NCBI GenBank assembly: GCA_964483035.1 | Contig: CAYZZS010000004.1 | Coordinates: 10,081 to 74,080, forward strand | DNA from: an uncultured Candidatus Saccharibacteria bacterium | Lineage (GTDB): Bacteria > Patescibacteriota > Saccharimonadia > Saccharimonadales > CAYZZS01 | Reading direction: 5' to 3' | DNA: 64,000 bases | In this document: positions 1-64,000 of the stretch, piece by piece | Layout: each line of letters opens with the position of its first letter | How positions within the stretch are numbered: position 1 is the stretch's first letter | Notes under the pieces: model-generated | What the model saw: only the letters and a program-made list of their open reading frames with translations | Told to the model about the DNA's origin: nothing | The model's database searches: none | Translations under genes and position numbers: made by a program

Positions 1-782
1 TTAGGTGGGTCTTGAGTGAGCCAATACCCACCAGTGTTGTCAACTGAGTTCGACCCAATATATGAGTATCCTTGAGCGCTCTCGTAGGTTATGACATTCG
101 CCCCCATATCGACGAATTGACCGTAAACTGTACCCTGTAGGTCTGTGTCACCTAGTATTATGGCGCTAGATGCACTAAGCGCAAGCCTGTTTGAAATCGA
201 ACTGCCAATCATGACTAGTTTGTCAACTTGCACGTTGCCATCAAAATTAACTGTATGCGCCGCACTGTTCTTACTTTGGATGATAAGGGAGCGGAAAGTA
301 GGAGAGCCGGTGATGTTGGCTGTGACAGAATTAGCAGATGAGCCAAGGTTTATAACTACGTCGTTGAGTGTTTTGCCAGATGTTCCAAAAGTCCTAGTAG
401 AGCTAGTGTAATTCAACTCTATTTGAGATGTTCCGGCATTAACCGACGAGTTACTGGAAAATCTCAAATCACCACCAATCGCCAAACGACCAGCACCCAT
501 ATTTAGCGTTGCAGCATTATTTTCTGACCCGTAGTAAACACCTATCCAGCACAGTCCTGATGTATTTAGAGAATATGAGTTGAGGTTTAATGTTCCATAA
601 CGCAAGTAAAACTGATGCAAAAGCGGTGTGTCAACGTTTAGGGTCAGGGTGAGGCTGCCATCCATTATGTAAACGACGTCACCGGCTACTGGAGTACCAG
701 CACTCCCCGCCGCTCCATCTTCAGTCGCAGCCCAAACAGAACCATTCCAGTTGCCGCTAGCTCTCAGATACCGATTCGCCAT
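1..782 (-). CDS. Tail fibre / receptor-binding-like protein, N-terminal 260 codons (continues past window start)
   Basis: Absent from the ORF track because it runs off the edge. I checked the minus frame triplet by triplet from the ATG (782-780) to position 3 and found no stop. It begins MANRYLRASGNWNGSVWAATEDGAAGSAGTPVAGDVVYIMDG and is Gly/Ser/Asn/Thr-rich. It is the last gene of the tail module and overlaps the upstream stop as TAATG. Confidence 0.6.
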   Translation of the reverse strand, partial: MANRYLRASGNWNGSVWAATEDGAAGSAGTPVAGDVVYIMDGSLTLTLNVDTPLLHQFYLRYGTLNLNSYSLNTSGLCWIGVYYGSENNAATLNMGAGRLAIGGDLRFSSNSSVNAGTSQIELNYTSSTRTFGTSGKTLNDVVINLGSSANSVTANITGSPTFRSLIIQSKNSAAHTVNFDGNVQVDKLVMIGSSISNRLALSASSAIILGDTDLQGTVYGQFVDMGANVITYESAQGYSYIGSNSVDNTGGYWLTQDPP

Positions 783-1588
783 TACTCAGCCCCCGAATAG
801 GTGACGTTAAACTTATTCAAATCTAAGATGTTCCTTGTGGTTGGAGTGTTTATGTCCTCCTCATTTCGCAAAAACACGTCATCATTCTGCGGTTGGCGTG
901 ATAAAACGAGCGAGTTAATAGCGCCGTACTTTTCGCCTAGTTTATAACGCAATAGGTTGTCGTAGGTCAGTATTTCGCCTGTATCCTGCGACTGCTCAAG
1001 CAAGAGGTTTCCATTAGGCAGGATGCGCCCGTTCGTTCCGGTCACTTCGCAGATCTCTCTTAAAACGTCTCTGTAGGTGGTGTCAGGAATATCAATGTAG
1101 TAATCTTCGGGGATTTCTAAAGAGCCGTTATAGATTGATTCGTTTTCCAGGATTACGCCAGCACCAGAGCAGACAGCTTGCAAATACTGAAATAACGACA
1201 CAGGAAAATTAGATACCGAGGTGTACTCTTTAGCAAATCGGAGCATGTTGTCGTAGCCCTCAAGTTTTGTTTGGTTTGTGTCTGCCAAGTATTCTGTTTT
1301 AGTGATCAGGAATTTGCCTTGCAAGACATATTCGTATTCTTCTGAAGGCAATTTAACACCATAGTAGACATCTATAGTTGTGTTAGAGAGTTCATCTTGC
1401 TGCCCTTCCACAAAGGCAACGAGCTTTTTCATGGAAGTGTTTAGCATCTTGCCAGTAGCGGTAATCGTGAATTGCTTCAGTTCACCGTCCGAGGGGATTA
1501 TTCTCTCGTCCTCAAGTCGCAAGTACCCAGTAACTTCTTTCACTGGAGCTGTGATGGCTTGCTTGAAGTCTGCGGATACAACTAACAC
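782..1588 (-). CDS. Tail-tip / baseplate structural protein (hypothetical)
   Basis: 268-aa ORF between the tape-measure module and the fibre. It is translationally coupled on both sides. The function is assigned by position only. Confidence 0.45.
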   Translation of the reverse strand: MLVVSADFKQAITAPVKEVTGYLRLEDERIIPSDGELKQFTITATGKMLNTSMKKLVAFVEGQQDELSNTTIDVYYGVKLPSEEYEYVLQGKFLITKTEYLADTNQTKLEGYDNMLRFAKEYTSVSNFPVSLFQYLQAVCSGAGVILENESIYNGSLEIPEDYYIDIPDTTYRDVLREICEVTGTNGRILPNGNLLLEQSQDTGEILTYDNLLRYKLGEKYGAINSLVLSRQPQNDDVFLRNEEDINTPTTRNILDLNKFNVTYSGAE

Positions 1589-1980
1589 TAACTGCTCCTT
1601 GAAACGGGAATTAGATTAACCTGAAACGGCTTGTACCGCCCTTTGGTTTTTTCGTCTAACTCGACTGAGTAATCTCCTGCGTAGTATTGGGCAGTTTTGG
1701 TAGTCTTTGATTTAGGGTCGAAATAAGTTACGCCAAAATAGGGCTGATCGAGTTTGGCAACAATAGAGCTTATGTCGTCCTCTAGCAGCTCGCCGCCAAA
1801 TTCAAGTTCAAGCTTTGGGTAAATACCAATTAACGTAGCTCTGATGTCGCCAGCCATATTTCTCTCTGCATCTCTCCAGAGCTTGGCATGAGTTACCTTA
1901 TAGCTTTTTAATCCAGGTACGGATTGGTTGTCTATTTTAAGTAAGGTGGCATCGCTGACGGCTGGCATAATATTCCCCAA
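1588..1980 (-). CDS. Distal-tail-like structural protein (hypothetical)
   Basis: 130-aa ORF whose track start is TTG. An ATG at 1968 (MPAVSD...) is the more likely start. The call is by position, downstream of the tape measure. Confidence 0.45.
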   Translation of the reverse strand: MGNIMPAVSDATLLKIDNQSVPGLKSYKVTHAKLWRDAERNMAGDIRATLIGIYPKLELEFGGELLEDDISSIVAKLDQPYFGVTYFDPKSKTTKTAQYYAGDYSVELDEKTKGRYKPFQVNLIPVSRSS

Positions 1981-2036
1981 ATAAAAAAGCGGCCCCCTAA
2001 ATAGAGAGTCCGCGTTTTACTGGTGGTATTATACCA
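1979..2036 (-). promoter_or_regulatory. Cassette copy 1: extended -10 box followed immediately by an intrinsic terminator
   Basis: The minus strand reads TGGTATAAT-ACCACCAGT-AAAACGCGGACTCTCTATTTAGGGGGCCGC-TTTTTTATTT. It starts right after the stop codon of 2037..2645. Confidence 0.55.
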
Positions 2037-2645
2037 TTAAATGATGCAGTCTGTCTCGTATTGTTCTGATGATTGACCCTCGAATGAATACATCATGACT
2101 TTGTAGCGATTATTCGACTTACAGTAAGTAAACCGAAATTCACTGCGAATCATAGCTCCAAAACTATTCTGTGAATCTACTACTGAGTCAACAGTAGCCA
2201 CATTGTCTTGAATGAAGTTAATGCTCCAACCGTCTAAGGGGTCAAAGAAGCCACCCTGGAATTCGGCGGTGGACGGTGCCTTTAAGATTTTCAAGACATT
2301 CTCCTTAGTAAAGTCTCGCAACTGAATTTTGTCATCTTCTGAGAACGTATTACTGTCCTTTATTCGCTGTGCTTCAGCTTCAGCCTCTTCACGCTTGCGC
2401 TCCTCTTCTGCGCGCTTTTGCTCTTCCTGATCCTGTTTCATCTGCTCAGGATCTATCTCAGCACCCTGCTCCTGTGCAGTCTGGCGCTCACTGGCGGTTG
2501 CCCCGTAGTCATTAGTGTCAGTTTGTCCACCTAATATCACAAGCCCGATAAAGAGAATGATAAGTACCTGAACGGCTATATGAAGCTTGCGGAATCGTTC
2601 CCATACCTTTGAAGCTATTCTAGCAGTCCGTTCAAAGATCGACAT
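2037..2645 (-). CDS. Membrane-anchored protein with charged coiled region (moron-like insert in tail module)
   Basis: 202 aa with an N-terminal TM segment (LHIAVQVLIILFIGLVILGG) followed by an E/K/Q-rich stretch. It has its own -10 box upstream and a terminator downstream. Confidence 0.6.
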   Translation of the reverse strand: MSIFERTARIASKVWERFRKLHIAVQVLIILFIGLVILGGQTDTNDYGATASERQTAQEQGAEIDPEQMKQDQEEQKRAEEERKREEAEAEAQRIKDSNTFSEDDKIQLRDFTKENVLKILKAPSTAEFQGGFFDPLDGWSINFIQDNVATVDSVVDSQNSFGAMIRSEFRFTYCKSNNRYKVMMYSFEGQSSEQYETDCII

Positions 2646-2686
2646 TTTTCTAACCCTATTAGTTAAGTTAATTGATATTGTGGCAC

Positions 2687-2692
2687 ATTATA
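2687..2692 (-). promoter_or_regulatory. Candidate -10 box (TATAAT) for 2037..2645
   Basis: The minus strand reads TATGTTGTATAATGTGCC, located between the tape-measure stop (2705) and the ORF start (2645). Confidence 0.4.
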
Positions 2693-2704
2693 CAACATAA
2701 TTTG

Positions 2705-5185
2705 TTAGATAGTCAACACATTTTCGTTCCTCATGAAAGCAGCGTCGTTAATTCCTCCGATTACACGCTCCATCAGCGTATCTTCGCCAAGCTTCACTGT
2801 AAGGTGTATCGGCTGCCCATTACCATTAATCTTGCTGGCTAATTCGTCCATCCAACCTGTATTTCTATCTAGGGGCAGTACTGCCTCACGACCCGCCTCA
2901 CCAACTAAAGCCATTGTTGGTGCGGATATAATACCACCTGTCGCTAGTTTTGGTATTTTTGGAATATTTATACCCTTTCCGCCGACTTCTGGAACCCAAT
3001 CTGGGATCTTGACCTTATTCAGGCCAGCAATGAACGAATTTATGATGTCGATCATGGCGTTAAGAGGGGCTTTTGCAATTGCTGCGAATCCACCAAAGAT
3101 GTTTTTGAAGATTGATTTCACTCCATCCCAGGCTTTACGCCAGTTGCCGCTAAACACACCGCTAATAAAGTCAATAAGGCCATTGAATATCCCGAATATC
3201 GACTTAACCACACTGGCAATTGTTCCTAGTACTGTACCCATTACTCCAGACACAAGTTGACCAATGAATGAGAACGCTGGAGACAGTACCTTTAGTAGAA
3301 AGTTCGACACAGGCACTATGAAGTTGTTATATATATTGAGCGCAGCCTGAACGAGTCTAGCCACAAAGCCGACTACTTCGTTCACAAGGTCTTTCAGGTG
3401 TTCATTCCAGAGGTTACTAAGCTCTTCTAGAAATGGTCGGATAATTGGGGCCAAAACATTATCCCAAACAGACTGGAACAACTTAATTGTGTTATCCACG
3501 AATTGACCAATGCCGTCTAAGATACTGGCTCCATATTTTTGCCAGTTCTCCAGTAATATCCCTGTGAAGTCAGCCCATATCTGGGCTGCTATTTTTAGTG
3601 CAGGGTCAATTGCGTCTTTCCATATAGAGTTGAATACGCCTACGGTGCTATCAATTATGACTGGCCCCCACGTATCAATAGCCGCTTGCACGTCTAGCCA
3701 GAACTGCGTCCACAGCATAGTTATGTTACTCAAGCCAAGCATGACATTGGGTTGTATTGCCGCCCAGGTCTCGGTTAGGTTTTGCCACGCAGCCAGGCCG
3801 AGCTGCTTGATAAGCTCGATGAAGAACCCTATGGCGCTGCCAGCCGCTCCGACAAAAGCTTGAACAGGTGCGCTATCCCATGCTCTTTTCAGGACGTCGC
3901 CTACTTTTCTCAGTGACTCAAGAATTGCCTCTACCTTGGGAGTGACCTTATCCAAGCTCTTGCCAAAGTCTCCAAAGTCCAGCCCACTAAGGTCAGGAAT
4001 ACCTCCACCAGCGCCACCACCACCAGCGGCCGATGCATCTGGCTCTTTTAGGACATTCATTTCATCAAAGGCGGCCAATCCAGCTAGTTCTTTTTTGAGT
4101 TTCTTGGCACTTCCCGCAGCGTCATTCATGCCACTAGAGGCATCTGCTGCGCCAGTACCGATTGCGCCAACAGATTTTGCTGCGTTTTGAGTTGATTTAG
4201 TCATGCTGTCGGCTTGTTTTTTACCAATGCCGAACAATGAACCAAACCAGCTAACAGCCACCATCATTACTTTTATGAAAGCGACTATGTACGGAATAGC
4301 TGCACTTACGGCTCTAGATATGGTGTTAAAGAACCCCGCAATGTTGGCTTGCCCAATGGCGTTCATAATGTCCGCCAGTCCTCGAACAATAGCCGTTCTC
4401 AGGTTAGCTATGGACGTTGCGACGCCGCCAGTAGAGTTTCTGGCCTGCTGCTCAAAGCTTTGGAAGCCAGGCAGCCCCTCTTTGTCCAGTCGAACCACAG
4501 CCATCATAAAGTCATTCATGCTGACTTTGCCCTCACGGAGTGCTGCGCCTAGTGCGTCGGCACTCGCAAAGTTCATAGCGGTAGCAATCTGCTTGAGCTG
4601 TGCGGGCATTGCCGACATAGCAGAGCGCCACTCCATCATATCCGGCTTGCCCTTAGTGTAGGCTTGGCTCAACTGCTCAAGGGCAGTGCGTTGTAGCTCC
4701 ATGGGTGCGCCACCAGCGAGAATGGCATTATTAAGCGCCAGGAACATACTAGTAGAAGCGGCTATGCTCCCGTTAGCACTCGTAAACCGCTGAACTGACA
4801 TAGCAGCGTCATCAAGGGCTGTCGGCAGCCCTTTTAGTTTGTCTGATAATACCTGTATAGATTTTTGTGATAAATCAGCGCTAATGCCTAAGTTTGACAT
4901 TGCGCGAGGAAAGTTATTGAGCGTGTCGAGTCGTTTAACTGCGTCAGATCCTAGAGCGGTGAGCGACCTGAACGCTGATACTAGGGCAGCAGATATAACA
5001 CTTCCTAGCGCAACGGCAGCCGCTCCAATCTTCTTGAATGACTTGGGCATACTCTGCGATACGTTTTTTACAGTCTTACTAATTCCCTCCAACTGGTCAT
5101 TTATCTCAGCAACTTGTTTCTTAAAGTCTGCTGTTTGTGCATTGATAATGACCACTAATTGATCGAGAGTTATGGATGGTGACAT
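2705..5185 (-). CDS. Tail tape measure protein
   Basis: 826 aa, long helical and Gly/Ala-rich, with hydrophobic central segments. It lies directly downstream of the G/GT chaperone pair. Confidence 0.85.
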   Translation of the reverse strand: MSPSITLDQLVVIINAQTADFKKQVAEINDQLEGISKTVKNVSQSMPKSFKKIGAAAVALGSVISAALVSAFRSLTALGSDAVKRLDTLNNFPRAMSNLGISADLSQKSIQVLSDKLKGLPTALDDAAMSVQRFTSANGSIAASTSMFLALNNAILAGGAPMELQRTALEQLSQAYTKGKPDMMEWRSAMSAMPAQLKQIATAMNFASADALGAALREGKVSMNDFMMAVVRLDKEGLPGFQSFEQQARNSTGGVATSIANLRTAIVRGLADIMNAIGQANIAGFFNTISRAVSAAIPYIVAFIKVMMVAVSWFGSLFGIGKKQADSMTKSTQNAAKSVGAIGTGAADASSGMNDAAGSAKKLKKELAGLAAFDEMNVLKEPDASAAGGGGAGGGIPDLSGLDFGDFGKSLDKVTPKVEAILESLRKVGDVLKRAWDSAPVQAFVGAAGSAIGFFIELIKQLGLAAWQNLTETWAAIQPNVMLGLSNITMLWTQFWLDVQAAIDTWGPVIIDSTVGVFNSIWKDAIDPALKIAAQIWADFTGILLENWQKYGASILDGIGQFVDNTIKLFQSVWDNVLAPIIRPFLEELSNLWNEHLKDLVNEVVGFVARLVQAALNIYNNFIVPVSNFLLKVLSPAFSFIGQLVSGVMGTVLGTIASVVKSIFGIFNGLIDFISGVFSGNWRKAWDGVKSIFKNIFGGFAAIAKAPLNAMIDIINSFIAGLNKVKIPDWVPEVGGKGINIPKIPKLATGGIISAPTMALVGEAGREAVLPLDRNTGWMDELASKINGNGQPIHLTVKLGEDTLMERVIGGINDAAFMRNENVLTI

Positions 5186-5187
5186 TA

Positions 5188-5798
5188 CTTCTTCTTTCCG
5201 TATTTGATTCGTGCTATCCGCTCGAAAGCCGTATCACTGGTGTAGACGGTTTTTTGTGACTCGTCCTGCGATAGCATTGGGCTTTTGGGGTATTTCTTTG
5301 GGTTATTCACGCCGACTGCTATGTAATTGCCAAGAATGTGGTTTAGGTGATCTGTTTGCTTGGCTTGTCTATCGAGCGAATCCTTATAGCCATCAATGCA
5401 TCGTGAGAATTGACCAACTGTCAGTTCCCAAAACTCGGCTACATGTATGCCTATAGAAAAGGCTAGGCTTTCTTGCTCTCGCCAGAAGTCGGTGAATCTT
5501 CCGCTTTGATAGCCTGGTTCATTTCCAGACGCATCTTGTTCGTGTCCACCTTTACTTTTCCTAAAAAACCAGCATCAGTCACAGCCTCGACAACTAGAGC
5601 CAATGATTCTGCAATACCTTTGTCCTCAAGCATGGCGTCAGCTTCTTCCTCTGACAAACCGCCAGCGCGTAACATGAATAAAATTGAGTCGAAACTCGGT
5701 AGGCCGTTCTCTAGCTCGTTGAAGGTATCGAAGAACCTTTTTTTGTTTTCACGTTCTGCTTTAGCGATATTTGATGCTTTGTAGTTGAGTTCTGACAT
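5188..5798 (-). CDS. Tail assembly chaperone, -1 frameshift fusion (GT-like)
   Basis: I translated the -1 frame. It is open from 5572 to a TAA at 5187-5185 that overlaps the tape-measure ATG as TAATG. The heptamer T_TTT_TTA sits in the overlap. Confidence 0.6.
5463..5798 (-). CDS. Tail assembly chaperone (G-like, zero-frame product)
   Basis: 111-aa acidic ORF between the major tail and tape measure genes. It contains a slippery heptamer near its 3' end. Confidence 0.7.
   Translation of the reverse strand: MSELNYKASNIAKAERENKKRFFDTFNELENGLPSFDSILFMLRAGGLSEEEADAMLEDKGIAESLALVVEAVTDAGFLGKVKVDTNKMRLEMNQAIKAEDSPTSGESKKA
5562..5568 (-). other. Programmed -1 ribosomal frameshift slippery site (U UUU UUA)
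   Basis: The plus strand reads taaaaaa. In the zero frame the minus strand reads ggT TTT TTA. The -1 frame continues for about 125 codons to the tape-measure start. Confidence 0.6.
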
Positions 5799-5863
5799 AG
5801 TTGTCTCCGTTTTCCGTCGTCACGTTAGTTTATGGTTGGGGGTTAACCCACCCCCAGAGGGGT

Positions 5864-6289
5864 TTATGAGCTTGAGCCTTCTTCGTAAACAGGCTGACCT
5901 GTTACGCGAAGCGTAAAGTTTACTCGGTCTAGTCCATCAGGTGTTGCTTCACCGAAAGTTCGAGCAGATATGTATGCGTCGAATGTCAGTGTTGCGCCGC
6001 TGGTGTAGCCAATAATCCATGTTCGAGTCTCACCAGAACTAAATACGCTGTCGATTATCTCAGCCTGACCGTCATAGACGTTGTTAGCTTCGATTTCTAC
6101 AGAACCGTTATCTTTCGAGCCTTGCACGAACTCTTTGTTTCCGCCGGGGCTGTCGAGTGTGGTTACATCGACTTCCTCGGCTTCGCTGGAAAGATCGCCG
6201 ATTCTGGCAATATTCTTCAGTAGTAGGTCTGCTTCTGAGCCTTCACCCTGCATCGTCAGGGTTGTACCCATTGATCGTACTCCTGCCAT
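5864..6289 (-). CDS. Major tail protein (phi13-like)
   Basis: 141 aa containing VDVTTLDSPGGNKEFVQGSKDNGSVEIEANN, which resembles phi13-family major tail proteins. It lies upstream of the chaperones. Confidence 0.65.
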   Translation of the reverse strand: MAGVRSMGTTLTMQGEGSEADLLLKNIARIGDLSSEAEEVDVTTLDSPGGNKEFVQGSKDNGSVEIEANNVYDGQAEIIDSVFSSGETRTWIIGYTSGATLTFDAYISARTFGEATPDGLDRVNFTLRVTGQPVYEEGSSS

Positions 6290-6300
6290 GATTTTCTCCT

Positions 6301-6633
6301 TTATTTAATGCCGATAAAGCGGCTGTTTATATGACAAATATTCGCGGGGTCTGGTACGTCCATCGAAAACGACAGACGATAACCTATCCCCCGCATTTTT
6401 GCTTCAACCTGAGACAGCAGAGTGTCTGCTGCGGAGCTGGTTTTTGCCCAGACATCGACGGTTATCTCAATGTCTTGTTTGGCTATCTCGTTATCGAGAT
6501 TCAGCTCTGCCGCGTTATCTGACACATAAAAGGTGATTGCTGGCACTTCTACGATGGTTTTTTGCGACCTCTGTAAGACATTAGATGTAATGCCTTTGAG
6601 TGCGTTATAAACCTCTGATTTCGGTAGGTGCAT
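6301..6633 (-). CDS. Tail completion / terminator-like protein
   Basis: 110 aa, positioned between the gp10-like gene and the major tail gene. Confidence 0.45.
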   Translation of the reverse strand: MHLPKSEVYNALKGITSNVLQRSQKTIVEVPAITFYVSDNAAELNLDNEIAKQDIEITVDVWAKTSSAADTLLSQVEAKMRGIGYRLSFSMDVPDPANICHINSRFIGIK

Positions 6634-6999
6634 CTATAAACCTTTATGTGCTTTTACTATCTCGGTGGTGATGAGTTTTTTGGCTTTGTCTTTGTTTTTT
6701 TGCAGAGCAGGCTTCAGGTATGGCTGTGCCTGCATTTTGCTTGTACCTAGTTCGACATACAGGGCATATTCCTTGTTAGTGCCTACTGTCGCTTCTGCGC
6801 CGCTTGGTATGGCCTTGCTGTTGGTGTTTATTGAGTCTCTTAACTCGCCAGTATCAACAGGTACGATATTTTTTGCCGTACCTTCGACAAGCAATCCAGC
6901 CAGATTGACACCTGTTAGGATTGCCTCCCTTGTTAAGGGGTCGAGCTTGTTGAGCTTTGCCTGCAACCGTCCAAGGTTCTTTATTTTTACTGTTGCCAT
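6634..6999 (-). CDS. HK97 gp10-family head-tail joining protein
   Basis: Contains VPVDTGELRDSI...KEYALYVELGTSKMQAQPYLKPAL, which matches my recollection of the gp10-family signature. Confidence 0.7.
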   Translation of the reverse strand: MATVKIKNLGRLQAKLNKLDPLTREAILTGVNLAGLLVEGTAKNIVPVDTGELRDSINTNSKAIPSGAEATVGTNKEYALYVELGTSKMQAQPYLKPALQKNKDKAKKLITTEIVKAHKGL

Positions 7000-7322
7000 T
7001 TTCTGCCCGCTATCTTTTTGTGTGAGTCGAATTGCCTAACCTCGGCTCGGTAGTGGATGCCGTCATAAGCGAACAAGTCGCCTGTCTGCATATCCACGTC
7101 TTTTCCACAGGTTATCAGCACGTCGATTCGTTCGGTCAACCCCATGTCAGACTGCGCCTCTTCGAGGTTTCCAAACCTAACATTTGCCTTAAAGGTGCTA
7201 ATCGGTGTTCCCGACTCGTCTATCCAGCCGTCCGTAGAACTCGCAGTCTTAGCCAGCTTGGTCACCGTCTTGTCGTAGAAGTGATCTGCGATTTTGTCAG
7301 TGAAGTTAGCTGGTAATAACAT
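6987..7322 (-). CDS. Head closure / head-tail adaptor protein
   Basis: 111 aa; position and size are typical for this role. Confidence 0.45.
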   Translation of the reverse strand: MLLPANFTDKIADHFYDKTVTKLAKTASSTDGWIDESGTPISTFKANVRFGNLEEAQSDMGLTERIDVLITCGKDVDMQTGDLFAYDGIHYRAEVRQFDSHKKIAGRKWQQ

Positions 7323-7704
7323 GGATTCTCCGGTAGGGCTGTAGCAGCTTCTCGAAGCCGATAAATAGCTCTTGGTCGTTTACTGATGCTAGGTACTGTT
7401 GAGGCCGCAGATGGTAGCTGATGGTCTGACCGTTATCCGACACAGACGATACGCTGTTGTTATCTGGGGCTTCAGTGTGAGCGTGGACATCAACTACGAT
7501 TTGGGCTATCACCCGCTCTAAGCTACTGGCTATTTTTGTTTCGTTTAGATAGAGCAGGACACGATCTGCGACTGTTTCCACCAGCAAGTCCAGCAAACCC
7601 CCTTCCGCAATATTCGGATTTAGGGTGGTTACATAGTCTGTGATAGTGGCTTTTTGGTCGTCAGTCATGTCTGCTCTCCTTTTAGCTTTCGTTTGATTCA
7701 ACAC
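7306..7704 (-). CDS. Head-tail connector (gp6-like)
   Basis: The likely true start is the ATG at 7668 (MTDDQKATITDY), preceded by AAGGAGAG. It lies directly after the capsid gene. Confidence 0.5.
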   Translation of the reverse strand: MLNQTKAKRRADMTDDQKATITDYVTTLNPNIAEGGLLDLLVETVADRVLLYLNETKIASSLERVIAQIVVDVHAHTEAPDNNSVSSVSDNGQTISYHLRPQQYLASVNDQELFIGFEKLLQPYRRIHVITS

Positions 7705-8524
7705 CTGCTACAAAGATCAGATCGGGTGCAACAGCCTTTGTGCCGTACCAGAATGGCAGGTAAAGAGACATGTCTGCGCTAAGTGGGATTCGCTGTGGTT
7801 CGTACTCATTAAGCACAACTGGTTGTGCGATTGAGCCGTCGGCCATAGCGATGTGACTGGCGCTTTGACGGATGTTGCTGTAAACACGGACACCGTGGTA
7901 GTAGCCAACTTCCTCGTCAGCAGCACCCTTGATGTTGTCAAGGTAGGTGCGGATTTTGCCGAACTCTTCAGTGTTCAAGAACACGCTAATCATTGAGCGC
8001 GGTACACCATCGACCCAGTCGTTCTTAACGTTCTGGACTTTTTGGATGATTTCTTCTAGGCGCCCTTCAGGGTTGCTTGCCACGAATGTGTGCAATGCGC
8101 CCTCAGCAACAGCCTTGTTGAAGAATGCGTAGTCGAGTTCACGAACTACGGTATCGCCGTGGTCTTTAGTACGAGTGCTGATTAGGTTAGCAACAGTGTT
8201 CGCCTGTACGTCAAAGACGGTGATCTCCTCAGAAATTTCACGCTTGTTTTCGTAGGTGTTGACTGTCACCTTACCAGTGTTGGCAACTTTGTTACCTTCG
8301 CCGTTAGAGCGAGATGTACCGTAAGCCTGTGACTTTGATGTTGCGTAGCGCTGCACCTCAACGCTTCCAGCTCGTGGGTCACCACTTAGGCGCTGGTTTT
8401 TGACAAGACCCGAAAGAGCCTTGACTTGGATTGCTTCGATAAGACCACCGTAAGCTTCTTTCAGCTCATCTGGGTTTAGTCCGGCCTTATCGATAAAAAT
8501 GCTATAAGCATCTGTTCGTGCCAT
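7682..8524 (-). CDS. Major capsid protein
   Basis: 280 aa, immediately downstream of the scaffold gene. Position and size fit an HK97-fold capsid protein. Confidence 0.6.
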   Translation of the reverse strand: MARTDAYSIFIDKAGLNPDELKEAYGGLIEAIQVKALSGLVKNQRLSGDPRAGSVEVQRYATSKSQAYGTSRSNGEGNKVANTGKVTVNTYENKREISEEITVFDVQANTVANLISTRTKDHGDTVVRELDYAFFNKAVAEGALHTFVASNPEGRLEEIIQKVQNVKNDWVDGVPRSMISVFLNTEEFGKIRTYLDNIKGAADEEVGYYHGVRVYSNIRQSASHIAMADGSIAQPVVLNEYEPQRIPLSADMSLYLPFWYGTKAVAPDLIFVAGVESNES

Positions 8525-8543
8525 CTTTTTCCTCGTTTACTTG

Positions 8544-9071
8544 TTACAGCACGATTGAACCTTCGTATTTCGGCTCGTTGTTCGTGCCTTTTGATTTATC
8601 TTTTGGCGTTTCGCCCTTGAGTCGTTCGTTAACGCCTGCCTCAACTGCTTTTAGAAAGACCTTTTCAAACTTGTCGATGTTGTCCTTAGTTTTGTCAGGG
8701 TCAACGTCAACTAGAAAGTCCACTACGTCAGTTGAGATACCTTTTTCCTGTAGAGTTTCCCTCGCGTCAGCTCGGTTTTCTCGTAAGGTGATTTCGCGCT
8801 CTTTCGCGGCAGTCTCCTGCTCACGCTTTTTGCGCTCCTCGGCTTCCTTTTCCTCGGCTGACAACTTGGCTTGTCGCTCACGCTCTTCAAGTTCTTTAGC
8901 TAGTCGCTCTTCTAATTTCTTTTCAAGCCTAGCCTCTTTCTCGGCAAGCGTCTTTCTTAGCTGCTTGTCAAAGTCCTCTTGAGTAAAAGTTTTAGCCTTG
9001 GGGTCATCTCCCTTTTTGTCATCCTGCTGACCATCAGGATTAGGGTTGTTTTGCTTGTCTTGTTCAGACAT
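8544..9071 (-). CDS. Scaffolding protein
   Basis: 175 aa, highly charged K/E coiled coil (FTQEDFDKQLRKTLAEKEARLEKKLEERLAKELEERE). Confidence 0.7.
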   Translation of the reverse strand: MSEQDKQNNPNPDGQQDDKKGDDPKAKTFTQEDFDKQLRKTLAEKEARLEKKLEERLAKELEERERQAKLSAEEKEAEERKKREQETAAKEREITLRENRADARETLQEKGISTDVVDFLVDVDPDKTKDNIDKFEKVFLKAVEAGVNERLKGETPKDKSKGTNNEPKYEGSIVL

Positions 9072-9105
9072 CGCTACTCCTCCGTGTTACCGCCGTCGCG
9101 TTAGT

Positions 9106-9195
9106 AAAATAAAAAACGACCCCCGATGAGGGTCGTGAAATAGAAAAAACGCGCCCCAAGGCGGGAATCGCGTTTTATATGCTCACATTATACCA
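9106..9195 (-). promoter_or_regulatory. Cassette copy 2: extended -10 box followed by two tandem intrinsic terminators
   Basis: The minus strand reads TGGTATAAT-GTGAGCATAT-AAAACGCGATTCCCGCCTTGGGGCGCG-TTTTTTCTATTT, then CACGACCCTCATCGGGGGTCG-TTTTTTATTTT. Confidence 0.55.
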
Positions 9196-9201
9196 TATTT
9201 A

Positions 9202-9390
9202 TCAGTAGTCTACGATGCTTCCATCGTCGTCATAATGAGTTGAGTAGTAATCCTCATAGCTTTTAACTACCTCCGGTAGAGCCTTGCCCTTATCGGTAAG
9301 CTTCAATCCCTTGGCAAGATCATCATAGTCACGATAGTACCACTCTTTGTTGGTCATGAAGTACGGTGTGGACATGTCTGTATCCATCAT
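9202..9390 (-). CDS. Small acidic hypothetical protein
   Basis: I trimmed the start to the ATG at 9390, which overlaps the MuF stop as ATGA. The product is 62 aa, beginning MMDTDMSTPYFMTNKEWYY. Confidence 0.5.
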   Translation of the reverse strand: MMDTDMSTPYFMTNKEWYYRDYDDLAKGLKLTDKGKALPEVVKSYEDYYSTHYDDDGSIVDY

Positions 9391-11009
9391 TTCAGTCTTT
9401 CTGCTAGATACTGGCCCATTGCTTTTGCCCATATAGTCCTGCCTCCTAAACGATAGCTCACAAAGGCTTCTGCGAAGAACTCACGCGGATTGCGCATACC
9501 ATAATCGGACATTTCACCCAGTAGCGTGGCTCTCGATTTGCCAGAAATACCTTCTGCAATACCTATTATGTCATTTTGAATACTCCTTGCCAACTTGTCA
9601 CTCATAACATCCTTACCCATTAGATGGTTTTCTATGACATGCCCCATCTCGTGAGTGGCAGTATAGCGAGTATATTTTCGCTTAGGCACTTTCATCTTGA
9701 AGCCATTACTGATTTCATTGGCTAAGGAGCCAATATATGACTGCTTGTCTCTAAGGTGCTGCGTAGACAGCATAATGACAGCATTATTTCGCTGCGTCGC
9801 ACCCTTAGCCTGCATATTGCTTGCCTTCAACTCTATGCCATTCGGCCCTAAGCCTTTGCGTAATGATGGATAATCTTCAAGTATGCTATTTATTTCGGCG
9901 ACACTATCTCTGAATATAGTGCTATCAAGTCTTGCCGTTGTTATTGCATTGTATTTTAGTCCTGAATTAAGCATAACGATTGCACCTGACGTACTGGCCG
10001 CCATACCTGCCGATGAACTTTCTGCCATTCGTTCGCGCCACTGGTCGTAGCTGATATTGCCGATGTAGCGGTTTCTGCCAGTATTAGGGTCGCGCATGAT
10101 TCGCGCATCGGGTTCATACTCTTCGCCTAAGTACGCCCGTGTTGTAGAGCGGCAGTTAGGGTGCTGTGGGGGGTAGTTTTCACTACTGGTAACTGGAAAG
10201 CGGTTGCCATCGAGTGCTTGGCAAATTGAGCTGGTTCTAGTGTCAAGTGTGGCAACATAAACAAACTCTTTTATGCCAATACCTTTGTAGCTCTCAATCG
10301 AGGCGAGCGTATTAAAGTGGTTAGTCTCTGTCCTGACTAATCGGGCAGCCTGAAATCGGGTCACATTATAGCGATCTTTGAGTTGCTTTATTGTGCGACT
10401 ATGGCTTTGCCCTGTGATTACGGCTACAGCTAGATCATTTTTTAACCCACTGGCTAGCAATTCACTGTTTTTCCATATTCTCTTTGAGTAGTTCTGGCCG
10501 TGAAACTTGGTTTTGAGAATACGGTTAACGGCTCTGGTGTTGATCTGTGCGAAAGCTGGCGCAACACCCGTGCCTTTGGATAGGTTATACATGGCATAGT
10601 TGTAGGCCGTGTTGATTGTCTGGCGGTGGGCATTAGTCTGAATTGCAAGGTGTAATTGAGCGGCTTTTTTCGACTCTAGCCACATTTGGGCTTCTAGAAG
10701 TTCTAGGCGGGATAATCTGAAGCCGTAGCCCTCTGGCAGCTCGGCAATCAGTCCGGCAGCTCTTACGGCCTCCTGAAAGCGCAATATATCGCCGCTAGGA
10801 GCTATTTGCCGGAGTTTCTGCACATCCCAGCCGTTTTTCTTGTAGGCGGCTTCATAGAGCTTAAAGACTGCTGCTAAGTTCGCTCGTCTGGCGTCGAGGT
10901 AAATGCGGTCAATGGCTCTGAGGTGCGGCAAGGCTTGCTGTTCAACGTAGGCAAGCTGTTCGGCTGCCCGCTTATCCCAATAGGCGTTAGTTCGTTTTCG
11001 GAAAGCCAT
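9387..11009 (-). CDS. Minor head protein (MuF / SPP1 gp7-like) fused to a C-terminal HExxH metallopeptidase-like domain
   Basis: The MuF-like motif is TLDTRTSSICQALDGNRFPV...PPQHPNCRSTT. The C-terminal part carries TATHEMGHVIENH and PREFFAEAFVSY. Confidence 0.75.
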   Translation of the reverse strand: MAFRKRTNAYWDKRAAEQLAYVEQQALPHLRAIDRIYLDARRANLAAVFKLYEAAYKKNGWDVQKLRQIAPSGDILRFQEAVRAAGLIAELPEGYGFRLSRLELLEAQMWLESKKAAQLHLAIQTNAHRQTINTAYNYAMYNLSKGTGVAPAFAQINTRAVNRILKTKFHGQNYSKRIWKNSELLASGLKNDLAVAVITGQSHSRTIKQLKDRYNVTRFQAARLVRTETNHFNTLASIESYKGIGIKEFVYVATLDTRTSSICQALDGNRFPVTSSENYPPQHPNCRSTTRAYLGEEYEPDARIMRDPNTGRNRYIGNISYDQWRERMAESSSAGMAASTSGAIVMLNSGLKYNAITTARLDSTIFRDSVAEINSILEDYPSLRKGLGPNGIELKASNMQAKGATQRNNAVIMLSTQHLRDKQSYIGSLANEISNGFKMKVPKRKYTRYTATHEMGHVIENHLMGKDVMSDKLARSIQNDIIGIAEGISGKSRATLLGEMSDYGMRNPREFFAEAFVSYRLGGRTIWAKAMGQYLAERLK

Positions 11010-12568
11010 TAGCGCACCTCTATGTCTATAGTCATCGCGGCATCTTCAACGACTAATCCGGTAATTGTCTCACGGACTTCAATATCGGTTATTTGCTCTG
11101 TTGCTATAAGGTCGACTACCGAGTCTCCTACCTCCAGCTCAATATCCCTCTTTTGGATTTCCAGCTCGATAGTGTTGATGTCGATACCAGACAAGAAATG
11201 AAGTGTCGCTTCGTCTAGAGTAGAGGATGAGAAACTATTATGTATCTGTATATAATGTCTCTGGGTAAGGAGCAGTCGCTCAAGGCCGCTTACTGAAGAT
11301 ACCTTTTGCACGGTTAGCAATGCAGACTGACTAAGCGCCACAGCGCTCAAATCTGTTTCAGAGGACAGACTGGTAACTGTTAGTATAAAGCCCTGCGACA
11401 GATTGGCTTCGTTAAGTCTCGCGGCAGAGGTTAGGTCGCCAATGCTCAGGATGTGCTTTTGCGACAGGTTTGTACTGTCTATGGTTGTCGCTGACGTAAT
11501 GCCCTGCACGCTTAGCGGAGTTTCGGTTGCAAGTTCTATGGAGCCTAAGCTACCGCTAGATGATGCCGATTGTATGGTCAGGCCAGTCTGCGTGTCTAAC
11601 GTCAGGCTACCCAGGTTCGCTTCGCTTACTACATCATTTGTAGTGAGGCTGTATGATGCCTCTATTTGTACAGCTTCTAGCTCACTCGTTGAAGTGATAG
11701 TATCCACGATTAAAGTGACAGAGTGACTTAGCTCGATCGTACCCAGGTGAGCGGTAGAGGCAAGCCCTTGCGCTACAAGCTGGTGGCTCTGGGTTAGCGC
11801 GCTGGCTTCTAGCGCACTGGTGGTGGACATATTCTGGACTTCTAGTATGTGTTTCTGGACGAGCGGAATAGTTTCAAGCGAAGTGCTTGAAACCAGATCT
11901 TGTAGGGTGACAGCTCCGGCTTGGGTTAGTGCGAGGCTTGTTAAGGTCGATTCTGACGTAAGGCCGTTTACTGTCAGGCTGTGCTTTTGCGAGAGCGTAG
12001 CCGCGCTTAATGAAGCAGTAGAGGCTATGCCACTTACTGTTAGCGAGTGAGTTTGCGTCAGATTAGCGCTGCCTACCGCTGCTAGAGAGACAGCCCCTTG
12101 TACGGTGAGCGGCGTGTCGCTGGAGCCGTCGCCATACGTGGCGTAGATCGAGTACCGGAAGTTGTTATTCGTCGTACCGGAGGGGTCAGGGAAGTTGGCA
12201 GCATACGCGATTGCCCGAAAGCGACCGAGGCCCGCGGCGCTCTCACGCGCAATTGTGACGGCAAACGATCCATCAGCCCAGGCGAGTATGTAGTAGCTGC
12301 CTGCTGAGATAGTCGGTGGACTAGCGAAGTTGGCGGTATGCCACTGCGCGCCTGTCGGCAGCGAAATTTCTTCAGTCTGCGCTATCAACGCGTCCGTCAC
12401 GGCGTCGTAGAGAGCGAACTTAGCTTTACGGGCCGCATTGTTACTGTTCAAATACGCCGAGATGCTGGCAACCGTTCCCGCGTCCGCAGCGACCGGGCCT
12501 GCACCGAGAATGTTGCCGGACAGCTGACCGGTCGATCCCCCGACGGAGGTGTTACCGAAGGTTGCCAT
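11009..12568 (-). CDS. Virion-associated repeat protein (globular N-domain plus 13 x 22-aa Ser/Thr-rich repeats)
   Basis: 519 aa. From residue 170 I can lay out 13 consecutive 22-residue units, for example LTQTHSLTVSGIASTASLSAAT and LSQKHSLTVNGLTSESTLTSLA. Confidence 0.65.
   Translation of the reverse strand: MATFGNTSVGGSTGQLSGNILGAGPVAADAGTVASISAYLNSNNAARKAKFALYDAVTDALIAQTEEISLPTGAQWHTANFASPPTISAGSYYILAWADGSFAVTIARESAAGLGRFRAIAYAANFPDPSGTTNNNFRYSIYATYGDGSSDTPLTVQGAVSLAAVGSANLTQTHSLTVSGIASTASLSAATLSQKHSLTVNGLTSESTLTSLALTQAGAVTLQDLVSSTSLETIPLVQKHILEVQNMSTTSALEASALTQSHQLVAQGLASTAHLGTIELSHSVTLIVDTITSTSELEAVQIEASYSLTTNDVVSEANLGSLTLDTQTGLTIQSASSSGSLGSIELATETPLSVQGITSATTIDSTNLSQKHILSIGDLTSAARLNEANLSQGFILTVTSLSSETDLSAVALSQSALLTVQKVSSVSGLERLLLTQRHYIQIHNSFSSSTLDEATLHFLSGIDINTIELEIQKRDIELEVGDSVVDLIATEQITDIEVRETITGLVVEDAAMTIDIEVR
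11204..12061 (-). repeat. Tandem 66-bp (22-codon) degenerate coding repeats, about 13 copies
   Basis: The period was read from the translated protein. The units conserve L-[ST]-Q-x-H-x-L-x-V and a downstream S/T cluster. Confidence 0.7.
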
Positions 12569-12580
12569 CAGGTGGCCCGC

Positions 12581-12946
12581 CTAGCTTGCGTCTTGGATTT
12601 CGTATGCAAAGGCTGGTATCGAGACAGTGCCACCTTCTGTAAGCACCTGTGAGGTACAGGTAGTGACCAGAATGAGATTAGTGCTGTCACAGATAGCTAC
12701 GTGGGTAGCTGTGCCGCTATCGTCAATTTCAATGTCATTCTGTGCGCTGATAGTTACTTTTCTGCCTGACACGTCACCGTCGCCCTTGGTGAAGTCGCTT
12801 CCGTCTATAACGACATCCGCAAGCTTGTAAGTCGTGACCGCTTCTGTGCGATTCGTAGGCTCTGCGGAGCATACTGTTAGTATTGTTCCTTTTGCAATCT
12901 CATCTAATGCTGCGTCGAGGACTGCATCTGCTACATATTTTCCCAT
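12581..12946 (-). CDS. Hypothetical virion-module protein
   Basis: 121-aa ORF between portal and MuF. I recognise no motif. Confidence 0.45.
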   Translation of the reverse strand: MGKYVADAVLDAALDEIAKGTILTVCSAEPTNRTEAVTTYKLADVVIDGSDFTKGDGDVSGRKVTISAQNDIEIDDSGTATHVAICDSTNLILVTTCTSQVLTEGGTVSIPAFAYEIQDAS

Positions 12947-13019
12947 TACTTCTTCCCCTTGATTGTTGCGTTTGTTTTTACTATTACGTTATGGATATTC
13001 AATTTTACATCTGCCATGT

Positions 13020-13367
13020 TTAACTCCTTGTTATGTCTGCTATTACAGTGATTTCTTCCCGTTTCCGGCTCAACTTGTTTGCCTCAGCATCGACCAACTG
13101 CACGTCAAACCAGTACGTTCCTGGGTCTACATTCTCAAAATCGGCAGGAGTGATTTTGAAGCGTACTATTCCCTTTTCCGGCTCTGGTATGTCCGTAATT
13201 ATTTTCTGGATGGCTGCGGTAGTGTCATCCGCAGGGTTTTTGCTCTTATTGAGCGTCAGGTAAGCAGTCGCTCCTGTAAGGTCATACAGAGAGCCGTCAA
13301 CTTTCTTGAACGTCACCTTTATCGTTCTTGAATCGCCGTGGATGAGTTCATTGTCTTTGAGTTCCAT
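13020..13367 (-). CDS. Hypothetical virion-module protein (possibly Ig-like or decoration-like)
   Basis: 115 aa with a beta-rich pattern (IKVTFKKVDGSLYDLTGATAYLTL...GTYWFDVQLVD). It is coupled to the portal stop. Confidence 0.4.
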   Translation of the reverse strand: MELKDNELIHGDSRTIKVTFKKVDGSLYDLTGATAYLTLNKSKNPADDTTAAIQKIITDIPEPEKGIVRFKITPADFENVDPGTYWFDVQLVDAEANKLSRKREEITVIADITRS

Positions 13368-14692
13368 TATTCATCATCCTCGTCAGATTCGTTAGTACCG
13401 AAGTTGCCCATCTTCATGCGTTCATCACGCTCTTTTTTAGCCTTTTCGACCACCTCAGAAGCGTCCTCAACAAATGACAGTTGCGCCACTAGGGTTTCGT
13501 CGTCTACTTTTCCGTCCAGATTGTTGATTATCTGCGAAGTCTCAAAGTCGTTCTTCGGCAGCGCTCTGCGGAATACTAACTTAATAGCGTCTACGTCTAC
13601 TTGGCTAATCTTGGACTTGTACTGAAGCATAGTCAGATACAGCTCTAGGCGATTGCGGAGTCCAGTTGCCAGTAAGCGTTCCTTTTTCTTGACGTTCTGC
13701 TCAAAGGCTAGGAGTTTATACAGAATCGACACGCCAGATGGTGCATTGCCAAAGGTTTCATCTGTAAGATCAGGCGTCTTGGAGAACTTGTGTATATCGG
13801 CGGCTATGGTCTTGCGCAGGACGTCAGCATCAGCTTCATCGATGTTCTTGATGAGGTACTCGGCCTTAGAGCCTTCCGGCAAGCCAATAGTGCGATTTTT
13901 CTTTATACCTTCCTGATCTTCTTTCGTCAGCCTAGCGCCGTAAAACGCTAGTATTGCGTCTACCAGCTTCTCTCGGTCTAGTACTCGGTCAGATTGCAGA
14001 ATGTTGTATGCGTCTATCAAAGAAGTGACAGGCTCGTAGTCACCTTTCAGGCGGCGATTATTGAAATAGTGGATCACAGGCACTTCACCAAAGAAATGCT
14101 CTCTGTCGGGAGTATCGGGGACTTCCGTAAGGTCTGAGCCAGCTAGCCTACGGTGATGCACATGCGTTGGCGTCCAGATGGTTATGTCGTAATCGTCTTT
14201 GCTGTTGTTTATCTGGGCGTAGTACAGCGCTGCCATCTTTTCGTGCTTGAATGTGTCATCGTAAATAACGATGGTGTTGTAGACGCTTAGTTTAGAGCTG
14301 AGGATCTCGGAATCTTCATCAACGTAGACGGTCTCAAAAGCCTGTCCAAACATTGACAGATCTTCGGCTATGTCAGTATCTAGCTCCTCAATGCTCTGGG
14401 CTTTATAGGCGTCTATAAGAGGAGTGATGTCATCCTTGCCACCGGCTTTATAATCAACAGGGTTACCCACTAAATACCCAGTGTTGATAGAGGTGATGTA
14501 GTCAGCGAAGTTATGGATTGCCAGCAGCGGATTAGGGGATTGCCTGTCCATTTCTGGCTTGTCATCCATATACGATTCAAGACGCTTGAATATCTTGATG
14601 TTGTTCTTGTTGGCTTTTATCGCATCGGCGATGACTTCACCGTTTAGAATGTCGGTGTCTTTCGGTAGGGTGTATATGGTGCGCTTTTTCAT
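13367..14692 (-). CDS. Portal protein (SPP1 gp6-like)
   Basis: 441 aa, directly downstream of the large terminase, with an acidic C-terminus. Confidence 0.8.
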   Translation of the reverse strand: MKKRTIYTLPKDTDILNGEVIADAIKANKNNIKIFKRLESYMDDKPEMDRQSPNPLLAIHNFADYITSINTGYLVGNPVDYKAGGKDDITPLIDAYKAQSIEELDTDIAEDLSMFGQAFETVYVDEDSEILSSKLSVYNTIVIYDDTFKHEKMAALYYAQINNSKDDYDITIWTPTHVHHRRLAGSDLTEVPDTPDREHFFGEVPVIHYFNNRRLKGDYEPVTSLIDAYNILQSDRVLDREKLVDAILAFYGARLTKEDQEGIKKNRTIGLPEGSKAEYLIKNIDEADADVLRKTIAADIHKFSKTPDLTDETFGNAPSGVSILYKLLAFEQNVKKKERLLATGLRNRLELYLTMLQYKSKISQVDVDAIKLVFRRALPKNDFETSQIINNLDGKVDDETLVAQLSFVEDASEVVEKAKKERDERMKMGNFGTNESDEDDE

Positions 14693-14694
14693 GG

Positions 14695-14754
14695 CAAAAT
14701 AAAACGACCCCGCACAGATGTGCAGAGTCGCGTTTTACTGATTACATTATATCA
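14695..14754 (-). promoter_or_regulatory. Cassette copy 3: extended -10 box followed immediately by an intrinsic terminator
   Basis: The minus strand reads TGATATAAT-GTAATCAGT-AAAACGCGACTCTGCACATCTGTGCGGGGTCG-TTTTATTTT. The TGA is the terminase stop codon. Confidence 0.55.
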
Positions 14755-16014
14755 TAATTCGATAAAATGTATGCGCCTGTCGTCCACTTCCCTTGCGTAA
14801 CAAATAATCGCTGCATCAGCTAGGTCAGGTGATCTAAAGCCACGCTTTTTGTAATCATCCTTTGATTCGACCTTACGTTTGCCCTTGTTGTCCATCTTCC
14901 ATTGTCTTGTGGTGAGTTCCATTAACAGGTTAGTATCATGCGGCAATTCAGCCTCACGGATGACTTCGGCCATGTGAAACCACGCCTCACTAATCCAGTT
15001 GGGGTATTTATCATCATCAATCGCCTTAGCCCCGAAGTTCACCGCTTTGATGTTCTTATAGCCTCGGTTCATCATGTCGTCAGTCACGCCACCACCAACG
15101 CCAGTATCATCTATGCGGATTTCCAGCTCCTTATCAAAGCCAACAAAATCTTCTAATAAATCACAGGTTTCAGTCGTGCGCTTCTTGGTGTAGACCGTAT
15201 ACTTGATGGTCTTTAAGCCTTTACGCATCCAGAATACGATTCTATCGTCACCCATGCGGGCAATGTCAGCTCCGACAATCACCGCGCCATCGCCCTTAAC
15301 TTTGCGACTCATTGCCTCTAGTGCAGCAGTACGAGGGATTATAGCGGTATCTCCCTGGCTTACTGGTTCGCCAAGCCACTTATGGGCATAGAGTTCGGGG
15401 TCAGTTTTCTTGTCATGCTCCATCTCCTTGCGGAGCACATCAGGGAATATGCCATACTTTTCTGCAACGTCGTAATTCACCTTGAGAGAAAAAGTATCCT
15501 CTGGCGGATTCATGACGTATTTAACGTACACAGGGTCAAGCTCAGTCATTCGGTTGAATGTAAAAATAAGCTGCGAGCCGTCTTTTCTAACGGTAGGTGA
15601 TAGGATGTCTAGGCTTTCTTCGCTGACAGATTGCGCTTCTTCAACCCAGCAAATATCAATGCCCTCAAGGGACTTAACGCTTTGGGTCGTGCCTTTTTTC
15701 AGCCCCTTGAATATAAAGTTCGACCCCGTAACGGTGTTTATGATTGATGTATTTGTGTACTTAAAGTCTGTGAATTCATACAGCTCGATAATATCTTTAA
15801 GTAGCTGCATGCTGGAGTCATCTATAGAGTTCTGAAGCTCACGAGTACAGAGTATGCGAACCTTGTCTTTTCTAGCCCTTAGTATTAGCGATCTAGCCAC
15901 GCTATGCGATTTCGTGCTGCCTCGACCGCCATAGAAAACCAAATTACGCCACTTAGGGTTAAACAGTTCCTTAAACTCTGCTGGAATATCAACTATCGTT
16001 TCGCTGGTCGTCAT
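14752..16014 (-). CDS. Terminase large subunit
   Basis: 420 aa with the Walker A-like motif [12 protein letters not shown] and a C-terminal nuclease-type region. Confidence 0.85.
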
Positions 16015-16405
16015 CTTCGCCCATAAACCTGACTAGCGCTGTTTTGAGTGGCTGATCGTCACTGGTCATATCGGTGCGGTCTTTCCAGCCAAAGCGATTC
16101 TTCATGTTCATGTACCAGCCGGTAAAGTTGAACTCTTTGTTGGTGAGGTTTGTTCGGCCTTTTCTGTGCCACCAAGCTTCAGCTAGCAATTTTCCGGTTT
16201 TTATGGTTTCCGAAAATTCTGGCTCTTCTAGCAGCCATCTATCCCATAAATCATTTGAAAAGCTACCACGCCACTCGTGTATTAGTGCCTTAATTTCTAC
16301 GTCAGACGCACCTTCTCTATACAAATTTAGTATGTTGTCATACCAGTTTTTGGGCAGAGAACTCAGGTCTTCTTTTGGTCGTCCTGGTTTAGAAATTCCT
16401 CCCAT
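15989..16405 (-). CDS. Terminase small subunit
   Basis: 138 aa containing [35 protein letters not shown] (HTH-like), immediately upstream of the large subunit. Confidence 0.65.
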
Positions 16406-16506
16406 TCCTCATCGCTCCCATTCCGAATCAGCCACATGGGTATGACCTGCGTTTCGCCGTCCACCGTGATGTATAGAATGTCGTCTATTACTTCCACGGA
16501 AATCAT
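16363..16506 (-). CDS. Small hypothetical protein (47 aa, below the track cut-off)
   Basis: My own translation gives [47 protein letters not shown]. Confidence 0.35.
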
Positions 16507-16520
16507 GGGTTGATAGTACT

Positions 16521-16742
16521 TTATTGCTGTTCATCTGTCACCTCTGGAGTATGAACATCACCGTTTAGCTGCTCGCCATTATATTCGACTTCCAGCTTTT
16601 CTTTTTTCACTCTAGGCCGATAAACCTTATATTCTCGCTTGAACAGAGTGAATGTCTTTTTGCCGGTCACATCTACTGTCTTGCCGTAAAGTCGTACTGT
16701 TTCGGTGCCATCTTCGTGCTTGGTTGGTGTTACTTTGTGCAT
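16521..16742 (-). CDS. Small hypothetical protein
   Basis: 73-aa ORF in the operon between the glycosyltransferases and terminase. Confidence 0.45.
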   Translation of the reverse strand: MHKVTPTKHEDGTETVRLYGKTVDVTGKKTFTLFKREYKVYRPRVKKEKLEVEYNGEQLNGDVHTPEVTDEQQ

Positions 16743-16743
16743 G

Positions 16744-16944
16744 TTAGTTCTCCTGTACGTTTACTTGCGCCAATGTATCAAGGTCATCGACAATCAGGCG
16801 GACACCGGCAGTTATTTGGCCTTCTGGGCTTATGTGAATAGTTACGTCCATAATATGTGAAAGTGGCAGCAATTTGCCGTCTACGATTATTTTGGTGTCT
16901 TTGGGGTTACCCGTACTGTTGGTGATTCTTACTACTCCGCTCAT
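16744..16944 (-). CDS. Small hypothetical protein
   Basis: 66-aa ORF, tightly packed against its neighbours. Confidence 0.45.
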   Translation of the reverse strand: MSGVVRITNSTGNPKDTKIIVDGKLLPLSHIMDVTIHISPEGQITAGVRLIVDDLDTLAQVNVQEN

Positions 16945-17105
16945 ACATCCTCCTCAAATTGTTCATAATGCCACGTTATAAATAAATCGTAGATGTAATC
17001 GTAATGGTCTTGGTAGTCCATCGGGTGTTCCATAAGCTTTTCCATGTTGTCTCTGACGAACTCGGCCACCTCATTGGCGATAAGCTCCGGTTTGACGATG
17101 TTCAT
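16941..17105 (-). CDS. Small acidic hypothetical protein
   Basis: I trimmed the start to the ATG at 17105 (MNIVKPELIANEV), which overlaps the GT2 stop as ATGA. Confidence 0.45.
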   Translation of the reverse strand: MNIVKPELIANEVAEFVRDNMEKLMEHPMDYQDHYDYIYDLFITWHYEQFEEDV

Positions 17106-17689
17106 ACCCGTACCCCCTTTTTGAAGTAATCCCACGTTAGACTGCCCACTCGTTTGTTGTAGTAGTAGGCATAAATATCGGTGAATTTGCATGTCGGGTT
17201 TTTAGCTAGAAGCTCCCGATGGACTTTTTGATCTTCGTGGATGCGTACAGGATCGGGGCGGATGTCGCCTAAAAACTCACGCCTGATAAACTTGCCGTTA
17301 CCAACCCATCTATTGACGTTCTCTTTGTATATTCTGCGCTTTCGTCCATCGCTATACTGGATGTTATAGAAGACCAAATCTTCTCCCTTGAGCTGGTTAA
17401 TGACTCTATTTACGTCTGGTAGGAAGTAATCATCGCTATCAAGCTGCACGATATAGTCTGCTGTGGCTTCATCCATGAGTCGAGCGAGTGAGTAGCCTAT
17501 ACCCATGTTTTCATCGTTAGATATAAGGGTAATGCTGCGATTGTCGGATAACTTCTCGATGACTTTTAGGGTGTTGTCGGTGCTAGCGTCGTCGCAGACT
17601 AGTACGTTGCAGTTTCTAGGTATGGAGTTGATAGCTTGCCTGATCAATTCCTCTTGGTTGTACACCGGTATGATTACGTCAACGGTCAT
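17102..17689 (-). CDS. Family-2 glycosyltransferase
   Basis: Contains VIIPVYNQEELIRQAINSI...VCDDASTDNT...QLDSDD, a GT-A fold with DxD-type motifs. Confidence 0.8.
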   Translation of the reverse strand: MTVDVIIPVYNQEELIRQAINSIPRNCNVLVCDDASTDNTLKVIEKLSDNRSITLISNDENMGIGYSLARLMDEATADYIVQLDSDDYFLPDVNRVINQLKGEDLVFYNIQYSDGRKRRIYKENVNRWVGNGKFIRREFLGDIRPDPVRIHEDQKVHRELLAKNPTCKFTDIYAYYYNKRVGSLTWDYFKKGVRV

Positions 17690-18402
17690 TTTTCAAACTC
17701 CGAGGGTTCGGGGAAGTGAGTGCGTAGGTCTTCTACCCACCGTCTAGTTGATAGTATCTCGCCCTCTAAGAGCTTGCCTGTGGTCGTCTTGCGGTCTTTG
17801 TACTGTTTACCGCCAATTTTGTAGATGTTTCCGTAGAGGCTCCTGCTGGCTAGTGTCACTCCTGCGGACTCTTGGACCCTCATTATCTCCAGGCGTTTCT
17901 GCTTGTTGTAGATGATTGGCGCATGGACTTCGTAGTTTTTGGGGTCTTTTATTCCTTGTTCAATAAGGAAGTCTCTGGTCTTGGATTTCGTCCTGAGCCA
18001 TGTGTTATGACCCTTGAATTCTTTTAACTTGCCGTCATAGAGTGGTTCTATCTCGATAGGTTTGGTAATGAAGAAGTCGTCATTGAAGAATATGAAGTCA
18101 TCTGCGACTCGTTCGTCATCCAGTATTGCCTTGACCTTGTTCCTGGTGTCTATGGGCTTGATGTGTGAACGCTTGAAGCCGTCAATCATTGTGATCCTGT
18201 CACTAAACCAATCCTCTTTGTCGCCGCACACAAACACTTCACCGTTCCAGTTGGTGATGTTCTTGAGGGAGCGCATGGAGTAACGTAGCTCTTTGCCTTT
18301 GTCGCTAGTGCGCTTGTAGATATAACAGACTGGATATTTCATAATGTTTAGTTGACCCGATTCCGTGCTGACTGCATATATTTGATTGTGTTGGTAGTCC
18401 AC
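17686..18402 (-). CDS. Stealth-family-like sugar-1-phosphate transferase
   Basis: KELRYSMRSLKNITNWNGEVFVCGD and FFNDDFF resemble the Stealth CR2/CR3 blocks as I recall them. The track start is GTG; an ATG at 18342 is an alternative. Confidence 0.5.
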   Translation of the reverse strand: MDYQHNQIYAVSTESGQLNIMKYPVCYIYKRTSDKGKELRYSMRSLKNITNWNGEVFVCGDKEDWFSDRITMIDGFKRSHIKPIDTRNKVKAILDDERVADDFIFFNDDFFITKPIEIEPLYDGKLKEFKGHNTWLRTKSKTRDFLIEQGIKDPKNYEVHAPIIYNKQKRLEIMRVQESAGVTLASRSLYGNIYKIGGKQYKDRKTTTGKLLEGEILSTRRWVEDLRTHFPEPSEFEK

Positions 18403-18690
18403 CGGCTATGCTTGCGAGGTACGAGATGCTTTTAGTAGCCTAATAAAACGCGCTTGCCCCAGCACGGAAGCAGGCCAGCTATTCGCCCTCCCTTTAAGCA
18501 CTAACTAGGAGGCGCAGCGAGTACTCTGCGCCATATAACTGTCTTTGGAGGGTAACCCAAAGTTAGGGATTGCTCCCTAGTTAACGCTCAATTTGTTAGT
18601 TTTCCAGTGATCTGCCCTAAAAATAGCAGATGTAATCAGTTAAACCTAGTGCTAATGGTTACTTTATTGTAAAATATTTGACAAATTATA
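18403..18690 (-). promoter_or_regulatory. Candidate late promoter, ~236-nt structured leader and terminator-like hairpin ahead of the late operon
   Basis: The minus-strand TATAAT is at 18685-18690. Verified local hairpins lie at 18511-18532, 18543-18562 and 18564-18579. The hairpin 18449-18466 is followed on the minus strand by TTTTATT. Confidence 0.45.
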
Positions 18691-18706
18691 CTACTTATGC
18701 TACTAT
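18678..18706 (+). promoter_or_regulatory. Near-consensus sigma70-type promoter (TTGACA-17 nt-TACTAT)
   Basis: TTGACA is at 18678-18683 and TACTAT at 18701-18706. The promoter sits back-to-back with, and overlaps, the minus-strand TATAAT. Confidence 0.6.
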
Positions 18707-18711
18707 GCATA

Positions 18712-18907
18712 CAGTAAGGTTAAGGTATAAAGGATAGATACTACCTTACAAAACAGCCCGGAAAGTATGGGGAACATCAGTCTCCGCAAGACTGTCATTC
18801 GGCGGAATGTTAAACGGTTCCTTTCATCATCCACCAAGGGCTGTTTTTCTTTTATAAAGAAAGAGGCCCAGGGGATAGACCGGCAGAGCCGGAACCTGGG
18901 CTTTTTT
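18712..18907 (+). ncRNA. Candidate phage small RNA 1 (about 139 nt to the first U run, about 196 nt to the second terminator)
   Basis: Starts at CAGTAAGG, 5 nt after the -10 box. Helices: GTAAGGT/ACCTTAC, CAGCCC(18754)/GGGCTG(18838), CAGTC/GACTG. T runs lie at 18844-18848 and 18902-18907. Confidence 0.5.
18856..18907. terminator. Bidirectional intrinsic terminator
   Basis: The GCCCAGG...CCTGGGC stem is flanked by an A run upstream and TTTTTT downstream. Confidence 0.6.
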
Positions 18908-19007
18908 ATTATACGACATGAAATGCGAAATATCTTCTATCTGTTCCCGTAATTCCTTAGTCATAGCTGCTCAAAACCTCCCACTGTAATAACCCATTTG
19001 TCTAACT

Positions 19008-19038
19008 ATCAAAAATAGAAAAGAGCCCGAAGGCTCTC
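19008..19038 (-). terminator. Intrinsic terminator closing the upstream (early/middle) minus-strand operon
   Basis: The minus strand reads AGAGCCTTCGGGCTCTTTTCTATTTTT. Confidence 0.6.
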
Positions 19039-19259
19039 TTACGCTCGTCTGGAATAACACTATTCTAGCACGAGGCAAGCTTAAGGTACACAGAAATCCT
19101 GATAATAGAAATGGGAGCTGTATGCTCAGCTCCCAGCGTTCTTGGAAAGTGCCATTATTATAGCATTTTCTAGTTCGTCACGCACCACATTCCCGTAGGT
19201 GCTAATTAAAGGTACCCTATCACTGGGCGCCAGGGTTTTGTTTGCTCTGAATTATACTC

Positions 19260-19694
19260 TCATTCACTTCGAGATACAGATTTAATCGTATTTATAACAC
19301 TCGAAACATTCGTTTTTATATTTGGCGTTTTTACGGAGATACTTTGACCAGGTAAGTTGATTTTTACTCTATCACTCATCTCTGCCCCCCCATCTAGTTC
19401 TTTGCGAAGGGTGGCTAGGCGTAATTCATCAGCTCTCTCCATCTGGTCAACCGCTTCTTCAAAGCCAGCCTTAAAGTCAAAGGATTCGTTCATCCCAAGC
19501 ACAAGGCTTTTAGGTCGCTCCAGCTCATCAATCCTTGCCAGCTTCTCAAGGTTTGAGATGAGGGCTTTAATAGCGTCTACTTGGTAGTTAAGCGCCTTTT
19601 CTTCGTCCATACCGCCAGCGCTAGTGTCCATGTTGTATGTGTAGAAACAGTGCTTGATTGAGTCTTCTAGCTCGTCTGTAGTGTTTTTGCTCAT
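19260..19694 (-). CDS. Acidic hypothetical protein
   Basis: 144-aa ORF, the last gene before the terminator. It contains a G7 run (plus-strand C7 at 19385-19391). Confidence 0.5.
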   Translation of the reverse strand: MSKNTTDELEDSIKHCFYTYNMDTSAGGMDEEKALNYQVDAIKALISNLEKLARIDELERPKSLVLGMNESFDFKAGFEEAVDQMERADELRLATLRKELDGGAEMSDRVKINLPGQSISVKTPNIKTNVSSVINTIKSVSRSE

Positions 19695-19948
19695 ACCTTC
19701 GGCTCCTTTAGCTTGTCACGCTCTGCTTGAATAGCCCTTAGTGGGACGACACCATGCTCGTATTTCTGACTTCCTATGAGTGCAATTGGAGTGCCTTTTT
19801 GAGCTTCCAGCCTATCCAGTACCGCTTCTATTTGCTTATTGTGCCAGTCAATGATTGCTTGCTTGGCTTTGCCCATATCGGACTGACGTATATCGCCATC
19901 ATAGAAATCTTCTAGTATCTCATCTAGCTCTTGTGTGTTATCTGTCAT
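19691..19948 (-). CDS. Small hypothetical protein
   Basis: 85-aa ORF with 4-nt overlaps on both sides. Confidence 0.5.
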   Translation of the reverse strand: MTDNTQELDEILEDFYDGDIRQSDMGKAKQAIIDWHNKQIEAVLDRLEAQKGTPIALIGSQKYEHGVVPLRAIQAERDKLKEPKV

Positions 19949-20289
19949 AGCTCTGCCTCTATTTTGGCTATCACTTCTCTAATATCATGCAGCGCCAGCC
20001 TGTAACCGTGCTGCTTCTCTGGCATATGATAGCCGTACCTGGTGGTTAGCTGTTCAGCGGTTGGCATTGACTTGTCTAGCTCTGCTAATAGCTTTAGCTT
20101 TTCGGTGCGGATGAGGTCTAGTAGCTCTTCCTTGGCTGTAGCAAATATCTCGATGTGGCGCTCATCTTGCCACATGGTGTCACTTGCTCCATCAGTAAAC
20201 GCCTGCGATAGTATTTCATCGAGCGTCCGTAGTTCATCTTCACTAGCTTGATTGGTGTCTGTGCTAGTCATCATATCGCCTGTTCTCAA
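19945..20289 (-). CDS. Small acidic hypothetical protein (TDTNQASED N-terminus)
   Basis: 114 aa in the track. The likely start is the MMTSTDTNQ at about 20274. Confidence 0.5.
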   Translation of the reverse strand: MRTGDMMTSTDTNQASEDELRTLDEILSQAFTDGASDTMWQDERHIEIFATAKEELLDLIRTEKLKLLAELDKSMPTAEQLTTRYGYHMPEKQHGYRLALHDIREVIAKIEAEL

Positions 20290-20515
20290 TTTCCTGCTCT
20301 AGCTGTTCTGTTGTATATAGCTTTAGGCTATCAACAGAGCGTGAGTATCCACTGTTTTCAATGCGGTCATCTATTATGCTGGCATAACGACTAATGATTG
20401 TGCCTGTGCCACGCTCACTCCTGTTACCCTCTATCTCGTTTTGCATATTCCATAAAAGCTTAAAGATAGGTCGCTTATCTTCACTAGCTTGATTGGTGTC
20501 TGTGGGGCTGCTCAT
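20264..20515 (-). CDS. Small hypothetical protein (TDTNQASED N-terminus)
   Basis: 83 aa. It shares a perfect 28-nt block with the next gene. Confidence 0.5.
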   Translation of the reverse strand: MSSPTDTNQASEDKRPIFKLLWNMQNEIEGNRSERGTGTIISRYASIIDDRIENSGYSRSVDSLKLYTTEQLEQEIENRRYDD

Positions 20516-20527
20516 AATGATTTGTCC

Positions 20528-20942
20528 TTATTTAGCTCTAAAAATTACTACTGCACTTGGAAAAGGTGCTGAATTGCTAGATCCACCAAACTTGAGGCGA
20601 CCTTTGATAAAACGAACCTCAGCACCCCCCCCCGATAACGTAATCGTGCCACCAGCGAGTGTCAGTTCTTGCAGGTAACAAACAGACGACTAACGTGTTG
20701 CTCTCATACGCCTTTTTAACCCACTTACCAATCTCTCTACCGTAAGGAGGATTCATAAATACTCGTTCACCAGACCAGTCCTGTTCTAAGCCGTCATCAT
20801 CTTTAGTGAAGTAAATCGGACATTTGGCGTTTTCTGGCGTAGCACACGGATCTAGCGTGAAATCAAACTCCTCGTCGAGCTTGTCGAAGAAGTCTTGCGG
20901 CGTAGACCAAAGATCGGTCTTACTACTGAAATGTACCTGCAT
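20528..20942 (-). pseudogene. dam: Phage Dam-family DNA N6-adenine methyltransferase, frame-broken at a G9 tract (candidate phase-variable gene)
   Basis: The N-terminal ORF carries FMNPPYGR and ends ...WWHDYVIGGGC*. Removing one G continues the frame as GGGAEVRFIKGRLKFGGSSNSAPFPSAVVIFRAK*, ending at the TAA 20530-20528. Confidence 0.75.
20625..20633 (-). repeat. Homopolymer G9 (plus-strand C9) inside the methyltransferase gene
   Basis: Counted directly from the sequence: agca-ccccccccc-gataacg. Confidence 0.95.
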
Positions 20943-21176
20943 AATCTCTATCCCTCCTTAATGTAATGTTGTTTAGAAGCGCAGTCTGCCCCACACGGTA
21001 AAGACATCGTCATGCCTCAAGCTCGCTAAGTACCGCTATGGGGTAGGCTACGCTCCATTAAGGTTCTAGGCGAGGGGTTAGCTTGCATCGCACCAGGTCC
21101 TGTTGTTTCAAGGCACACAAGCCAACCATATCCCCGCCTGCTTCTGGACTTACACCCCGCTAGGGGATGCCGGGGA
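20943..21176 (-). ncRNA. Structured GC-rich leader / ncRNA candidate upstream of the methyltransferase
   Basis: Long-range helices verified by hand: 21118-21127 with 21076-21085 (10 bp), and 21040-21053 with 20979-20992 (12 of 14 positions). There is also a nested CCCCG/CGGGG pair. The region ends at the SD sequence AAGGAGGG. Confidence 0.45.
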
Positions 21177-21392
21177 TTAAATCTCTCTATCAAATTCATA
21201 TAAGTGGATGTCGTCATCCAGCCGTCTAACGTAGCGAAATTCTAGCCCATAATTCTTAACTTCGGTTACATCAATAGGTTCCGGCATCAGGCTAACGCTC
21301 TCTGACGGCTTCATGATTCTGACGCTTGGCAGAAGATTTGGGAGTTCAATCATAGAGGTAAACTGTCCATATTTAAGAATCGCTTTCATCAT
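21177..21392 (-). CDS. Small hypothetical protein
   Basis: 71-aa ORF. Confidence 0.5.
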   Translation of the reverse strand: MMKAILKYGQFTSMIELPNLLPSVRIMKPSESVSLMPEPIDVTEVKNYGLEFRYVRRLDDDIHLYEFDREI

Positions 21393-21547
21393 TGGTTCTC
21401 GTATGCGTCTGTAACTACCTTGTCAAACTGCTCCCAGCTCGAAAATCTCACAGGAGGCCCGGTTACTGCCTTTAACACTTCAATCCATGACTCAAGACTT
21501 TCTACTCTTTTCTGGAGGCCATTCAATTGTTCCTGTGTATCTGTCAT
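21389..21547 (-). CDS. Small coiled-coil hypothetical protein (52 aa, below the track cut-off)
   Basis: My own translation gives MTDTQEQLNGLQKRVESLESWIEVLKAVTGPPVRFSSWEQFDKVVTDAYENQ. The SD is AAGGAGAA, and the stop overlaps the next start as ATGA. Confidence 0.5.
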   Translation of the reverse strand: MTDTQEQLNGLQKRVESLESWIEVLKAVTGPPVRFSSWEQFDKVVTDAYENQ

Positions 21548-21582
21548 ATCTATTCTCCTTTAACGTTATGTAGTTTGTGGGG

Positions 21583-22275
21583 TTAAGTTTCTTTATCCAG
21601 CACAAATTCTTCGGCTTCAAAACCGAAAGTCCACGCCCTTGCCTGCCTAGCCGTTTTCATTTTTGGCGGCACTCTCAAAAAATACTCACGGGTAGTTGAG
21701 GGGTCTTTGACGTGAAGCAGCGTCAAATCTTCATCATCTTGGAGCTTGATGACCATGAGCGTACCGTCTACCTCCGACTCATCTTTAACCTCGGCGTGTT
21801 CCGTCAGCTTCTCGTAACCGACAAGTTCGATAACTGCCCGGCGTATTTCAGCATTAGGTAGCCCGATTATCTCTTGCGGCGATACTTCCTTACTATTTAG
21901 CACCTTATACAGCGTGTCGGTTGTCTTTATCAGGTCTTCTACGGCTTCACCCTTTTCACCGTCATAGCCCTCCTCAAATTCTATTGAGCCTTTTAGCTCA
22001 TAGGTTACATCTGCTGTGGGCTCTTCGGGGCCATAACATGAACAACCAGCCTGTGAGCAAGTGATTAGTTCTTTATCTTTGTTCACGCCTATGTCAAACT
22101 GCACCCAATCGTAACCGCCACCTCCGCCCGTGCCAATCCAGAATTCATCACCCACCGCGCCGGTATTCAGATTCTTGAACTTGCCAGCGATATTCTTTAG
22201 CTTCCTAATGGTTGGTTCTGGTATTACCACCGTCTTAGTCCCTGACATATACAATCTTCTCTGGTGTGTACTCAC
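21583..22275 (-). CDS. Hypothetical phage protein
   Basis: 230 aa. It has a Gly run (GTGGGGGYDW) and a Cys cluster (CSQAGCSCYG). Confidence 0.55.
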   Translation of the reverse strand: MSTHQRRLYMSGTKTVVIPEPTIRKLKNIAGKFKNLNTGAVGDEFWIGTGGGGGYDWVQFDIGVNKDKELITCSQAGCSCYGPEEPTADVTYELKGSIEFEEGYDGEKGEAVEDLIKTTDTLYKVLNSKEVSPQEIIGLPNAEIRRAVIELVGYEKLTEHAEVKDESEVDGTLMVIKLQDDEDLTLLHVKDPSTTREYFLRVPPKMKTARQARAWTFGFEAEEFVLDKET

Positions 22276-22546
22276 GCTGTCTTACAATGGCGTAGAAGCC
22301 TTGTGGCAGGTCGATAACACCGTGTTCTTCATGATTTAAGTTAGCCTTACCGTGTACTTCAAAATAGCCCAAACCCTGCTCGCTTTTATCGTTTGACCGA
22401 AACAACGTGAAGTCACCCTGTAAGCGGTGGTTGTGGCCGGTGGCCTCGCCCCTCAGCAGGATTGCATCGCCCTCGACGAACTGCTTAATCAGTCGTAAGT
22501 CCGGTCGCTCTATTCTGTGAACTAGTAAATCGCCGTGTCTGTACAT
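22235..22546 (-). CDS. Hypothetical phage protein
   Basis: 103 aa, starting MYRHGDLLVHRIERPD. Confidence 0.55.
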   Translation of the reverse strand: MYRHGDLLVHRIERPDLRLIKQFVEGDAILLRGEATGHNHRLQGDFTLFRSNDKSEQGLGYFEVHGKANLNHEEHGVIDLPQGFYAIVRQREYTPEKIVYVRD

Positions 22547-22674
22547 TTCTCCTCCTTATTACTGTTCCTGTATTCTTCCCATGTCAGCGGCTGTAATCTT
22601 TCGCCGGTGAAGATGTAGTGCTTCATGGCGTAGTTGGCGTAGATGATTTTGAAGATGAGGTTGATGAGTCTCAT
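22522..22674 (-). CDS. Small hypothetical protein (50 aa)
   Basis: My own translation starts MRLINLIFKIIYANYAMKHYIFTGERLQPLTWEEYRNSNKEEK. The SD is AAGGAGAAGG. Confidence 0.4.
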   Translation of the reverse strand: MRLINLIFKIIYANYAMKHYIFTGERLQPLTWEEYRNSNKEEKCTDTAIY

Positions 22675-22751
22675 GCCTTCTCCTTACAAATCACGCAGGT
22701 ATCACTGATATACAATCTCCTGCAGGACGGGCAGAACTTGAGCTTGTTCAT
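22671..22751 (-). CDS. 26-aa zinc-ribbon-like micro-protein
   Basis: MNKLKFCPSCRRLYISDTCVICKEKA has two CxxC pairs. It overlaps both neighbouring ORFs as ATGA. Confidence 0.35.
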   Translation of the reverse strand: MNKLKFCPSCRRLYISDTCVICKEKA

Positions 22752-22891
22752 AGCCAGTAGAACACCTTAAACTCGACCAAAACGTACAAGACGCTTGCAT
22801 AGATTAAGATAGTACCGACCCACTGGAGATAGTCCTTGAGGACGGTACTTTTTGGGTTTATGACCCCTCTTTGGTAGTGGTAGGTCTTCAT
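22748..22891 (-). CDS. 47-aa membrane micro-protein
   Basis: MKTYHYQRGVINPKSTVLKDYLQWVGTILIYASVLYVLVEFKVFYWL. Its stop overlaps the next start as ATGA. Confidence 0.35.
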   Translation of the reverse strand: MKTYHYQRGVINPKSTVLKDYLQWVGTILIYASVLYVLVEFKVFYWL

Positions 22892-23042
22892 ACTCCATTG
22901 CCCTTTTAATCGTTTTCTTGCTGTAGAACATGCTTTTTTGGCCTTCCTCCGCCGCGTGAGGCGCGGCCGCCCATTGCAGCGACCCGCCGTCTGGTTTCTG
23001 GTGAGGCCGATCCTAAACCTCGCTTCTTCTTTGGTTTCTCCA

Positions 23043-23243
23043 TTACTCCCCTCGTTTTTTTCTGCGGCTGATTCTGCCGCCCTTAGCGCCTGCTATTCGT
23101 GCAAGCTCCCTGTTCTGGTAAAAGCCTCCAGTGCGGCCTTTCTTACCGCCCATAGCCCCGATGCGCTTGTAAAAGTCATCTCCGAACTTAGCTTTATTGG
23201 TTGCTGCTGCTAATTTGCCGCCTTCTGTTGTTCCGGCCATCAT
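23043..23243 (-). CDS. KGG-repeat general-stress-like small basic protein
   Basis: GGKKGRTGGF...AGAKGGRISRRKK resembles KGG-repeat stress proteins. Confidence 0.45.
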   Translation of the reverse strand: MMAGTTEGGKLAAATNKAKFGDDFYKRIGAMGGKKGRTGGFYQNRELARIAGAKGGRISRRKKRGE

Positions 23244-23580
23244 ATCTCCCTAAGTGATTTGTTTTGTTGAAATGACAGGGGTAGCCGCAAAGATACTGGA
23301 TATTAGTTAAATCCATTTTCCGGTTGGCATGACTGCCCCGGTTCTGTATATGGTCAACGTCCAAAGTATTGTCCTCGCTTTCTCCCCTGCCACAATCGGC
23401 GCATTTGCGTCCGAATGTCTCATCTAAAAACGGTTTCGCTACTTCATCTCGCCACTTTTCGTACTCAAGCTGCCGTTTTCCTTTCCGCCTGATACGGTTG
23501 CTGCGCTTGATTGGCGTCCGTGGCTTTTTGAAACAGTAAAATGAAGTGTGCTCCGCACTGTCACAATGCTTGCAAACCAC
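23194..23580 (-). CDS. HNH endonuclease
   Basis: Contains CADCGRGE...DVDHIQNRGSH...NIQYLCGYPCH. Confidence 0.8.
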   Translation of the reverse strand: MVCKHCDSAEHTSFYCFKKPRTPIKRSNRIRRKGKRQLEYEKWRDEVAKPFLDETFGRKCADCGRGESEDNTLDVDHIQNRGSHANRKMDLTNIQYLCGYPCHFNKTNHLGRYDGRNNRRRQISSSNQ

Positions 23581-23782
23581 ACCTTACTCTCGCTTCCTGA
23601 CAGGACGGATGGTAGATGCCTGCGTCGTGGAGGTATCTGCCGCACCATTTGCATTTTCCGTACTGCCGGTATTTGTTGAGGTCGAAGTTAAGAAGCATGA
23701 GCAAGCGCTGCTCGATCTTCGTTTGAGCTGCTTCTTCGGCTTGTGACATGTCAGGCATAATCTTTCGACGGTCACGCCACAT
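23561..23782 (-). CDS. Small Cys-rich hypothetical protein
   Basis: 73 aa containing KCKWCGRYLHDAGIYHPSCQ. Confidence 0.4.
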   Translation of the reverse strand: MWRDRRKIMPDMSQAEEAAQTKIEQRLLMLLNFDLNKYRQYGKCKWCGRYLHDAGIYHPSCQEARVRCGLQAL

Positions 23783-24059
23783 CCCGCAGCCTTTCCGTTC
23801 CTTTAGCGGTCAAGCGGTAGTAATTGACTCTGACCTTGCTAGGTCCAACTTGCTGATAGGCAACCTTGACGAGTCCTTTTCTCCGAAGTTCGGCGATCCT
23901 TGGCGTTACGCAGCCTTCAATGACGTGCAAGTCCTGGGAAATCTGCCGGTAATGGCAGGGCTGTAGTTTGCCGATAGACCGCAGGACGACCGTTTGGCTG
24001 ACACTGATTTTCTTTGGTTTTTTGTTAGTCCTTTTCTTAAAAAACCGTAAACCCCACAT
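23772..24059 (-). CDS. Winged-helix (MarR-like) DNA-binding protein
   Basis: Contains YRQISQDLHVIEGCVTPRIAELRRKGLV...YYRLTAKG. Confidence 0.55.
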   Translation of the reverse strand: MWGLRFFKKRTNKKPKKISVSQTVVLRSIGKLQPCHYRQISQDLHVIEGCVTPRIAELRRKGLVKVAYQQVGPSKVRVNYYRLTAKGTERLRDVA

Positions 24060-24067
24060 AATCCCCT

Positions 24068-24418
24068 CTAATCGTTTAGGTTCTGTTTAACGTAACCGAT
24101 AAACTGTTCCATCCGCTGAGCGTAGTACTGCTCAAACGTCAGGTCATTGCGTCCGGACTGCTGATATTCGATATACAGCACGCTCCGGAGCCGTTGTGAT
24201 GGTGTCTTTCCCCCGGTGTCTCTCCTTATTTCTTTTAATTCCAGATCGTCGCCGTGTTCCTGTTCGGAGAACAGCAGCCAGCCGAATTTCTGAAAGTAGT
24301 TCATAACGATGAGCTTCTCCTCATCTGTTGCTTCGTTCGTATGGAAGCGAAGCGAAAGCCCGCCGTCTTTAAGGGCGGTAATACCCTCTAGGACGGCGGG
24401 GATTTGAAATTGTTTCAC
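24068..24418 (-). CDS. Hypothetical phage protein
   Basis: 116-aa ORF. Confidence 0.5.
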   Translation of the reverse strand: MKQFQIPAVLEGITALKDGGLSLRFHTNEATDEEKLIVMNYFQKFGWLLFSEQEHGDDLELKEIRRDTGGKTPSQRLRSVLYIEYQQSGRNDLTFEQYYAQRMEQFIGYVKQNLND

Positions 24419-24433
24419 CTTAACCCCGCATGC

Positions 24434-24904
24434 TTAATCTTCAAAGTATTTGAGCATCATCTTGTATTCGGGATGATCCTTGTTCGCCTCCTTTGGCAAG
24501 TGTTCGCTTTCGTCTGCATACTGAGCTGAATATTCAGTACTCAAGCCCTCTCCATGACGGGTGATGATAATATCCGCCGTCATATATTCTTTCTCAGGCT
24601 TTTGCTGCAGCAGTTTCACGATCTGATCGCCCAACGCCGGACCTTTTTCAAGCACATGAAAGTGTCCGGTATCAAAGCTATAGACTACGAATCCATAGGT
24701 AAGCTTCGGTTCGGCATCCTGCAGAAACTTTGGCATGTCCCCATCGCCGACAATGGCCCGGACAAAACCCTTGGCCGTCTTTTTGCCGACGACATGATAC
24801 ATACAGCCGTCAGTCAGCACTCGGACACGGTTTTCACCCGTCTTCAGGCTGAGGAACCGGGACGGCTTAACGTAGTTGTCTAAGTTGATCTTCTGGAATT
24901 TCAT
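24434..24904 (-). CDS. Possible ssDNA-binding protein
   Basis: 156 aa with an acidic C-terminal tail (...KYFED), adjacent to the nuclease gene. The assignment is weak. Confidence 0.3.
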   Translation of the reverse strand: MKFQKINLDNYVKPSRFLSLKTGENRVRVLTDGCMYHVVGKKTAKGFVRAIVGDGDMPKFLQDAEPKLTYGFVVYSFDTGHFHVLEKGPALGDQIVKLLQQKPEKEYMTADIIITRHGEGLSTEYSAQYADESEHLPKEANKDHPEYKMMLKYFED

Positions 24905-25779
24905 ATTGCCTCCACGAGCTGAATCTTTTTGGGGTACACCGTCAAATCCGGTGGTTGTGGTATTTTGCCGTTATGGATGTCCAAATAGGTGTCGTACAGC
25001 CGTTTAAAGCTGTCGAAAGTCCCTTCAACGTACTTGAATTCAAAACCATGCTTGTGCCGTGTGCTGACCCGGAATATACCGCAGTGTGTCACGGGCTTTT
25101 CATGGGCGTAAGATTCGTTGTACATCTCCCGATACGCAATTACTTGCTTTTCATGGGCGTAGTGGATTCCTGCCGAGGTCTTCCAGTCAATAAGCACCTT
25201 GATGACTTCCTGGTTCTCCAGCAGCGACGCATGCGCTGGCTTCGGCTCGTACTCGCCGTTTTCGTTGATGGTGAGGTACATGTTAGGGTTGCTCAGCATG
25301 TCGAGCCGTGCCTTTTGAACCAGTCCTACAAAGTCCAGCGTACCTGCCAGCATGATAGACGGACTGGCTACCACTAGTTCACTCTTAAAGAGGCTCGGTT
25401 GTAGGAATTTCAGGCAGCGTACGAACGTCGTGATAGCCGCTTTTTCATAGACTGATGGATAGTCTTTCTCTAAATCCAGCCGCAGTCCCCCGAGTAAATC
25501 CTCGAAAGCGTTATGAATCTTCTTGCCCCGGTTGCCCCGTTCGAGCAGTAGTTCTTCGGACTCCTCTTTGGAGTTCCGCTTCCAAAACTCTCTAAGTCCA
25601 TAAGCTACCGGACCGGCCTCATCAATCACGTTGGTGACTGACATACAGAACTGGCCCTCTGGAAAATCTTCATTCTTGATGAAGTAGTAATGATTGTCGT
25701 CAAGCTCCACTCTGGTTATCTCGCAGTTGCTTAGCTTATGCGTGACACCTAATTGCCTGATCTCGCTGATGTCTGCCAT
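24901..25779 (-). CDS. PD-(D/E)XK-family nuclease (recombination exonuclease-like)
   Basis: GTLDFVG followed by VLIDWKTS gives a D...D-x-K arrangement. Confidence 0.5.
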   Translation of the reverse strand: MADISEIRQLGVTHKLSNCEITRVELDDNHYYFIKNEDFPEGQFCMSVTNVIDEAGPVAYGLREFWKRNSKEESEELLLERGNRGKKIHNAFEDLLGGLRLDLEKDYPSVYEKAAITTFVRCLKFLQPSLFKSELVVASPSIMLAGTLDFVGLVQKARLDMLSNPNMYLTINENGEYEPKPAHASLLENQEVIKVLIDWKTSAGIHYAHEKQVIAYREMYNESYAHEKPVTHCGIFRVSTRHKHGFEFKYVEGTFDSFKRLYDTYLDIHNGKIPQPPDLTVYPKKIQLVEAI

Positions 25780-25792
25780 AGTTGCTCCTTAT

Positions 25793-26035
25793 CTAAATGT
25801 CACGGTCAAAGAACCGGAACAGCTCGTAGGCCGCCCGGTATGAAATGATGCTGATGGCACCTACAAGCGGGTAGCTGAAATAGCTCGGCATCTGGATGTT
25901 CAGGTATACCCAAACTCCACAGATAACCAGCACAATCAAGCTAACTGCCTGCACGAAGCGCTCTACGTTCCTTGTGACACGTATGGACGTATCCTTTGCC
26001 GTCTTTGCCTGTTGTCTGATGTTGTACATAACCAC
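25793..26035 (-). CDS. Small two-TM membrane protein
   Basis: 80 aa with two hydrophobic segments. Confidence 0.45.
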   Translation of the reverse strand: MVMYNIRQQAKTAKDTSIRVTRNVERFVQAVSLIVLVICGVWVYLNIQMPSYFSYPLVGAISIISYRAAYELFRFFDRDI

Positions 26036-26039
26036 CCTC

Positions 26040-26270
26040 CTAAATCTCGTCTTGGCAGTCCTCGCAGATCGTCACCGTCTTGTGGTACGTGCTGTGTTCG
26101 CCAGTGGCGGCGGAGTCTACCTCGATTGCTTGTTCTCTTGTTAATTCGTGCTGGCAAGCGAACTGCCAGTCGTCGTTTAGTCTCCACTCACTCGGCAGAT
26201 GCAGGACCTGAATCCGCTTTACAGGTGGTGGAAAATATATATTTGATATGTTTTTGAAAATTGCATGCAT
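26040..26270 (-). CDS. Small hypothetical protein
   Basis: 76 aa, with a GGAGG SD 8 nt upstream. Confidence 0.45.
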   Translation of the reverse strand: MHAIFKNISNIYFPPPVKRIQVLHLPSEWRLNDDWQFACQHELTREQAIEVDSAATGEHSTYHKTVTICEDCQDEI

Positions 26271-26459
26271 GTTATCGCCTCCAAAAACTTTTGCCCCAAA
26301 GTTGCTTTTGCATTGAATTACCCTCCTTATGGCCTTACTGACCAGCGGGCGGGCAAGTTATCGCGGCTTTAAGATCACTTATAAAGCTTCTTGCCCACCA
26401 GTCGGTCAGTAAAACCGACTTAGTAAGGTCATGTCCTCTCGCAAAAGAGGCACGACCTG

Positions 26460-27008
26460 TTAGTACCAATGACCCATATCCCGTCCGTTGATTGGCACTC
26501 TCGCTTTCCAGTGGGCTAAGGCTTTGGCTGGCGTGCTGTAGCGTTCGGCTATATAGTCGATTCCCCACTCTATTTGACTCTCCACACTTGATGGATCGGG
26601 GATTTTGCTGCACGGCCACGCTTGGGGGATGCCGCAGGCGGCGCTGTGAGGGTTCTTGGCGTTCGGATTCCATCCGCTTTCTCTATGCCACAGCTCCTCT
26701 AGTGCCTCCCACTGCGTCCCATGCCAGCCCTTTGCCTCGGCTTTCTGTTTAGCGAGGGATTTTGGGTCGGTTGGTACTGGTTCCGGCTTCGGCTCGGTCT
26801 CAGTTTTCACGGCTTCCACTTCGACAATGTTTGGTACTTGAAGTGGAGCTTGTGTTTCCTGTGTCACTTGTTCCGCCAGAGTTATTTCCTCTGCCGTAGG
26901 TTGAACCGAATTGTTAATGTTCGCCGGAGTTTGCCGGATGAGGAGTACGAATATTCCGCATACGGCCAGTAGCTTTATGACCACTGATACCCCCTCTGAG
27001 GACTCCAC
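26460..27008 (-). CDS. Membrane-anchored lytic transglycosylase-like protein
   Basis: GTG start, an N-terminal TM segment, then ESGWNPNAKNPHSAACGIPQA (an SLT-type E-S-G...Q block). Confidence 0.55.
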   Translation of the reverse strand: MESSEGVSVVIKLLAVCGIFVLLIRQTPANINNSVQPTAEEITLAEQVTQETQAPLQVPNIVEVEAVKTETEPKPEPVPTDPKSLAKQKAEAKGWHGTQWEALEELWHRESGWNPNAKNPHSAACGIPQAWPCSKIPDPSSVESQIEWGIDYIAERYSTPAKALAHWKARVPINGRDMGHWY

Positions 27009-27126
27009 ATCCTCATAAATCTCCCGTTTTGCCCTATCCTGTCGCTGCCATTCTCCTTGAGAAGTGGTAGCCGATAGCTAGCTCGGTGGTTTGTCCGATG
27101 GAGCCACAAACGCTAATTCCCGACTC

Positions 27127-27158
27127 CAAAAAGAAAAACCCCGCCGTTAGTGGCGGGG
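27127..27158 (-). terminator. Strong minus-strand intrinsic terminator upstream of the first leftward gene
   Basis: The minus strand reads CCCCGCCACTAACGGCGGGGTTTTTCTTTTT. Confidence 0.6.
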
Positions 27159-27178
27159 TCTATCCCTGTTATGCTATT

Positions 27179-27198
27179 TACATTTTATAAAAAATGTA
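27179..27198. promoter_or_regulatory. Perfect 8-bp inverted repeat (TACATTTT-ATAA-AAAATGTA), operator-like
   Basis: Read directly. It lies between the plus-strand TTGACA promoter and the leftward genes. Confidence 0.45.
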
Positions 27199-27206
27199 CT
27201 TTAGTA

Positions 27207-27235
27207 TTGACACAAGGTCATTTATTTGCTAAAAT
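27207..27235 (+). promoter_or_regulatory. Near-consensus sigma70-type promoter (TTGACA-17 nt-TAAAAT)
   Basis: TTGACA is at 27207-27212 and TAAAAT at 27230-27235. Confidence 0.6.
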
Positions 27236-27239
27236 CGCA

Positions 27240-27588
27240 ACTCGTAAGTCACAGTATGTGTTCTTACGCACCTTATACCCCCAATTCTAACAGTTTCGGT
27301 CCTTTGGATCGGAGCATATGTTAGGTGTTTTAGAGCGTGCCAATATAAGTTGTTACCCTCCACTTATTGTGGCGCATCCGCTCGTGTAGCGTGATAGCGC
27401 TCTAAAACAAATTATTCCCTTTAACCCCGCGTTCCCCCCTCGTTGTAGTTGAGGCTTGGCGGTAACGACGGACATACCTGAGTGGGCCTAAAGCTGACTT
27501 TGCGAGACAGCTTTAGGAGGCCTTCAAGGTGGGTTGAAGGGTGTAAAGAGCCTCCAGCGGTGCCCACCCCCTCTGGAGGCTCTTTTTA
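27240..27588 (+). ncRNA. Candidate ~350-nt structured ncRNA 2 at the phage/host junction
   Basis: No credible ORF. Verified helices: 27243-27248/27263-27268, 27327-27337/27398-27408 (11 bp perfect), 27487-27496/27508-27517 (10 bp perfect), 27521-27527/27534-27540. A terminator closes the unit. Confidence 0.55.
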
Positions 27589-27590
27589 TT
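27547..27590 (+). terminator. Intrinsic terminator of ncRNA 2
   Basis: AGAGCCTCCAG...CTGGAGGCTCT forms an 11-bp stem followed by TTTTT. Confidence 0.75.
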
Positions 27591-27847
27591 AGAATTACAC
27601 TTATTAGATTCATCTGTTAGGTGCTCTATTCCGAGTGGTATGTCGCTTCGGCATCAGCATTCACTGCATACTTGGTGAGATAATAATTCGGGCTTTTTGT
27701 GGAAATCTTCTTTGTAATGACGAATGAGTCCTCATTATCCTCACATGGATAACCCCCCTTGCCCCAAGGCTGGCGCAGGTGTAGGGAGTTATCTGGCTCA
27801 GACGACTATTACGGGCAGCAAATATTGTAAAATATTTAGAAATATGG

Positions 27848-27853
27848 TATAAT
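27848..27853 (+). promoter_or_regulatory. Extended -10 promoter (TGGTATAAT) giving a leaderless or near-leaderless mRNA
   Basis: The TATAAT ends 3 nt before the first ATG (27857) and 6 nt before the second (27860). Confidence 0.45.
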
Positions 27854-27856
27854 GAT

Positions 27857-28450
27857 ATGATGAGTGTTGATCAGTACTTGAGTGATAGGCGACATGAGTC
27901 AGTCACGGATATCAGGGTGTTTCAGGATGTGGATCGTGCTGCAATGCGGCAGTGCTTTGATGGTGGACTTATTAAAATTGACGCTCGACTGAGAGGGCAT
28001 GAGTTGCCCTCTATTAATGAGATTGCTGATGGTGCGATTAATTGGTGGAGCTTAGAAAAGCACTATCCAAGAATTGCAGCAATCGGGGGTGCTGTTATTC
28101 GTTGCGCAGATGGAAAAGCGCGCCCAATTGTGGAATCGGTCAAGTATGAGACTCAGCAGGCGGTCCATGTTGATAGCGCCATATCTCACGGCATAACCCT
28201 TTTGCTGCCGTTGCGCGGTGCTGACGCTACGTTTTACTATGGCGGTAGCAAGTTTGCACATTACGAGGATGCTGATAGCTCAATCGTATACGGCGTAGGG
28301 GATGTTCTGGTATTGCGCCAGGCCATTGAGACAATTGATGGTAGGGTCCCAGAGGTGCCTATGCGTAGGCCTTGGCACGTCGGTGTTGCAGAAGGCACGC
28401 GAGACTTGTTGGCAATAGATTTACATGCAGAGCATTGGCGGTTGCCTTAG
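27857..28450 (+). CDS. Hypothetical protein (possible double-stranded beta-helix / HxD-containing)
   Basis: 197 aa containing AVHVDSAISHG. I recognise no family. Whether it belongs to the phage or the host is unclear. Confidence 0.55.
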   Translation: MMSVDQYLSDRRHESVTDIRVFQDVDRAAMRQCFDGGLIKIDARLRGHELPSINEIADGAINWWSLEKHYPRIAAIGGAVIRCADGKARPIVESVKYETQQAVHVDSAISHGITLLLPLRGADATFYYGGSKFAHYEDADSSIVYGVGDVLVLRQAIETIDGRVPEVPMRRPWHVGVAEGTRDLLAIDLHAEHWRLP

Positions 28451-28462
28451 GGTACTGTCGAG

Positions 28463-29101
28463 TTATAAAAAGCTGCGGGTTTCGGGTGTCAGCCTTCCTC
28501 CGCTGTAGACAAACTCCCCCAGGATGGCGTTTACTTCGCGCAAGAGTTCCGGTATCTGGCCGCGTTCTTCCTGGGTGAATTTTCCGAGTACGAAGTCGGA
28601 TGCGTCGGCTTTTTTGGCGATCTTGTCATGGATGCCGATACGTACGCGAGCAAAATCTTTGCCGACAACCTGGATGATTGATTTAATGCCGTTATTCCCT
28701 GCCGCCTCGCCGCCGACTCTCAGGCGTATCTGGCCGAACGGAATATCAAGTTCGTCATGAACTACCATGAGATTTTCCAGCGGTATCTTATAAAAATGCA
28801 TGATGTTGCGCACCGCTTCCCCGCTGAGGTTCATGTACGTTGTTGGCTTGGCAAGGATAACCCTGGCGTCTCCGATGGGGTGGGTAGTGATGTAAGCTTT
28901 TAGATCTTTCTTTTCTGTCCAGCCTGGGAAATCATATGCTTCGGCGAAGCTGTTTAAACATTCAAAACCGATATTATGTCTAGTGTGGTGATATTCGCGG
29001 CCGATGTTGCCGAGCCCGACGATGAGCAATGTTTTATGCAGGCCAAGGCTGTAGAGCGGTACGTGAGAGCTGGTGTCTGGTTTTTTCTGAAACAATGCCA
29101 T
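28463..29101 (-). CDS. pth: Peptidyl-tRNA hydrolase
   Basis: Contains LIVGLGNIGREYHHTRHNIGF...YMNLSGEAV...VVHDELD...GNNGIKS. Confidence 0.9.
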   Translation of the reverse strand: MALFQKKPDTSSHVPLYSLGLHKTLLIVGLGNIGREYHHTRHNIGFECLNSFAEAYDFPGWTEKKDLKAYITTHPIGDARVILAKPTTYMNLSGEAVRNIMHFYKIPLENLMVVHDELDIPFGQIRLRVGGEAAGNNGIKSIIQVVGKDFARVRIGIHDKIAKKADASDFVLGKFTQEERGQIPELLREVNAILGEFVYSGGRLTPETRSFL

Positions 29102-29133
29102 AGAGTTAAGTATCTGTTATCTGATGCCAACTA

Positions 29134-29562
29134 TCAAGAAAACATACCCCGATCAGGATTAAAGTTCTCCCAATCGATATCTTGCCACTGTAGAATCACA
29201 GTTGGCAGGCTTGAGAACTCGGTCTCCAGCAGATCACGATTAGGATCTTCGGGTATTATTAGCCCCTTGGTTTGCATGTCAATTCGGCCTTCACGCCGCA
29301 CGAAGTCGTAATGCAATGCCAGCCACTTCAGGCTTTCGTGGTCCGCAAAATCTTCCGGTGATTCAGCGATAAAAAACTGTACCATAAGCTCGCCAACACC
29401 GGAGGTTTGCAGGGCGGCATGCACGGATACTTCTTCTTTGAACCGATGGTATGCCGCAGGAGTAAGGGTGGTTACGTGCCTGCCGTGGTACAGTGCGTCC
29501 ATCACGGCAAAGCTATGCTCTATAGGCTTCTCGGCTTTATTGCGCGGCACTTCGCCAGTCAT
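29134..29562 (-). CDS. Hypothetical protein
   Basis: 142-aa ORF with a 4-nt overlap with der. Confidence 0.55.
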   Translation of the reverse strand: MTGEVPRNKAEKPIEHSFAVMDALYHGRHVTTLTPAAYHRFKEEVSVHAALQTSGVGELMVQFFIAESPEDFADHESLKWLALHYDFVRREGRIDMQTKGLIIPEDPNRDLLETEFSSLPTVILQWQDIDWENFNPDRGMFS

Positions 29563-30911
29563 TTAGTTCCCGTCGGCTTTTCGCCGTGCTTATGTGTCAC
29601 GCGCTTTTCGATGAACCAGAACTTGATCGGTGTGCCGGTATAATCCCACACTTCGCGGAACTGCTTGTCCATGAATCGCTTGTAGCTCCAGTGCAGAAAC
29701 TTGGTGTGGGCGCCGAAGACCTTGAAGCTGGGGTTCGGATTGCCTTCTTCTTGTACTATGTAATTCAGCTTTGGTTCACGGTTCTTTAGTCCGGCTGGCG
29801 GGTGCATGCTGACGACCCTCCGCAGCCATTTGTTGAGCTCACGAGTCGGTATGCTTTGCTGGCGCCGCTCTGCGATCTCTAGCGTCAGATCAAACAGTTT
29901 AGTGACATTCTGACCAGTTACAGAACTTGTAAAGATTAGGGGTGCCCACGGCACAAAGGTGAAATTATGCTGGATTTGCGGCGCGATAGCATCCCGGGTA
30001 AAGGCATCTTTGTCGATGCTGTCCCACTTGCTGACGACCAGGATCAGTCCCTTGCCCGATTCCTTTATCATGCCGGCTATTTTCTGATCCAGGGCAACGT
30101 TCAGTTCATTGGCATCCATCAGCAGTAGGACGACGTCGGCTTGCTCGATAGCAGAGAGCGAGCGGATGACGCTGAACCGCTCCACACCTTGCCCGATTTT
30201 GCCGCTGCGTCGTATGCCGGCCGTGTCCAGTAGTTCTATCTCGTGCTTTTTGTAATTAATAACCGTCCGGTTGATGTCGCGCGTCGTACCGGCTCGGTCC
30301 GCGACAATTGCCTGCTGCTTTTTGGCCAGGGCGTTAAAGAGTGCCGACTTGCCGACATTCGGACGGCCGAGAATGGCCAGCCGGATCCGGTTTTCATCTT
30401 CGTCGATGCGCGCCGGCGGGATTTCCTGTAGCAGCTGCTCCAGCAGATCCTCAATGCCCCGGTTCTGGGTGGCGCTGGTTGTGATAATGGTCTTAATGCC
30501 CAGCTTTTGGAACTCGGTGATGTCTTTGCCCCTGGCCCGGTCGATTTTATTTACCACCAAAAAGACCGGTTTTTTGGTCTTGAGCGCCATTTTGGCGACA
30601 CGGCGATCTTCTTCGGTAATGATTGTGTTTGCCTCGATTACGACCCAGATTACATCGGCGCTGTCTGCGGCCTGCTGGATCTGCTCCTGGATGGTAAATT
30701 CAAAGTCGTCTTCCGGGTCCTTGATGCCGGCGGTATCAACCAGCCAGAAGTCGCGGTCCTCGTAACTGGCCTTGGCTATGATGCTGTCGCGCGTCGTGCC
30801 CGGTTCATTGGCGACGATGGCTTCGCGGCGCGAAAGGATGGCGTTAAACAAGCTGGACTTGCCAACATTTGCTCTGCCTACGATTGCGACAATCGGTACT
30901 TTTCTTGCCAT
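29559..30911 (-). CDS. der: Ribosome-associated GTPase Der/EngA
   Basis: Two G domains (GRANVGKSSLFN and GRPNVGKSALFN) plus a KH-like C-terminus. I moved the start to MARKVPIVAIVG at 30911, which avoids overlap with the upstream gene. Confidence 0.9.
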   Translation of the reverse strand: MARKVPIVAIVGRANVGKSSLFNAILSRREAIVANEPGTTRDSIIAKASYEDRDFWLVDTAGIKDPEDDFEFTIQEQIQQAADSADVIWVVIEANTIITEEDRRVAKMALKTKKPVFLVVNKIDRARGKDITEFQKLGIKTIITTSATQNRGIEDLLEQLLQEIPPARIDEDENRIRLAILGRPNVGKSALFNALAKKQQAIVADRAGTTRDINRTVINYKKHEIELLDTAGIRRSGKIGQGVERFSVIRSLSAIEQADVVLLLMDANELNVALDQKIAGMIKESGKGLILVVSKWDSIDKDAFTRDAIAPQIQHNFTFVPWAPLIFTSSVTGQNVTKLFDLTLEIAERRQQSIPTRELNKWLRRVVSMHPPAGLKNREPKLNYIVQEEGNPNPSFKVFGAHTKFLHWSYKRFMDKQFREVWDYTGTPIKFWFIEKRVTHKHGEKPTGTK

Positions 30912-30915
30912 GGTG

Positions 30916-31542
30916 TTATTGTACTCCACTAACAGCGTGTTGATCGGCTGCCGCGTATTCGAGCAGGCCGTTTTGCAGCATCCCGGCGCTGATAGCCGGC
31001 AGGGTCTCGGTAATAAAGTCTTCAAACGGACAGAGTTGCTTGCGGTCTAGGCTTAAATGGTCGTAGTACCCTAAGTCCTCTGCGTTAAACGCAAAGAATT
31101 GTTCGCTGCCCTGTTCGATATGAGCCAGACTTTTCGGCGGCTGATAAAAGTACTCCGGGCGCAGACCGTAGGTCCGTTCGATGATGTGGGCAGCCAGCGC
31201 CCTGCGTCGGGTGAGTGAGCGCACGGTATCCAGGCTGATCTCATGCTGAATGGCGCTTTGGAATACCGCCGGGGCATCGTGGGCAGGCATTCTGAACGAT
31301 AGTGCGGCCCGGCCGACAAACGCAGCCATGACATCAATGCCGTTTTCAATATCGCGCTCTCGTTCTTTTGGCATAAAACCGTCTCGCAGCAGAATTCTCT
31401 GGACGATGGGCTCTGAGATAGCAAACGCTGAGGCCGCCACGAACTCGCCCATATCGTGCGGCTTCTGATCGGGCGCCAGCGTAAATGTACTGGCGCGCAA
31501 AGCAATTTGCTCTGCTACCTTCGGCAGCGTGGAGTGAATCAT
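30916..31542 (-). CDS. Hypothetical protein
   Basis: 208-aa ORF in the same operon. Confidence 0.55.
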   Translation of the reverse strand: MIHSTLPKVAEQIALRASTFTLAPDQKPHDMGEFVAASAFAISEPIVQRILLRDGFMPKERERDIENGIDVMAAFVGRAALSFRMPAHDAPAVFQSAIQHEISLDTVRSLTRRRALAAHIIERTYGLRPEYFYQPPKSLAHIEQGSEQFFAFNAEDLGYYDHLSLDRKQLCPFEDFITETLPAISAGMLQNGLLEYAAADQHAVSGVQ

Positions 31543-32210
31543 TTAGATAACTTTACAACAATTTCCTTGAATTTACCAGACTTTAGATCGTCTAATTTGT
31601 AGGTACCGAACTGCGTGCGGTGCAAGGCCGTGACCTTATAGTCTAGGCTCATGAAGGTCCGGCGGATTTGCCGGTTCCTGCCCATACTGATTATCACGCG
31701 CCAGCGCTGCCTGTCATCACTCATCGGTGCTAGCCGTAGTCTACTGATGTAATCATCGATCGCTATACCCTGCTCTAGTTTGCTTATGTCCGCTGGCAAG
31801 AGCGGTTTGTCGATAGTTACTTCATAAACTTTATCTTTAGCGTAACGGGGGTGGGTTAGCTGGTTTGCCAGGTCTCCATCGTCGGTTAGCAGTAGTAATC
31901 CCGAAGAGTCTTTGTCCAGGCGGCCGACTGGTTTGAGGCGGCTGTAGGCTGCCGGTAGCAGATCATACACGGTCTTGCTGCCCTGGCCTTCCCGGGATAC
32001 TACGTAGCCCACAGGTTTATGAAGCATGATGGTTGTGAGGCTAGGTAGCGATACGGGTTTTCCATCAAACGAAACCTGATCTGATTCATGGACTATGCTG
32101 CCAGTTTCGGCTGGCGTACCATTGATAGCCGCTCTTCCCTGCTCTACCGCCGTGTCAGCAGCACGCCGACTCATGCCAGTTGCGAGTGCTAGGTATTTAT
32201 TGATTCGCAT
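31539..32210 (-). CDS. rRNA pseudouridine synthase (RsuA/RluB family, S4 domain)
   Basis: Has an S4-like N-terminus (MRINKYLA...) and GRLDKDSSGLLLLTDDGDLANQLTHPRY. Confidence 0.85.
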   Translation of the reverse strand: MRINKYLALATGMSRRAADTAVEQGRAAINGTPAETGSIVHESDQVSFDGKPVSLPSLTTIMLHKPVGYVVSREGQGSKTVYDLLPAAYSRLKPVGRLDKDSSGLLLLTDDGDLANQLTHPRYAKDKVYEVTIDKPLLPADISKLEQGIAIDDYISRLRLAPMSDDRQRWRVIISMGRNRQIRRTFMSLDYKVTALHRTQFGTYKLDDLKSGKFKEIVVKLSK

Positions 32211-32251
32211 GATTTACTAAAAGTATACCCGAAAGTGCGGAGGTTAGTGGC

Positions 32252-33352
32252 ATGTCCCGGCCGTATGAACATATAGGAAAGCCAAGTCCTGAGGCAGTAT
32301 TCCAGCGCACCCGAGATGCCCTCGGGGTGCCGCAGGAGCGCGAGTTGGAGCGGGGCCTACCCGAGAGTGCCGTATTGTTTGAGCGATTTCCCCACCGCTT
32401 TTTGCCAACAATCGGTGTCGAGATCGAACTGCAGCATTCGCAGCTGGATCACCGTGTCGGTTGGTATATGGAGAATGATGTTGCCTATCATGATTTGCCG
32501 GAGTGGAAACAGCGCGAACTCCAGCCCATTTTCCAGGATATTGACGATAAGTGGCTGCCCCGCCTGGCGGCACTTGAAAAGGCCCGGCTGCGGCTTGGAA
32601 ATGATTCATATAAGGAAGTTATTACGCCGCCGTATTACTACAATGCTACCCTAGCTAGGCTCACGAATTATCTGTTTGATACTGGAGTTCTTCCCGAGGG
32701 CGGTGCTCACCCACTACACATTACCTTAGGCGGCATTGATATTGGTGAGTATGATGACGCACTGCACTCACTGGCACGGATGGTTGAGCTGCTCGAAGGC
32801 AGTACGCATCATCGGGTTGCGACACCTATGCATACTAGTAAGCCTCACTGGACACAGAAATCCGCAACTGGCTATCTGAAGAGAAGTTCTCAGGAGCTTG
32901 CAGGCGGTGTGTCCGGTCTGGAGCTACGGGCTCTGCAAGCTAGTGATGCTCAGCAGCTCGCGAGAGTGTTGTGGCGGGCGCAATGGTTGGGTGCTGAGCT
33001 GAATGCGTGGCTGCAATCTACCGAGGAAGAACGGCAACACCCTTCCCTGATTGACCATCCTGATGAGTATGATCGTCAACTGCTTGTGACGGGCTGGAAT
33101 GGTATGGTGAAGTTTATGACAGAAGTGTATGAGTTAAATGGTGTGGATTTTGATTCGAATTGGGGCGGACCGCTTGAGAATCCGCAAGTGTGGTACGTGC
33201 AAATGGGACTTTGCAGTACTACGATGCAGAATCAGGATTTCAAGTCGAGACTGTGCCTTGCTGTTGACGATGCGCTAGAGAGTGTAGAGATAGGTGTCCT
33301 AACGCATCATCGGTTCGCGTGTATGCGCCAGGGCTATCTGCCTGCTAAATAG
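32252..33352 (+). CDS. Hypothetical protein (possibly amidoligase-like)
   Basis: 366 aa. TIGVEIELQH resembles the amidoligase N-terminal strand. The assignment is weak. Confidence 0.5.
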   Translation: MSRPYEHIGKPSPEAVFQRTRDALGVPQERELERGLPESAVLFERFPHRFLPTIGVEIELQHSQLDHRVGWYMENDVAYHDLPEWKQRELQPIFQDIDDKWLPRLAALEKARLRLGNDSYKEVITPPYYYNATLARLTNYLFDTGVLPEGGAHPLHITLGGIDIGEYDDALHSLARMVELLEGSTHHRVATPMHTSKPHWTQKSATGYLKRSSQELAGGVSGLELRALQASDAQQLARVLWRAQWLGAELNAWLQSTEEERQHPSLIDHPDEYDRQLLVTGWNGMVKFMTEVYELNGVDFDSNWGGPLENPQVWYVQMGLCSTTMQNQDFKSRLCLAVDDALESVEIGVLTHHRFACMRQGYLPAK

Positions 33353-35207
33353 CTATGGAGCTAGGATCGGGCTTAGCGGGCTGGGCAGGTGCTGCCGGGC
33401 CTGGGTCGGGAGCTGGAGCGGGAGCCGGCTGCTGGCTTGCAGCGTAAATTTCATTGCCGGGCGGCACTACACCATTTGTTGCTGCCTGAGGGGCGGCGGG
33501 TAATTGCATGCCGGCTTCGCGTAATTCTTCCTGCTCGAGCAGCTTGTTTAGGTCTGTCTTTGGAGCGCTGATATCGGTAATGGGTTGAATGACTTTCTTG
33601 TTTGCTATGTGAACGGCACTGGTTTCCGAGCCCGAACTTGTATCCGTACCGGGCTGAGCGGCTTGTGGTTCAGCTGCTGGGGCTGCTGGCTCCGGTGTTG
33701 GGATGGCCGGTTGCGGTGGAGCTGGCTGGACTGCAGCAGGTTCACTTGGCGCTACCGGAGGGGCTTGCGGTGCTGGGTCGGCAGGCTGAGCGGCTTGTGG
33801 TTCGGTAGGGGCAGCCGGCTGCTGATCAGCAAAAGGCTCTACTGCTACCGGAGGCTGCGTTGCTGCAGCTGTCTCCGGTGCCGGTTCGGCAGAGGTGGTG
33901 ATTGTCGGATTGCTGGCTAAGAAGTCATTAATCTGCTGATTGATCAGCGCCTCTTCCGTTGCAGTTGTTTGCGTTAAGGTCGGGTCAATGTCCGCACCTG
34001 GAGTGGCAGGCGCAGGTACTTGCTGAGGGGTGTCAACTGTGTCAGCAGGCGCTGGTGCCTTGCTGGCTACAGCTTCCGTTTGTCCGGTCGTCATGTCCGG
34101 TGCGGGAGTGGACTCGGCTACAGCTGGCATAGCTGCTGTATCAGCGCTTGGAGTGACAGTGGCTGCCGGAGCTGCTTCCAGTACCGGAGGCTTTTCAGAG
34201 GCAAGTGTTGTGACGGGTTCAGGTTCCGGAATGGGATCGACAGGCACCGCTGGGGCAGCTGGGGTTTGTACTGCCTGTAAGGTTGGTGCTAAATCAGCGC
34301 TCGGGGCTGCTGCCGGAGGCTGCATGGTGGCGGCTGTCATGTCGGTAGCCATAGCTGGGGCTTGCTGCATTACTGCTGGCTGTGCGGGAGGTGTAGCTGG
34401 TTCCGGGGTGACAACAGTACTCGCAGAGGGATCCTGCGGTGCGGTGGCTGCAGGAGTAGGCTGATCAAGAGGTGCGGCCGGTGCTACCACAGGGGCAGCC
34501 GGCAATGCTCCATCTTGGACCGGAGCTGGTGCTGCTGGCTGCGTGCCGTCAAGGTTGGGTAGCTGCAATTCGGGTGCCTGAGGTTGCGGTGTAGGCTCGG
34601 TAGTGGGCTGAGGTTGAGGTACTGCCTGGTCTGCTGGAGCTGTAGCAGCTGGAGGTTCAGCAGGTAGCGCGGATGGCTCGGCTGCTGCTTCGGTCACAAC
34701 TGGCGGCGGAGCCGCTGGCTGCAATCCTGGATCGAATGAGTTTTGCTGGGTCGGCGAAGAAGGCAAAGCTGCCTGAGGGGCATCTGCCGGCATCTGGTCT
34801 CTGTCGGCAGCGGAAGCCGCTGCTTCCGGTGATGGAGCGTCGCCTTCGAGTACTTCGCGGGCTACTTTGGCTACATCCTCCAGGGTGACCTGGGATTTGA
34901 CCAGGTAGCGGTCAGCACCAAGCTTGTCAGCTCGAGTTTTATCCTCTACCTGACTAAGAGCGGTCATCATAATAACCTTGGTATTCTTGGTTTCAGGCGT
35001 GCTGCGCAGGATATCGAGCATGTCAAAGCCGCTAATCTTGGGCATCATGATGTCAGATATAATCAAGTCCGGACGTTCCTTAACTGCAAGAGCTAGGGCT
35101 TCTTCTCCATCTTTGGCGGACACGATTTGGTAGCCTTCGGCAAGCAGTCTTGCCTCGTAAATCTCACGAAGGTTATTGTCGTCCTCGACGAGCATTATTT
35201 TTGCCAT
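33345..35207 (-). CDS. Response-regulator receiver domain fused to a ~490-aa Pro/Ala/Thr/Gln-rich low-complexity tail
   Basis: The REC domain reads MAKIMLVEDD...DLIISDIMMPKISGFD...MMTAL. No recognisable output domain follows. Confidence 0.8.
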   Translation of the reverse strand: MAKIMLVEDDNNLREIYEARLLAEGYQIVSAKDGEEALALAVKERPDLIISDIMMPKISGFDMLDILRSTPETKNTKVIMMTALSQVEDKTRADKLGADRYLVKSQVTLEDVAKVAREVLEGDAPSPEAAASAADRDQMPADAPQAALPSSPTQQNSFDPGLQPAAPPPVVTEAAAEPSALPAEPPAATAPADQAVPQPQPTTEPTPQPQAPELQLPNLDGTQPAAPAPVQDGALPAAPVVAPAAPLDQPTPAATAPQDPSASTVVTPEPATPPAQPAVMQQAPAMATDMTAATMQPPAAAPSADLAPTLQAVQTPAAPAVPVDPIPEPEPVTTLASEKPPVLEAAPAATVTPSADTAAMPAVAESTPAPDMTTGQTEAVASKAPAPADTVDTPQQVPAPATPGADIDPTLTQTTATEEALINQQINDFLASNPTITTSAEPAPETAAATQPPVAVEPFADQQPAAPTEPQAAQPADPAPQAPPVAPSEPAAVQPAPPQPAIPTPEPAAPAAEPQAAQPGTDTSSGSETSAVHIANKKVIQPITDISAPKTDLNKLLEQEELREAGMQLPAAPQAATNGVVPPGNEIYAASQQPAPAPAPDPGPAAPAQPAKPDPSSIAI

Positions 35208-35333
35208 GTTCGGTGCCCCTGTTTCATTGGATTGTTGTTACGCTTTTCCTTAATTGTAGCATAAGTATTTTCGCTATAAAGTCCACAGAATTTGGGTGGA
35301 TTTCAGGGGGTTGTGTAGAAATTTCTATAGGCA

Positions 35334-37142
35334 TTACATCCCCAGGAAGGCGCCGGGCGTTTGATTGACAGGAGTTGCATCAGCTGGCTGTGTGGCCAGG
35401 ATTTCCGTTGCTTTCTGTGTTGATAGCCGAGGTAAGTTGATGTAAAAAGTACTACCGCTTCCCAGCTTGCTTTCCACCCAGATGCGGCCATTGTACAGTT
35501 CAATGATTTTTCGGCAGATGAATAAGCCTAAGCCCGTTCCGCCGGTAGTGCGGGTACTGGAGTTGTCTACCCGATAAAACTTCTGGAAAAGGTGCGGTAT
35601 ATCTTCTCCGGCAATACCAGGACCGGTGTCGCGGATGTAGAACTGAACGATGGAATTGTCGCCAGTGAGGCCAATGGTGATTTTGCCAGTGTCGGTATAT
35701 TTAACAGCATTATCAAAGAGATTGGTGATGACTTCACGGATGCGGTCCGGATCGACAAGAGTGTAGTACAGTGGCTTGACGACTTTGCTGCTGGCGGCAT
35801 TGGCCGGACTGCTGGCGTCGATCATGGTGTGTCCGCCGCCAATAATATATTCGATGTATAGGCCCTTCTTTTGGGCGGAGAACTTAAGGTCTTCAACCAG
35901 TTTCTCTAAGTATTCGCCCATCTCCACGACTACCGGATGGTTGCTAATGCGGCCGTCCTCGGCTTTGGCGGATGCTAGCAGGTCTTGGAATAGCTTGCCA
36001 AGGTGCTGTGTTGAGGAGTGGGCCTTCTCAAGGTAGGTGCGGGCATTGCTGTCGACGCGGCTGACGCTGGGATTGAGCGCCAGCGCTAGATAGCCCTCGA
36101 TGGCTGCGACGGGTGTGCGCATTTCATGAGAGGCGGTACTGATAAATTCGGCACGGCGAGCTTCTTCATCGCGCTCTTTACTGACGTCACGGAAGACGGC
36201 TATCAGGCTACCGGTGTCTCTGCCCTCGGCGTCGAGCAGTGCTGAGGTGTCTATGACGATAGGTACGTATTTGCCTGATTTCGTTTCCAGTACGGCATCA
36301 TTGTCGCGAACATGGGTTTTGGCACGGCGAGCCTTTTGCAGGGGGTCCTGCTCCTCATTGTATGGTTTCCGTTCTTCAGTGCAGAGCTTAAGTACATTGC
36401 GGTAATCCAGGTTGATTGCATCCTGCGTCGACCAGCCAATGATTTTGCTGGCGCCGGGATTCAAGTAGCTGATAATGTTTGAGGTGTCGACCACTACTAC
36501 GCCGTCGTTCATTGAGTTAAGTATGAAGTCGGATTTGAGCTGTTCTTTCTTCAGTTGTCCGGCGAGGCCGAGCTCGTTGTTGACAGTTTGCGGCATGAAT
36601 GTTCGCCAGATAAGCCAGCCTGCCACGGCAGTAATAAAGGTGACGGTAAGTGTGGCCCCCATCATGCTGCCACTATCTTGCTGGTCGTACACACCGAGCA
36701 AAACCAGGAGCGTGCCCAGAGCGGTCAGCGCGACCGGCAGTGCGGCGCCGTACACACCCAGCATGCCGCCAAAGAACGAGAAGATGACTACCAAGCCGAA
36801 GAATGGCGAGTCATAGCCACCGGTTACGCCCACAGCCAGTAGGCAAATGTGCAGCGTCAGATAATAGGTAATGAAGTATGAACTCCAGATACTGTAGCGC
36901 CGCACGAATGGCAGAGCCCCAATTGAATAAACCAATGTCGCCAGCGCTATGGCTGGTGACACAAGGGATGTCCCAGCATGCGAGATTAGGAAGTTGAGCG
37001 GCTCCAGCAGGCGGCCGGCAATGTGCAAGCCAAGAATAAGCAAGGCAAAAACTGTATATACCAAGTTTAGCCTGCGCAGCCAGGTTTCGGGTACGTGTTT
37101 CATTTTCGGAATATGCCCACCGCTAAGGTTTATCATAACCAT
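35334..37142 (-). CDS. Membrane sensor histidine kinase (multi-TM, PAS-like, HisKA, HATPase)
   Basis: Contains FISTASHEMRTPVAAIEGY and DTGPGIAGEDIPHLFQKFYRVD...GGTGLGL. Confidence 0.9.
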   Translation of the reverse strand: MVMINLSGGHIPKMKHVPETWLRRLNLVYTVFALLILGLHIAGRLLEPLNFLISHAGTSLVSPAIALATLVYSIGALPFVRRYSIWSSYFITYYLTLHICLLAVGVTGGYDSPFFGLVVIFSFFGGMLGVYGAALPVALTALGTLLVLLGVYDQQDSGSMMGATLTVTFITAVAGWLIWRTFMPQTVNNELGLAGQLKKEQLKSDFILNSMNDGVVVVDTSNIISYLNPGASKIIGWSTQDAINLDYRNVLKLCTEERKPYNEEQDPLQKARRAKTHVRDNDAVLETKSGKYVPIVIDTSALLDAEGRDTGSLIAVFRDVSKERDEEARRAEFISTASHEMRTPVAAIEGYLALALNPSVSRVDSNARTYLEKAHSSTQHLGKLFQDLLASAKAEDGRISNHPVVVEMGEYLEKLVEDLKFSAQKKGLYIEYIIGGGHTMIDASSPANAASSKVVKPLYYTLVDPDRIREVITNLFDNAVKYTDTGKITIGLTGDNSIVQFYIRDTGPGIAGEDIPHLFQKFYRVDNSSTRTTGGTGLGLFICRKIIELYNGRIWVESKLGSGSTFYINLPRLSTQKATEILATQPADATPVNQTPGAFLGM

Positions 37143-37263
37143 TATCTATCGTTTGCCGTACTATTACAAATCGGGACCGTACTGGATTATTTACCGAAGT
37201 TATGCTACACTCTCCCCTGTTCTGTTTTTTGTACAATTAACATGTAACATGCAGGCTCGTAAC

Positions 37264-37338
37264 GGCCTCATCGTCTAGCGGTTAGGACACCGGGTTCTCA
37301 TCCCGGCAACCGGGGTTCGATTCCCCGTGAGGTCACCA
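37264..37338 (+). tRNA. tRNA-Glu (anticodon CUC), CCA encoded
   Basis: Cloverleaf built by hand: acceptor GGCCTCA/TGAGGTC, anticodon stem CCGGG/CCCGG with loop TTCTCAT, and T arm CGGGG-TTCGATT-CCCCG. Confidence 0.85.
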
Positions 37339-38833
37339 AAAGAGACTCATTTGACATAGATGGGTCTTTTTTCATGCTTGCTAAGGTGTAAAGTGTGCTT
37401 AATTTGGGCGTTCGAAATTTATTTGTAGTCAGGTCGTATTCAAGCCCTTCTGGAAAGACTAGACGTTGGTAGATTATTTGATGTTCTATCGAGGCGTTAC
37501 TCCAAATTCGTGGTGCGTTCGACATAAAACGCATCGCATAATCTATTGCATCAGTTTTTAGTTCAGATAAAGAGCCGATACTGGTAAGGTCTTCCTGTAC
37601 AGCATCAGACTCAATCTTTATCTTAGCTACAAGGTCCTTCTTCTCATCTACTGTTATCTGTCCTGCAACAAGCATTTCTACAACCTTATTTCTTCGCTCT
37701 GTAAGCTGTTCTAAGACCTTGTGGAGCTTCTTTTGTTTACTGCTTAGGGTTTGCGTCTCTTCACGCCAGACACGTACTATTATCTCTTTTAAGAACTTCT
37801 CCATATCTGGGTCAGGAGTTAGTGATGACAGCAGTTGCAAGAATTGTTCATGTAGCTCTATTGTCTGTACAGATGGGACATGACACCTAGAACAGTGGTA
37901 ACGCGGAGAACGCTTACCCGATCCACCGACTGGACTACTGCCAGTCATATACTTATTACAATTTGCACACACGAGGAAACGTCTCAGAGGAAATTCAGGA
38001 TTATTCTTCTTGTATGTAGCAGCAGTGTTTTTGTTGCTTCTCAGTAGCTCTTGATTACGGTGAAATGTTGCAGGAGTAATAATCCCTTTGAATTTTGAAG
38101 GTATGAGCTGACCCTCTGTGTGACTACTTTGTTCAAGTCCTGCATAGATAGGATTACGCAACATCTTGCTTAGTGCCTGTATCTGCATCGGCTTGCCTGT
38201 AGCAGATTTCAACCCGATACTTTCACACAGCTTAATAAGACTAGCGATTGTGTAGGTACCTGTTGCGTATACTTCTAATACAGTAACCACCTTATCTGCT
38301 ACCCCCTCTACAGGTGCAAGCGTGGATTTCTCAAGTACATCTCTCACATTTCTCAGGCCGTGAGGTGCTTTACTCATACGCCAGCCCTCTTTTGCGTGGG
38401 CTTTCATGTTGTCTTTCACACGGACAGACTTAACCTTGTTGTCATGTTGAGCTAGTACAGCTTCTAAGTTCTGGATAAGCTCCTCATTAACGCTATCCTC
38501 AACACCTGAGTTGATATTCTTGTACTGAACACCTAATTTAGATAACAAGGTGCGTAGTGCGAAAAAGTCTGAAGCATTACGTGTTAGACGGTCTGTCTGG
38601 TATGTGATGAGATAGTGTATGTTACCCTTGTTCGCTTCAAGATACGCTAACATCTCTTTCATGGCAGGACGGTCGAGGGTTTTGGCCGATACACCGTCAT
38701 CGTGGTAGATTTCTTTAACCAGTACATCATTACGTGATGCCCAATCCTGACATAGCTTTTGCTGGATATCGAGACTAGCACCCTCTACTTGTTGAGTAGT
38801 TGATACCCGAAGATAAATAACTGCTTTTTTCAT
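37298..38833 (-). CDS. Large serine recombinase (integrase)
   Basis: The resolvase-type N-terminus is KKAVIYLRVSTTQQ. A recombinase domain, a zinc ribbon (CANCNKYMTG...RYHCSRC) and a coiled coil follow. Confidence 0.9.
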   Translation of the reverse strand: MKKAVIYLRVSTTQQVEGASLDIQQKLCQDWASRNDVLVKEIYHDDGVSAKTLDRPAMKEMLAYLEANKGNIHYLITYQTDRLTRNASDFFALRTLLSKLGVQYKNINSGVEDSVNEELIQNLEAVLAQHDNKVKSVRVKDNMKAHAKEGWRMSKAPHGLRNVRDVLEKSTLAPVEGVADKVVTVLEVYATGTYTIASLIKLCESIGLKSATGKPMQIQALSKMLRNPIYAGLEQSSHTEGQLIPSKFKGIITPATFHRNQELLRSNKNTAATYKKNNPEFPLRRFLVCANCNKYMTGSSPVGGSGKRSPRYHCSRCHVPSVQTIELHEQFLQLLSSLTPDPDMEKFLKEIIVRVWREETQTLSSKQKKLHKVLEQLTERRNKVVEMLVAGQITVDEKKDLVAKIKIESDAVQEDLTSIGSLSELKTDAIDYAMRFMSNAPRIWSNASIEHQIIYQRLVFPEGLEYDLTTNKFRTPKLSTLYTLASMKKDPSMSNESLLVTSRGIEPRLPG

Positions 38834-39057
38834 AGTGATGTTATTCCTGCGCTTTCAATAGTAGCATTATTTTTGATATTTTTCGAACTAATATACGTGC
38901 GAATAGAAAGCCTGACTACTGTTTCAGTAGCTCGTATTAGTACTTCTAACTCTTCTTTGGTTAGTTCTTTTGATATTTGGCCTAAGAGCTTTCGAGCTTC
39001 TTTGACCGTTATGACCTGCTGGTCATTTATATTGAGTGGTTCTTTTTGTTGTTCCAC
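38830..39057 (-). CDS. Small protein upstream of and coupled to the recombinase (possible DNA-binding or directionality factor)
   Basis: 75 aa; overlaps the integrase start as ATGA. Confidence 0.45.
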   Translation of the reverse strand: MEQQKEPLNINDQQVITVKEARKLLGQISKELTKEELEVLIRATETVVRLSIRTYISSKNIKNNATIESAGITSL

Positions 39058-39160
39058 TGTAAATCCTGTCAGACCGACTGAAGATTGTTAGAGCCTTCAG
39101 TGACAAGACACTCTAGCGAGGAGATAATTTATATTTTGTGGTTTGCCCTAGAATCGAAAA

Positions 39161-39221
39161 AGGATAAATCCTAGTGGCAAACACCCTCTTCGCAAAAAGG
39201 AGGTTTGTCAGGATTTATCCT
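39161..39221. promoter_or_regulatory. Two copies of a 12-bp palindromic site (AGGATAAATCCT / AGGATTTATCCT), centres 49 bp apart
   Basis: Read directly at 39161-39172 and 39210-39221, in the divergent intergenic region of the island. Confidence 0.5.
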
Positions 39222-39379
39222 TTGATTACACACCAAACGAGTGATGTGCAAGCAATGTTTTTCGACCACATTACAATATTTATATTATACCATATTCTGT
39301 TTACATCTGTTCTTTCGTTAGCAAAGTGGCCTATCTGTCATACTAGTAATAGAGGTAATGCGAAAACAAAGGGAGTTAT

Positions 39380-39610
39380 ATGGAAATAAAAAAGGCAGCA
39401 GGAAGACCACCTAAAGTCACTTACAAAACGATGTTAAGGCTTGCGGATGCATTGCAGCACAACAGCACGATCCATGAAGCCTGTCGTTACGCAGGAATAA
39501 GTCGCAATACGTACTACTCATATCTAAATAATGAGGTGTTCGCCGAAAAAATGGCTAGAGCTAAAGAAAACCAGAGTAAAGTGGTGTTTAGTTTCAGTAC
39601 ATATTTCTGA
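39380..39610 (+). CDS. Small HTH DNA-binding protein
   Basis: Contains GRPPKVTYKTMLRLADALQHNSTIHEACRYAGISRNTYYSYL. Confidence 0.55.
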   Translation: MEIKKAAGRPPKVTYKTMLRLADALQHNSTIHEACRYAGISRNTYYSYLNNEVFAEKMARAKENQSKVVFSFSTYF

Positions 39611-39721
39611 AATTTCAGTTGATTTCGCTGTGTTTTTAAGATATTTGGTGTCACAAAAGTGGAAGAAAAAACTCTCTTGATTACATAGTTATTCATAGGG
39701 TGATGTGCCATAATAGTCCTT

Positions 39722-40201
39722 ATGGATTTGAAAGAAATAATTGAGGTGTGGGAGAAGTACGTTGCTACTATAAAAGACTGGCAAGCTCTTGTTGGGCGTA
39801 AAAAACCGAAGATAACACAGTGTGGACCAGTGTACGAACTTAAATCACCTATTCCTAAATGGTACGGATCACTTGCGATTAGTGACATGAGAGAGCTTGC
39901 TGTTGCATACCCCCACTACCATAAGAATGGCGAAACAGAAGTCTACTTCGTTATTCAAGGTACAGGACTAACAGTTGTTGGCGGAAAAGAGGTAAAGCTA
40001 AAGAAGGGTTCTGTAGTAGTTACACCCCCTAACACGACACACTTCACATTCCCTAAGAAAGACTTAGTTATGCTTGTTGTTAATCTGCCAAGATTCAAAG
40101 CTGATAATGTTGTTGAGCTGGAAGATTCTGACCCTGAGGTAAAGTTCGACAAAGACCAATACGAAGAACTGTCATTGAAACATCTCGGACAAATATTATA
40201 A
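39722..40201 (+). CDS. Cupin-domain protein
   Basis: Contains HYHKNGETEVYFVIQGTGLTVVGGKEVKLKKGSVVVTPPNTTH. The extended -10 box TGCCATAAT ends 7 nt before the ATG, so the mRNA is probably leaderless. Confidence 0.6.
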   Translation: MDLKEIIEVWEKYVATIKDWQALVGRKKPKITQCGPVYELKSPIPKWYGSLAISDMRELAVAYPHYHKNGETEVYFVIQGTGLTVVGGKEVKLKKGSVVVTPPNTTHFTFPKKDLVMLVVNLPRFKADNVVELEDSDPEVKFDKDQYEELSLKHLGQIL

Positions 40202-40379
40202 AAATGGCGTTAAAGGGTGTAAATTTGGCGGAAAATTCTGTAGCCACTTGCTTAGGGTTTCTGATAAGTAAATAGTGAACAGCATTTAATGCTCTCTGTG
40301 ACGCATCTGGAGCACTCTGGACAGGTTTTTGGGCGTAAAATGAGTCGTAATTGCTCGCTGAGGTAAGTATACTTACTTT

Positions 40380-41279
40380 ATGTGGTTCGCACTCTCTATT
40401 CTTGCATTGCTCATGTTGTCTGGCAGACGTACCGCCGAAAAGAAGGCTGCGACTGGCATAGACAGTATGGCGATGGCTTGGCTACAACAAGCAGTTGCGT
40501 TACCGCTTATCGTATTGACACTTTTCTTTGCTAGATTCTACTGGCCTAGCGAACTACCCCTTTTATTCTGGGAACTTATGGTTATCTATGTATCCCTGCA
40601 AGCTATATATCTTTATTGTTACTATAAAGCTGTCTCTATTGCTGATATTAGTTTTGTTGCACCTCTCATGACTTTGTTCTCGGTTGGAAACATGATTGGA
40701 GCTTACATTATATTGGGTCAAGTGCCATCGTTATCTGGTGTTATCGGGGCAGCTTTTATTATTTCTGGGGCATGGATAATATCTCGTGCGAAAAAACATG
40801 GTACCGTCGAATCAATAACAGCCCATAAGAAAGCCCTCATGCTAGTAATAGTTGCAATCATTGTTTGTAGCATCTTCTCGAACATAGAAGTAAAAATGCT
40901 GGAAATGAGCAATCCAATAAGCTACAACTTTTACACCTCAGTTCTAACAGTGCCTTTTGTGATTCTGGTTACAGTGATACTTTTAAGAAGCCGAAAGCAG
41001 AATGGCTTAATTTATTGGAAGTCGGTCAATAAAAGTGTCAGAAGCCATGCATGGCCTTTAGCTATTGTCGGCGTAACTTACACTGTAAATATGTTGGCTA
41101 CCTATCAAGCTAAGGTGATGGCTCCGAATCAGGCATATGTCGGTGCTATAAAGGCAGCCTCTGTAATACCTGTCGTTATTCTTGGGGTACTGTTTTTTCA
41201 AGAAAAGGTATCTCGAAAGCAGTGGCTAGGCATTGCTTGTATGCTAATAGGGCTTGCTCTGATTGCTCTTAATGTTTAG
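40380..41279 (+). CDS. EamA/DMT-family transporter
   Basis: 299 aa with about 10 hydrophobic segments in two halves. Confidence 0.65.
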   Translation: MWFALSILALLMLSGRRTAEKKAATGIDSMAMAWLQQAVALPLIVLTLFFARFYWPSELPLLFWELMVIYVSLQAIYLYCYYKAVSIADISFVAPLMTLFSVGNMIGAYIILGQVPSLSGVIGAAFIISGAWIISRAKKHGTVESITAHKKALMLVIVAIIVCSIFSNIEVKMLEMSNPISYNFYTSVLTVPFVILVTVILLRSRKQNGLIYWKSVNKSVRSHAWPLAIVGVTYTVNMLATYQAKVMAPNQAYVGAIKAASVIPVVILGVLFFQEKVSRKQWLGIACMLIGLALIALNV

Positions 41280-41314
41280 CTATTCGTGTCTTAATTGGGA
41301 CTCGTGGTTACTGA

Positions 41315-41683
41315 TTAGAGCCAAGGAGGACCAGAGTAGCGAGTGGTCGTACTGAATACAATCTCGTTATCATCAAAGACATGACGAGCTGGTATTAGTG
41401 CCGATGCGGATTCCATAAGCCCGTTGAAGGTTTCTGTATATTCGTCACGAGCTTTGGCTGCTTCACTTAATACTTCAGTAACACCTTCTTGCATAGGGTC
41501 TGGATTGCGTGACAATAATTCTGCGATGGCTTTTGCACTTTCTATTGCCTTTTGGGCTCTTAAATCATAAACGGCATTAGCGGCTAAGGCTATTTCATAG
41601 CCCTGAACCATCTCATCGTGTTGCGTAACAGGTAATTCTTTACTCATAAAGTATATACTAGCATATTTCCTAGTATAAAGCAA
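41315..41683 (-). CDS. Hypothetical protein
   Basis: 122-aa ORF. Confidence 0.5.
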   Translation of the reverse strand: MLYTRKYASIYFMSKELPVTQHDEMVQGYEIALAANAVYDLRAQKAIESAKAIAELLSRNPDPMQEGVTEVLSEAAKARDEYTETFNGLMESASALIPARHVFDDNEIVFSTTTRYSGPPWL

Positions 41684-41929
41684 ATTTTTTGTAGTGTTAC
41701 AAAAGCCATAAAGGGTGTATGTTGTATAATATAAGTATTGAGCCCAGTCGTTGACTAGCTACTAGTACACTAATAACAAAAATATACGCCGAAAACATAA
41801 CAATAGAGTAGATAGCAGTAGTTCTACTCTAAGCTTGAATGTATCCTGCTACTGTTATTGCCCTCATGTAGCCGTATACCTCAAGTAATTCAGTACAGAT
41901 TGCGTTCAATTTCGACTTTACATAGTTCA

Positions 41930-41978
41930 CCAATGAAAGGCACCCACATTGTGTGGGTGTTTTTCATTGGTTGTTTTG
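41930..41978 (+). terminator. Long near-perfect hairpin followed by a T-rich run
   Basis: CCAATGAAA-GG-CACCCAC attgt GTGGGTG-T-TTTTCATTGG, followed by TTGTTTTGG. Confidence 0.5.
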
Positions 41979-42137
41979 GCGGTACCCGGGTTGCCGCAAT
42001 CCGCAAGGCAAGCTTCTATTTTAGGAAATTCCGTCCATTAAGCCTCGATAACTTCCACTTTTTATAGCTGCCTGCCAATTGTTGTTTTTATTGTGCTTGG
42101 GTATGATTAGGCTTAAGAATTATTACATAGGAGGGAT

Positions 42138-43808
42138 GTGCTCATGGATATCAAGCCAGCAGCTCGGCCGCCGAGACGGCCGGTACAGGCTCAAGAGGAG
42201 GCTGGTTCGCCGCCTTTACTGGATATTAATAACGCGGCTAATATGGCAGCTCCGTCTCCTGCTGCACCAAAAAAGTCTAAACGACCTCTGATAGTGATTA
42301 TCATCGGTTTGGTTTTGATTTTGGGTGCGCTTGGTGCGGCTTTTTGGCTTACCAATAAGGGTTCTTCCGGCTTTATTAAGGACGCTCGGCCGCATGCAGT
42401 GGCGCCGGTACTTGGTGGGGTGTCTGAATCGAAAACTATCGCAAAAGGCGGTGGTGAAATCAGCTTGTCTGATGAGGCTGTCTCGGCCAAGCTTTCAATT
42501 ATGGAGGACTCTGTAGTCAGTAGTACAGAGTTTACAGTGACGAGCCTCAGCGATGTGCAGAATCTGCCCGAAGGCATGGAGTTCCTGGGTGGCGTTCAGG
42601 TTGAGCCGGATGGTCAGACGCTGTTGAATGCCGGATGGCTGGCAATCGAGCTGCCGGACGGAGCTGATTCTTCCCGGCTGGCCGCCTTCCGCTACCATGG
42701 CCAAGGCGAAGAGTTCCATCTCTATCCGCTTGCTGTTGAGGATGGTGCTGCAAAGGTGCCGATCGCCGGCTTTAGCGGCTACGGTATTTTGCATTTGAAT
42801 GCAGACATTGCCAAAGCACCGGTGCCGACCGATATAGGCGACCAGGCGGCTGCGGCTATTGCTGCTGTCACGTCCAAGCATACGGCCGACGGTAGCTTGC
42901 CGGGCGAAGTCATGACACAAATAAAGGATATTCTAAAGACTTGGCACAGCAGCGAAGTCCTGCCGAACCTTAAGGATGCGGCCAAAGATGATACGAAGGC
43001 CAGGTCTGCTATCGGCGAATGGATACGGTGGCTGATATTTGTGCAGCTCTATGGACTTGACGAAGATTTTGCTGAGGAGGCTGCCGCGAGCGAACAAGCG
43101 ATCCGCGATAGTTTGGTGCATGCGGTAAATGTCGCTGAGCAGTCCTGCAGGGCTGACAGGGATGCTACGCAGATTGCTGCTATGTTCTATTGGCTGGGTG
43201 CTGCGCAGTTGCTTGGCATGGAGGATGCATTTGGCGGAAGCGACGCGATAGCAGCTAAGGCGGAGGCCTGCGGCAAATTCAAGCTGACATTGAAGTCCAC
43301 ACTTACCAATCCGGAGTTTGAATCGCAAGCCAGTGCAACCGGTGAAGGTACACTTGGTCTCGATATGCAGAGCCTCTCGCTTACCGGCAGCGGCAATATC
43401 ACAGAAGACAGCACTGTTACGCTGGTCGGCAAGAGTTGCACTACTTCCCAGACTCCCGAATTTACATTTACGATCTTACCTGTAGGTATTAGCCTGAATG
43501 CTAGCGGCATCAGCCTGGGTGCCGGTGCCGGCAGTAGCAGCTTGTCGTTGGGTATAGAGTTCGGTGATACGCCGTATATACACTATAAGTGTGACTACAT
43601 GAGTCTGGGGCAGCCGTTCCCGGAATGGATGAGCTTGTTTATGGAGGCTCATGAGGAGCGTGAAATCCCGGGTACTAGCGGCTATGGCTTTGCCATTAAC
43701 GACTGGGAGATAGTCAATCAGGACGGTGTGTTTGCCCGCAAGGCTTACCAGGGCCTGCATAACGGCGTCGAGGAAGATACGGTATTCGAGCTGCATCATC
43801 TGGAATAA
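42138..43808 (+). CDS. Membrane-anchored hypothetical protein
   Basis: 556 aa: a Pro-rich N-terminus, one TM segment, then a large extracytoplasmic region. Confidence 0.6.
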   Translation: MLMDIKPAARPPRRPVQAQEEAGSPPLLDINNAANMAAPSPAAPKKSKRPLIVIIIGLVLILGALGAAFWLTNKGSSGFIKDARPHAVAPVLGGVSESKTIAKGGGEISLSDEAVSAKLSIMEDSVVSSTEFTVTSLSDVQNLPEGMEFLGGVQVEPDGQTLLNAGWLAIELPDGADSSRLAAFRYHGQGEEFHLYPLAVEDGAAKVPIAGFSGYGILHLNADIAKAPVPTDIGDQAAAAIAAVTSKHTADGSLPGEVMTQIKDILKTWHSSEVLPNLKDAAKDDTKARSAIGEWIRWLIFVQLYGLDEDFAEEAAASEQAIRDSLVHAVNVAEQSCRADRDATQIAAMFYWLGAAQLLGMEDAFGGSDAIAAKAEACGKFKLTLKSTLTNPEFESQASATGEGTLGLDMQSLSLTGSGNITEDSTVTLVGKSCTTSQTPEFTFTILPVGISLNASGISLGAGAGSSSLSLGIEFGDTPYIHYKCDYMSLGQPFPEWMSLFMEAHEEREIPGTSGYGFAINDWEIVNQDGVFARKAYQGLHNGVEEDTVFELHHLE

Positions 43809-43828
43809 ACAATAAGCTTTGACTAAGA

Positions 43829-43855
43829 CAAAAAGCCCCTTTAGGGGCTTTTTGC
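43829..43855. terminator. Bidirectional intrinsic terminator between convergent genes
   Basis: Reads AAAAAGCCCCTTTAGGGGCTTTTT. Confidence 0.75.
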
Positions 43856-43878
43856 TTTGCGAGATGGCCTAGGTGGTA

Positions 43879-44154
43879 TTAGCGGCCTAAGTCGTACTGA
43901 ACCCGGACCAGTGTCCAGATGAGCTGCTCGGGATCGAACTTCAGCCGATACGTCGCCTGCCCGTCCGTCATATCGAACAGTCGCACCAGCCGCCTGCCCT
44001 TTTGGACAAGGTACTGCATGCCGGATTCCAGGAATGTCACCTCCTTATTGTCGTATTCGATGCGCTTCGGGAAGCTTTTAAACTGCTGGTTTCCCCGGAA
44101 GTACAAGGCGGTGACCGCAACCTCTTTGTTGATGATTGTCGTGTTCATATTCAA
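43879..44154 (-). CDS. Hypothetical protein
   Basis: 91-aa ORF. Confidence 0.5.
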   Translation of the reverse strand: MNMNTTIINKEVAVTALYFRGNQQFKSFPKRIEYDNKEVTFLESGMQYLVQKGRRLVRLFDMTDGQATYRLKFDPEQLIWTLVRVQYDLGR

Positions 44155-44547
44155 GTCCTCGTTTAGGGTTTATGAAACAAGGCTCACGGTCCGTATGGAT
44201 CCGTGGCTGACGGAATGTGAGGGTTAGAAAACTAGCCGGCGAGCATCTCTAGTCCGTCAATTAGAGGCTTAAGCCAGGTTAGTGTTGAATATGAAGGGCG
44301 GCAGTGACGCTTGTCCTTTCCGGCTCAGAAAAGAACGGTGTGTATGCTCCCTTGAGGTTCGCTTATGTAAGCTTACGCGTAGGAATCAGGTAGGTGCCTG
44401 AAGCACGCGTACTGCTAATGATTAGTATAGTCCTATATCAGTCGGCCGCTCAAGCCGCTAATCGTTGTGGTTTAGTAGCCGTTTTGTTATCAGGTCGGTG
44501 GAGCTTAACAGGTAGTGTTAGGGCATGGATCTGGGCTTGCTGCTGCA

Positions 44548-45171
44548 TTATGCGTCGCTACATCCGGCTGCTATGAGAGCTGTTTTGTAGTTGTCCTCAA
44601 TCTCCTGCAGCTTTTGCTCATGCAGGGCATTTTCGCGCTCAACGCCCTCTTTCTGCCCTTTGGGGTTGAATAGGCCCATGAGTAGTCTACGTAATCTATT
44701 CTGGGACTTTTCATGCCGGTTGTTTTCGTTCTCCAGCGCTTTAGTTTTTTGCTGTTCGGCAGCAGCTCGTTTCTCTTCATTGCATTTGGTCGCTCTAGGT
44801 GACGAGCTGTCCTCTGTGGCACTGATGTCGGCTGCGGCAGCTTCCGAAATTGTGGTTGATAGAGTGCTTTCCTTGTTGGTATCTGTGTCTATCGGTTGGA
44901 TATGGTCGCCCAGCACCGAGCTTTCCAGCTCTAGCTGTTTACGGGTTTTATTGGTAGATCGGTCTATTGGCTGGTCAGTTTGGCTGTCTGCTGCTTGTCG
45001 CCAGAAGTCCATTGTCGAGAAGGAGTTTGTAATGAGCAACATGGCACAAATAGATGTCGCTAGGAGGGGTGCAAGTATACTGAGGCCTCGCCAGCCTAGC
45101 TTGCTGCTGTCGGTCTCGCTGGATCTGGCCGCTTCGTCGTCGTCGGCTTCACTTTTTCTAAGTCGCAACAT
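44548..45171 (-). CDS. Membrane-anchored hypothetical protein
   Basis: 207 aa with one TM segment and a charged C-terminal region. Confidence 0.5.
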   Translation of the reverse strand: MLRLRKSEADDDEAARSSETDSSKLGWRGLSILAPLLATSICAMLLITNSFSTMDFWRQAADSQTDQPIDRSTNKTRKQLELESSVLGDHIQPIDTDTNKESTLSTTISEAAAADISATEDSSSPRATKCNEEKRAAAEQQKTKALENENNRHEKSQNRLRRLLMGLFNPKGQKEGVERENALHEQKLQEIEDNYKTALIAAGCSDA

Positions 45172-45215
45172 ACGAGAATTATTATAACGCTTTATGCAAG
45201 TCTAGTGCTGAGAGA

Positions 45216-45647
45216 TTATTTATGGTATGGATGATTGCTATTGATGGTGCTTGCCCGGTACAGCGCTTCCAGTAGCACGACCATGGCAAGATCGTGCGGG
45301 AACGTGAGCTCGGAGAGGCTAAGTTTGTGGTCTGCGGTGTTAATGACTTCCTCCGGCAGTCCCTCGGGGCCGCCGATAATAAAGCTTACCTCCCTGCCTT
45401 CCTGGCTTCTTTTTGCAAGAAAGCGGGCCAGCACTTCGCTTGACAGCTGTTTACCGGATACCTCTAAAACTACCCTGCAGCTGCCTTCGGATGCCTCCAG
45501 AATCTTTTTGGGGTCGTATGCGTATTTATCGGGGATCCGCGTAGTGCGGACAGTGTGAAGTCGGCTCAGGCGTGCATAGTATTCACTCCAGCCAGCCTTG
45601 GCATACTCGAGCTTCGGCTCCCCGACGGTTATAATATGGAGTTTCAT
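45216..45647 (-). CDS. rlmH: 23S rRNA (pseudouridine1915-N3)-methyltransferase RlmH
   Basis: SPOUT-type protein: MKLHIITVGEPK...FIIGGPEGL...SLSELTFPH. Confidence 0.85.
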   Translation of the reverse strand: MKLHIITVGEPKLEYAKAGWSEYYARLSRLHTVRTTRIPDKYAYDPKKILEASEGSCRVVLEVSGKQLSSEVLARFLAKRSQEGREVSFIIGGPEGLPEEVINTADHKLSLSELTFPHDLAMVVLLEALYRASTINSNHPYHK

Positions 45648-45915
45648 CTGGGTATGATGGCAATATTATACTCAAATCGCAAGCAGTACAATTTATCTTT
45701 CAGGAATTTAAGAATAACTTTTTGGTACCTGGTAGCATTTCGCTTTGGCGGCCATAGGTCAGTGCGAGATGGGCGTTTCAGTTCCTAAGCCTATTTAGGC
45801 CACGCAAATAAGCTTGGGAGCTGCCAGGGGTAAGAGAAAGAAAAAGAATGTTGCGAGAGCAAAATTGCACTCAAGCTTGCTCTTCGTCTTCTCTACCCCT
45901 GGTGGCAGCTCTCTG

Positions 45916-46311
45916 TCAGCGGCCTCGGCTGTCCATCTCCGTTATGACGTTGTCAGCCCAGTCAAAGTCTGGACGATCTTCCGCCGGGTCTTGGTACCCT
46001 TCGAGCTCGGAATCCTCAAATTCCGGCAAGTAGTCCCGCTCCTGAAGGCGCACGCAGATGGCACCGTAACGGTTGGGAATGTTGTCGTAGCTGAGCGGCT
46101 CGCGAAGGCGCGGGTCATCGCACTCATGCCACTGGCCATCATCGCCGAGCTTCTCGAAGAGGTGGGTGATGGACTTGGTGCTTGTGAGTTCGTCGTAGCC
46201 TTCAAGTCGCGGGTATAGCGACTCGAGATTCGACAGGTTGGCACCTTGCCAGATGACCTGCTCGGACGTCTGGTCGGTGTTGCTGTGGGTGATGCGGCTC
46301 ACTCGGTACAT
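45916..46311 (-). CDS. Acidic hypothetical protein
   Basis: 131-aa ORF. Confidence 0.5.
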   Translation of the reverse strand: MYRVSRITHSNTDQTSEQVIWQGANLSNLESLYPRLEGYDELTSTKSITHLFEKLGDDGQWHECDDPRLREPLSYDNIPNRYGAICVRLQERDYLPEFEDSELEGYQDPAEDRPDFDWADNVITEMDSRGR

Positions 46312-46489
46312 TGCTACTCCTTACCTTGATGCGAGTACGATGAGGTTTGCTATTAACGATGCCAGGCCGACGCCTGCAAGGATGGCTCCGAGACCGGGCC
46401 TGTCATTCGACAGAATCCGTCGGCTACCTCTGTAGACTAGCTATATGGCGAGTAGTGCATATATCCATTCCATCATATTGCTCCTGACG

Positions 46490-46729
46490 CTACGCTGCGT
46501 CGAGGAGGTTGGTTTCCCGGTACGGGAGGTCCTTCGGTTCGTCCCCGTCAGGGTCATCATCGTCTGCCTCGGACATGTTCAGGCCGAGAACGTAAACGGT
46601 GATGCAGATGAGGGCGCTAGGCAGGATAAAATACGGTGCCAATCCGGTTTCCGGGAAGGCAATCCGGATAATTGCTCCTACCACCAAGAGGCAGGGACCG
46701 ATGATCTTTAGGACATTCCTTAGCTTCAT
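46490..46729 (-). CDS. Small membrane protein
   Basis: 79 aa with two hydrophobic segments and an acidic tail. Confidence 0.45.
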   Translation of the reverse strand: MKLRNVLKIIGPCLLVVGAIIRIAFPETGLAPYFILPSALICITVYVLGLNMSEADDDDPDGDEPKDLPYRETNLLDAA

Positions 46730-46908
46730 TGCTGTTCCTTTCTGTGACTGGAAATCAACACATTGTTTGCAATGTATTCATTCCCAATCACAGAAGCGTA
46801 ATGGGTATGACAGAGAGCTTTTAAGGTGCTTTGGAGCAATAAAAATGCTCGACAAAACTGTATAATTATAGCATAAGCAAGTAAAAAAGTCAATAATGTG
46901 CTCCTTGG

Positions 46909-48198
46909 TCAGGGCTTTATGCGCAACAGAGGTAGCTCCTTCCAATTAGATACATAGCGGGGGCTGCGGGCCTGGCGCTTGGGCTGCCAGGCGGTGCCGA
47001 GATTCTCGGACGCGTAGTAGACGCGGCGTTTGCCAAAGCGTGTATTGATAGTATCAATTGCACGCATCATGGATTGCGACTGGTCGTGTCGGAGGGGGTC
47101 TACGGCGCCGAGCAGATCAGTTTGAAGACGATCGGCAGGTAAGAAGTCTTCTAGCCAGACACCCGCCCGGTGGTAGTATTTGCCGGGAATAAAAAGATCC
47201 ATGAGCAGGTCGACACAGGTAGTAATGATGGTTCCGGTGTCTGCTGTTGGGGCTGGCAGGACCGTGTGCTTGCTTTGTATCGCGTAGCCCGGCTTGTGCT
47301 TATTGGTGGCGATAAATACGCCGACTGTCCGAGTCAGCTGTCCGGAGCGTCGCAGGCGAAAAGCTGCGGTCGTAGCAAAGCTGGTGATGGCCGCTTCGAG
47401 TACATAGAAATCGCCGGTATCCTCGCCGAAGGTCCGGGTGCGGGCTATGCTTTTAGGCAGGGCTCCTTCCCGCTCAAGCGGCAGGCAGCTGGTGCCGTTT
47501 AGCTCGGTGACTAGTTGCCTGCCGCGGATGCCCATGAGCTGTTGGGCGTATTGCGGCCTGAGGCGGCTGACGTCCAGGGCGGTAGCTATGCCAAGGGCTC
47601 GGAGTTTGGGGGCGTATCGCCAGCCGATTCCCCATACGTCTTCAAGCGGTGTTGTCTGCAGATATGCTTCTTGTTGAGCGGTTGTGGTGTGCATGAATGA
47701 AAGCGCGCCGTCGCTGCGGGGCTGCTTTTTGGCCTGGGCTGCAGCTAGCTTAGCGAGTGTTTTAGTGGGCGCAATACCAACCGAGACCGGAATGCCTACT
47801 TCTCGCCAGATACGCGCTCTTAGTGCCCTGCCCCAGGCGGCGTAGTCGGTGATGTTCAGCTCGCTGAGATCTAAAAACGATTCGTCCACGGAATAAATCT
47901 CTATTCGGGGAGTGCTGCGCGTTAAGATCTCGACGATGCGGCGAGAGATATCGCCGTAGAGCTCGAAGTTCCCGGAAAACAGTACCACCTTGTTTCTCTT
48001 AAAAATATGCTGATACTTGAAGGCTGGCGCGCCCATGGGGATGCCGAGTGCTTTAGCCTCATTGCTGCGGGCCACCGCGCAGCCGTCATTACTGCTGAGT
48101 ACCACGACGGGCTTGCCTTCCAGGTCCGGCCTGAACAGCCTTTCGCAGCTGACGAAGAAGTTATTGCAGTCAATCAGCGCGAACACCGGCCGGCTCAT
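46909..48198 (-). CDS. umuC: Y-family DNA polymerase (UmuC/DinB-like)
   Basis: I moved the start to MSRPVFALIDCNNFFVSCERLFRPDL at 48198, which overlaps the upstream stop as ATGA. Confidence 0.85.
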   Translation of the reverse strand: MSRPVFALIDCNNFFVSCERLFRPDLEGKPVVVLSSNDGCAVARSNEAKALGIPMGAPAFKYQHIFKRNKVVLFSGNFELYGDISRRIVEILTRSTPRIEIYSVDESFLDLSELNITDYAAWGRALRARIWREVGIPVSVGIAPTKTLAKLAAAQAKKQPRSDGALSFMHTTTAQQEAYLQTTPLEDVWGIGWRYAPKLRALGIATALDVSRLRPQYAQQLMGIRGRQLVTELNGTSCLPLEREGALPKSIARTRTFGEDTGDFYVLEAAITSFATTAAFRLRRSGQLTRTVGVFIATNKHKPGYAIQSKHTVLPAPTADTGTIITTCVDLLMDLFIPGKYYHRAGVWLEDFLPADRLQTDLLGAVDPLRHDQSQSMMRAIDTINTRFGKRRVYYASENLGTAWQPKRQARSPRYVSNWKELPLLRIKP

Positions 48199-48533
48199 GA
48201 CTTGCTCCGGTAGCGGTGGATGACCGCGGTGACGACGCCCCATATCTCTGCCTGAGGCGCCATCTTTGATGGGAGAGATACGGCGAATGTACCGCCCTCC
48301 CACCACGCCACCAGGTCGGTTTTACGGGGCGTTAGGGCGCGGTCCACGATGGCGATATCGCCGCTGTATATCCCGGCACCGTTCCATTCGTCGCCTTCAA
48401 TGCGCATCAGGAAAGTACTGGCGCTGTTTCGGACAAGCAGCTGATTGAGATCCAGGAAGCGCGCCTTGCCGTCCGCTGCCGGGTTGGGAAAACCCCGGTG
48501 AATGGATACGCCGGTAGTATTCATGTCTTTCAT
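48195..48533 (-). CDS. UmuD-like S24-fold protein lacking the Ser/Lys catalytic dyad
   Basis: I moved the start to the ATG at 48533 (SD AAGGAG). GFPNPAAD...LDLNQLLV...GDIAIVD aligns with E. coli UmuD from memory, but GDSM is replaced by GDEW and the Lys position by Ser-Leu. Confidence 0.7.
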   Translation of the reverse strand: MKDMNTTGVSIHRGFPNPAADGKARFLDLNQLLVRNSASTFLMRIEGDEWNGAGIYSGDIAIVDRALTPRKTDLVAWWEGGTFAVSLPSKMAPQAEIWGVVTAVIHRYRSKS

Positions 48534-48606
48534 AGTGAGCTCCTTCACAGACAAATTGTTCAATGAGATTTATAGATGTTTAATGAATGTATGGAGGATG
48601 TGGATG

Positions 48607-49281
48607 ATGTGCGGACGATATACGCTATACGAGACGGAGGATTTGGGTGAACGGTTCAAGCTTGCTGCCCGGCCGCAGTTTGTCTCTCAGGACAATTACA
48701 ACGTCGCGCCGAGGCAACGGTTGCCAATCGTATACCAGGAGGACGAGAATCGGGTGGCCGAGCTGATGCAATGGGGCTTTATCCCCTTTTGGGCCAAGGA
48801 TCCATCCAAGGAGAGGCGGCCGATTAACACGCGGGCTGAATCTGCGTTTACCAGCCCCATGTGGCGCGAAGCGGCCAAATCGCACCGGGCATTAGTGCCG
48901 GCGCGGGGCTTCTATGAGTGGCGAAAAGCAGCTGATAATCGTAAGGTGCCGTATTTCATCCGTCCAAAAGACCAGGAACTGTTTGCGTTCGCCGGACTCT
49001 ATAGCGTATGGAATGATGTCGAGGGACATCCCCTCTATACGTTCTCGATCATAACGACTCGGGCGAATAAGGATATGGAGCCGATCCATGACCGTATGCC
49101 AGTGATACTTTCGCCGGAGCAGGAAGCGCTCTGGCTGGATCCTGCGCACCGCGACCAAGCGCTACTGGCAGAGCTGCTTGAACCGTACGAGGACGATAGA
49201 CTTACGATTATAGAAGTGAGCAAGGATGTAAATTCACCGCGCAACAATGACAAACACCTCATTGAAGCGGTAGACGAATAA
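48607..49281 (+). CDS. yedK: SOS-response-associated peptidase (SRAP/YedK-like abasic-site sensor)
   Basis: I moved the start so that the N-terminus is MCGRYTL (Cys2). ...PINTRAES... follows. Confidence 0.85.
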   Translation: MCGRYTLYETEDLGERFKLAARPQFVSQDNYNVAPRQRLPIVYQEDENRVAELMQWGFIPFWAKDPSKERRPINTRAESAFTSPMWREAAKSHRALVPARGFYEWRKAADNRKVPYFIRPKDQELFAFAGLYSVWNDVEGHPLYTFSIITTRANKDMEPIHDRMPVILSPEQEALWLDPAHRDQALLAELLEPYEDDRLTIIEVSKDVNSPRNNDKHLIEAVDE

Positions 49282-49539
49282 AGGACCCTGACCACTGGTG
49301 TTAATAAGCCTGTAGGTAGAAATCCGGGTTTTGACCTGGAAGTACCTGCATTGCTAATTGTTAGTATAGGATATTTTTTCTAAATAAACGTATTAGAATG
49401 TTCACTTTCGTATCGGCATCTTCTTTTGCTGATTTTGTGTGTCGAAAAAACGATCTTCTTTCTGCGCTATAAGATGTATACTAAGCCATTATCCCACTTC
49501 TCTGCCACCTTTTGTGGCGATAAAAGGATGGCGCCAAAA

Positions 49540-49970
49540 ACGCCAGGCGACGATCAAACTTCTACTCGCCCCAGCCCTGCCGAAGCCGCGCCGTCACAGT
49601 GCAAGCATCTCCGCTATTCCCTTATTACTTCGGCGGAGCAAGTGACGGCTTGATTCGGCTCCGGTAGGGCTGGGGCGAATCGGTTTGATCGAGCCTGAGG
49701 CACAATGGCAATCCCGCTAGAGCGGGATTATTTTTCGTCCCGCCTCAGCGGGGCATTGCAGGAGTCAGGCTCAGGTAAACCGGCGCAAGTCCGTCTGACT
49801 GCCACCCGAGTCATTGGCTGCTGCCAAGTCCTGTTTAAGTAGTCGAAGAACCAAACAGGACCGACCGAAGGGAGTCCAGCAGCCACGGGTGGAAGTGGCG
49901 GTGCTTGCCGCAGAGTTTAGCTGCCGCCTGTTGCTTTTGGCGTCACCTTTTTGCCAACGCAAAAGGTGAC
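49540..49970 (+). ncRNA. Unidentified, densely structured non-coding locus (one or two RNAs); strand tentative
   Basis: A 139-nt irregular hairpin spans 49552-49690, including a 12-bp perfect core (49567-49578 with 49666-49677). A terminator-like hairpin lies at 49710-49735. Further nested helices: GAGCCTGA/TCAGGCTC, CCACCCG/CGGGTGG, GGCTGCTG/CAGCAGCC, CCTGTTT/AAACAGG. Confidence 0.5.
49710..49735 (+). terminator. Intrinsic terminator-like hairpin inside the non-coding locus
   Basis: Reads AATCCCGC-TAGA-GCGGGATT-ATTTTT. Confidence 0.55.
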
Positions 49971-49999
49971 AAAAGAAAGACTTATTAATTCAATTTTGG

Positions 50000-51313
50000 C
50001 TATTGATAGGTAACCTTGCTGGCAGCATCGATAACCGTTACCCAGGCCTGGCCTGGATTAAGCTTAATGACGTTGCCGTCCAGATCCTTGAAGGTGAACT
50101 GACTCTTGCGATTAGGCTTGTGCCACTTGCCCTCTTTCATGACACCGTCCTGAAATATGAAGACGGTGTTGCTGCCAGTCGTCTCATAGGTGGTGTGCAG
50201 ACGGTCAGCCGCCAGGCCTTTGGTGCTTACAAGGGCTATGACAACTTTCGGCGAAATCTGGTCACCAGAACGCTCGTCGGTGTGCGGCCGGCCGGCCATG
50301 ATGCGCTTATAGGAGTTGGATTCGGCATTATACTCAAATCTGACATTGTAATTAGCGCTGGAGATATCCAGGCCGATATTTTTGGCATTCGGAGTTTCAC
50401 TGGCTTTTTCTTCTTTTCGCTCCCACGGGGTGAAGTTGCTGCCGGTATAGCCCTTGGAGAGTGCGACGTCGCGGAGCGCTGGAATGCCGGAGTACATGTT
50501 ATGCGGCGCGAAGCGGCTGGAGACACGGTGATAAGCACCGCTGTGATGGAATTGATCAAGGTCGCGCACGCCAAGGGAGCCGATTTCGGACAGTGCTTCT
50601 GGGCTGCCGCCGACATGGGCGTATGCGGCGTCAAAAGCCAGCGTCCAGTCCAGGTAGTATGGGCGAGCACTCCGGATAGGTCCGATGTAGTCTGGTTCAG
50701 TGTCCTGGAAGAGGGCGAGGAATCTGGTAATACCGCCTTCGGCCACAGCTTCGAAGACTACGCCTGCGTCCTTAAGTCCGGCCTGTGGCCGGGCATCAGG
50801 GCTGTTCTCTATCATGACGCCGATGATCGGGCGCTTGGCAATTTCTGGATCGACCTGTAAGCCGGTAAGCGGTGATGCGACAGTGGTGGGCTCTTCCTTT
50901 TTCTCATGCGGTGCGAAATAGGTTTCCGGGGGCGGTGGCGCAAAGCTAACTTTTTTATACAGCGCGAATGCACCGGCGCCGGTTATTCCAAGCACCGCGA
51001 TCAGGGCGGCGATAAACAGTGCCCACTGTTTTTTCGAGAAGTTTTTTGGAAGAAAATCTACCCGCTTAAACAGTTTGTCCTTGAACGATGTTTTTGTATC
51101 GTTTGGTGTTGGCTCGTCTTTAACTTGCGGCTCTACTGCCGCTGGCTTGTTTTCTTGCTTTGGGGCGACAGCGGGAGTCCGCTGAGGAAGCGGCAGCTCA
51201 CGGGGGGTAAGGCTGTCGTCCAGTTGTTCGGGCTTCGGCTGTGGCCTGACCCGCTGCACCGGATCAATAAAGGCGCGTCGTGGGCGCGGCTTAAAGTCGT
51301 CTTTCATACGCAA
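50000..51313 (-). CDS. DUF3048-like secreted/membrane-anchored protein
   Basis: A Pro/Lys-rich N-terminus, one TM segment, then ...VFEAVAEGGITRFLALF..., as I recall for DUF3048. Confidence 0.55.
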   Translation of the reverse strand: MRMKDDFKPRPRRAFIDPVQRVRPQPKPEQLDDSLTPRELPLPQRTPAVAPKQENKPAAVEPQVKDEPTPNDTKTSFKDKLFKRVDFLPKNFSKKQWALFIAALIAVLGITGAGAFALYKKVSFAPPPPETYFAPHEKKEEPTTVASPLTGLQVDPEIAKRPIIGVMIENSPDARPQAGLKDAGVVFEAVAEGGITRFLALFQDTEPDYIGPIRSARPYYLDWTLAFDAAYAHVGGSPEALSEIGSLGVRDLDQFHHSGAYHRVSSRFAPHNMYSGIPALRDVALSKGYTGSNFTPWERKEEKASETPNAKNIGLDISSANYNVRFEYNAESNSYKRIMAGRPHTDERSGDQISPKVVIALVSTKGLAADRLHTTYETTGSNTVFIFQDGVMKEGKWHKPNRKSQFTFKDLDGNVIKLNPGQAWVTVIDAASKVTYQ

Positions 51314-51428
51314 TTATTGTACTACAAAACCATGAGTACTTTACTTAGTTTGCTTTGGATTTACAGGCATATTTTGGTAGTTTTCAGGAAACGGATATCT
51401 AATCAAGAGTTCTAGTATAATACTACTT

Positions 51429-54266
51429 ATGCTACGTGCACAAAAGCAACAACCGCGCGACCCGGGAGTAGTTCTGCTGCTTCAAATACCCCGTACTAAC
51501 GAGAAAAAAGAGCTGGCCGCAGAGCAGATGTTTGCTAGCTTGCACGGCTTGTTGACCGGGCCGAAAGCCGGAGTGCTGATCCGCAAAACCAAGCGGGAGC
51601 GAGTAAGCTTTGAGATTGCCGTTAAGAATAAGCGGATCGGTTTCTATGTCTGGGTGCCGACCGTGCTCAAAGGTTATGTTGAGGAGCAGATTTACGCGCA
51701 GTACCCCAACGTCAATATTTCTGAAGTGAGGGATTATATTGAGCATGATCCAGAGCCGGGGGTGATACATCTTGGCGCCGAGCTGAAGCTGATGGCGCAT
51801 GAGGCGTTGCCGATCAAGACATTTCCGAGCTTTGAGGTCGACCCCCTAGCGGCTATTACCGCTACTCTGGCGCAGTTTGCTGATGACGAAGAAGCCTGGC
51901 TGCAGATTGTGATGCGGCCGGCCAACGACTCCTGGTACAAGCGCAGTGAGCGCTATGCCGCGTCGATCCGCAGCAAAGGAAGCGGCGGAAGCAGCGGGTT
52001 GGCAACTGCGTTGTGGGCGCCGCCCGAGTCCAAAGGCGGAGCGCCGGTCAAGCTGGCAGAGTATGAGTCCGCCAGAGCGAACGCGGCTGAAGAAAAGAGC
52101 CACAAACTGGCATACGAAGTTGCCATACGGGTCGTTTACCGCGGTCACGCCATGCCCCAGGCGCGCATGCGCCTACAGGCGATCACCGCCAGCTTTAAAC
52201 AGTTCAACACTACGTATCTCAATGGTTTTGTGGCGAAAATCGTAGAAAAGCCGAGCTTCCTGACACTGTTTCGGAGCCGCGATTTTTTGAGCCGCGGTTT
52301 TGTCTGCAATATCGAAGAAGTCGCCAGTTTGTACCACTTGCCGCACACAAACGTAGAAACGCCCAATATCCTCTGGGCAAATGCCAAGACCGCTGAGCCG
52401 CCGGCTACCCTTCCCCTCGTCACCGAAGCCAATCGTGCCGAAATCAGTCCCGTTGCCGTCACTAATTTCCGCGGGCAGAACACTATGTTCGGTCTAAACC
52501 GCGCTGATCGCGGCCGGCATCTATATATCATTGGTCAGACTGGTGTCGGTAAGTCGGGGATGTTGGAGCTTTTGACTATTTCCGATATATACAGCCCCTA
52601 TGGCTTCGCGGTCATTGACCCGCACGGTGATTACGCGCTGAGCATTCTGCGCCGTATTCCGGCCGAGCGGATAGACGACGTCATATATTTCAATCCGGTC
52701 GATATGGATTATCCGATCGCCTTTAATCCCATGGAGGTGACCGATCCAAAGCTCAAAACGCACACCGCCTCGGAGCTGATCGGCGTACTGAAGCGGATGT
52801 TTGACTCCTGGGGACCGCGGTTGGAGTATATCCTGCGCTATAGCCTACTGGCTCTGCTCGACTACCCTGATTCGACCATGCTGGATATCACCCGGATTCT
52901 GACTGACAAGAAATTCCGCAACGAAGTCCTCACGCACGTGCAGGATCCGGTGGTGCGAAACTTCTGGCTGGTGGAATTTGCCAGCTGGAATGACAAATTT
53001 GCGGCCGAAGCGGTGGCGCCGGTACTAAACAAAGTCGGTGCTTTTACGGCCAATCCGATCGTGCGTAATATCATCGGCCAGCCGAAGAGCAGTTTCAACA
53101 TCCGCCAGATCATGGATGAGCGCAAGATATTAATCGTCAATCTCTCCCGGGGGCTAATCGGCGAAGATAATGCCGGACTGCTTGGTGCGTTGCTGGTTAC
53201 TAAAATGCAGTTAGGTGCCATGAGCCGAGCCGATATTGACCACAAGGACCGAGTTCCCTTCTATCTATACGTGGACGAATTCCAGAACTTTGCCACTGAT
53301 TCGTTCGCAACGATATTGAGTGAGGCGCGTAAGTATGCGCTGAACCTGACAGTGGCCAACCAGTATATTGCTCAGATGAGTCAAGAGGTGCGCGACGCGG
53401 TGTTCGGTAACGTCGGATCCATCATCGCCTTCCGCACCAGCGCCGATGATGCCCGGATCATGCAGAAGTATTTCGAGCCGCATTTTGAGGAGCATGATTT
53501 GGTGCACATGCATAACCTGCACTTCGCGATCAGTATGATTATCAACGGCGAGAAAATGCCAGCTTTTTCTGCCACTTCATTGCGTCTGCCGCCGCATAGC
53601 GAGGATTACAGTCAGCAGATTATCCAAAACAGCCGGGAGAAGTACGCCATTGGCCGTGGCAGCATCGAATCATTTATGCATGACCGCTACGTCACGCCGG
53701 CACCGGGTGCCGTTCAGCAAAAGCCAAAGCCTGCAGCTAAGCCAGAGGTGCCAGCAAAGCAGACGGAGAAGCGACAGTCTCAAGCTGTGCCTCCTGAAGC
53801 TAAATCAGAGCCTGCCTCCACCGAAAAGCCGAAGACTGCCAAGGCTGCGGAGCCGAAGAAGTCAAAATTAACCGCAACCAACAATCCGATAGCCGCGTTT
53901 CTGCTCCAGGCCGCCGCTGCAGCTGACACCATTCCAATCGAGAATGATCTGGAGGAAGTCTCCAAAGAGATGAAGGCTGAAGAGGAGGCGCGACAGGCTG
54001 CCAAGAAGAAGCGTCGTCGACGCCGTACGCGCAGTAAGAAGAAGGTCCAGGAGCTAAAGAAGCAGCCGGATGCTGAGAAGGTTGAAAAGAAAGAAACCGA
54101 AAAGAAGGAGTCAAAGAAAGCTTCTAAAAAGGATTCCAAGGACAAGAAAGACAAGAAGCCGAAAGTTACCGACTCTCTTGATGACGGCAGGCCGATTACC
54201 GAACTGCTGGTGGATGATTCGGACGCCGGACAATTTAGCGATGATCATGTCGTGAAGCTCCGGTAG
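51429..54266 (+). CDS. Coupling-protein-like (TraD/VirD4/HerA-type) P-loop ATPase with a long Lys/Glu-rich C-terminal tail
   Basis: Walker A is IIGQTGVGKSG and Walker B is FYLYVDEFQNF. The last ~230 aa are K/E/A/P-rich, including KKKRRRRRTRSKKK. Confidence 0.6.
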   Translation: MLRAQKQQPRDPGVVLLLQIPRTNEKKELAAEQMFASLHGLLTGPKAGVLIRKTKRERVSFEIAVKNKRIGFYVWVPTVLKGYVEEQIYAQYPNVNISEVRDYIEHDPEPGVIHLGAELKLMAHEALPIKTFPSFEVDPLAAITATLAQFADDEEAWLQIVMRPANDSWYKRSERYAASIRSKGSGGSSGLATALWAPPESKGGAPVKLAEYESARANAAEEKSHKLAYEVAIRVVYRGHAMPQARMRLQAITASFKQFNTTYLNGFVAKIVEKPSFLTLFRSRDFLSRGFVCNIEEVASLYHLPHTNVETPNILWANAKTAEPPATLPLVTEANRAEISPVAVTNFRGQNTMFGLNRADRGRHLYIIGQTGVGKSGMLELLTISDIYSPYGFAVIDPHGDYALSILRRIPAERIDDVIYFNPVDMDYPIAFNPMEVTDPKLKTHTASELIGVLKRMFDSWGPRLEYILRYSLLALLDYPDSTMLDITRILTDKKFRNEVLTHVQDPVVRNFWLVEFASWNDKFAAEAVAPVLNKVGAFTANPIVRNIIGQPKSSFNIRQIMDERKILIVNLSRGLIGEDNAGLLGALLVTKMQLGAMSRADIDHKDRVPFYLYVDEFQNFATDSFATILSEARKYALNLTVANQYIAQMSQEVRDAVFGNVGSIIAFRTSADDARIMQKYFEPHFEEHDLVHMHNLHFAISMIINGEKMPAFSATSLRLPPHSEDYSQQIIQNSREKYAIGRGSIESFMHDRYVTPAPGAVQQKPKPAAKPEVPAKQTEKRQSQAVPPEAKSEPASTEKPKTAKAAEPKKSKLTATNNPIAAFLLQAAAAADTIPIENDLEEVSKEMKAEEEARQAAKKKRRRRRTRSKKKVQELKKQPDAEKVEKKETEKKESKKASKKDSKDKKDKKPKVTDSLDDGRPITELLVDDSDAGQFSDDHVVKLR

Positions 54267-54407
54267 AAGGCCTATTAAAAATTGACTTTTAAGTTCTGCG
54301 AGTGTATAAGAGCATTAACCTCATTTCCGAGAGGTCGTACATTCAAAAAGATTTCACGGTTTGGATAGAATCTTCACCGCTTAGGATTGCATAAGGAGAG
54401 GGGTTAA

Positions 54408-54740
54408 GTGGCGCCATTTACAGGAATTGTGCTAAGCCTAGCTTCTTCAGTTGGAGGCTATTTTTTTCTAACGAAGTGGCTATTGCCGGATATGTTGAAG
54501 TCAGATAAGGTCATCTGCAGCAATATTTCAGGAGGTGATGCCGTAGGGTTTGGCGACGTGCTTGACATACTCATTAGCGATCGTGGCTGTGAATGGCAGT
54601 CAGGCTATGGTCCTTGGCAGTGGATATTGGCGGCACTTATTACGGTTGCATTAGCTCGTCAATCGTTTTTTTGTTCCTTGGGTTTACATGGGATTATGGG
54701 CTGCCTGATTGGGCGGATAATCTTGCCGCCTTCGGTGTAG
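54408..54740 (+). CDS. Membrane protein fragment (possibly the 5' part of a frame-split gene)
   Basis: 110-aa ORF overlapping the next ORF by 148 nt in another frame. Confidence 0.3.
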   Translation: MAPFTGIVLSLASSVGGYFFLTKWLLPDMLKSDKVICSNISGGDAVGFGDVLDILISDRGCEWQSGYGPWQWILAALITVALARQSFFCSLGLHGIMGCLIGRIILPPSV

Positions 54741-55081
54741 CTGTATTGATCTCGATAGTGTCACTCAGTCTATCATTTGTGTTTGCGCATGATGTGCATA
54801 AAAATGAGAATTACTTCTCAGCACTGCCATTATATGCATTTTTGATAGCTAGCTTGTATCTTCCATTCCCTACGTACAGAGTTGCGCTTTCTTGGTTTGA
54901 GTCAAGTGCTGGTGACTATGTGCTGAGTGGCGGCGTTCTCCTCGGAACGTACATGGGACTGCTTGTGGCAGTTGGTATTGCCGTAATTCTGCTGATTCTG
55001 CTTTTTATATACGCAATAATACTTGCGTTTTTCTATCTATTCGCAGCCCTAGTGGTCTTTGGGTTTGCTGCGTCACGATAG
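54593..55081 (+). CDS. Multi-TM membrane protein (possibly the 3' part of a frame-split gene)
   Basis: 162 aa, strongly hydrophobic. Confidence 0.4.
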   Translation: MAVRLWSLAVDIGGTYYGCISSSIVFLFLGFTWDYGLPDWADNLAAFGVAVLISIVSLSLSFVFAHDVHKNENYFSALPLYAFLIASLYLPFPTYRVALSWFESSAGDYVLSGGVLLGTYMGLLVAVGIAVILLILLFIYAIILAFFYLFAALVVFGFAASR

Positions 55082-55303
55082 GTGGAGTTACCGACTATGA
55101 AATTGTGAATGTCTGATTTAGCAAACCCTGGAAATTCCAGGTCATGGAGGGTGATGAGGGTGACACACGACTGGCCAATTAAAATCGACCTAACTCTTAT
55201 CACCAACTCCATGCTAGCCTCTGTGAGTGTGCGCTTGCACTGATGAGTCCAAAAGGACGAAAGGCTATCGATTTCTGGCAAACTACGTGATCCGATTGCA
55301 GTG

Positions 55304-56761
55304 CTACAGTGCGGCAATCTGTTCGTCCATGCGGCGCAGTGACACTTCTTTTCCAAGGACTGCCAGCGTTTCGGCCAAGCCGGGGCTGGCTGGCGACTGA
55401 GTGGTTGCGATGCGGATCAGACTGAAGAGGACTGCCGGTTTTTGGCCGGTGATTTCCAGCAGATTATTTAGGTGTCCGGTGAGATTTTCTTCTGTGAAAT
55501 CGCTCTGCTCAAGCGCGGCTCTGCTTGTTGCGAGCAGCTCCTTAAGCTCATCGTTCGATAGCTTTTTTAGCTGTTTGTGGCCGGTGATTAATTCCGAATC
55601 TAGCGGCAGATCGGTGAAGAAGAATAGAGTAAGTTCGGGCAGCTCCGCATAATATTTGAGACGCTCCTGGACCAATTTCAGTACCCGTTTTTTGTATAGC
55701 TCGTCGTAGCTTTTGGCTTCTGGCGGCCAAAAGTCCTCTATTTTGACATAAAGTGTTTCCAGTGTCATGTCGCGGATATGGCGTCCACTGATCCACAGTA
55801 GCCGCTGTTCATCGAACTTGGCACCGCTTTTCTGCACTCTGGTAATATCAAATTTCTCGATAATTTCATGTCGGGTAAATATCTCCTGCTCGGTGCCATC
55901 GTTCCAGCCTAGTGTCACTAGGAAGTTCATGAGTGCCTCTGATGGGATGCCCATGGCTTTGTACTCCAGTAGCTGCTTGGCGCCTTTGCGTTTAGAGAGC
56001 TTTTGTTTGCCGTCCGGGTCCAGAACCGCCGGTACAGTCGCGAAGGTCGGCCAGGCAATACCGAGAGCGTCGTATAGGTTAAGGTATTTCGGTACTGACG
56101 ATAAAAACTCCTGAGAGCGGACAACATGTGTGATTTTCATAAGGTGGTCGTCAATAATGTGAGCAAAGTTATAGGTCGGAAAGCCGTCGGATTTCATCAG
56201 AATGAAGTCGTCTATTACTTCAGGTCCGGCATGGAGCTCGCCCATGACCTCGTCATGCCAGGTGTACTCTCTGGGTTCAGACTTCAGGCGCAGCGGCTGG
56301 CTGCCGTCCCATTTGGGCGGGTTTTTTGGCCGGTGGTCACGAAATAGAAAGGGGCGCTTCTCTGCCTTGGCTTTTTCTCTGAAAGCATTAACCTCTTCTG
56401 GGGTGTACGGGTCAGCATAGGCACGGCCGGCGTCTACCAGTTTCTGCGCCCACTCCCTATATATATCCAGGCGTTCGCTTTGGGTGTACGGTCCATGCGG
56501 GCCGCCCTTGTCCGGGCCCTCGTCCCAGTCGATACCCATATAGGCGAGCGTGCTGGTGATATTCACGACGGCGCCTTCAACTTCCCTCGCCTGGTCGGTG
56601 TCTTCGATCCTGAGCAGGAATTGACCGTCGTGATGGCGTGCAACTAGCCAGGCAAATAGTGCTGTCCGAACGGTTCCGGCATGCAGGGCGCCTGTCGGGC
56701 TGGGCGCAAAGCGTGTTCGTACCACTGCTTTTTTATCAATAGAAGCGCGATCCTCATTCAT
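55304..56761 (-). CDS. gltX: Glutamate--tRNA ligase
   Basis: Contains RTRFAPSPTGALHAGTVRTALF (HIGH-type) and KLSKRKGA (KMSKS-type). Confidence 0.9.
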   Translation of the reverse strand: MNEDRASIDKKAVVRTRFAPSPTGALHAGTVRTALFAWLVARHHDGQFLLRIEDTDQAREVEGAVVNITSTLAYMGIDWDEGPDKGGPHGPYTQSERLDIYREWAQKLVDAGRAYADPYTPEEVNAFREKAKAEKRPFLFRDHRPKNPPKWDGSQPLRLKSEPREYTWHDEVMGELHAGPEVIDDFILMKSDGFPTYNFAHIIDDHLMKITHVVRSQEFLSSVPKYLNLYDALGIAWPTFATVPAVLDPDGKQKLSKRKGAKQLLEYKAMGIPSEALMNFLVTLGWNDGTEQEIFTRHEIIEKFDITRVQKSGAKFDEQRLLWISGRHIRDMTLETLYVKIEDFWPPEAKSYDELYKKRVLKLVQERLKYYAELPELTLFFFTDLPLDSELITGHKQLKKLSNDELKELLATSRAALEQSDFTEENLTGHLNNLLEITGQKPAVLFSLIRIATTQSPASPGLAETLAVLGKEVSLRRMDEQIAAL

Positions 56762-56801
56762 CAGAGGTTATTGTAAGGAATAGCGCCCCAAAAAGAAACT
56801 G

Positions 56802-57029
56802 CTAACGGCGGTTCTGGCGGCTGCTGCGATTCAGTATTGCGCCCACTGCGCTAATTGCCGCGAGGCCGCCCAGTGCGAATATATGTGCGGCTGGCAGATC
56901 CGTAAGGCTGTCTGCGTCTACTGCGGCTTCTTGTGGCTCGATCGCAGCTGTGTGGCTGACTGCTTCTGAGGCTGCAACGTCGATGTCGCCTGAGAAGTTT
57001 TCAGGCATTGATAACTCAAACCCACTCAT
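56802..57029 (-). CDS. Small acidic protein with a C-terminal membrane anchor and basic tail
   Basis: 75 aa ending ...IFALGGLAAISAVGAILNRSSRQNRR. Confidence 0.45.
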   Translation of the reverse strand: MSGFELSMPENFSGDIDVAASEAVSHTAAIEPQEAAVDADSLTDLPAAHIFALGGLAAISAVGAILNRSSRQNRR

Positions 57030-57070
57030 ATAGCTTATTATACCACAATCGGTAATAAAAGTAAATATTC

Positions 57071-58237
57071 TTACAAAGAGCCGGCAATGCGGAGCAGTTG
57101 ATCACTTGTCAGGTCGGCGTTGCCCTCAACCTGATACCAGATTCCTCGGTCTACCCAGGTGGCGTTGGAGTTGTCGTAGATGTAGATTGTTTTGCCCTTT
57201 TCCTGATAAGTCTGATACGGTTTGTCGAGTGTTGTCACGTAGCTGGCGCGCAGAGTTTCGCTGTTCCACTTTGACTCTTGCTGTGTAATGGTAAAACTGC
57301 GGTTGTCAGTGGCGGAGTTAAAGCTGAGGATGATTTTACCGGGCTCGTACGCAATAGGTCCGCTCATGGTAAAGCCGGCGGGATTGTAGTCTGGCATAGA
57401 GGCGTTAATGCCGGCGCGTGCCGCGGCCACCCGCATCGCGAAGTTCGGAACATTCATGTAGGCAATGTAGGCGCCAATGAGCAACAGGGTTACTGCCATG
57501 GCACCGATGCTGACGGTGCGATTGGCAAAACCGAGCTTACGAAGCAGGTTCAAGCGCTTGCCTCTGGTTTTCTTGGCCTTGGTGGGCTTAACAGGCTTGC
57601 TGGCGGCATTTTCAAGTGCTTTTTGGATACGGTCGATATGATCTTCGGACTTTTTAGCTGGTGCCTTGGGTAGCGGGTAAACCGGTAATTCATTGATAGC
57701 TACCGATGGGGCTGGCTTGCGGGTGGTTTTTGCTGCTGGCGGCGGAGATGACGGAGTTGGTTTGACAGGTAGCGGCTCAGATCGCTTTGCTACGCTAGCG
57801 ACCGGCGCACCGAATTTACTGATCATGCTGCTCTTTGAGACTTTGGCTGCACGGGCTAATCTGTTCTGCTCCAGGGCAGCGGCCGCGGCTTGCTTCGTGG
57901 CTGGTTTGGTTGGCTTGGCGGCTGCTGTCTTCGGCTTTGCTGCTGGTGCGGGTTTAATGTCAGGTTTTCTGACTGCATGCCGCATGAGGGTTTTGGATTT
58001 CTGAAGGCGGTTTACGCGGGCTTTCGGCGCTGGCACCCGTTTCTTGGCCGGAGGCTTGACGGGGCTAGTTATTGCTTTGGCCGCAGGAGATGGAGGGCGT
58101 TTTCTCGGAGATACAACGCCATCGAGCACGTTCCGTGCAGAGACGGCCACTGCCGGCTTACGGAATCGGAACGAGCGGCGGGATGACATCTCGTATGTTT
58201 TACCGTTGATTTCCAAGCTTGTTTTTTTCTGCCCCAT
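57071..58237 (-). CDS. Membrane-anchored protein with a Lys/Pro/Ala-rich cytoplasmic N-terminal region
   Basis: 388 aa with one TM segment near residue 250 and a folded C-terminal domain of unknown family. Confidence 0.55.
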   Translation of the reverse strand: MGQKKTSLEINGKTYEMSSRRSFRFRKPAVAVSARNVLDGVVSPRKRPPSPAAKAITSPVKPPAKKRVPAPKARVNRLQKSKTLMRHAVRKPDIKPAPAAKPKTAAAKPTKPATKQAAAAALEQNRLARAAKVSKSSMISKFGAPVASVAKRSEPLPVKPTPSSPPPAAKTTRKPAPSVAINELPVYPLPKAPAKKSEDHIDRIQKALENAASKPVKPTKAKKTRGKRLNLLRKLGFANRTVSIGAMAVTLLLIGAYIAYMNVPNFAMRVAAARAGINASMPDYNPAGFTMSGPIAYEPGKIILSFNSATDNRSFTITQQESKWNSETLRASYVTTLDKPYQTYQEKGKTIYIYDNSNATWVDRGIWYQVEGNADLTSDQLLRIAGSL

Positions 58238-58435
58238 GTTACTTCTTTCTATTGCAAAGCCAGGACCCGTTTAATTGCCCTTATGGTAAACCACAGACTT
58301 GGTTGCTGCAAGCGGCTTTTAGTTTCCGGTCACTTACCCATATTCCATAGAATATGCATGGTATTATAATAAGCGTGTGAGCTTTGAAACTGCAACGGCA
58401 ATTATGGCCAATGCAACGGGCTCCTTTACTTTTGT

Positions 58436-59908
58436 ATGGAATTTCTTGATCCAAAAAAGCGCAGGGCGCATAACATCCGCTTGTTTATCGGCTACATCCT
58501 GATGGGTATAGCTATTATTATGACTTCCATCGTATTGATGCACGTCTCTAATGGCATCAGTTACGACTTGTCGACCAGGTCGGTCATTCAAAAAGGCATG
58601 GTATTCATCTCTTCCCAGCCGGTTTCTGCGGACATCCACATTAATGGATCGCCAATTAGCTCCCGGACTAATGCCCGCCTCACGCTTGAAGAAGGTCAGT
58701 ATGAATTCGAAGTACGCGCAAACGGCTATCGTCCCTGGAGGCGGATCCTTAATCTGCTTGGTGGAACCGTAGAGCGGTTGATGTATCCCCGGCTCTTTCC
58801 GGAGCATTTGACAAGCGAAACCATGCGTACCTACAGTGGGCAGCCGTCATTCGTCACGCAAAGTCCAGACCGGCAATGGCTGCTTGTGCAGCGAGCTGGG
58901 ACGCACCTGCAGTTTGAGGTGGTGAATTTGAATGATCCAAAGGAGCCGGTGGCGACGTTGTCTCTGCCGAGAGATTTAGTGACAGATCAGGGTGAACAGC
59001 GCTGGAGTAGTCCGGAATGGTCGACCGACAATCGCCATGTACTTGTCCGGCATGATTTCGAAGGTGGTCACGAGTATGTCATTATTGACCGCCAAGGTGA
59101 AAATTCGGTAAATCTCAACCGGCATTTCGGGTTGGCAATTCCTGAGGCTACACTTCGTGACAAGGCTTTCGATAAGTATTACTTCTTTGATCCGGAAACC
59201 CGAATGTTGCGGACGGCAGAATTAAGCTCCAGATCGGTAGCATTGCTGCTGAGCGATGTTCTTTCGTATAAATCTCACGGTAATAATGTCGTTCTGTACA
59301 CGACTGACTCGGGCGCTCCCAAGGGCAAGGCCCGAGTAATGATCCTGGAGGGTATCCAGTCATACCATGTACGCGACATCACGCTGGATTCGCCGCATTT
59401 GCTTGATATCGCACGGTTTGACGGTAGCTGGTATATGGTCATGGGTGCTGAGAAGGAAAACCGGGTGCATGTGTATAAGGATGCCGTATCCGAAATAAAG
59501 GACAATCCGGAAAGGCTGCCGCTCCCTGTCGGTGCGCTCAAGGTCGATAGCCCGAAGTTTATCGGCTTCTCAAACAACGCCCGATTTGTGATGGCGCAGC
59601 ATGGCAGCTCTTTTGCCGTGTATGACGCCGAGACCGATCGGCATTATACCTACACCATGGATACGGAGATTGAGCCGACATATCGCGCTGTCTGGATGGA
59701 TGGGCATAGGCTTTCTGTAGTGAGCGCTGGTCATGTGCATGTTTTTGACTACGACGGCATCAATCATCATGAGCTGAGCGCCTCAAGGGAGAGGTTCACC
59801 CCGTATTTTGACCGAGACTACACCGCTATGTATGCGCTTGCAGCGCCTAGCGGCGGCGATCAGAGTAGAACTGTTTTGGTTCGAACATCTTTGATCGTCG
59901 AAGAATAG
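58436..59908 (+). CDS. PEGA-domain membrane-anchored protein with a beta-propeller-like C-terminal region
   Basis: An N-terminal TM segment, then SQPVSADIHINGSPISSRTNARLTLEEGQYEFEVRANGYRPW, which is PEGA-like. Confidence 0.5.
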   Translation: MEFLDPKKRRAHNIRLFIGYILMGIAIIMTSIVLMHVSNGISYDLSTRSVIQKGMVFISSQPVSADIHINGSPISSRTNARLTLEEGQYEFEVRANGYRPWRRILNLLGGTVERLMYPRLFPEHLTSETMRTYSGQPSFVTQSPDRQWLLVQRAGTHLQFEVVNLNDPKEPVATLSLPRDLVTDQGEQRWSSPEWSTDNRHVLVRHDFEGGHEYVIIDRQGENSVNLNRHFGLAIPEATLRDKAFDKYYFFDPETRMLRTAELSSRSVALLLSDVLSYKSHGNNVVLYTTDSGAPKGKARVMILEGIQSYHVRDITLDSPHLLDIARFDGSWYMVMGAEKENRVHVYKDAVSEIKDNPERLPLPVGALKVDSPKFIGFSNNARFVMAQHGSSFAVYDAETDRHYTYTMDTEIEPTYRAVWMDGHRLSVVSAGHVHVFDYDGINHHELSASRERFTPYFDRDYTAMYALAAPSGGDQSRTVLVRTSLIVEE

Positions 59909-59914
59909 CAGTTC

Positions 59915-61210
59915 CTAACTACTGAACCATCCGGTGATGCGCTGCCATAAACTTGGGGCGTTGCCTGGAACGACGGTAGGCTGTTCGGCAGTTTTTGGCG
60001 CGCTGCTGGCAACATTGGCAGCCGGATCGGGTGAGATCTGCTCACCGAACACCGCCAAGCGGTTAAGGACTGTTCCCGGTGGATCACAAGTGATGAGTGT
60101 GGCGGTAGCGGGCCGGTCGGTACTGCCCAGAACCCACACGTCGGTAGGTTTGACAACTTTTTTATCATATACGCGGTAGACATACCGTTTACCTTCCCGG
60201 GTCAGATAAAAGGTGTCACCGGGCTCCAGCCGGTTGAGCAGGACGAAGGCGAATTTGTAATTCCCTTTGTTGAGGATGTTATTGCTGGAATGGCCGAATA
60301 TGGCGGCATTGCCCAGTTCGCCCGGCAATGACGTGGTGGCGTAGTGCACGACACCGCGTTCGAGCGCCTTTTGAATGGCCGCTTCTTCGATTGACGGCTC
60401 ATCGTAGACTACCGGGATCTCCACGTTGATTTTGGGAATGATAATTTTGGGAACCGGATCAGTTACCGGGCTGTTTTCGTCGACGATAATCGGTGTGGAG
60501 CTGACATTTCTACTAGGGGTAATGAACGGCGCGATGATCCGCTCATTAAAAAAGCTGAATAACATGATAAGTACTACCAGTGACCCCATGCTAAGGCCGA
60601 ACAGCAGTGACTTGAACTGATGGGCTCGAGGTGACTTATCCTGGTCCTGAATCTTGCCGAGTAGCTGTTTTTTGATGTCGGAAGCAGTCCTGGTCTCAGG
60701 CTTGCTAGCTGGCTGCTGTGACGGCTTGACGGGCAATGGGTCGGCGGACGGCGTTGTCGGCTCTGGTTTGACTGGAGCTGCTGGTCTCGGCATTGCTGGC
60801 GTCTGTACAGCTTCACTCGGCTGCTGGGGCTTGGCCTCTGTCCTGACTGTCTGGTCTGGCTGTCCGTGAGTGCGGTAGAATTCTTGCCACACTTCGTACT
60901 TCTCGGTATCTGGCAGCCCAGAGTAGTACTCGTGCCACTTGGCTTGGATTTGTGCCAGCGGCAGACCAGAAGTAGATAGCTTATGCATGTACTCCTGATG
61001 TTTGGAGCGGTGTCCTGCGGTTACTGCTTCCTGTAGCGCTACTTGAGTATTCGGCTCTTCCTCGTACAGTGCAGCGATTTTCTTGCGGATCTCATCTGCG
61101 GCTGGATTTGCGTTTTGTGCACCAGTGCTGCTCAATGGCTGCACTTCCCGCTTGCCTCCTGGCAGCAGATAACTGTTATCGTCTGGTGTGTTGTGCTTGC
61201 TCTGGCTCAT
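59915..61210 (-). CDS. Sortase with a long disordered N-terminal region
   Basis: The C-terminal domain contains AAIFGHSSNN and ATLITCDPPGT (His and Cys active-site contexts). Confidence 0.7.
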   Translation of the reverse strand: MSQSKHNTPDDNSYLLPGGKREVQPLSSTGAQNANPAADEIRKKIAALYEEEPNTQVALQEAVTAGHRSKHQEYMHKLSTSGLPLAQIQAKWHEYYSGLPDTEKYEVWQEFYRTHGQPDQTVRTEAKPQQPSEAVQTPAMPRPAAPVKPEPTTPSADPLPVKPSQQPASKPETRTASDIKKQLLGKIQDQDKSPRAHQFKSLLFGLSMGSLVVLIMLFSFFNERIIAPFITPSRNVSSTPIIVDENSPVTDPVPKIIIPKINVEIPVVYDEPSIEEAAIQKALERGVVHYATTSLPGELGNAAIFGHSSNNILNKGNYKFAFVLLNRLEPGDTFYLTREGKRYVYRVYDKKVVKPTDVWVLGSTDRPATATLITCDPPGTVLNRLAVFGEQISPDPAANVASSAPKTAEQPTVVPGNAPSLWQRITGWFSS

Positions 61211-61372
61211 AGCTGGCTGTCGAAAAGCTCATGCTGGCTCCTCGAGTGTAAGTATAGTACAATACCTGCTGTTCTCATATCTGTTAAAAAGGTATCTGTG
61301 CACAAAATAGTGGAAGTCAGAAAGGGTTATGGCGCACCACATTCGCTTGTGCCAACGTTGAATTTCTATGGA

Positions 61373-61460
61373 GCCGCAGTGGTGGAACTGGTAGACACGC
61401 TGGACTCAAAATCCTGTGGGCATTGCGCTCGTGACGGTTCGAGTCCGTCCTGCGGCACCA
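61373..61460 (+). tRNA. tRNA-Leu (anticodon CAA), long variable arm, CCA encoded
   Basis: Acceptor GCCGCAG/CTGCGGC, anticodon loop CTCAAAA, T arm GACGG-TTCGAGT-CCGTC. There is one T-T mismatch in the anticodon stem. Confidence 0.8.
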
Positions 61461-61467
61461 TGGATGT

Positions 61468-62496
61468 TTAACGAGATTTAGGCTTACTGCGTGACCACGT
61501 ATTATGTACGATGCTGCCGACTCTCTCTTCGATATGTTCTTGCCAAAAGTCAACCACTGCGTCCTGGGACTCACCAATGTGAATCGCCCTGGCTTTGGCA
61601 CGAGCGGCTCTTAGGACCATGGAGGTGATGCGTGGCGAGCTATTCTTGAGCATAAAGGCCTCATCGGTGGGTAATTTTTCAACACTTTGCGGCTTAATAG
61701 TAATCCCGTTGCCTAGGCGTATGGTATTCCGGGATCCGGCTGGCTCTCGAAGCGTGTGTAGGATTTCTGCGAAGTGCACAAGCGATTTGCCGGGTCCGTC
61801 CATAATCCATTCCGATAATTCTGGGAGCTGCTTGAACGAGTTTTCTGCGATTTGCGCCAATTTTTCGCTGTCTTTGGGCCGGAGTCCTGAGATTGACCGG
61901 GTCAGGTAGTTGAGGGCTGTGGAGCCAATGTGCGGTACCGGTATGAGTGAGGAGCTGTTCTTTCCGATGCGCACATACCAGGTCTCCAGGGTGCCCAGAT
62001 CGAGCGGAACGCTGAACGGGAACAGTGCTTTTTGGGCCTCGGTGATTGTATCGTCCTCTTCTTTGACATATCGGTCGGCTAAGTGGACTTTTCTGGTGCT
62101 GGTGATAGGGTGCTTTCTCTGCTCCTCAAGCTGCGCCAGATTCTTTAGGCCAAAGAATGACAGCTTCAGTTCATCGCCGATTGTTTTCTCGCCGATTTCC
62201 TCTGCTCGCTTGACCACATCTTCATCAGTTGAAAGTACCAAGACGTCCATATCTCGGCGGCTGGCCCGTCTGACGCCGCGTTTTGTTTTGCGCGGGCGGA
62301 ACTGCGTGACTTCCAACCCTTCCGGCGCGACAACTTCTTTATCTTCAAAACCCGATATTTGTACTTCCGGATTAGTCAGTGCCGCTGATCCGATCCCCCC
62401 GATTACCTGATAGTTCGTAAACTTCTCTTCCTCCATGGCCTCCACGAACGGGCGGATGAGGTCTACACAATTTTTACCTAGATCCGGTCTACTCAC
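61468..62496 (-). CDS. Hypothetical protein
   Basis: 342-aa ORF. I recognise no motif. Confidence 0.55.
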   Translation of the reverse strand: MSRPDLGKNCVDLIRPFVEAMEEEKFTNYQVIGGIGSAALTNPEVQISGFEDKEVVAPEGLEVTQFRPRKTKRGVRRASRRDMDVLVLSTDEDVVKRAEEIGEKTIGDELKLSFFGLKNLAQLEEQRKHPITSTRKVHLADRYVKEEDDTITEAQKALFPFSVPLDLGTLETWYVRIGKNSSSLIPVPHIGSTALNYLTRSISGLRPKDSEKLAQIAENSFKQLPELSEWIMDGPGKSLVHFAEILHTLREPAGSRNTIRLGNGITIKPQSVEKLPTDEAFMLKNSSPRITSMVLRAARAKARAIHIGESQDAVVDFWQEHIEERVGSIVHNTWSRSKPKSR

Positions 62497-62587
62497 TGTT
62501 ATTCCCCTTTTCTCAAGTGCCTGGCGGCGACCAGAGCAGCGTTACTTTTCGGCAAGTATACGTTATTTTTTAAGTTGGCAATAATGC

Positions 62588-63385
62588 TTAAGGTTGCAAT
62601 ACGCCGGTCGTCAATGCTTCAAATGGCTTTGAAGGATTTTGCAGCCACCAGACACTGGTGTGGGCGGCAGTTTTAACTCGCCAGGCCTCCTGTTCTGTGA
62701 CTGCTGTGAGTGAAACCTTGCCGCTGCTGGCAACGATCTTATGATTGAGGTGTTGCAGGACAATGTTTGCAGGGTACGCCGCCATCAGCTGTATCAGCGC
62801 TTCGCTCAACTGCACCACGCCCATGCTGAAGGTGAACGCTTGTGGTGTCTTGGCTTCTTTGCAGAGTTTCTGTAATTGCGCGATGGTACAGACAATAGTG
62901 GTTTCTGGGCGATCAAGCAGTGCCAGCGGACTGGTGTAGAAGAGGTCGACTGCATCCTTGGTGATGGTGACCTGTCCGGAAAATTTCTGTAAGAAAGTCT
63001 CGAGCAATGCCGCGGTCTCAGAGTTGCGGCCGAGGTCGCCGGCGACTAAAACGCCGTCTGCCCAGGCTGCATGTTCGAGCATTTCCGCAAGCGCTTGCTT
63101 GCCGAAGCTGCCGCTCGGGGTGCTTGGGGCAAATTCGCCGTTCTCGAGCAGATTACCCACAGTCCGCTTCAGGGCGTCAGGCAGCAATACCCGAGCGGTA
63201 CCAATTCCGGACTTAACTGACTCCTTGTATGCCGCGGCTGGTGCGGCAAAGCCATGAAGATTGCCGCCGATAATTAGTAGCTTGCCGGCTATTAAACGGT
63301 TCTCCGGCCGGCTCCAAAGCAGGTCCGGAAATAGTGGCTTATCTTTGGATTGCCGTAGGAATGAATGTTGCTGCATGTAAATCAC
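62588..63385 (-). CDS. YjeF C-terminal-like carbohydrate kinase / NAD(P)HX dehydratase-like protein
   Basis: LLIIGGNLHGFAAPAAAYKESVKSGIGTARVLLP and GVLVAGDLGRNSE fit a ribokinase-like fold pattern. Confidence is moderate. Confidence 0.45.
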   Translation of the reverse strand: MIYMQQHSFLRQSKDKPLFPDLLWSRPENRLIAGKLLIIGGNLHGFAAPAAAYKESVKSGIGTARVLLPDALKRTVGNLLENGEFAPSTPSGSFGKQALAEMLEHAAWADGVLVAGDLGRNSETAALLETFLQKFSGQVTITKDAVDLFYTSPLALLDRPETTIVCTIAQLQKLCKEAKTPQAFTFSMGVVQLSEALIQLMAAYPANIVLQHLNHKIVASSGKVSLTAVTEQEAWRVKTAAHTSVWWLQNPSKPFEALTTGVLQP

Positions 63386-63392
63386 TCGTTCG

Positions 63393-64000
63393 TTAGAGGT
63401 TCTTGGTCAGGGTATCCATGGCCAGGATATTTTCATTAAACCATTTAATGACGCCGGTGTGGCCTTTGCGCCGCTTAATATGAATACTTATGGGGGTGGT
63501 TGTTTCCCAGTGATTAAATTTCGACAGAACTTCCCGCTGCTTAACAATGTAGTCCAGTCCTCCAAGGACGATACCAAAGTTGGTTGTGGGGGGTTGATGA
63601 AGCTCCTCCCACTCCGCTTGAAGTGATTGCAGGTCGTGTCCGTGGCACATAAACTCTTTCTTTGGATCTATTTTATGCAAAGCTTTGATTATCCCTCTGA
63701 ATGCCAGATTTTTCATAATCAGACGAGCGGCATTGGCGCCTGCGGCAGCGAACATGCCCGGAGCAGTCTCTGGGCTGTGTTTTTGAATGTACCAGGCAAT
63801 ACCCCCGCCAAGGCTGGCGCCAGCGTGCCGATGAATGGGGTGTTCCCTTGCCCGCAGCTGAAAGTCATTTGAGATATCAGCTATAAGTTGCGGCAGCAGC
63901 GTGGCGTCGCCGGCAAGCAAAACATCGTTGTCGTATTCGTATGCCACGACGTCGTGCCCGCACACCAGCAATGATCGGGCGGCAGTTTCAAAATCAGTAA
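63393..64000 (-). CDS. Alpha/beta-hydrolase-like protein (N-terminus beyond window end)
   Basis: The frame stays open to position 64000 (I checked the codons upstream of the TTG at 63971). The G-x-S-x-G context is HAGASLGGG. Confidence 0.55.
   Translation of the reverse strand, partial: TDFETAARSLLVCGHDVVAYEYDNDVLLAGDATLLPQLIADISNDFQLRAREHPIHRHAGASLGGGIAWYIQKHSPETAPGMFAAAGANAARLIMKNLAFRGIIKALHKIDPKKEFMCHGHDLQSLQAEWEELHQPPTTNFGIVLGGLDYIVKQREVLSKFNHWETTTPISIHIKRRKGHTGVIKWFNENILAMDTLTKNL

Follow-up and report, generated by a model that had tools for sequence, protein, structure and literature searches.

The closest described counterparts of the locus analysed here are promoters that lie a short distance ahead of a terminator or stem-loop. 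In lambdoid phages the late promoter PR' is always active, and its transcript is terminated immediately downstream in lysogens (PMC7547250). Terminators at 40–60 nt from the promoter are functional in the E. coli greA leader (PMC2836576), and both this leader (GraL, PMC2836576) and PR' (StxS, PMC7547250) give abundant RNAs of 40–75 nt, which may be either by-products or regulators. T4-like phages carry PeSL motifs, short intergenic elements that recur many times in a genome, join a promoter to a stem-loop, and mark the edges of exchangeable modules (PMC2839356, PMC4122927). Read-through of intrinsic terminators for middle or late transcription is brought about by small RNA polymerase-binding proteins, gp39 in Thermus phage P23-45 and p7 in Xanthomonas phage Xp10 (PMC3351154, PMC6624301), and a structured or sequence-specific RNA that is transcribed near the beginning of an operon allows read-through of later terminators in the case of HK022 put (PMC9378689), Bacillus EAR, and lambda nut. 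We analysed the late operon of a prophage in a window of 64,000 nt (the whole stretch of DNA examined), in which sequence comparison strongly supports a family of cassettes where a genuine extended −10 promoter leads into a genuine intrinsic terminator.

Three sites on the minus strand of the window (2036–1978, 9195–9139, and 14754–14695) shared the architecture TGnTATAAT-N9-10-AAAACGCG-hairpin-T-run, as the first-pass annotation of this DNA had claimed. The pattern TATAAT-N8-12-AAAACGCG occurred three times in the window, always on the minus strand (2011–2033, 9169–9192, and 14729–14751), and never in 100 dinucleotide shuffles, so that no match is expected by chance. All three copies matched the extended −10 consensus TGnTATAAT and began close to the upstream stop codon (0, 0, and 6 nt), both of which had been noted before, and their predicted terminated transcripts of 34–44 nt agreed with the earlier estimate of about 35–45 nt.

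Copy 3 (14695–14754, minus strand) had its box, spacer, hairpin, and T-run exactly where they had been reported, with the large terminase gene (14752–16014) on one side and an SPP1-type portal gene (ATG at 14692) on the other. Its box TGATATAAT occupied 14754–14746, and the TGA in this box ends the large terminase reading frame. The predicted start was the A at 14739, the leader motif AAAACGCG was found at 14736–14729, and the hairpin GCGACTCTGCAC-ATCT-GTGCGGGGTCGT at 14731–14704 led into a T-run at 14704–14696, with TTTTATTTT ending at 14696. RNA folding gave −21.1 kcal/mol (z −6.3) for the coding strand and −10.9 kcal/mol for the opposite strand. Copy 2 (9139–9195, minus strand) lay between a Mu-F-like gene with a 76-aa ORF and the scaffold gene, and consisted of the box TGGTATAAT (9195–9187), a predicted start A at 9180, the leader AAAACGCG (9176–9169), and a hairpin (9174–9148) followed by a T-run; its folding energy of −13.7 kcal/mol was equal on both strands. 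In tandem with copy 2 was a second terminator without its own promoter (9106–9136, minus strand), in which ACGACCCTCATCGGGGGTCGT was followed by TTTTTTATTTT, and its hairpin (9136–9116) folded at −14.1 kcal/mol (z −4.4).

Copy 1 (1978–2036, minus strand) lay between a 202-aa ORF, which follows the tape measure gene, and a DUF6711 gene. Its box TGGTATAAT (2036–2028) stood immediately 3' of a TAA stop codon, followed by a predicted start A at 2021, the leader AAAACGCG (2018–2011), a hairpin (2013–1989), and a T-run (1988–1979), and folding gave −15.3 kcal/mol (z −3.7) on the coding strand compared to −7.1 kcal/mol on the opposite strand. The gene contexts of the cassettes, including the terminase/portal junction of copy 3, and the 5' arm CGCG(G)ACTCT common to copies 1 and 3 were as first described. 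A fourth copy with the same motif was located just past the left end of the window (L137 11533–11590), between a tail-fibre-like gene and two small ORFs. A looser fifth copy at the early/late boundary (19008–19165, minus strand) kept the order of promoter and then terminator without the AAAACGCG motif. It had the box TGCTATAAT (19165–19157), a predicted start A at 19150, a first hairpin at 19135–19112 followed by TTTCTATTAT (−18.7 kcal/mol, z −5.1), and a second hairpin at 19040–19019 followed by TTTTCTATTTTT (−12.4 kcal/mol, z −2.3). Each genome had four to five such units, one at each module boundary.

We assembled 65 unique cassettes and five more from further genomes of the window's clade; sorted on the first 11 hairpin nucleotides, these 70 formed 29 groups. 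The box matched the Gram-positive TRTGnTATAAT consensus: TGnTATAAT was present in 64 of the 65 unique cassettes as well as in the three window copies, and TRTG in most. The sixth base after TATAAT was always a pyrimidine (65/65) and the seventh nearly always an A (61/65). No −35 element or other conserved upstream motif was found across the cassettes. The same box is used by intergenic promoters of the host itself, in two of which an ATG stands at the predicted start, and host genes in the window terminate with the same type of hairpin and T-run.

The cassette hairpins had folding energies of −11 to −21 kcal/mol, with a T-run of 5–8 that began 0–2 nt past the stem and followed every copy, including the cassette at the operon start. 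In 66 of the 70 cassettes the hairpin was more stable as coding-strand RNA, and G-U pairs made up 111 of the 829 hairpin pairs. The hairpin began 0–10 nt from the predicted start site, and the stem took in the first transcribed base itself in L012-clade cassettes at the MuF|scaffold junction. Stem covariation, which the first-pass annotation had suggested as a check together with a search of related phages, was seen in part: all 11 stem pairs were preserved in eight variants of type A, with one compensatory change, but the comparison across types was dropped, as the stems were out of register in the MAFFT alignment.

Relatives of the window phage were found as prophages in two Candidatus Saccharibacteria metagenome-assembled genomes, with proteins 40–60% identical, and it is through these relatives that the window is assigned to a probable Saccharibacteria (TM7) host. 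They carried promoter-then-terminator units at the operon start, at the MuF|scaffold junction, after the tape measure gene, and before the probable lysis module, the last about 7 kb beyond the one after the tape measure gene, and their hairpin sequences were unrelated to those of the window at the same junctions. The MuF|scaffold junction had a cassette in every related phage examined, and the tandem second terminator was also present at this junction in the relatives. When coding-strand TGnTATAAT sites were collected first in these phages, 23 of 25 were followed within 0–17 nt by a hairpin and T-run, compared to none of four sites in the host DNA of the window. In Lactococcus phage TP901-1, which has the same gene order, the relaxed pattern TGnTAnAAT gave 14 sites on the coding strand, again none with a hairpin and T-run. 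The reading of these units as promoter into terminator is strongly supported by comparison, since the order and the box-to-hairpin spacing were kept across divergent phages while the hairpin sequences turned over. At the nucleotide level, blastn of positions 9000–16100 against 50,697 phage records returned only a 99-nt match in the terminase.

Judged from these sequence features, the cassettes resemble lambdoid PR'-tR'/Q in having a host-type promoter closely ahead of an intrinsic terminator at the head of late genes, with a short terminated RNA as the predicted default product. The position of PR'-tR' is held by the boundary unit (19165–19019) and by the copy before the probable lysis genes. 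However, there are four to five units per genome compared to one in lambda, the terminator begins 3–10 nt after the start compared to an end at about +194 in lambda, and the cassettes are of the extended −10 class without a −35 element. Furthermore, no sigma-dependent pause element was found here, nor any Q-family gene in Pfam and PHROGs scans of most early and first late ORFs of at least 66 aa.

The cassettes share with PeSLs the mutual resemblance of copies inside one genome. However, the stem-loop of PeSLs is just upstream of the promoter (PMC4122927), the usual order of terminator before promoter, whereas here it is downstream of the box and would thus be carried in the RNA; the promoters of PeSLs are of the early type, with −35 and −10 elements, and PeSLs flank variable accessory ORFs rather than core late modules. 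Membership in the PeSL family was therefore rejected on the reversed order of promoter and stem-loop and the lack of a −35 element. The middle and late promoters of P23-45, which gp39 spares, are also of the extended −10 class, but a terminator right after each promoter is not described for gp39 or p7 in PMC3351154 and PMC6624301, and the general family scans of the window gave nothing of this kind. The greA leader and StxS are likewise promoters with a terminator within tens of nt, but they are single 5'-leader loci and not a family at module boundaries with a common leader motif. We also considered the cassettes as morons or moron scars and rejected this, because 3–10 nt between start and hairpin leave no room for an ORF and because positions and features are conserved across clades.

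The explanation that we tentatively favour is that the cassettes are late promoters of a constitutive, extended −10 kind, each blocked by a terminator of its own, and that antitermination would release them together. From the promoter and terminator signatures, the anatomy, and the conservation reported above, we infer promoter firing, termination at the hairpins, and its relief. Each cassette would be a strong, host sigma-A-type late promoter, extended −10 without −35, with the transcript predicted to start 3–10 nt ahead of a Rho-independent terminator. In the absence of a phage signal, for example in a lysogen, polymerase starting at a cassette would halt after about 35–45 nt and polymerase arriving from upstream would halt at the same terminator, so that every late module would be silent. 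During lytic growth, an antitermination activity, which may be an RNA polymerase-binding protein, an RNA-binding protein, or an RNA, would carry polymerase past all the terminators, and each module (terminase; portal and head-assembly; scaffold, capsid, and tail tube; tail tip; probable lysis genes) would then be supplied with its own polymerase.

This reading draws on the L012/L094-type phages, in which the first cassette lies opposite a divergent TTGACA-N16-TATAAT promoter, and has no co-directional gene upstream; no other consensus promoter was found ahead of the late operon. Its terminator has a folding energy of −18 to −19 kcal/mol. With no co-directional gene upstream of this cassette, late transcription must therefore pass its terminator. 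Antitermination, which the first-pass annotation had also proposed, thus appears to be the most coherent reading, but the scans did not yield an antiterminator: no Q, N, NusG-like, RinA/ArpU, or sigma-like families were found with Pfam and PHROGs in most early and first late ORFs of at least 66 aa in the window and L012. The ORF in the Q position, upstream of the boundary promoter, encodes 144 aa and is an orphan with no usable homologues. Except for a small Gly/Lys-rich protein, no early proteins were shared between clades, so no factor travels with the cassettes. If a terminator stands at the start of every transcription unit, the first expression after infection would need leakiness or a host factor.

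If true, late expression in these phages would be controlled purely at termination, through several constitutive promoters that are each locked by a terminator. This would be a modular version of the lambda PR'-tR' design, of which we found no description in the literature searched, and it predicts an antitermination factor, protein or RNA, with the clade-specific leader motifs pointing to its binding site. To our knowledge, there has been little or no experimental work on transcription in Saccharibacteria and their phages. The cassettes also provide an easily recognised annotation mark of late-module boundaries, and for synthetic biology they may offer compact parts in which a promoter is silent until unlocked.

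The leader motif was common to all cassettes of one genome and differed by clade, being AAAACGCG(G)AC in the window and TCTACGAC and CATTTGCGA in relatives. The leader 8-mers were almost confined to cassettes and overlapped the base of the 5' stem arm, and in L143 the motif persisted even beside a degenerated hairpin. The motif is likely the recognition site of the antitermination activity.

A conserved late-leader RNA element at 18402–18463 (minus strand; covariance model R1, 65.7 bits, E about 1e-14) contained the 12-mer CGCGUUUUAUUA, which was invariant in six seed genomes and is exactly complementary to the cassette leader UAAAACGCG. By model R1 the element was found once per genome in every genome of the window's phage clade, and it was confined to this one clade. 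The link between the element and the cassettes is hypothetical. Its place at the head of the late operon is right for a role like that of put, EAR, or nut, but it differs from them in having no Rfam match, in its restriction to one clade, and in its complementarity to cassette leaders, which has no counterpart there. Rfam at the gathering score detected only two tRNAs in the whole window, and at E up to 5 the region 18300–19350 gave chance-level matches with nothing credible and no put, EAR, or riboswitch family. RNAalifold reported only helix P1 of the element, with wobble-compatible changes. Helix P2 differed in sequence between genomes but not in place, and each P2 alone was not significant against shuffles. 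In IMG/VR the exact element pattern matched the L087 contig only, and of 61 further matches to a relaxed pattern, none fitted model R1.

One form of antitermination that the element invites, and that we consider improbable, is guided by RNA sequence: the element, possibly pseudoknotted, would pair with the cassette leaders and thereby undo all the terminators. CGCGUUUUAUUA can pair over 9–12 nt with every cassette leader (A/G)UAAAACGCG, which takes in the lowest pairs on the 5' side of each terminator stem, and the stem would be shortened beside the U-tract, with termination abolished at every cassette. The element could act in trans or from RNA still attached to polymerase. In the reverse arrangement, the tiny cassette RNAs would bind and silence the late-leader element. 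The L150 phage has the variant 12-mer UGCGUUUUACUA, for which a co-varying cassette leader would be expected to read UAGUAAAACGCA.

The complementarity also bears on the first rival to plugged promoters, namely that each cassette is a minimal small-RNA gene, whose 35–45 nt product would act in trans and consist of a 5' seed (A)GUAAAACGCG and the terminator hairpin. The target of this RNA in the window's clade would be the late-leader element, in which the 12-mer CGCGUUUUAUUA is complementary to the seed. The tiny-RNA reading, raised by the first-pass annotation, gained in that the seed complement CGCGTTTTA was found only once per genome on the coding strand, in this conserved element upstream of the late genes, and lost in that the corresponding leader complements of other clades (L012, L001), GTCGTAGA and TCGCAAAT, had no consistently placed coding-strand site in the sequence searched. 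A seed common to a genome's cassettes with differing hairpins fits this explanation, and short PR' transcripts that can act as small RNAs set a precedent (StxS, PMC7547250). The seed, however, is partly inside the stem, and the exact placement at module boundaries directly upstream of start codons would be unneeded for an independent small-RNA gene. Relatives also have antisense promoter-then-hairpin units, similar in plan to the antisense promoter-then-terminator arrangement of lambda OOP RNA. Because the first cassette in the L012/L094 types is the only consensus late-operon promoter found, it cannot be solely a small-RNA gene, and we regard the small-RNA explanation as unlikely.

The short distance from start to hairpin could instead indicate that one hairpin does two jobs without a dedicated factor, ending and protecting the 3' end of the upstream mRNA and capping the 5' end of the next. 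The terminators would be constitutively leaky or bypassed by just-started polymerase, and together they would fix the expression ratios between modules; we regard this reading as quite unlikely. Each mRNA would then have a hairpin at both ends, in keeping with hairpins that begin 0–10 nt from the predicted start and, at MuF|scaffold in the L012 clade, include the first transcribed base. The greA leader terminates about two thirds of its transcripts constitutively (PMC2836576), and the family scans found no regulator. However, a 5' cap would not need a T-run, yet one of 5–8 T follows every copy, even at the operon start, where no transcript arrives that would need terminating. Leaky or factor-dependent terminators do not typically have strong stems and long T-runs. 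With the tandem terminator at MuF|scaffold, constitutive read-through would come at a cost right ahead of the virion proteins made in greatest amount, and in the lysogen of a temperate phage the late genes must be off.

Relations between genomes raise the possibility that the cassettes are mainly recombination junctions at which modules are exchanged, the role suggested for PeSL motifs in T4-like phages, with any role in expression being secondary. The large terminase of the window belongs to the Terminase_3 family and has no relationship to its counterparts in L087 and L012, but the adjoining portals are 55–61% identical, and therefore a module swap ends at the cassette. The same hairpin types were found at different junctions in different genomes, and the two cassettes of L001 have one hairpin variant, as is likewise the case within L003, a sameness that reflects concerted evolution. 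But recombination sites need neither a consensus promoter box, nor a fixed start-site A, nor a T-run, and these promoter and terminator features are kept where the sequences are too divergent to recombine. Exchange at the cassettes is more plausibly a by-product of their presence than their purpose, and recombination as the main function is very improbable.

The last reading in the first-pass annotation, that the −10-like box is no promoter but a sigma-dependent pause site that makes elongating polymerase more prone to stop at the terminator, is extremely improbable: the box is indeed on the non-template strand upstream of the terminator and sigma is able to rebind elongation complexes (PMC4604602), but the predicted pause, about 10–17 nt past the box, would come as polymerase enters the 5' arm instead of at the U-tract, an alignment of the leaders AGTAAAACGCG, AGATCATCTACGAC, AGATTTCTACGAC, and AATCATTTGCGAC, read by eye, showed no TAnnnT pause element (a −10-like element in the initial transcript) in a consistent place, and the conserved pyrimidine-A start site, the full TRTGnTATAAT consensus, and the operon-start cassette, where no polymerase arrives from upstream, would be left unexplained.

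A recurring GTCAAT upstream of cassettes was considered as a further cassette motif and rejected, as it is the −35 hexamer of the divergent promoter on the other strand. In the L094-type phages, this divergent promoter is followed by a terminator-like hairpin too.

The third cassette in the window lies on the minus strand at 14754-14695, between a large terminase gene (ORF 14752-16014, Pfam Terminase_3) and an SPP1-type portal gene (ORF 13367-14692). Its -10 box, TGATATAAT, supplies the TGA stop codon of the terminase ORF, and six bases separate it from the predicted transcription start, the A at 14739. This A is followed by GT, by the leader motif AAAACGCG (14736-14729), by a hairpin of 12 pairs including three G-U pairs (GCGACTCTGCAC / GTGCGGGGTCGT, 14731-14704) and by TTTTATTTT, with the ATG of the portal ORF three bases on. 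All elements of the promoter-then-terminator order proposed in the first-pass annotation were present. The pattern TATAAT-N8-12-AAAACGCG occurred three times in the window, on the minus strand only, versus none in 100 shuffles, which agrees with the proposal of three copies of one architecture; the distances to upstream stop codons, the common 5' arm and the 35-45 nt length of the predicted transcripts were also as claimed. Copy 2 (9195-9139, minus strand) is located 3' of a Mu-F-like gene and a 76-aa ORF and 5' of the scaffold gene, with a second terminator behind it (9136-9116, minus strand). Copy 1 (2036-1978, minus strand) separates a 202-aa ORF, which comes after the tape measure gene, from a DUF6711 gene. 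A fourth AAAACGCG cassette was found just outside the window in L137, a contig of the same phage (11533-11590), with a 610-aa tail protein on one side and two small ORFs, which may be lysis genes, on the other.

Upstream of the last cassette, which precedes the probable lysis genes, a second TGnTATAAT lies at a distance of 60-80 nt and is itself followed by a hairpin (L119 22480-22640; L115 20824-20960; L137 11470-11590). This additional box reads TGGTAAAAT in L115. Its hairpin has a U-rich tail in the L012-type contigs L119 and L115 and none in L137, and the tandem arrangement is kept in both clades. Three loci (L090, L091, and L092) are read-archive assemblies of the window's phage, and several of its short-read contigs start in or beside copy 3, 52-130 nt before the portal gene, which may mean that assembly is disrupted by the repeated cassettes.

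Positions 1 to ~27100 of the window are phage DNA in which only the minus strand carries genes: early ones (exonuclease, SSB-like, HNH, and methyltransferase fragment) extend from ~27000 to ~19260 and late ones from ~19165 to beyond position 1. Positions 27100-64000 are chromosomal, encoding peptidyl-tRNA hydrolase, Der GTPase, a two-component system, Glu-tRNA synthetase, a sortase, and two tRNAs. Portals most similar to that of the window (52-56% identity) came from oral-type viral contigs and from two metagenome-assembled genomes that carry the name Candidatus Saccharibacteria, which makes a Saccharibacteria bacterium the probable host.

An IMG/VR pattern scan for the full motif gave 59 matches, approximately the number expected by chance. 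One 21.8-kb contig (L022, L061, L087) carried the cassette at the same three junctions as the window and once more, ahead of its small late ORFs, and the L043 contig carried it at two junctions. We also applied a purpose-written terminator scan to every related locus as well as the window. In more distant phages (L001-L015, L093-L103), TGnTATAAT was located 0-17 nt upstream of nearly all of the strongest intergenic coding-strand terminators of the structural region, with hairpins unrelated to those of the window, and downstream fragments of such genomes had more cassettes after the tape measure gene and ~7 kb further. Closer relatives, found via a small late protein (L143, L146, L149, and L151), had cassettes at the terminase–portal and MuF–scaffold junctions. 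Across the related phages as a whole, the box-then-hairpin layout was kept and the hairpin sequences were not. Because the terminase–portal junction of L012-type phages is only ~12 nt long and has no cassette, the cassette at this junction is specific to the window's clade.

The association also emerged when only perfect TGnTATAAT boxes from eleven representative loci were used as input and the hairpin was not presupposed. A hairpin and T-run followed within 17 nt at 23 of the 25 phage coding-strand boxes, compared to a chance expectation of ~1%, as the scan detects about 1-8 terminators on each strand of these phage loci (10-23 kb). One of the two exceptions (L043 2261) had a weaker first hairpin and then a second terminator. 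The box at 19165, at the early/late boundary, had a hairpin 21 nt on and a poorer T-run. No terminator followed any of the four host boxes in the window or any of the 14 coding-strand boxes (relaxed to TGnTAnAAT) of Lactococcus phage TP901-1, whose structural genes are in the same order.

The Gram-positive consensus TRTGnTATAAT was matched by the cassette box and its upstream bases, and host intergenic regions in the window use the same box. Among unique cassettes, the sixth base after TATAAT was a pyrimidine in 65/65 and the seventh was A in 61/65, a preferred start-site pair at the expected distance from the box. A passive repeat would not retain this pair while the six intervening bases vary freely. 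Neither a -35 element nor another common upstream motif was found among the cassettes. In two host promoters of the type TGGTATAAT (27845-27862, plus strand; 57045-57027, minus strand), an ATG coincides with or adjoins the predicted start, pointing to leaderless mRNAs in the host.

The hairpins were far more stable than their shuffles (z from -2.5 to -6.3). Coding-strand RNA was more stable than its complement in 66/70 unique cassettes (mean -14.0 vs -10.2 kcal/mol), and the stems contained 111 G-U pairs, which are mismatches on the opposite strand. In one hairpin type, 11/11 pairs were kept across 8 variants, with one A-U to G-C exchange, and L001 and L003 differed by a matched insertion of G in one arm and C in the opposite arm. 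Host genes in the window finish in ordinary hairpin and T-run terminators, so this organism's polymerase presumably recognises the cassette signal. In the E. coli greA leader, terminators located 40-60 nt from the promoter are functional (PMC2836576).

Our best, tentative reading is a set of late promoters, each plugged by its own terminator, that a single antitermination signal would release together. The first cassette of L012/L094-type phages is back to back with a divergent TTGACA-N16-TATAAT consensus promoter, no upstream gene runs into it, and no other consensus promoter was found between its terminator and the first late gene. With this as the only consensus promoter found there, polymerase can reach the terminase, portal, and head genes only by passing its terminator (-18 to -19 kcal/mol, about 10-45 nt after the start site), the same logic as lambda PR'-tR' (PMC7547250). 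Internal cassettes would follow the same plan: a constitutive promoter inside a prophage late region would need a plug, a single signal could release every copy, and the doubled terminator before the scaffold and capsid genes would be the tightest lock on the most productive unit. Thermus phage P23-45 combines extended -10 late promoters with a polymerase-binding antiterminator (PMC3351154). Antitermination, among the functions first proposed, is thus favored by the operon-start cassette. No recogniser of the leader motif was identified in Pfam and PHROGs scans of most early and first late ORFs (66 aa or more) of the window and L012 or by comparing early proteins between clades.

All cassettes of one genome have in common a short motif spanning the leader and the first bases of the 5' arm. 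It reads AAAACGCG(G)AC in cassettes of the window's clade; those of the L012 clade have (A/T)TCTACGAC and those of the L001/L131 clade CATTTGCGA. The upper stems and loops differ. Leader 8-mers were almost confined to cassettes, and L143 retained the motif although the adjacent hairpin had no T-run and termination had apparently shifted to a second hairpin. Because of these two features, the motif's function appears tied to the sequence itself, for example as a recognition site.

Every genome of the window's clade also has, upstream of the late genes, one copy of a ~62-nt leader RNA element (window 18402-18463, minus strand; L087 302-363, L143 9662-9723, L146 7879-7942, L149 8074-8133, L151 3920-3981, L150 8669-8731). 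The covariance model R1 gave 66-77 bits for the six seed genomes and for L144, a phage of the L143 type, and 29 bits for the divergent L150 element; it detected none in other clades or TP901-1, and the element matched no Rfam family. The 12-mer CGCGUUUUAUUA within it, invariant in the seed genomes, is the exact complement of the cassette leader and allows 9-12 consecutive pairs with every cassette. On the coding strand of these genomes, CGCGTTTTA occurred only in the element. The 12-mer varies only in L150, whose contig ends before any cassette. It may sit in a pseudoknot formed by two weakly supported helices, one having wobble-compatible changes and the other having differing sequences at the same place that are not individually significant. 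The element could be an RNA key blocking the terminator stems, a target of tiny cassette RNAs, or unrelated.

As such a target it would be the partner required if the cassettes were small-RNA genes, which would account for the common leader motif as well. We consider this unlikely, as it leaves the operon-start cassette unexplained and does not account for the partner's absence in other clades. Quite doubtful, too, is a single hairpin doing two jobs with leaky termination: it would explain the hairpin's closeness to the start site, but not the T-run conserved where nothing needs terminating, the doubled terminators, or silence in the lysogen.

Cassettes might also be recombination junctions. 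The window terminase (14752-16014, Terminase_3) is unrelated to those of L022/L087 (214-1605) and L012 (8566-9987), of which the L087 and L012 proteins are 42% identical to each other, whereas the adjoining portals are homologous (55-61% identity); module exchange therefore ends at the cassette. Within each of L001 (6527 and 13784) and L003 (6391 and 13649), two cassettes evolve in concert, having the same hairpin variant and second terminator, which differ between the genomes; the pattern indicates gene conversion between copies ~7 kb apart. As a function, however, recombination is very improbable and seems a consequence. A sigma-dependent pause, also suggested at first, would suit a box on the non-template strand upstream of a terminator but is hardly credible, being without support and predicting the pause at the wrong place.

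Lambdoid PR'-tR'/Q, which has the promoter-then-terminator core in common with the cassettes, is the closest known system, but no Q gene was found among the ORFs scanned, no pause element was seen in the leaders, and the cassettes are not single-copy. PeSL motifs are the closest repeated composite elements, in the opposite order. Full-text literature searches turned up neither a report of such an arrangement nor work on transcription signals in phages of Saccharibacteria. Function is read from sequence throughout; what makes the cassettes interesting is that they are conserved, that their host group is little studied, that the factor is missing, and that a leader element is complementary to them.

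Several further units were observed. Beside the first late cassette (L094 6880-7010, L008 1642, and L012 7016, all minus strand), the divergent promoter has a terminator-like hairpin at ~+20 and a second hairpin covering the ribosome-binding site of a gene for a 129-139 aa protein, upstream of the integrase gene. Antisense units in which a strong hairpin and T-run immediately follow a promoter lie opposite late genes in L002 (12944), L001 (11875), L005 (2071), and L100 (6742), all on the minus strand, one example being TTGACA-N17-TAGTAT followed by GCCTCCCC...GGGAGGT; the plan recalls lambda OOP RNA. At the upstream phage edge (~27137-27210, minus strand), the hairpin GACCCCGCC...GGCGGGGTT and TTTCTTTTT come 21 nt after a TAAAAT box; this arrangement, placed before ORF 26460-27008, may be a further promoter-then-terminator unit heading the early genes. 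On the plus strand, ~350 nt without a convincing ORF or an Rfam or ARAGORN match (~27230-27585) end in a very strong terminator at the prophage boundary (27546-27584, -23.8 kcal/mol) and may be an unrecognised RNA gene used as attachment site.

Between 18400 and 18700 (minus strand), a ~280-nt leader extends from a TAGTATAAT box (~18692-18684) to a Stealth_CR2-like ORF (17686-18402, minus strand). This ORF and a GT2 glycosyltransferase gene (17102-17689, minus strand), a pair also found in L150, appear to be accessory insertions separating the leader element from the small late ORFs. A plus-strand unit (18678-18905) has a TTGACA-N17-TACTAT promoter and, ~190 nt later, a strong terminator (18865-18902, -21.7 kcal/mol); its transcript, which would contain a 61-aa ORF or act as a small RNA, is antisense to a 45-aa minus-strand ORF (18827-18964). 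Just upstream of the leader element in L087, a 24-codon ORF (99-170, plus strand) encodes a CCHC zinc-knuckle peptide (MSMPNKICPICHQFGHTAGKCPYK), and the window HNH protein (23194-23580) starts with a similar knuckle. The only early-region products common to the window's phage and the L012 clade were small Gly/Lys-rich proteins resembling KGG-repeat stress proteins (window 22906-23243 and L012 2175-2474, both minus strand). In the chromosomal part, tRNA-Glu (37264-37338) directly adjoins a minus-strand gene for a large serine recombinase (37298-38833), which has a TGGTATAAT box ~440 nt upstream (39292-39284) and may belong to a second mobile element including a HerA-like gene (51429-54266).

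Follow-up and report, generated by a model that had tools for sequence, protein, structure and literature searches.

Introduction

The N-leader site of phage lambda and the R sites of phage T7 are stems of phage leaders that are processed by RNase III. The classical substrate of this enzyme is a helix of two turns; in lambda N the ribosome-binding region is covered by the structure, cleavage of which alters translation. The RNA described below resembles these sites in that a helix of about two turns is formed from distant segments of a phage mRNA leader. However, plain RNase III sites lack a long conserved unpaired sequence and a covarying inner hairpin, both of which our element possesses; it would be a predicted RNase III site in a host that is probably Gram-positive. 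Riboswitches and leader operators that sequester the ribosome-binding site have in common with it a closing helix, the 3′ strand of which overlaps the initiation region, and a conserved core inside that helix. They differ in that the closing helix of our element (P1) is far longer and more stable than a riboswitch P1, and in that a switching helix finds no support here. The leader of CaMV 35S RNA is a shunt and MS2 coat–replicase a case of long-range translational coupling: in these, as in the present element, a stable stem has a stop codon at its 5′ base and the next start codon just beyond its 3′ base, but an upstream ORF ending on the stop is absent in three of our eight element sequences.

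EAR RNAs are associated with exopolysaccharide genes, and Rfam includes an EAR family; no match of our element to an EAR model was found. Like our element, the conAn2 and EAR RNAs are large, structured and found close to the start of a long operon with terminators inside it (PMC8191782); conAn2 differs in that for our element no ConAn1-like partner was identified. The put RNA of phage HK022, ∼70 nt long, consists of two tandem stem-loops located downstream of a promoter (PMC9378689). It is likewise a cis-acting structured RNA of a phage leader, upstream of terminators and read on the nascent transcript (PMC9378689). In contrast to our element, put has no long closing helix and no link to a start codon, and each genome has two copies of it; the element is 102–142 nt long, has a ∼20-bp closing helix plus one inner hairpin, is present in one copy and shows no sequence similarity to put. 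Read-through of downstream terminators by put needs no factor and works by way of the β′ zinc-binding domain of RNA polymerase, to which put binds.

We have analyzed a stretch of 64,000 nucleotides (the window) and report that a conserved, folded, non-coding RNA of ∼130 nt directly precedes the first gene of a phage late operon. The element is a previously uncatalogued structured RNA motif, supported by covariation and absent from Rfam. If this view is true, it adds an uncatalogued class of structured RNA to phage late-gene control.

Results

Genomic setting of the late operon

The window contains a prophage-like region with its genes on the minus strand. Long ORFs are missing from a 920-nt gap (19259 to 18343), which contains the leader to which a preliminary description had drawn attention. 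The genes on either side of it are:

19260–19694: unannotatable ORF of 144 aa, upstream of the gap
17686–18342, minus strand: Stealth_CR2-like gene of 218 aa, the first gene of the late operon, always 3′ of the conserved RNA element

The Stealth_CR2-like gene is followed by a family-2 glycosyltransferase, small ORFs, the small and large terminase subunits and the portal, and the identities first given to the late-operon genes (Stealth-like, GT2, terminase) are correct. The position originally proposed for the first ORF, ∼40 nt past a terminator-like hairpin, needs revision: the N-terminus MKYP... is conserved in 24 homologues, which place the start at ATG 18342 rather than at GTG 18402. Consequently 18402–18343 (∼60 nt) is untranslated and forms part of the RNA element. 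The element is thus linked to glycosyltransferase genes located ahead of the terminase, a position also seen for Stealth-like homologues of mycobacteriophages.

The phage flank encodes a sortase and a large serine recombinase. Together these suggest a Gram-positive host and, judged from the sortase, the host is probably Gram-positive. No close relative of the phage was found among cultured phages, plasmids and E. coli genomes, and a BLAST search of the same three collections with the leader returned no match.

A conserved RNA element adjoins the first late gene

The window was compared with homologue contigs encoding Stealth-like proteins of 50–71% identity, all of which derive from uncultivated samples. 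Most of these contigs carry 140–700 nt of non-coding DNA before the Stealth-like gene. The only non-coding block conserved among the relatives adjoins the ATG; the sequence further upstream is unrelated. The gene that accompanies the block is constant, in contrast to the upstream neighbor and the remainder of the operon, which vary. The region singled out in the preliminary description overlaps the 5′ two-thirds of this element, the parts of which are (in 5′ to 3′ order of the RNA):

18351–18479, minus strand: whole conserved RNA element, 129 nt in the window and 102–142 nt in relatives
18460–18479, minus strand: P1 5′ strand, GCUGGCCUGCUUCCGUGCUG, with an invariant inner GCUG
18441–18451, minus strand: conserved single-stranded joiner GCGUUUUAUUA, seen in the alignments, which includes the U-tract noted earlier
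18436–18440, minus strand: P2 5′ strand, GGCUA
18416–18433, minus strand: conserved core of the P2 loop, AAAAGCAUCUCGUACCUC, consensus AAAAGCRUCUCGYACCUU
18404–18408, minus strand: P2 3′ strand, UAGCC
18371–18402, minus strand: variable region from P2 to the P1 3′ strand, with an optional small hairpin (GGUGGACUACC in the window)
18351–18370, minus strand: P1 3′ strand, CAGCACGGAAUCGGGUCAAC, terminating 8 nt short of the ATG and overlapping the ribosome-binding region

P1 is a long-range helix of ∼20 bp (18479–18460 with 18370–18351) that encloses the joiner, P2 and the variable arm. Its inner GCUG and CAGC are invariant, and the remaining pairs vary by compensation. A short non-conserved spacer comes after the P1 5′ strand. 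P2, GGCUA/UAGCC in the window, is formed in relatives by GGCCAU/AUGGCC, GGCG/CGCC, GGCCU/AGGCC, GGUCAC/GUGACC and GGCUGC/GUGGCC. A further mini-hairpin of three pairs may exist within the P2 loop: 87.5% of its cells are paired, yet 65 of 500 shuffles do as well, which makes this weak evidence. Altogether ∼35 conserved unpaired nucleotides are framed by covarying helices, and most of them are located in the terminal loop rather than at a multi-helix junction.

The variable arm between P2 and the P1 3′ strand ranges from 9 to 44 nt in relatives. Across the window and its relatives the P1 3′ strand ends 1–15 nt before the start codon. It carries GAGG in L003, GGAG in L005 and AGGG in L002; wherever a Shine-Dalgarno sequence exists it is contained in P1, and half of the genes downstream of the element are without a recognizable one.

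Covariation supports the fold

The fold was evaluated on a curated alignment of eight distinct sequences from one uncultivated clade (relative L004 equals the window in the element block). Variable parts were trimmed by hand. The P1 strands were entered as fixed, ungapped 20-mers anchored on the invariant GCUG/CAGC, and there was therefore no freedom in fitting P1. RNAalifold predicted P1 and P2 on this curated, trimmed, ungapped alignment, and predicted P1 on an unedited MAFFT alignment as well, where 12 of 19 pairs are compensatory.

Paired cells make up 89% of the curated alignment, as opposed to 31–45% when the partner column is slid by 1–3 positions. Compensatory changes are present in 16 of the 25 pairs, and none of 500 shuffled controls reached any of five pairing measures. 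P1 alone comprises 20 pairs, 13 of them compensatory, with 87% of cells paired; the corresponding figures for P2 are 97.5% of cells and compensatory changes in three of five pairs. Folded as single sequences, all eight form P1, and five form P2 in addition. The folding energy of P1 is −30 kcal/mol in the window and −20 to −31 kcal/mol in relatives, and in each of the eight sequences the helix spans 20 bp with 1–3 mismatches, the size of an RNase III substrate (about two turns, or at least 20 bp, of mostly regular double-stranded RNA). The block as a whole (18479–18351) folds better than its shuffles (z = −2.5). Candidate alternative pairings can form in 75–84% of cells: one is a U4:A4 pseudoknot, the other joins the P1 5′ strand to the P2 loop. 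Neither shows covariation or an excess over shuffles.

G–U pairs exceed A–C mismatches on the sense strand by 21 to 8, from which it follows that the structure belongs to the sense RNA strand. This bears on the possibility that the feature operates in DNA, the 20-bp inverted repeats being either the ends of a miniature transposable element or a site for protein binding or packaging. Terminal inverted repeats ∼100 nt apart and close to terminase genes would suit such a role. Against it stand the compensatory substitutions and the G–U asymmetry; moreover, conservation is lowest at the outer ends and highest at the inner ones, the reverse of what is seen in transposons, and the element is a single copy found in the same place in every relative. 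The G–U asymmetry and single-copy occurrence led us to reject the MITE or DNA-site reading, which we regard as exceedingly improbable.

Distribution of the element

A covariance model of the element (R1) scores the window copy at 45.2 bits and detects no other copy in the window. The same approach applied to 40 loci with more distant Stealth homologues showed the element to be absent from them, and the Stealth homologues that protein searches brought up in viral, metagenome and genome collections were all distant (≤46% identity), none of them being accompanied by the element. Two relatives without the element are arranged differently before the Stealth gene. In L008, which lacks the element, the Stealth gene overlaps an upstream ORF. 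In L001, where gene order is the same as in the window, an extended −10 promoter and a terminator directly precede the Stealth gene and no element is present in the 124 nt upstream.

A cmscan search of Rfam, which the preliminary description had proposed for the leader, yielded no family that matches the element: in Rfam 15 there is no match within 18351–18479 at gathering thresholds, nor at E values up to 10, and none in eight relatives at E values up to 5. A hit to IMES-2 just upstream (18482–18587) scored 14.6 bits against a gathering threshold of 54.7 and is at chance level. Three pattern scans of IMG/VR with the conserved core gave matches that were also due to chance and fell within coding sequence; the match in L177/L178 lies inside a 543-aa ORF.

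The upstream leader and the terminator-like hairpin

Three further features of the gap are relevant to how transcription of the element might begin or end:

18685–18690, minus strand: TATAAT with a poor −35 and no TG extension
18480–18680, minus strand: upstream leader domain with hairpins at 18579–18564, 18562–18543, 18532–18511 and 18631–18610
18449–18466, minus strand: terminator-like hairpin CGUGCU-GGGGCA-AGCGCG, a local alternative to P1 that is confined to this lineage

The preliminary description combined these into an attenuator or riboswitch expression platform, in which a weak promoter at 18690 would be followed by a leader of ∼240 nt and an intrinsic terminator at 18466–18440. Several of its components do exist. 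The TATAAT and its poor −35 are where they had been placed, the hairpins 18579–18564, 18562–18543 and 18532–18511 all appear in the minimum free energy fold, and the leader (18680–18480, 201 nt) folds better than dinucleotide shuffles (z = −2.5; 3 of 200 as good). Likewise the hairpin and the UUUUAUU behind it are present, and the U-rich tract GUUUUAU is conserved in five of eight sequences.

The stretch 18673–18480 is common only to L004, at ∼93% identity; the Stealth-like protein of L004 is otherwise 58% identical to that of the window, and the disparity indicates that the window phage and L004 are mosaic. The three hairpins are conserved only in the near-identical L004, where there is too little variation for covariation, and the hairpin 18631–18610 is lost there. 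The 200 nt upstream of the element fold better than shuffles in four of six other relatives and show no excess in two; these well-folding stretches have no sequence in common.

As for the promoter, the stretch of identity shared by the window and L004 starts ∼12 nt past a −10-like hexamer (TATAAT in the window, TATAGT in L004), which lends mild support, from sequence, to a putative transcription start near 18678 and would favor the attenuator. However, the −35 is poor, and the site falls inside a stronger promoter on the plus strand, TTGACA-17-TACTAT preceded by TG, at 18678–18706; the spacer of that promoter, in reverse complement, gives the TATAAT.

Evidence against the attenuator also comes from its terminator. 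A terminator scan reports CGTGCTGGGGCAAGCGCG + TTTTATTAGG at 18466–18449: a stem of six pairs (one of them G–U), then UUUUAUU, with only four U directly after the stem. Its energy is −8.9 kcal/mol, as compared with −12.4 to −20.3 kcal/mol for terminators T1 and T2 upstream (see below) and the terminator at 14731. Over the eight sequences 62.5% of its cells pair, which equals the shuffled mean, compensatory changes are wanting and the central pair is present in the window only (one of eight). L005 and L172 have no stem at this position; L005, L171 and L173 have no uninterrupted U4 at the joiner. Furthermore, the 5′ arm, CGUGCU, is none other than columns 14–19 of the P1 5′ strand and is committed to the covarying P1 in all relatives, and the 3′ arm and U-tract fall in the spacer and conserved joiner.

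The attenuator therefore appears very unlikely. On the evidence of the alignment, what selection preserved is evidently not the terminator-like hairpin; the U-rich joiner seems to have been preserved as sequence. Since the hairpin forms before the P1 3′ strand is transcribed, it could act in this lineage, at most, as a pause or a leaky stop. P1 closes ∼100 nt later and reaches the ribosome-binding region, which is at odds with a leader ending in a terminator. The broader suggestion of a conserved, regulatory-type leader holds in so far as a covarying RNA does stand ahead of the first gene, but not in its specifics, the terminator stem being unconserved.

Promoter–terminator cassettes and antitermination

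Better candidates for the late promoter than the TATAAT at 18690 are two cassettes located further upstream in the gap (19165–19010):

19102–19165, minus strand: extended −10 promoter TGCTATAAT (19165–19157), then terminator T1 (19135–19112) plus tail
19010–19070, minus strand: TGCTAGAAT (19070–19062), then terminator T2 (19040–19019) plus tail; 100% identical in L004

T1 has an energy of −16.8 kcal/mol and begins within 25 nt of TGCTATAAT. Another such promoter-then-terminator cassette precedes the portal gene (14754 to 14704, terminator 14731–14704), and more are found inside the operon at 9195 to 9116 and at 2036 to 1985. Immediately ahead of the Stealth gene of L001 and of a tRNA gene of L004 there is a cassette of the same type. 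The sequence TGNTATAAT occurs eight times in the window, against 2.0 expected. A motif CGCGTTTTA was earlier thought to be common to the terminator-like hairpin and the cassettes; the direct repeat of the cassettes in fact reads GTAAAACGCG on the transcribed minus strand, where cassettes and element share only the terminator-tail-like CGUUUUAUU.

The parallel with PR′-6S-tR′/Q of lambda belongs here: as in lambda, the window has promoters and then terminators ahead of late genes, but no Q-like gene was recognized and, unlike lambda, there are several cassettes per genome. The lambda 6S/tR′-like layout that had been assigned to 18690–18440 is absent there and present instead at 19165–19102, 19070–19010, 14754, 9195 and 2036. 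The likely late-promoter/terminator logic of the prophage moves to these repeated cassettes. A Q-like antiterminator was sought in the ORF at 19260–19694, which is without a match in Pfam or PHROG, has essentially no homologues and contains no Cys or Zn motif; a single-sequence structure model of it has a pLDDT of 42. Of the Q/put-type role initially envisaged for the leader, then, the Q part lacks an identified protein, and the put part is retained as a rival explanation for the element.

According to this rival, the P1–P2 RNA would be a processive antiterminator of the HK022 put, EAR or conAn2 type: it would stay bound to its own polymerase, which would then read through the strong terminators inside the late operon (14731–14704, 9136–9116 and about 2010–1985). 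In its favor, just one conserved, folded RNA precedes a long operon with strong internal terminators, and the many conserved unpaired bases of this RNA are expected where an RNA touches a protein surface. There are also precedents: put RNA can act from a site as far as 270 nt downstream of the promoter, and its effect extends beyond 10 kb (PMC9378689), and large antitermination RNAs occur in mobile elements of Gram-positive bacteria (PMC8191782). Nevertheless, each internal terminator is closely preceded by an extended −10 promoter of its own, which suggests loading at promoters and not at one RNA site; L001 (in the 124 nt upstream that were examined) and L008 show no element; the architecture, with its ∼20-bp closing helix in place of two tandem stem-loops, is unlike that of put; and an invariant, tight abutment to one start codon is not needed for antitermination. 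We consider this explanation unlikely.

Putative function of the element

The P1 3′ strand ends 1–15 nt before the ATG in every case, and for this reason the most likely role of the element is control in cis of the translation or processing of the Stealth-like gene, a proposal in which we have moderate confidence. The mechanism is proposed from the anatomy of the element, whose fold, conservation, strand, position and gene linkage were observed directly. Once transcribed, P1 (−20 to −31 kcal/mol) would lock the translation-initiation region of the first late gene. Given that the P1 3′ strand lies beside the ATG and contains the Shine-Dalgarno sequence where there is one, initiation would be blocked until P1 was opened or cut; for those genes without a Shine-Dalgarno sequence the target of occlusion is less clear. 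Expression would then require an event that opens or cuts P1, and three candidates may be named: P1, two turns long, could be cut by an enzyme of the RNase III type; a ribosome could end translation at the stop codon beside the base of P1; or a factor could bind the conserved loops. Occlusion alone does not account for the conserved unpaired joiner and loop, which point to a partner, possibly a protein, a ligand or a tertiary contact inside the RNA.

Were the partner a ligand, the element would be a riboswitch: the joiner and P2 loop would form a pocket, for example for a nucleotide-sugar connected with the glycosyltransferases encoded downstream, and binding would stabilize P1 and turn translation off. 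The ∼35 conserved unpaired nucleotides between covarying helices, the overlap of the P1 3′ strand with the ribosome-binding region (as in translational OFF switches) and the tie to one enzyme gene are all in keeping with this. A 20-bp helix, however, is too stable for a simple reversible switch, P1 (−20 to −31 kcal/mol) being far more stable than one gated by a ligand. In addition, the alternative pairings are without support from covariation, no Rfam riboswitch matches even at E values up to 10, and the conserved bases are mostly in the terminal loop and not at a multi-helix junction. A riboswitch is accordingly quite unlikely.

Cleavage of P1 could also serve a different end, namely the release by a double-strand-specific RNase of a stable RNA of ∼90–110 nt that would act in trans on host or phage targets by way of its conserved single-stranded loops. 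A two-turn helix that encloses a compact domain lends itself to excision, and the conserved loops could be seed regions. Yet constant attachment to the same start codon would be left unexplained, and the element is found in one copy per genome and in one clade only; we attach little probability to a role of this kind.

Returning to control of the Stealth-like gene in cis, the candidate events that would open P1 include termination of a ribosome at its base, where there is one more feature:

18481–18483, minus strand: UAG at the base of the P1 5′ strand

In seven of the eight sequences a stop codon (UAG in four, UAA in two, UGA in one) ends exactly on position 1 of P1, and the start codon is just past the other end of the helix. 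Stop and start are in this way brought to be neighbors in the fold. Upstream ORFs that end on the stop at the P1 base are present in L003, L172 and L173, perhaps also in L169; the window, L002 and L005 have none, and for that reason coupling to such an ORF was rejected as a universal mechanism. A shunt or coupling device, in which a terminating ribosome would pass across the base of P1 to a start codon without a Shine-Dalgarno sequence and so bypass ∼100 nt of folded RNA, seems to us distinctly doubtful. That UAG, UAA and UGA are all found at the same offset suggests that it is the function of a stop, and not a particular sequence, that has been kept. The pattern could also be read as a stop barrier that protects the fold, or as a conserved UAR motif.

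A stop codon at the base of the long-range helix

In seven of the eight elements (conserved structured RNAs of 102–142 nt), the first base of P1, their ~20-bp long-range helix, marks the exact end of a stop codon (UAG, UAA or UGA), and the downstream start codon follows 1–15 nt beyond the opposite end of the helix. Only about one in two of the sequences has an upstream open reading frame terminating on this stop.

Stop codon at the base of P1
18483-18481: window
equivalents: L002, L003, L005, L169, L172 and L173 (uncultivated contigs encoding Stealth-like homologues)

Directly upstream of the element the Rfam IMES-2 model gives a weak full-length alignment (18482-18587, minus strand). It scores 14.6 bits, where the gathering score is 54.7, and has E = 0.6 for a search space of 1.2 kb. 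No IMES-2 match was found in the relatives, and we took the match as chance.

Promoter–terminator cassettes and module borders

A recurrent order of features comprises an extended −10 promoter (TGnTATAAT), a strong intrinsic terminator 11–25 nt further on and then a gene. The genes behind these cassettes include the portal gene, other late blocks and those listed for two relatives.

Promoter–terminator cassettes
19165-19102, minus strand: window
19070-19010, minus strand: window
14754-14704, minus strand: window
9195-9116, minus strand: window
2036-1985, minus strand: window
63-115: L001, ahead of the Stealth gene
2462-2408, minus strand: L004, ahead of a tRNA gene

Several of the terminator stems have CGCG(G)ACUCU...GGGGUC in common, and TGNTATAAT was observed eight times against an expectation of 2.0. 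The arrangement resembles promoter-proximal conditional termination; no antiterminator protein was identified.

The promoter–terminator unit of T2 (window 19101-19004) has a 100% identical copy in L004, the closest relative, which carries an IS1595-family transposase immediately upstream, has an opposite-strand tRNA gene at the place of the window's small open reading frames and lacks the GT2 gene.

L004 stretches compared
1223-2140
2170-2267
2277-2347

Mosaicism between L004 and the window is sharp, and module borders fall at the leader. Two copies of a 35-nt direct repeat (window 20229-20263 and 20470-20504; 91% identity, 241 nt apart) lie inside the small open reading frames upstream of the 19259-18343 gap.

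A promoter opposite the leader

The plus strand at 18678-18912 carries a near-consensus promoter (TTGACA-17-TACTAT, with TG upstream) directed away from the late operon.

Feature within this stretch
18885-18904: terminator-like hairpin

Promoter and hairpin together could yield a plus-strand RNA of ~200 nt that is antisense to the long leader. Overlapping this stretch is an open reading frame for a basic protein of 61 aa (18767-18952); the stretch also runs antisense to a 45-aa frame with a Shine–Dalgarno sequence (18964-18827).

Neighbours of the Stealth-like genes

Stealth-like genes lie just upstream of terminase genes with variable partners (window 17102-18342; L005, L008, L169; mycobacteriophage records): GT2, Glyco_transf_7C with Methyltransf_21, or a TAGT-like glycosyltransferase with a nitroreductase. 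Homologues in cultured phages are solely actinobacteriophage genes (~30% identity), and in most of the Mycobacterium phages the homologue is gene 6, close to the left genome end. The pattern suggests a cassette modifying the virion or the DNA.

The prophage boundary

Across 29500-38900 G+C rises to ~54%, starting at ~29.5 kb.

Features near the putative boundary
35334-37142: sensor histidine kinase, between phage-like genes and the recombinase and tRNA
37298-38833: serine recombinase
37264-37338: tRNA-Glu

Given the higher G+C and the placement of the kinase, the prophage boundary may lie elsewhere than at the tRNA, or this stretch may be cargo.

Follow-up and report, generated by a model that had tools for sequence, protein, structure and literature searches.

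A putative small-RNA gene carried as a moron in a swappable module between the early and late genes of a probable Saccharibacteria prophage

In a prophage that has every gene on the minus strand, and whose host is probably a member of the Saccharibacteria, the region separating the early from the late operon appears to contain a plus-strand non-coding RNA gene, an RNA "moron" carried within a swappable 335-bp module (18667..19001; coordinates are those of the window, the 64,000-nucleotide stretch of DNA analysed here), a reading that, on the sequence evidence, has about even chances. The region is most economically, and plausibly, interpreted as a self-contained transcription unit for a plus-strand non-coding RNA, because the top promoter and a near-top terminator are combined there with no credible open reading frame. 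The original prediction of a plus-strand small RNA gene is borne out in its promoter, fold and terminator, all of which are present, but the RNA has no homologue and its inner junction is unremarkable. To our knowledge, gene regulation in Saccharibacteria/CPR bacteria, or in their phages, is scarcely known, and the gene, if expressed, would be one of the earliest small-RNA genes to be reported from a Saccharibacteria/CPR phage.

The RNA promoter (18678..18706, plus strand) has the form TTGACA-17-TGcTACTAT and was found where it had been predicted, with a -35 box, TTGACA, at 18678-18683 and a -10 box, TACTAT, at 18701-18706, separated by a 17-nt spacer. The TG at 18698-99 that closes the spacer gives it an extended -10, a type that it shares with the host-side promoters of the window. 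The 64 kb contain a single match to the pattern TTGACA-N16-18-TAYNAT, as compared with a mean of 0.14 in shuffled sequence (at least one copy in 13 of 100 shuffles), and this is the best sigma-70-type promoter within the phage part of the window. Judging from the promoter sequence, the RNA would start at 18712/18713, with CAGTAA beginning 5 nt past the -10 box. The -35 box, together with the probable start of the late transcript, is spanned by an 18-bp quasi-palindrome, TTGTAAAATATTTGACAA (18667..18684), in which 16 of the 18 positions match its own reverse complement. It should be noted that a 15/18 copy of this element covers the -35 box of a host-side promoter at 27825-42 (0.04 matches in shuffles); the quasi-palindrome could serve as an operator or UP element.

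A candidate late-operon promoter (18685..18713, minus strand), identified by a TATAAT read in the sequence and by the position of promoters in relatives, lies wholly inside the plus promoter. Its -10 box is a perfect TATAAT (18690-18685), which falls within the plus promoter's spacer and lacks a TG, and its -35 box, TGTATG (18713-18708), is poor; the candidate is missing from the promoter scan because of this weak -35 box. The late transcript would start near 18678, and 343 nt separate the TATAAT from the first late gene. This position agrees with that of the sense promoters that head the late leader in L007, L008, L103, and L104; ahead of the late operon, such promoters are located about 300 nt upstream in L008 (TGGTATAAT), about 420 nt in L103 (TGCTACAAT), and about 340 nt in L007 (TATAGT). 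The evidence for a late promoter in the window is one hexamer together with positional analogy with relatives. Since the predicted plus and minus starts are about 35 bp apart, the two polymerase footprints would coincide, and since the TATAAT is placed inside the plus spacer, where relatives have their late promoter, mutual exclusion is expected. The overlap between the two promoters had been recognized in the original prediction, and on this evidence the promoters should exclude each other; we infer that each can fire and that they compete.

The predicted transcript begins with a 5' hairpin (18712..18749, plus strand; -8.8 kcal/mol, z = -2.1), whose stem GTAAGGT/ACCTTAC pairs 18714-20 with 18743-49 and which has no U run behind it. 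This is followed by a multibranch domain (18750..18850, plus strand; -33.2 kcal/mol, z = -3.3) that is closed by AAAACAGCCC/GGGCTGTTTT and succeeded by a U5 run. The closing stem (18750-59/18838-47) is 100% complementary over 10 bp and encloses a three-way junction composed of GGGGAAC/GTTCCTT and the hairpins CAGTCT/AGACTG and CATTC/GAATG; the minimum-energy fold of the domain represents 18% of the ensemble, and the stability of the inner junction (18760-18837) does not exceed that expected by chance (z = -1.65). The intrinsic terminator (18857..18910, plus strand) consists of a hairpin at 18860-18907 and a T6 tract; on the minus strand, the T run is weaker and interrupted. Its core (-20.1 kcal/mol) ranks second among 99 hairpin-plus-T5 sites on both strands of the window; the first-ranked site serves the plus-strand unit at 27207-27600, the sole other plus-strand unit with a TTGACA-17-TGc promoter. 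An RNA ending at this terminator, as is likely, would be about 196 nt long. The stems, the multibranch domain and the strong terminator all coincide with those originally described.

As a whole, the plus strand of 18712-18910 (199 nt) folds with an energy of -70.9 kcal/mol (z = -5.3), which none of 200 shuffles equalled; most of the significance comes from the terminator and from the stem that closes the domain. The minus strand gives nearly as good a fold (z = -4.5 for the whole and -4.0 for the domain, which folds equally well on that strand), so the structure alone does not assign the strand; this is assigned by the plus promoter and the T6 terminator. The near-equal folding also favors a different account, which we consider very doubtful, in which the structure belongs to the minus strand: late transcription would come from one of two promoters at the end of the early region, P2 (19067) or P1, and pass through the terminators by antitermination, 18910-18712 would form part of a long structured late leader, and the plus promoter would have arisen fortuitously or would act as a minor brake by antisense transcription, comparable with lambda OOP. 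The promoter/terminator scan identified at this location (19010..19170, minus strand) two promoter-then-terminator pairs, P1 (TGCTATAAT, 19170-19162) with terminator t1 (19135-19112) and P2 (TGCTAGAAT, 19075-19067) with terminator t2 (19040-19019). The complete conservation of P2/t2 in L007 (100%) and the arrangement seen in this phage group before the late operon, where sense promoters precede terminators and long leaders, are consistent with such a leader. However, 18910-18712 is not conserved in L007, where the true leader is conserved, and the plus strand carries both the consensus promoter and the T6 tract; the plus fold, moreover, is better by 7 kcal/mol and contains five G-U pairs, which favor the plus strand.

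A small protein is an extremely improbable product of this region. The two open reading frames that might encode one are a 61-aa frame on the plus strand (18767-18952) and a 45-aa frame on the minus strand (18827-18964), the latter being annotated by both NCBI and Logan, with GGGAGG 12 nt upstream. However, both frames run across terminator hairpins, neither has a family match, and their Shine-Dalgarno sequences are poorly spaced or absent. The only homologue of the 45-aa frame among 5.8e9 clusters is itself, and its annotation as a "hypothetical protein" is probably spurious. The 61-aa frame is present as originally described; it has no usable Shine-Dalgarno sequence and no real homologue, there being only one low-complexity match among 1.84 billion (1.84e9) representative proteins.

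A further minus-strand frame of 24 aa, MFPILSGLFCKVVSILYTLTLLYA (18703..18777, ATG at 18777), is largely antisense to the 5' half of the RNA and lies partly under the plus promoter. It suggests an arrangement, which we judge distinctly unlikely, in which the locus is a type I toxin-antitoxin system of the Sib/Ibs kind, the plus-strand RNA being the antitoxin and the 24-aa membrane peptide the toxin; such a pair would stabilize the prophage or exclude other phages. The frame has a maximum 19-residue Kyte-Doolittle value of 1.94, which places it in the top 6 of the 316 short ATG-initiated frames (20-35 aa) scanned on both strands of the 64 kb, and GGAG precedes it at a distance of 3 nt. No other frame among the 316 has both an SD-like GGAG and a 19-residue value of at least 1.9, but these thresholds were set after the frame was seen and the T-rich minus strand here favors hydrophobic codons. 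Type I toxins are described as shorter than 60 aa and hydrophobic, with a predicted transmembrane helix (PMC8309996), and the 24-aa frame is of this size and, by hydropathy calculation only, of this hydrophobicity. Its Shine-Dalgarno sequence and start codon are buried in a stable minus-strand hairpin, and structures of this type contain the corresponding elements in many type I toxin mRNAs (PMC8309996). Also, MFPILSGLFCKVVSILYTLTLLYA has a P-x-x-x-G motif resembling those of Fst, Lpt, and SprA1 (PMC8309996), and a strong antitoxin promoter, an accessory module and a prophage site are typical of type I systems (PMC5848175, PMC6562991). The RNA is complementary to an mRNA for the frame by geometry, which presupposes transcription of both strands. 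Against these points, the interval from the bidirectional terminator to the frame contains no credible minus-strand promoter, the sole candidate being TATAAA at 18858-18853 with neither a -35 box nor a TG; no terminator is present behind the stop codon, and no minus-strand promoter-like site is listed from 18983 to 16541. The frame overlaps the GGGCTGTTTT stem and extends into the plus promoter, its product matches neither Fst nor any other toxin family in Pfam or NCBIfam at E values up to 10, and the peptide has no homologues by which its conservation could be judged.

The non-coding reading gains a comparative dimension from the close relative L007. The module, which holds the whole plus-strand unit, is bounded on either side by blocks conserved in L007 (93% identity for 18343-18673 and 100% for 19004-19101). 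The first of these comprises the structured late-operon leader (18343..18666, minus strand; 93% identical to L007), which lies outside the RNA gene and contains a terminator-like hairpin (18466-18449) and a conserved hairpin, GCGTTTTA-loop-AAAAGC, a motif also present in L008, L022, and L103. The gene adjoining the leader encodes a protein that is only 62% identical to its L007 counterpart, and the DNA match that joins leader and gene is 79.7%. In L007, the module is replaced by 236 unrelated bases, in which an opposite-strand TGcTATAAT promoter is back-to-back with a sense TTTAAA-18-TATAGT promoter and drives a hairpin-terminator RNA followed by a tRNA (48.7 bits). The window module and its L007 replacement therefore have a divergent-overlapping promoter layout in common but unrelated sequences, and the recurrence of the layout suggests that opposite-strand RNA genes at the early/late boundary are a recurring feature. 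No comparable opposite-strand unit is found in L008, L103, L104, or L022; since L007 lacks the RNA and these four lack such a unit, the RNA is accessory rather than core. The 12 IMG/VR relatives found via terL have a compact gene layout with no equivalent intergenic region, and the conserved late-leader pattern gave no matches in IMG/VR and one incomplete contig in the JGI metagenomes.

That two non-homologous modules are alike in layout and not in RNA would also be expected if the unit acted only in cis, the opposite-strand promoter and bidirectional terminator serving as a polymerase decoy or insulator that keeps early read-through and unactivated polymerase off the late genes, with an incidental payload. 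We regard this as unlikely. The unremarkable inner fold of the RNA and the failure to find a target for it among 56 phage translation-initiation regions fit such a unit, and the two promoter-terminator pairs that already close the early region suggest strong insulation pressure. However, the L007 payload includes a bona fide tRNA (48.7 bits), so payloads there can be functional, and the perfect 10-bp stem and defined fold (18% of the ensemble) of the window RNA exceed the needs of an insulator; in addition, L008, L103, L104, and L022 manage with no unit of this type.

Searches for relatives of the RNA were made at several levels. With Rfam 15 at gathering thresholds, the window contains only two tRNAs, the families searched including c4, OOP, sar, tracrRNA, 6S, Y RNA, riboswitches, and ribozymes; at E values up to 10, the region 18400-19300 gave only noise (16.5 bits or less), so the Rfam comparison proposed earlier matched no family. 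When INPHARED phages and PLSDB plasmids were searched by BLAST with 17000-21000 and with the module, the intergenic DNA remained unmatched, and exact-word scans of IMG/VR and GTDB genomes disclosed no homologue of the RNA. The 45-aa and 61-aa frames, taken as probes for related DNA, likewise yielded no homologue. One 19-mer match, in L109, falls inside coding DNA and is attributable to chance. A single-sequence covariance model applied to 44 sources (43 related loci and the window) matched only itself. The antisense-target comparison that had also been proposed was made as a crude scan of the RNA against 56 phage translation-initiation regions, and the duplex energies were no better than those of shuffled RNAs. 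Other identities were considered and rejected. ARAGORN finds tRNAs, or tmRNAs, only at 37264 and 61373 (both tRNAs); the inner junction is tRNA-like in having 2-nt and 1-nt connectors and TCCACCA downstream, but has no T arm or 7-nt anticodon loop. A hammerhead-like CUGAUG on the minus strand sits within a stem and has no Rfam match.

If the region is a small-RNA gene of the moron type, host RNA polymerase would start at about 18713 from the near-consensus extended -10 promoter with no need of phage factors, and the RNA would for this reason be made in the lysogen. The transcript would comprise the 5' hairpin, then a structured domain about 100 nt long, with its main 3' end at the strong terminator (18902-18907), giving about 196 nt, and a minor form of about 138 nt that may stop at the U5 run; the product presumably has a target. 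The RNA promoter and the weak late promoter would occupy the same 75 bp or so, and polymerase on the stronger RNA promoter would exclude polymerase from the late promoter until a late activator shifted the balance. The 144-aa protein encoded just upstream (19260-19694), a possible late regulator, is nearly an orphan: its one homologue, P0002, is partial (76% identity across 32% of the length). It has no family match, and its AlphaFold model (pLDDT 41.8) is unusable. The original statement that no protein repressor is visible was too strong, since a 95-aa winged-helix-like protein with a weak PadR/MarR match is encoded at 23772-24059 and most early ORFs cannot be annotated. The lysogeny/lysis switch suggested at the same time was purely conjectural, and L007, which lacks the RNA, still keeps the late leader at 93% identity. 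A more far-reaching proposal, to which we give a low probability, is that access to the late promoter is controlled by a near-consensus opposite-strand promoter, the two being mutually exclusive, in an exchangeable module with a strain-specific payload RNA (a "polymerase-partitioning" switch), or else that the locus is the first type I toxin-antitoxin pair in Patescibacteria; the payloads are a structured 140-200-nt RNA in the window and a hairpin RNA with an unusual tRNA in L007. The window phage and its close relative L007 constitute a natural experiment in which a 335-bp module lying over the candidate late promoter has been swapped, and this makes competition between promoters where early and late genes meet directly testable.

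Among systems with which the unit can be compared, the nearest at hand are the promoter-terminator cassettes of the phage itself, which have the form TGnTATAAT-N5-8-YAGTAAAACGCG-hairpin-U run. The signature cassettes of the window (14751, 9192, and 2033) are all three on the sense strand, each immediately before a gene, and a cassette copy at 2459 in L007 occupies the equivalent opposite-strand position. The RNA gene resembles them in its extended -10, its 5-nt gap and CAGTAA; the original observation of the same CAGTAA start and spacing holds, the 5-nt gap being found also in the minus-strand cassettes at 14751 and 2033. The suggestion that the gene is a cassette with an expanded hairpin stands as far as the promoter and the first 6 nt are concerned, but not for the AAACGCG signature or for a hairpin with a U run immediately behind it. 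Unlike the cassettes, the RNA gene has no TAAA(A/G)CGCG, the sequence running on as GGTTAAGG; its first hairpin leads into AAAACAGCCC and not into a U run, and it has an additional 100-nt domain and a separate terminator.

The lambda OOP RNA overlaps cII and the P22 sar RNA overlaps ant, both being cis-antisense RNAs, and sar has the same traits as OOP. These traits are a short length, transcription from the RNA's own constitutive promoter against the surrounding operon, and a strong terminator (for OOP, PMC5869508). The window RNA appears similar in that it has its own promoter, opposes the direction of the operon and ends at a predicted strong terminator, but it is 2-3 times longer and, unless early or late transcripts read through, overlaps no known mRNA. 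The locus resembles Sib/Ibs and other type I toxin-antitoxin loci in that a strongly promoted sRNA, about 140 nt in length, would be antisense to a very small hydrophobic ORF with a buried ribosome binding site, and its place in a prophage agrees with this (PMC8309996, PMC5848175). [quoted passage not shown]

For the arrangement of promoters, the closest parallel is Pmom of phage Mu, where the divergent promoters momP1 and momP2 share their DNA and RNA polymerase is located at the opposite-direction momP2 in the absence of the late activator C, which repositions it to momP1 (PMC4287176). The near-consensus plus promoter and weak late promoter of the window would similarly be divergent with coincident footprints; the plus member of the pair is clear, and its minus partner is represented by a perfect TATAAT and positional analogy, both starts being predicted ones. 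The systems differ in that the opposite-direction transcript of the window is structured and properly terminated, in having no sequence relation, and in that an activator is known only for Mu. As regards its genetic organization, the unit is most readily compared with the phage morons, a term whose definition is reportedly due to Hendrix and Juhala. Unlike protein-coding morons, its payload appears to be a non-coding RNA of no known family, and unlike morons in general, it lies on the strand opposite to all of the phage genes. Like morons, at the sequence level, it has its own promoter and terminator and sits between two genes, it is replaced between conserved flanks in the close relative L007, and it is likely to be expressed from the prophage; for a moron whose product is RNA, the tRNA genes carried by phages provide the appropriate comparison.

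The plus-strand unit at 18678-18907 is best read as an orphan small-RNA gene driven by a host promoter, an RNA moron, carried in a replaceable module of a prophage that occupies window positions 1 to about 27100 and has only minus-strand genes. Its late side comprises tail genes, portal, terL (14752-16014), and terS, beyond which lie two glycosyl-modification genes, GT2 (17102-17689) and a Stealth_CR2-like gene (17686-18342); the early side, past the intergenic region, encodes Dam, HNH, SSB, and exonuclease, likewise from the minus strand. In this phage group the late operon opens with variable sugar-modification genes (window 17102-18342, minus strand; related loci L005 2626-7414, L104 4001-6855, and L106 4001-5892), a set that includes Stealth_CR2-like, GT2, Gly_transf_sug, UDP-glucose dehydrogenase-like, polysaccharide deacetylase, and methyltransferase members. 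An early protein of 95 aa (23772-24059, minus) gives weak PadR/MarR winged-helix matches (E = 1e-4, under the Pfam cut-off) and is a candidate transcription regulator of the phage. In an independent assembly there is a break at about 27183, and the DNA from 28463 on is bacterial, with pth and genes for a histidine kinase and a response regulator. About 10 kb past the apparent prophage end, with host genes between, a 511-aa serine recombinase ORF (minus strand, within 37264-38833) overlaps the 3' part of a plus-strand tRNA-Glu (37264-37338). The Stealth-like protein has its nearest genomic relatives, at 45-46% protein identity, in Candidatus Saccharibacteria MAGs, one of which, L022, additionally gives a terL/portal match with 67% DNA identity; the phage host is therefore probably a Saccharibacterium.

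The RNA unit sits in a 917-bp gap that separates the first late gene, with its true start annotated by NCBI at 18342, from a near-orphan gene of 144 aa (19260-19694). In the minus direction, the gap contains two promoter-terminator pairs closing the early region (P1, TGCTATAAT, with hairpin t1 at 19135-19112, and P2, TGCTAGAAT, with hairpin t2 at 19040-19019), then the module with the plus-strand unit, and then a 324-nt structured leader. The promoter, stems, and terminator hairpin claimed for the unit in the original prediction are all present. The promoter consists of TTGACA (18678-18683), a 17-nt spacer with a TG end, and TACTAT (18701-18706), followed 5 nt later by CAGTAAGG; the whole 64 kb has a single match to TTGACA-N16-18-TAYNAT, compared with a shuffle expectation of 0.14. 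The plus-strand RNA forms the GTAAGGT/ACCTTAC stem and all 10 pairs of the AAAACAGCCC/GGGCTGTTTT stem, and a long hairpin (18857-18910) ends in T6. When the DNA 5' of each T5 run in the window was folded on both strands (n = 99), this terminator ranked second. Folding of the 199-nt transcript gives -70.9 kcal/mol (z = -5.3), with z = -3.3 for the core domain alone and only -1.65 for the inner three-way junction; the closing stem and terminator contribute most of the signal. The minus strand of the region folds nearly as well, so the strand is assigned by the promoter, the T6 tract, and the 5 G-U pairs in the plus-strand fold, rather than by folding. That the structure belongs instead to a sense-strand leader, reached by read-through from P2, is quite unlikely.

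A second plus-strand non-coding unit (27207-27600, promoter TTGACA-17-TGcTAAAAT) adjoins the prophage end, on the host side of the assembly break; its 360-nt RNA (-142.5 kcal/mol, z = -7.5) has the strongest terminator of the window, has no match in Rfam, and begins with a hairpin, CGTAAG...CTTACG, like the GTAAGGT...ACCTTAC of the RNA under study.

On these searches the RNA falls in no known family. Rfam, which the original prediction had proposed to consult, returned no match, and ARAGORN finds neither a tRNA nor a tmRNA. No homologue came from a covariance model run on 44 sources (43 related loci and the window), from scanning IMG/VR and GTDB genomes for shared words, or from BLAST of the region against phages and plasmids. 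Translated spurious ORFs, searched among billions of predicted proteins, gave no route to homologues, and a micro-protein encoded here is very improbable. A crude search at phage start codons for antisense targets yielded nothing beyond shuffled controls. The copies of the locus in three Logan assemblies, all from a single study, are identical and so offer no variation.

A different function, that of the antitoxin in a Sib/Ibs-type type I toxin-antitoxin pair, is suggested by a minus-strand hydrophobic ORF (ATG 18777 to TAG 18703, encoding MFPILSGLFCKVVSILYTLTLLYA) wholly under the 5' half of the RNA, the geometry of such loci, which are frequent in prophages (PMC5848175). Among 316 window ATG ORFs of 20-35 aa, 6 reach this hydrophobicity and 26 carry an SD-like motif, and this ORF alone combines both, although the cut-offs were set post hoc and the strand under it is T-rich. 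Its SD and start codon lie inside a hairpin, and it has a P-x-x-x-G motif, as in Fst and SprA1 (PMC8309996), but it matches no family and neither a promoter nor a terminator was found for its mRNA, leaving this reading unlikely.

The interpretation as an RNA moron draws on L007, a relative of mosaic make-up that comes from the study behind the Logan copies. Identity with the window is 92% in the terL-portal region, 93% in the late leader (window 18343-18673), and 100% in P2/t2 (19004-19101), but 236 unrelated bases replace window 18667-19001, exactly the promoter, RNA, and terminator plus the stretch up to t2. Because of this swap, the RNA itself is, by comparison of the two loci, accessory. 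On the opposite strand the replacement carries a TGcTATAAT promoter, a hairpin-terminator RNA of ~50 nt with the cassette signature of the phage (GTAAAGCGCG...GGGGTCTTTTTT), and a 48.7-bit tRNA with anticodon GGA; the sense strand has TTTAAA-18-TATAGT directly next to the conserved leader and back-to-back with the promoter on the other strand. Judged from the two loci, the arrangement of an RNA gene on the opposite strand, with a promoter overlapping the head of the late leader, recurs in DNA of unrelated sequence. L008, L103, L104, and L022, which are more distantly related, have sense promoters heading a comparable leader and no convincing opposite-strand unit. The L007 tRNA (74 nt, 2275-2348, on the locus minus strand, equivalent to the window's plus strand) opposes all phage genes exactly at the spot of the window RNA and has a serine-codon anticodon without the long variable arm of tRNA-Ser. 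An IS1595-family transposase (L007 1223-2140) has been inserted at the point corresponding to window ~19102, between the two early terminators, and L002, an assembly of the window's phage, is also broken near there.

The leader itself (window 18343-18666, minus; L007 2504-2834; L008 4900-4945; L022 about 3890-3935; L103 461-495) is far better conserved between the window and L007 than the protein of the adjoining gene (only 62% identical). About 100 nt before the first late gene, the leader carries a hairpin motif, GCGTTTTA-loop-AAAAGCRTCYYGYAC, that is retained even in phages with protein identity as low as 46%, and it also has a terminator-like hairpin at 18466-18449. The RNA had also been viewed as an expanded promoter-terminator cassette, and its promoter type, 5-nt gap, and CAGTAA are indeed those of the cassettes at 14751 and 2033, but it lacks both the TAAAACGCG signature and the hairpin with a direct U run that define the family in the window, L006, L007, L103, and L106. 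The cassettes (sense strand; window 14751-14693, 9192-9105, and 2033-1975, minus; L006 3940, L007 5881, L103 3518, L106 7883) consist of a TGnTATAAT extended -10, 5-8 nt, (C/T)AGTAAAACGCG, and a hairpin with a U run after it, and each stands directly 5' of a late gene, portal for example. The cassette at terL/portal is kept across five related phages, with compensatory hairpin changes. A promoter with a terminator straight after it suggests late expression dependent on antitermination, or abundant RNAs of ~45 nt.

The candidate late promoter, TATAAT (18690-18685, minus), lies in the spacer of the plus promoter, without TG and with a poor -35 box, at a distance of 343 nt upstream from the ATG of the first late gene; the equivalents are TATAGT at about 340 nt in L007, TGGTATAAT at about 300 nt in L008, and TGCTACAAT at about 420 nt in L103. 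With predicted starts at ~18678 (minus) and ~18713 (plus), the footprints would coincide and simultaneous polymerase binding would be impossible, which would make the RNA promoter and the probable late promoter mutually exclusive. The occlusion originally proposed is thus supported in its geometry, and the comparative data, as read here, do not require a role for the RNA in the lysis/lysogeny decision. The unit might act in cis alone, as a decoy or insulator with an irrelevant RNA product, a minority possibility beside that of an RNA gene. An 18-bp quasi-palindrome, TTGTAAAATATTTGACAA (18667-18684), covers both the -35 box of the plus promoter and the late start as inferred, and could be an operator or UP element; a 15/18 copy (27825-27842; 0.04 matches in shuffles) lies over the -35 box in the promoter that serves a host-side ORF of 197 aa on the plus strand, and a regulator or UP element may be common to the two promoters. 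The nearest documented precedent for the divergent overlapping promoters of the window is Mu Pmom, in which the late activator C moves polymerase from the divergent momP2 to momP1 (PMC4287176).
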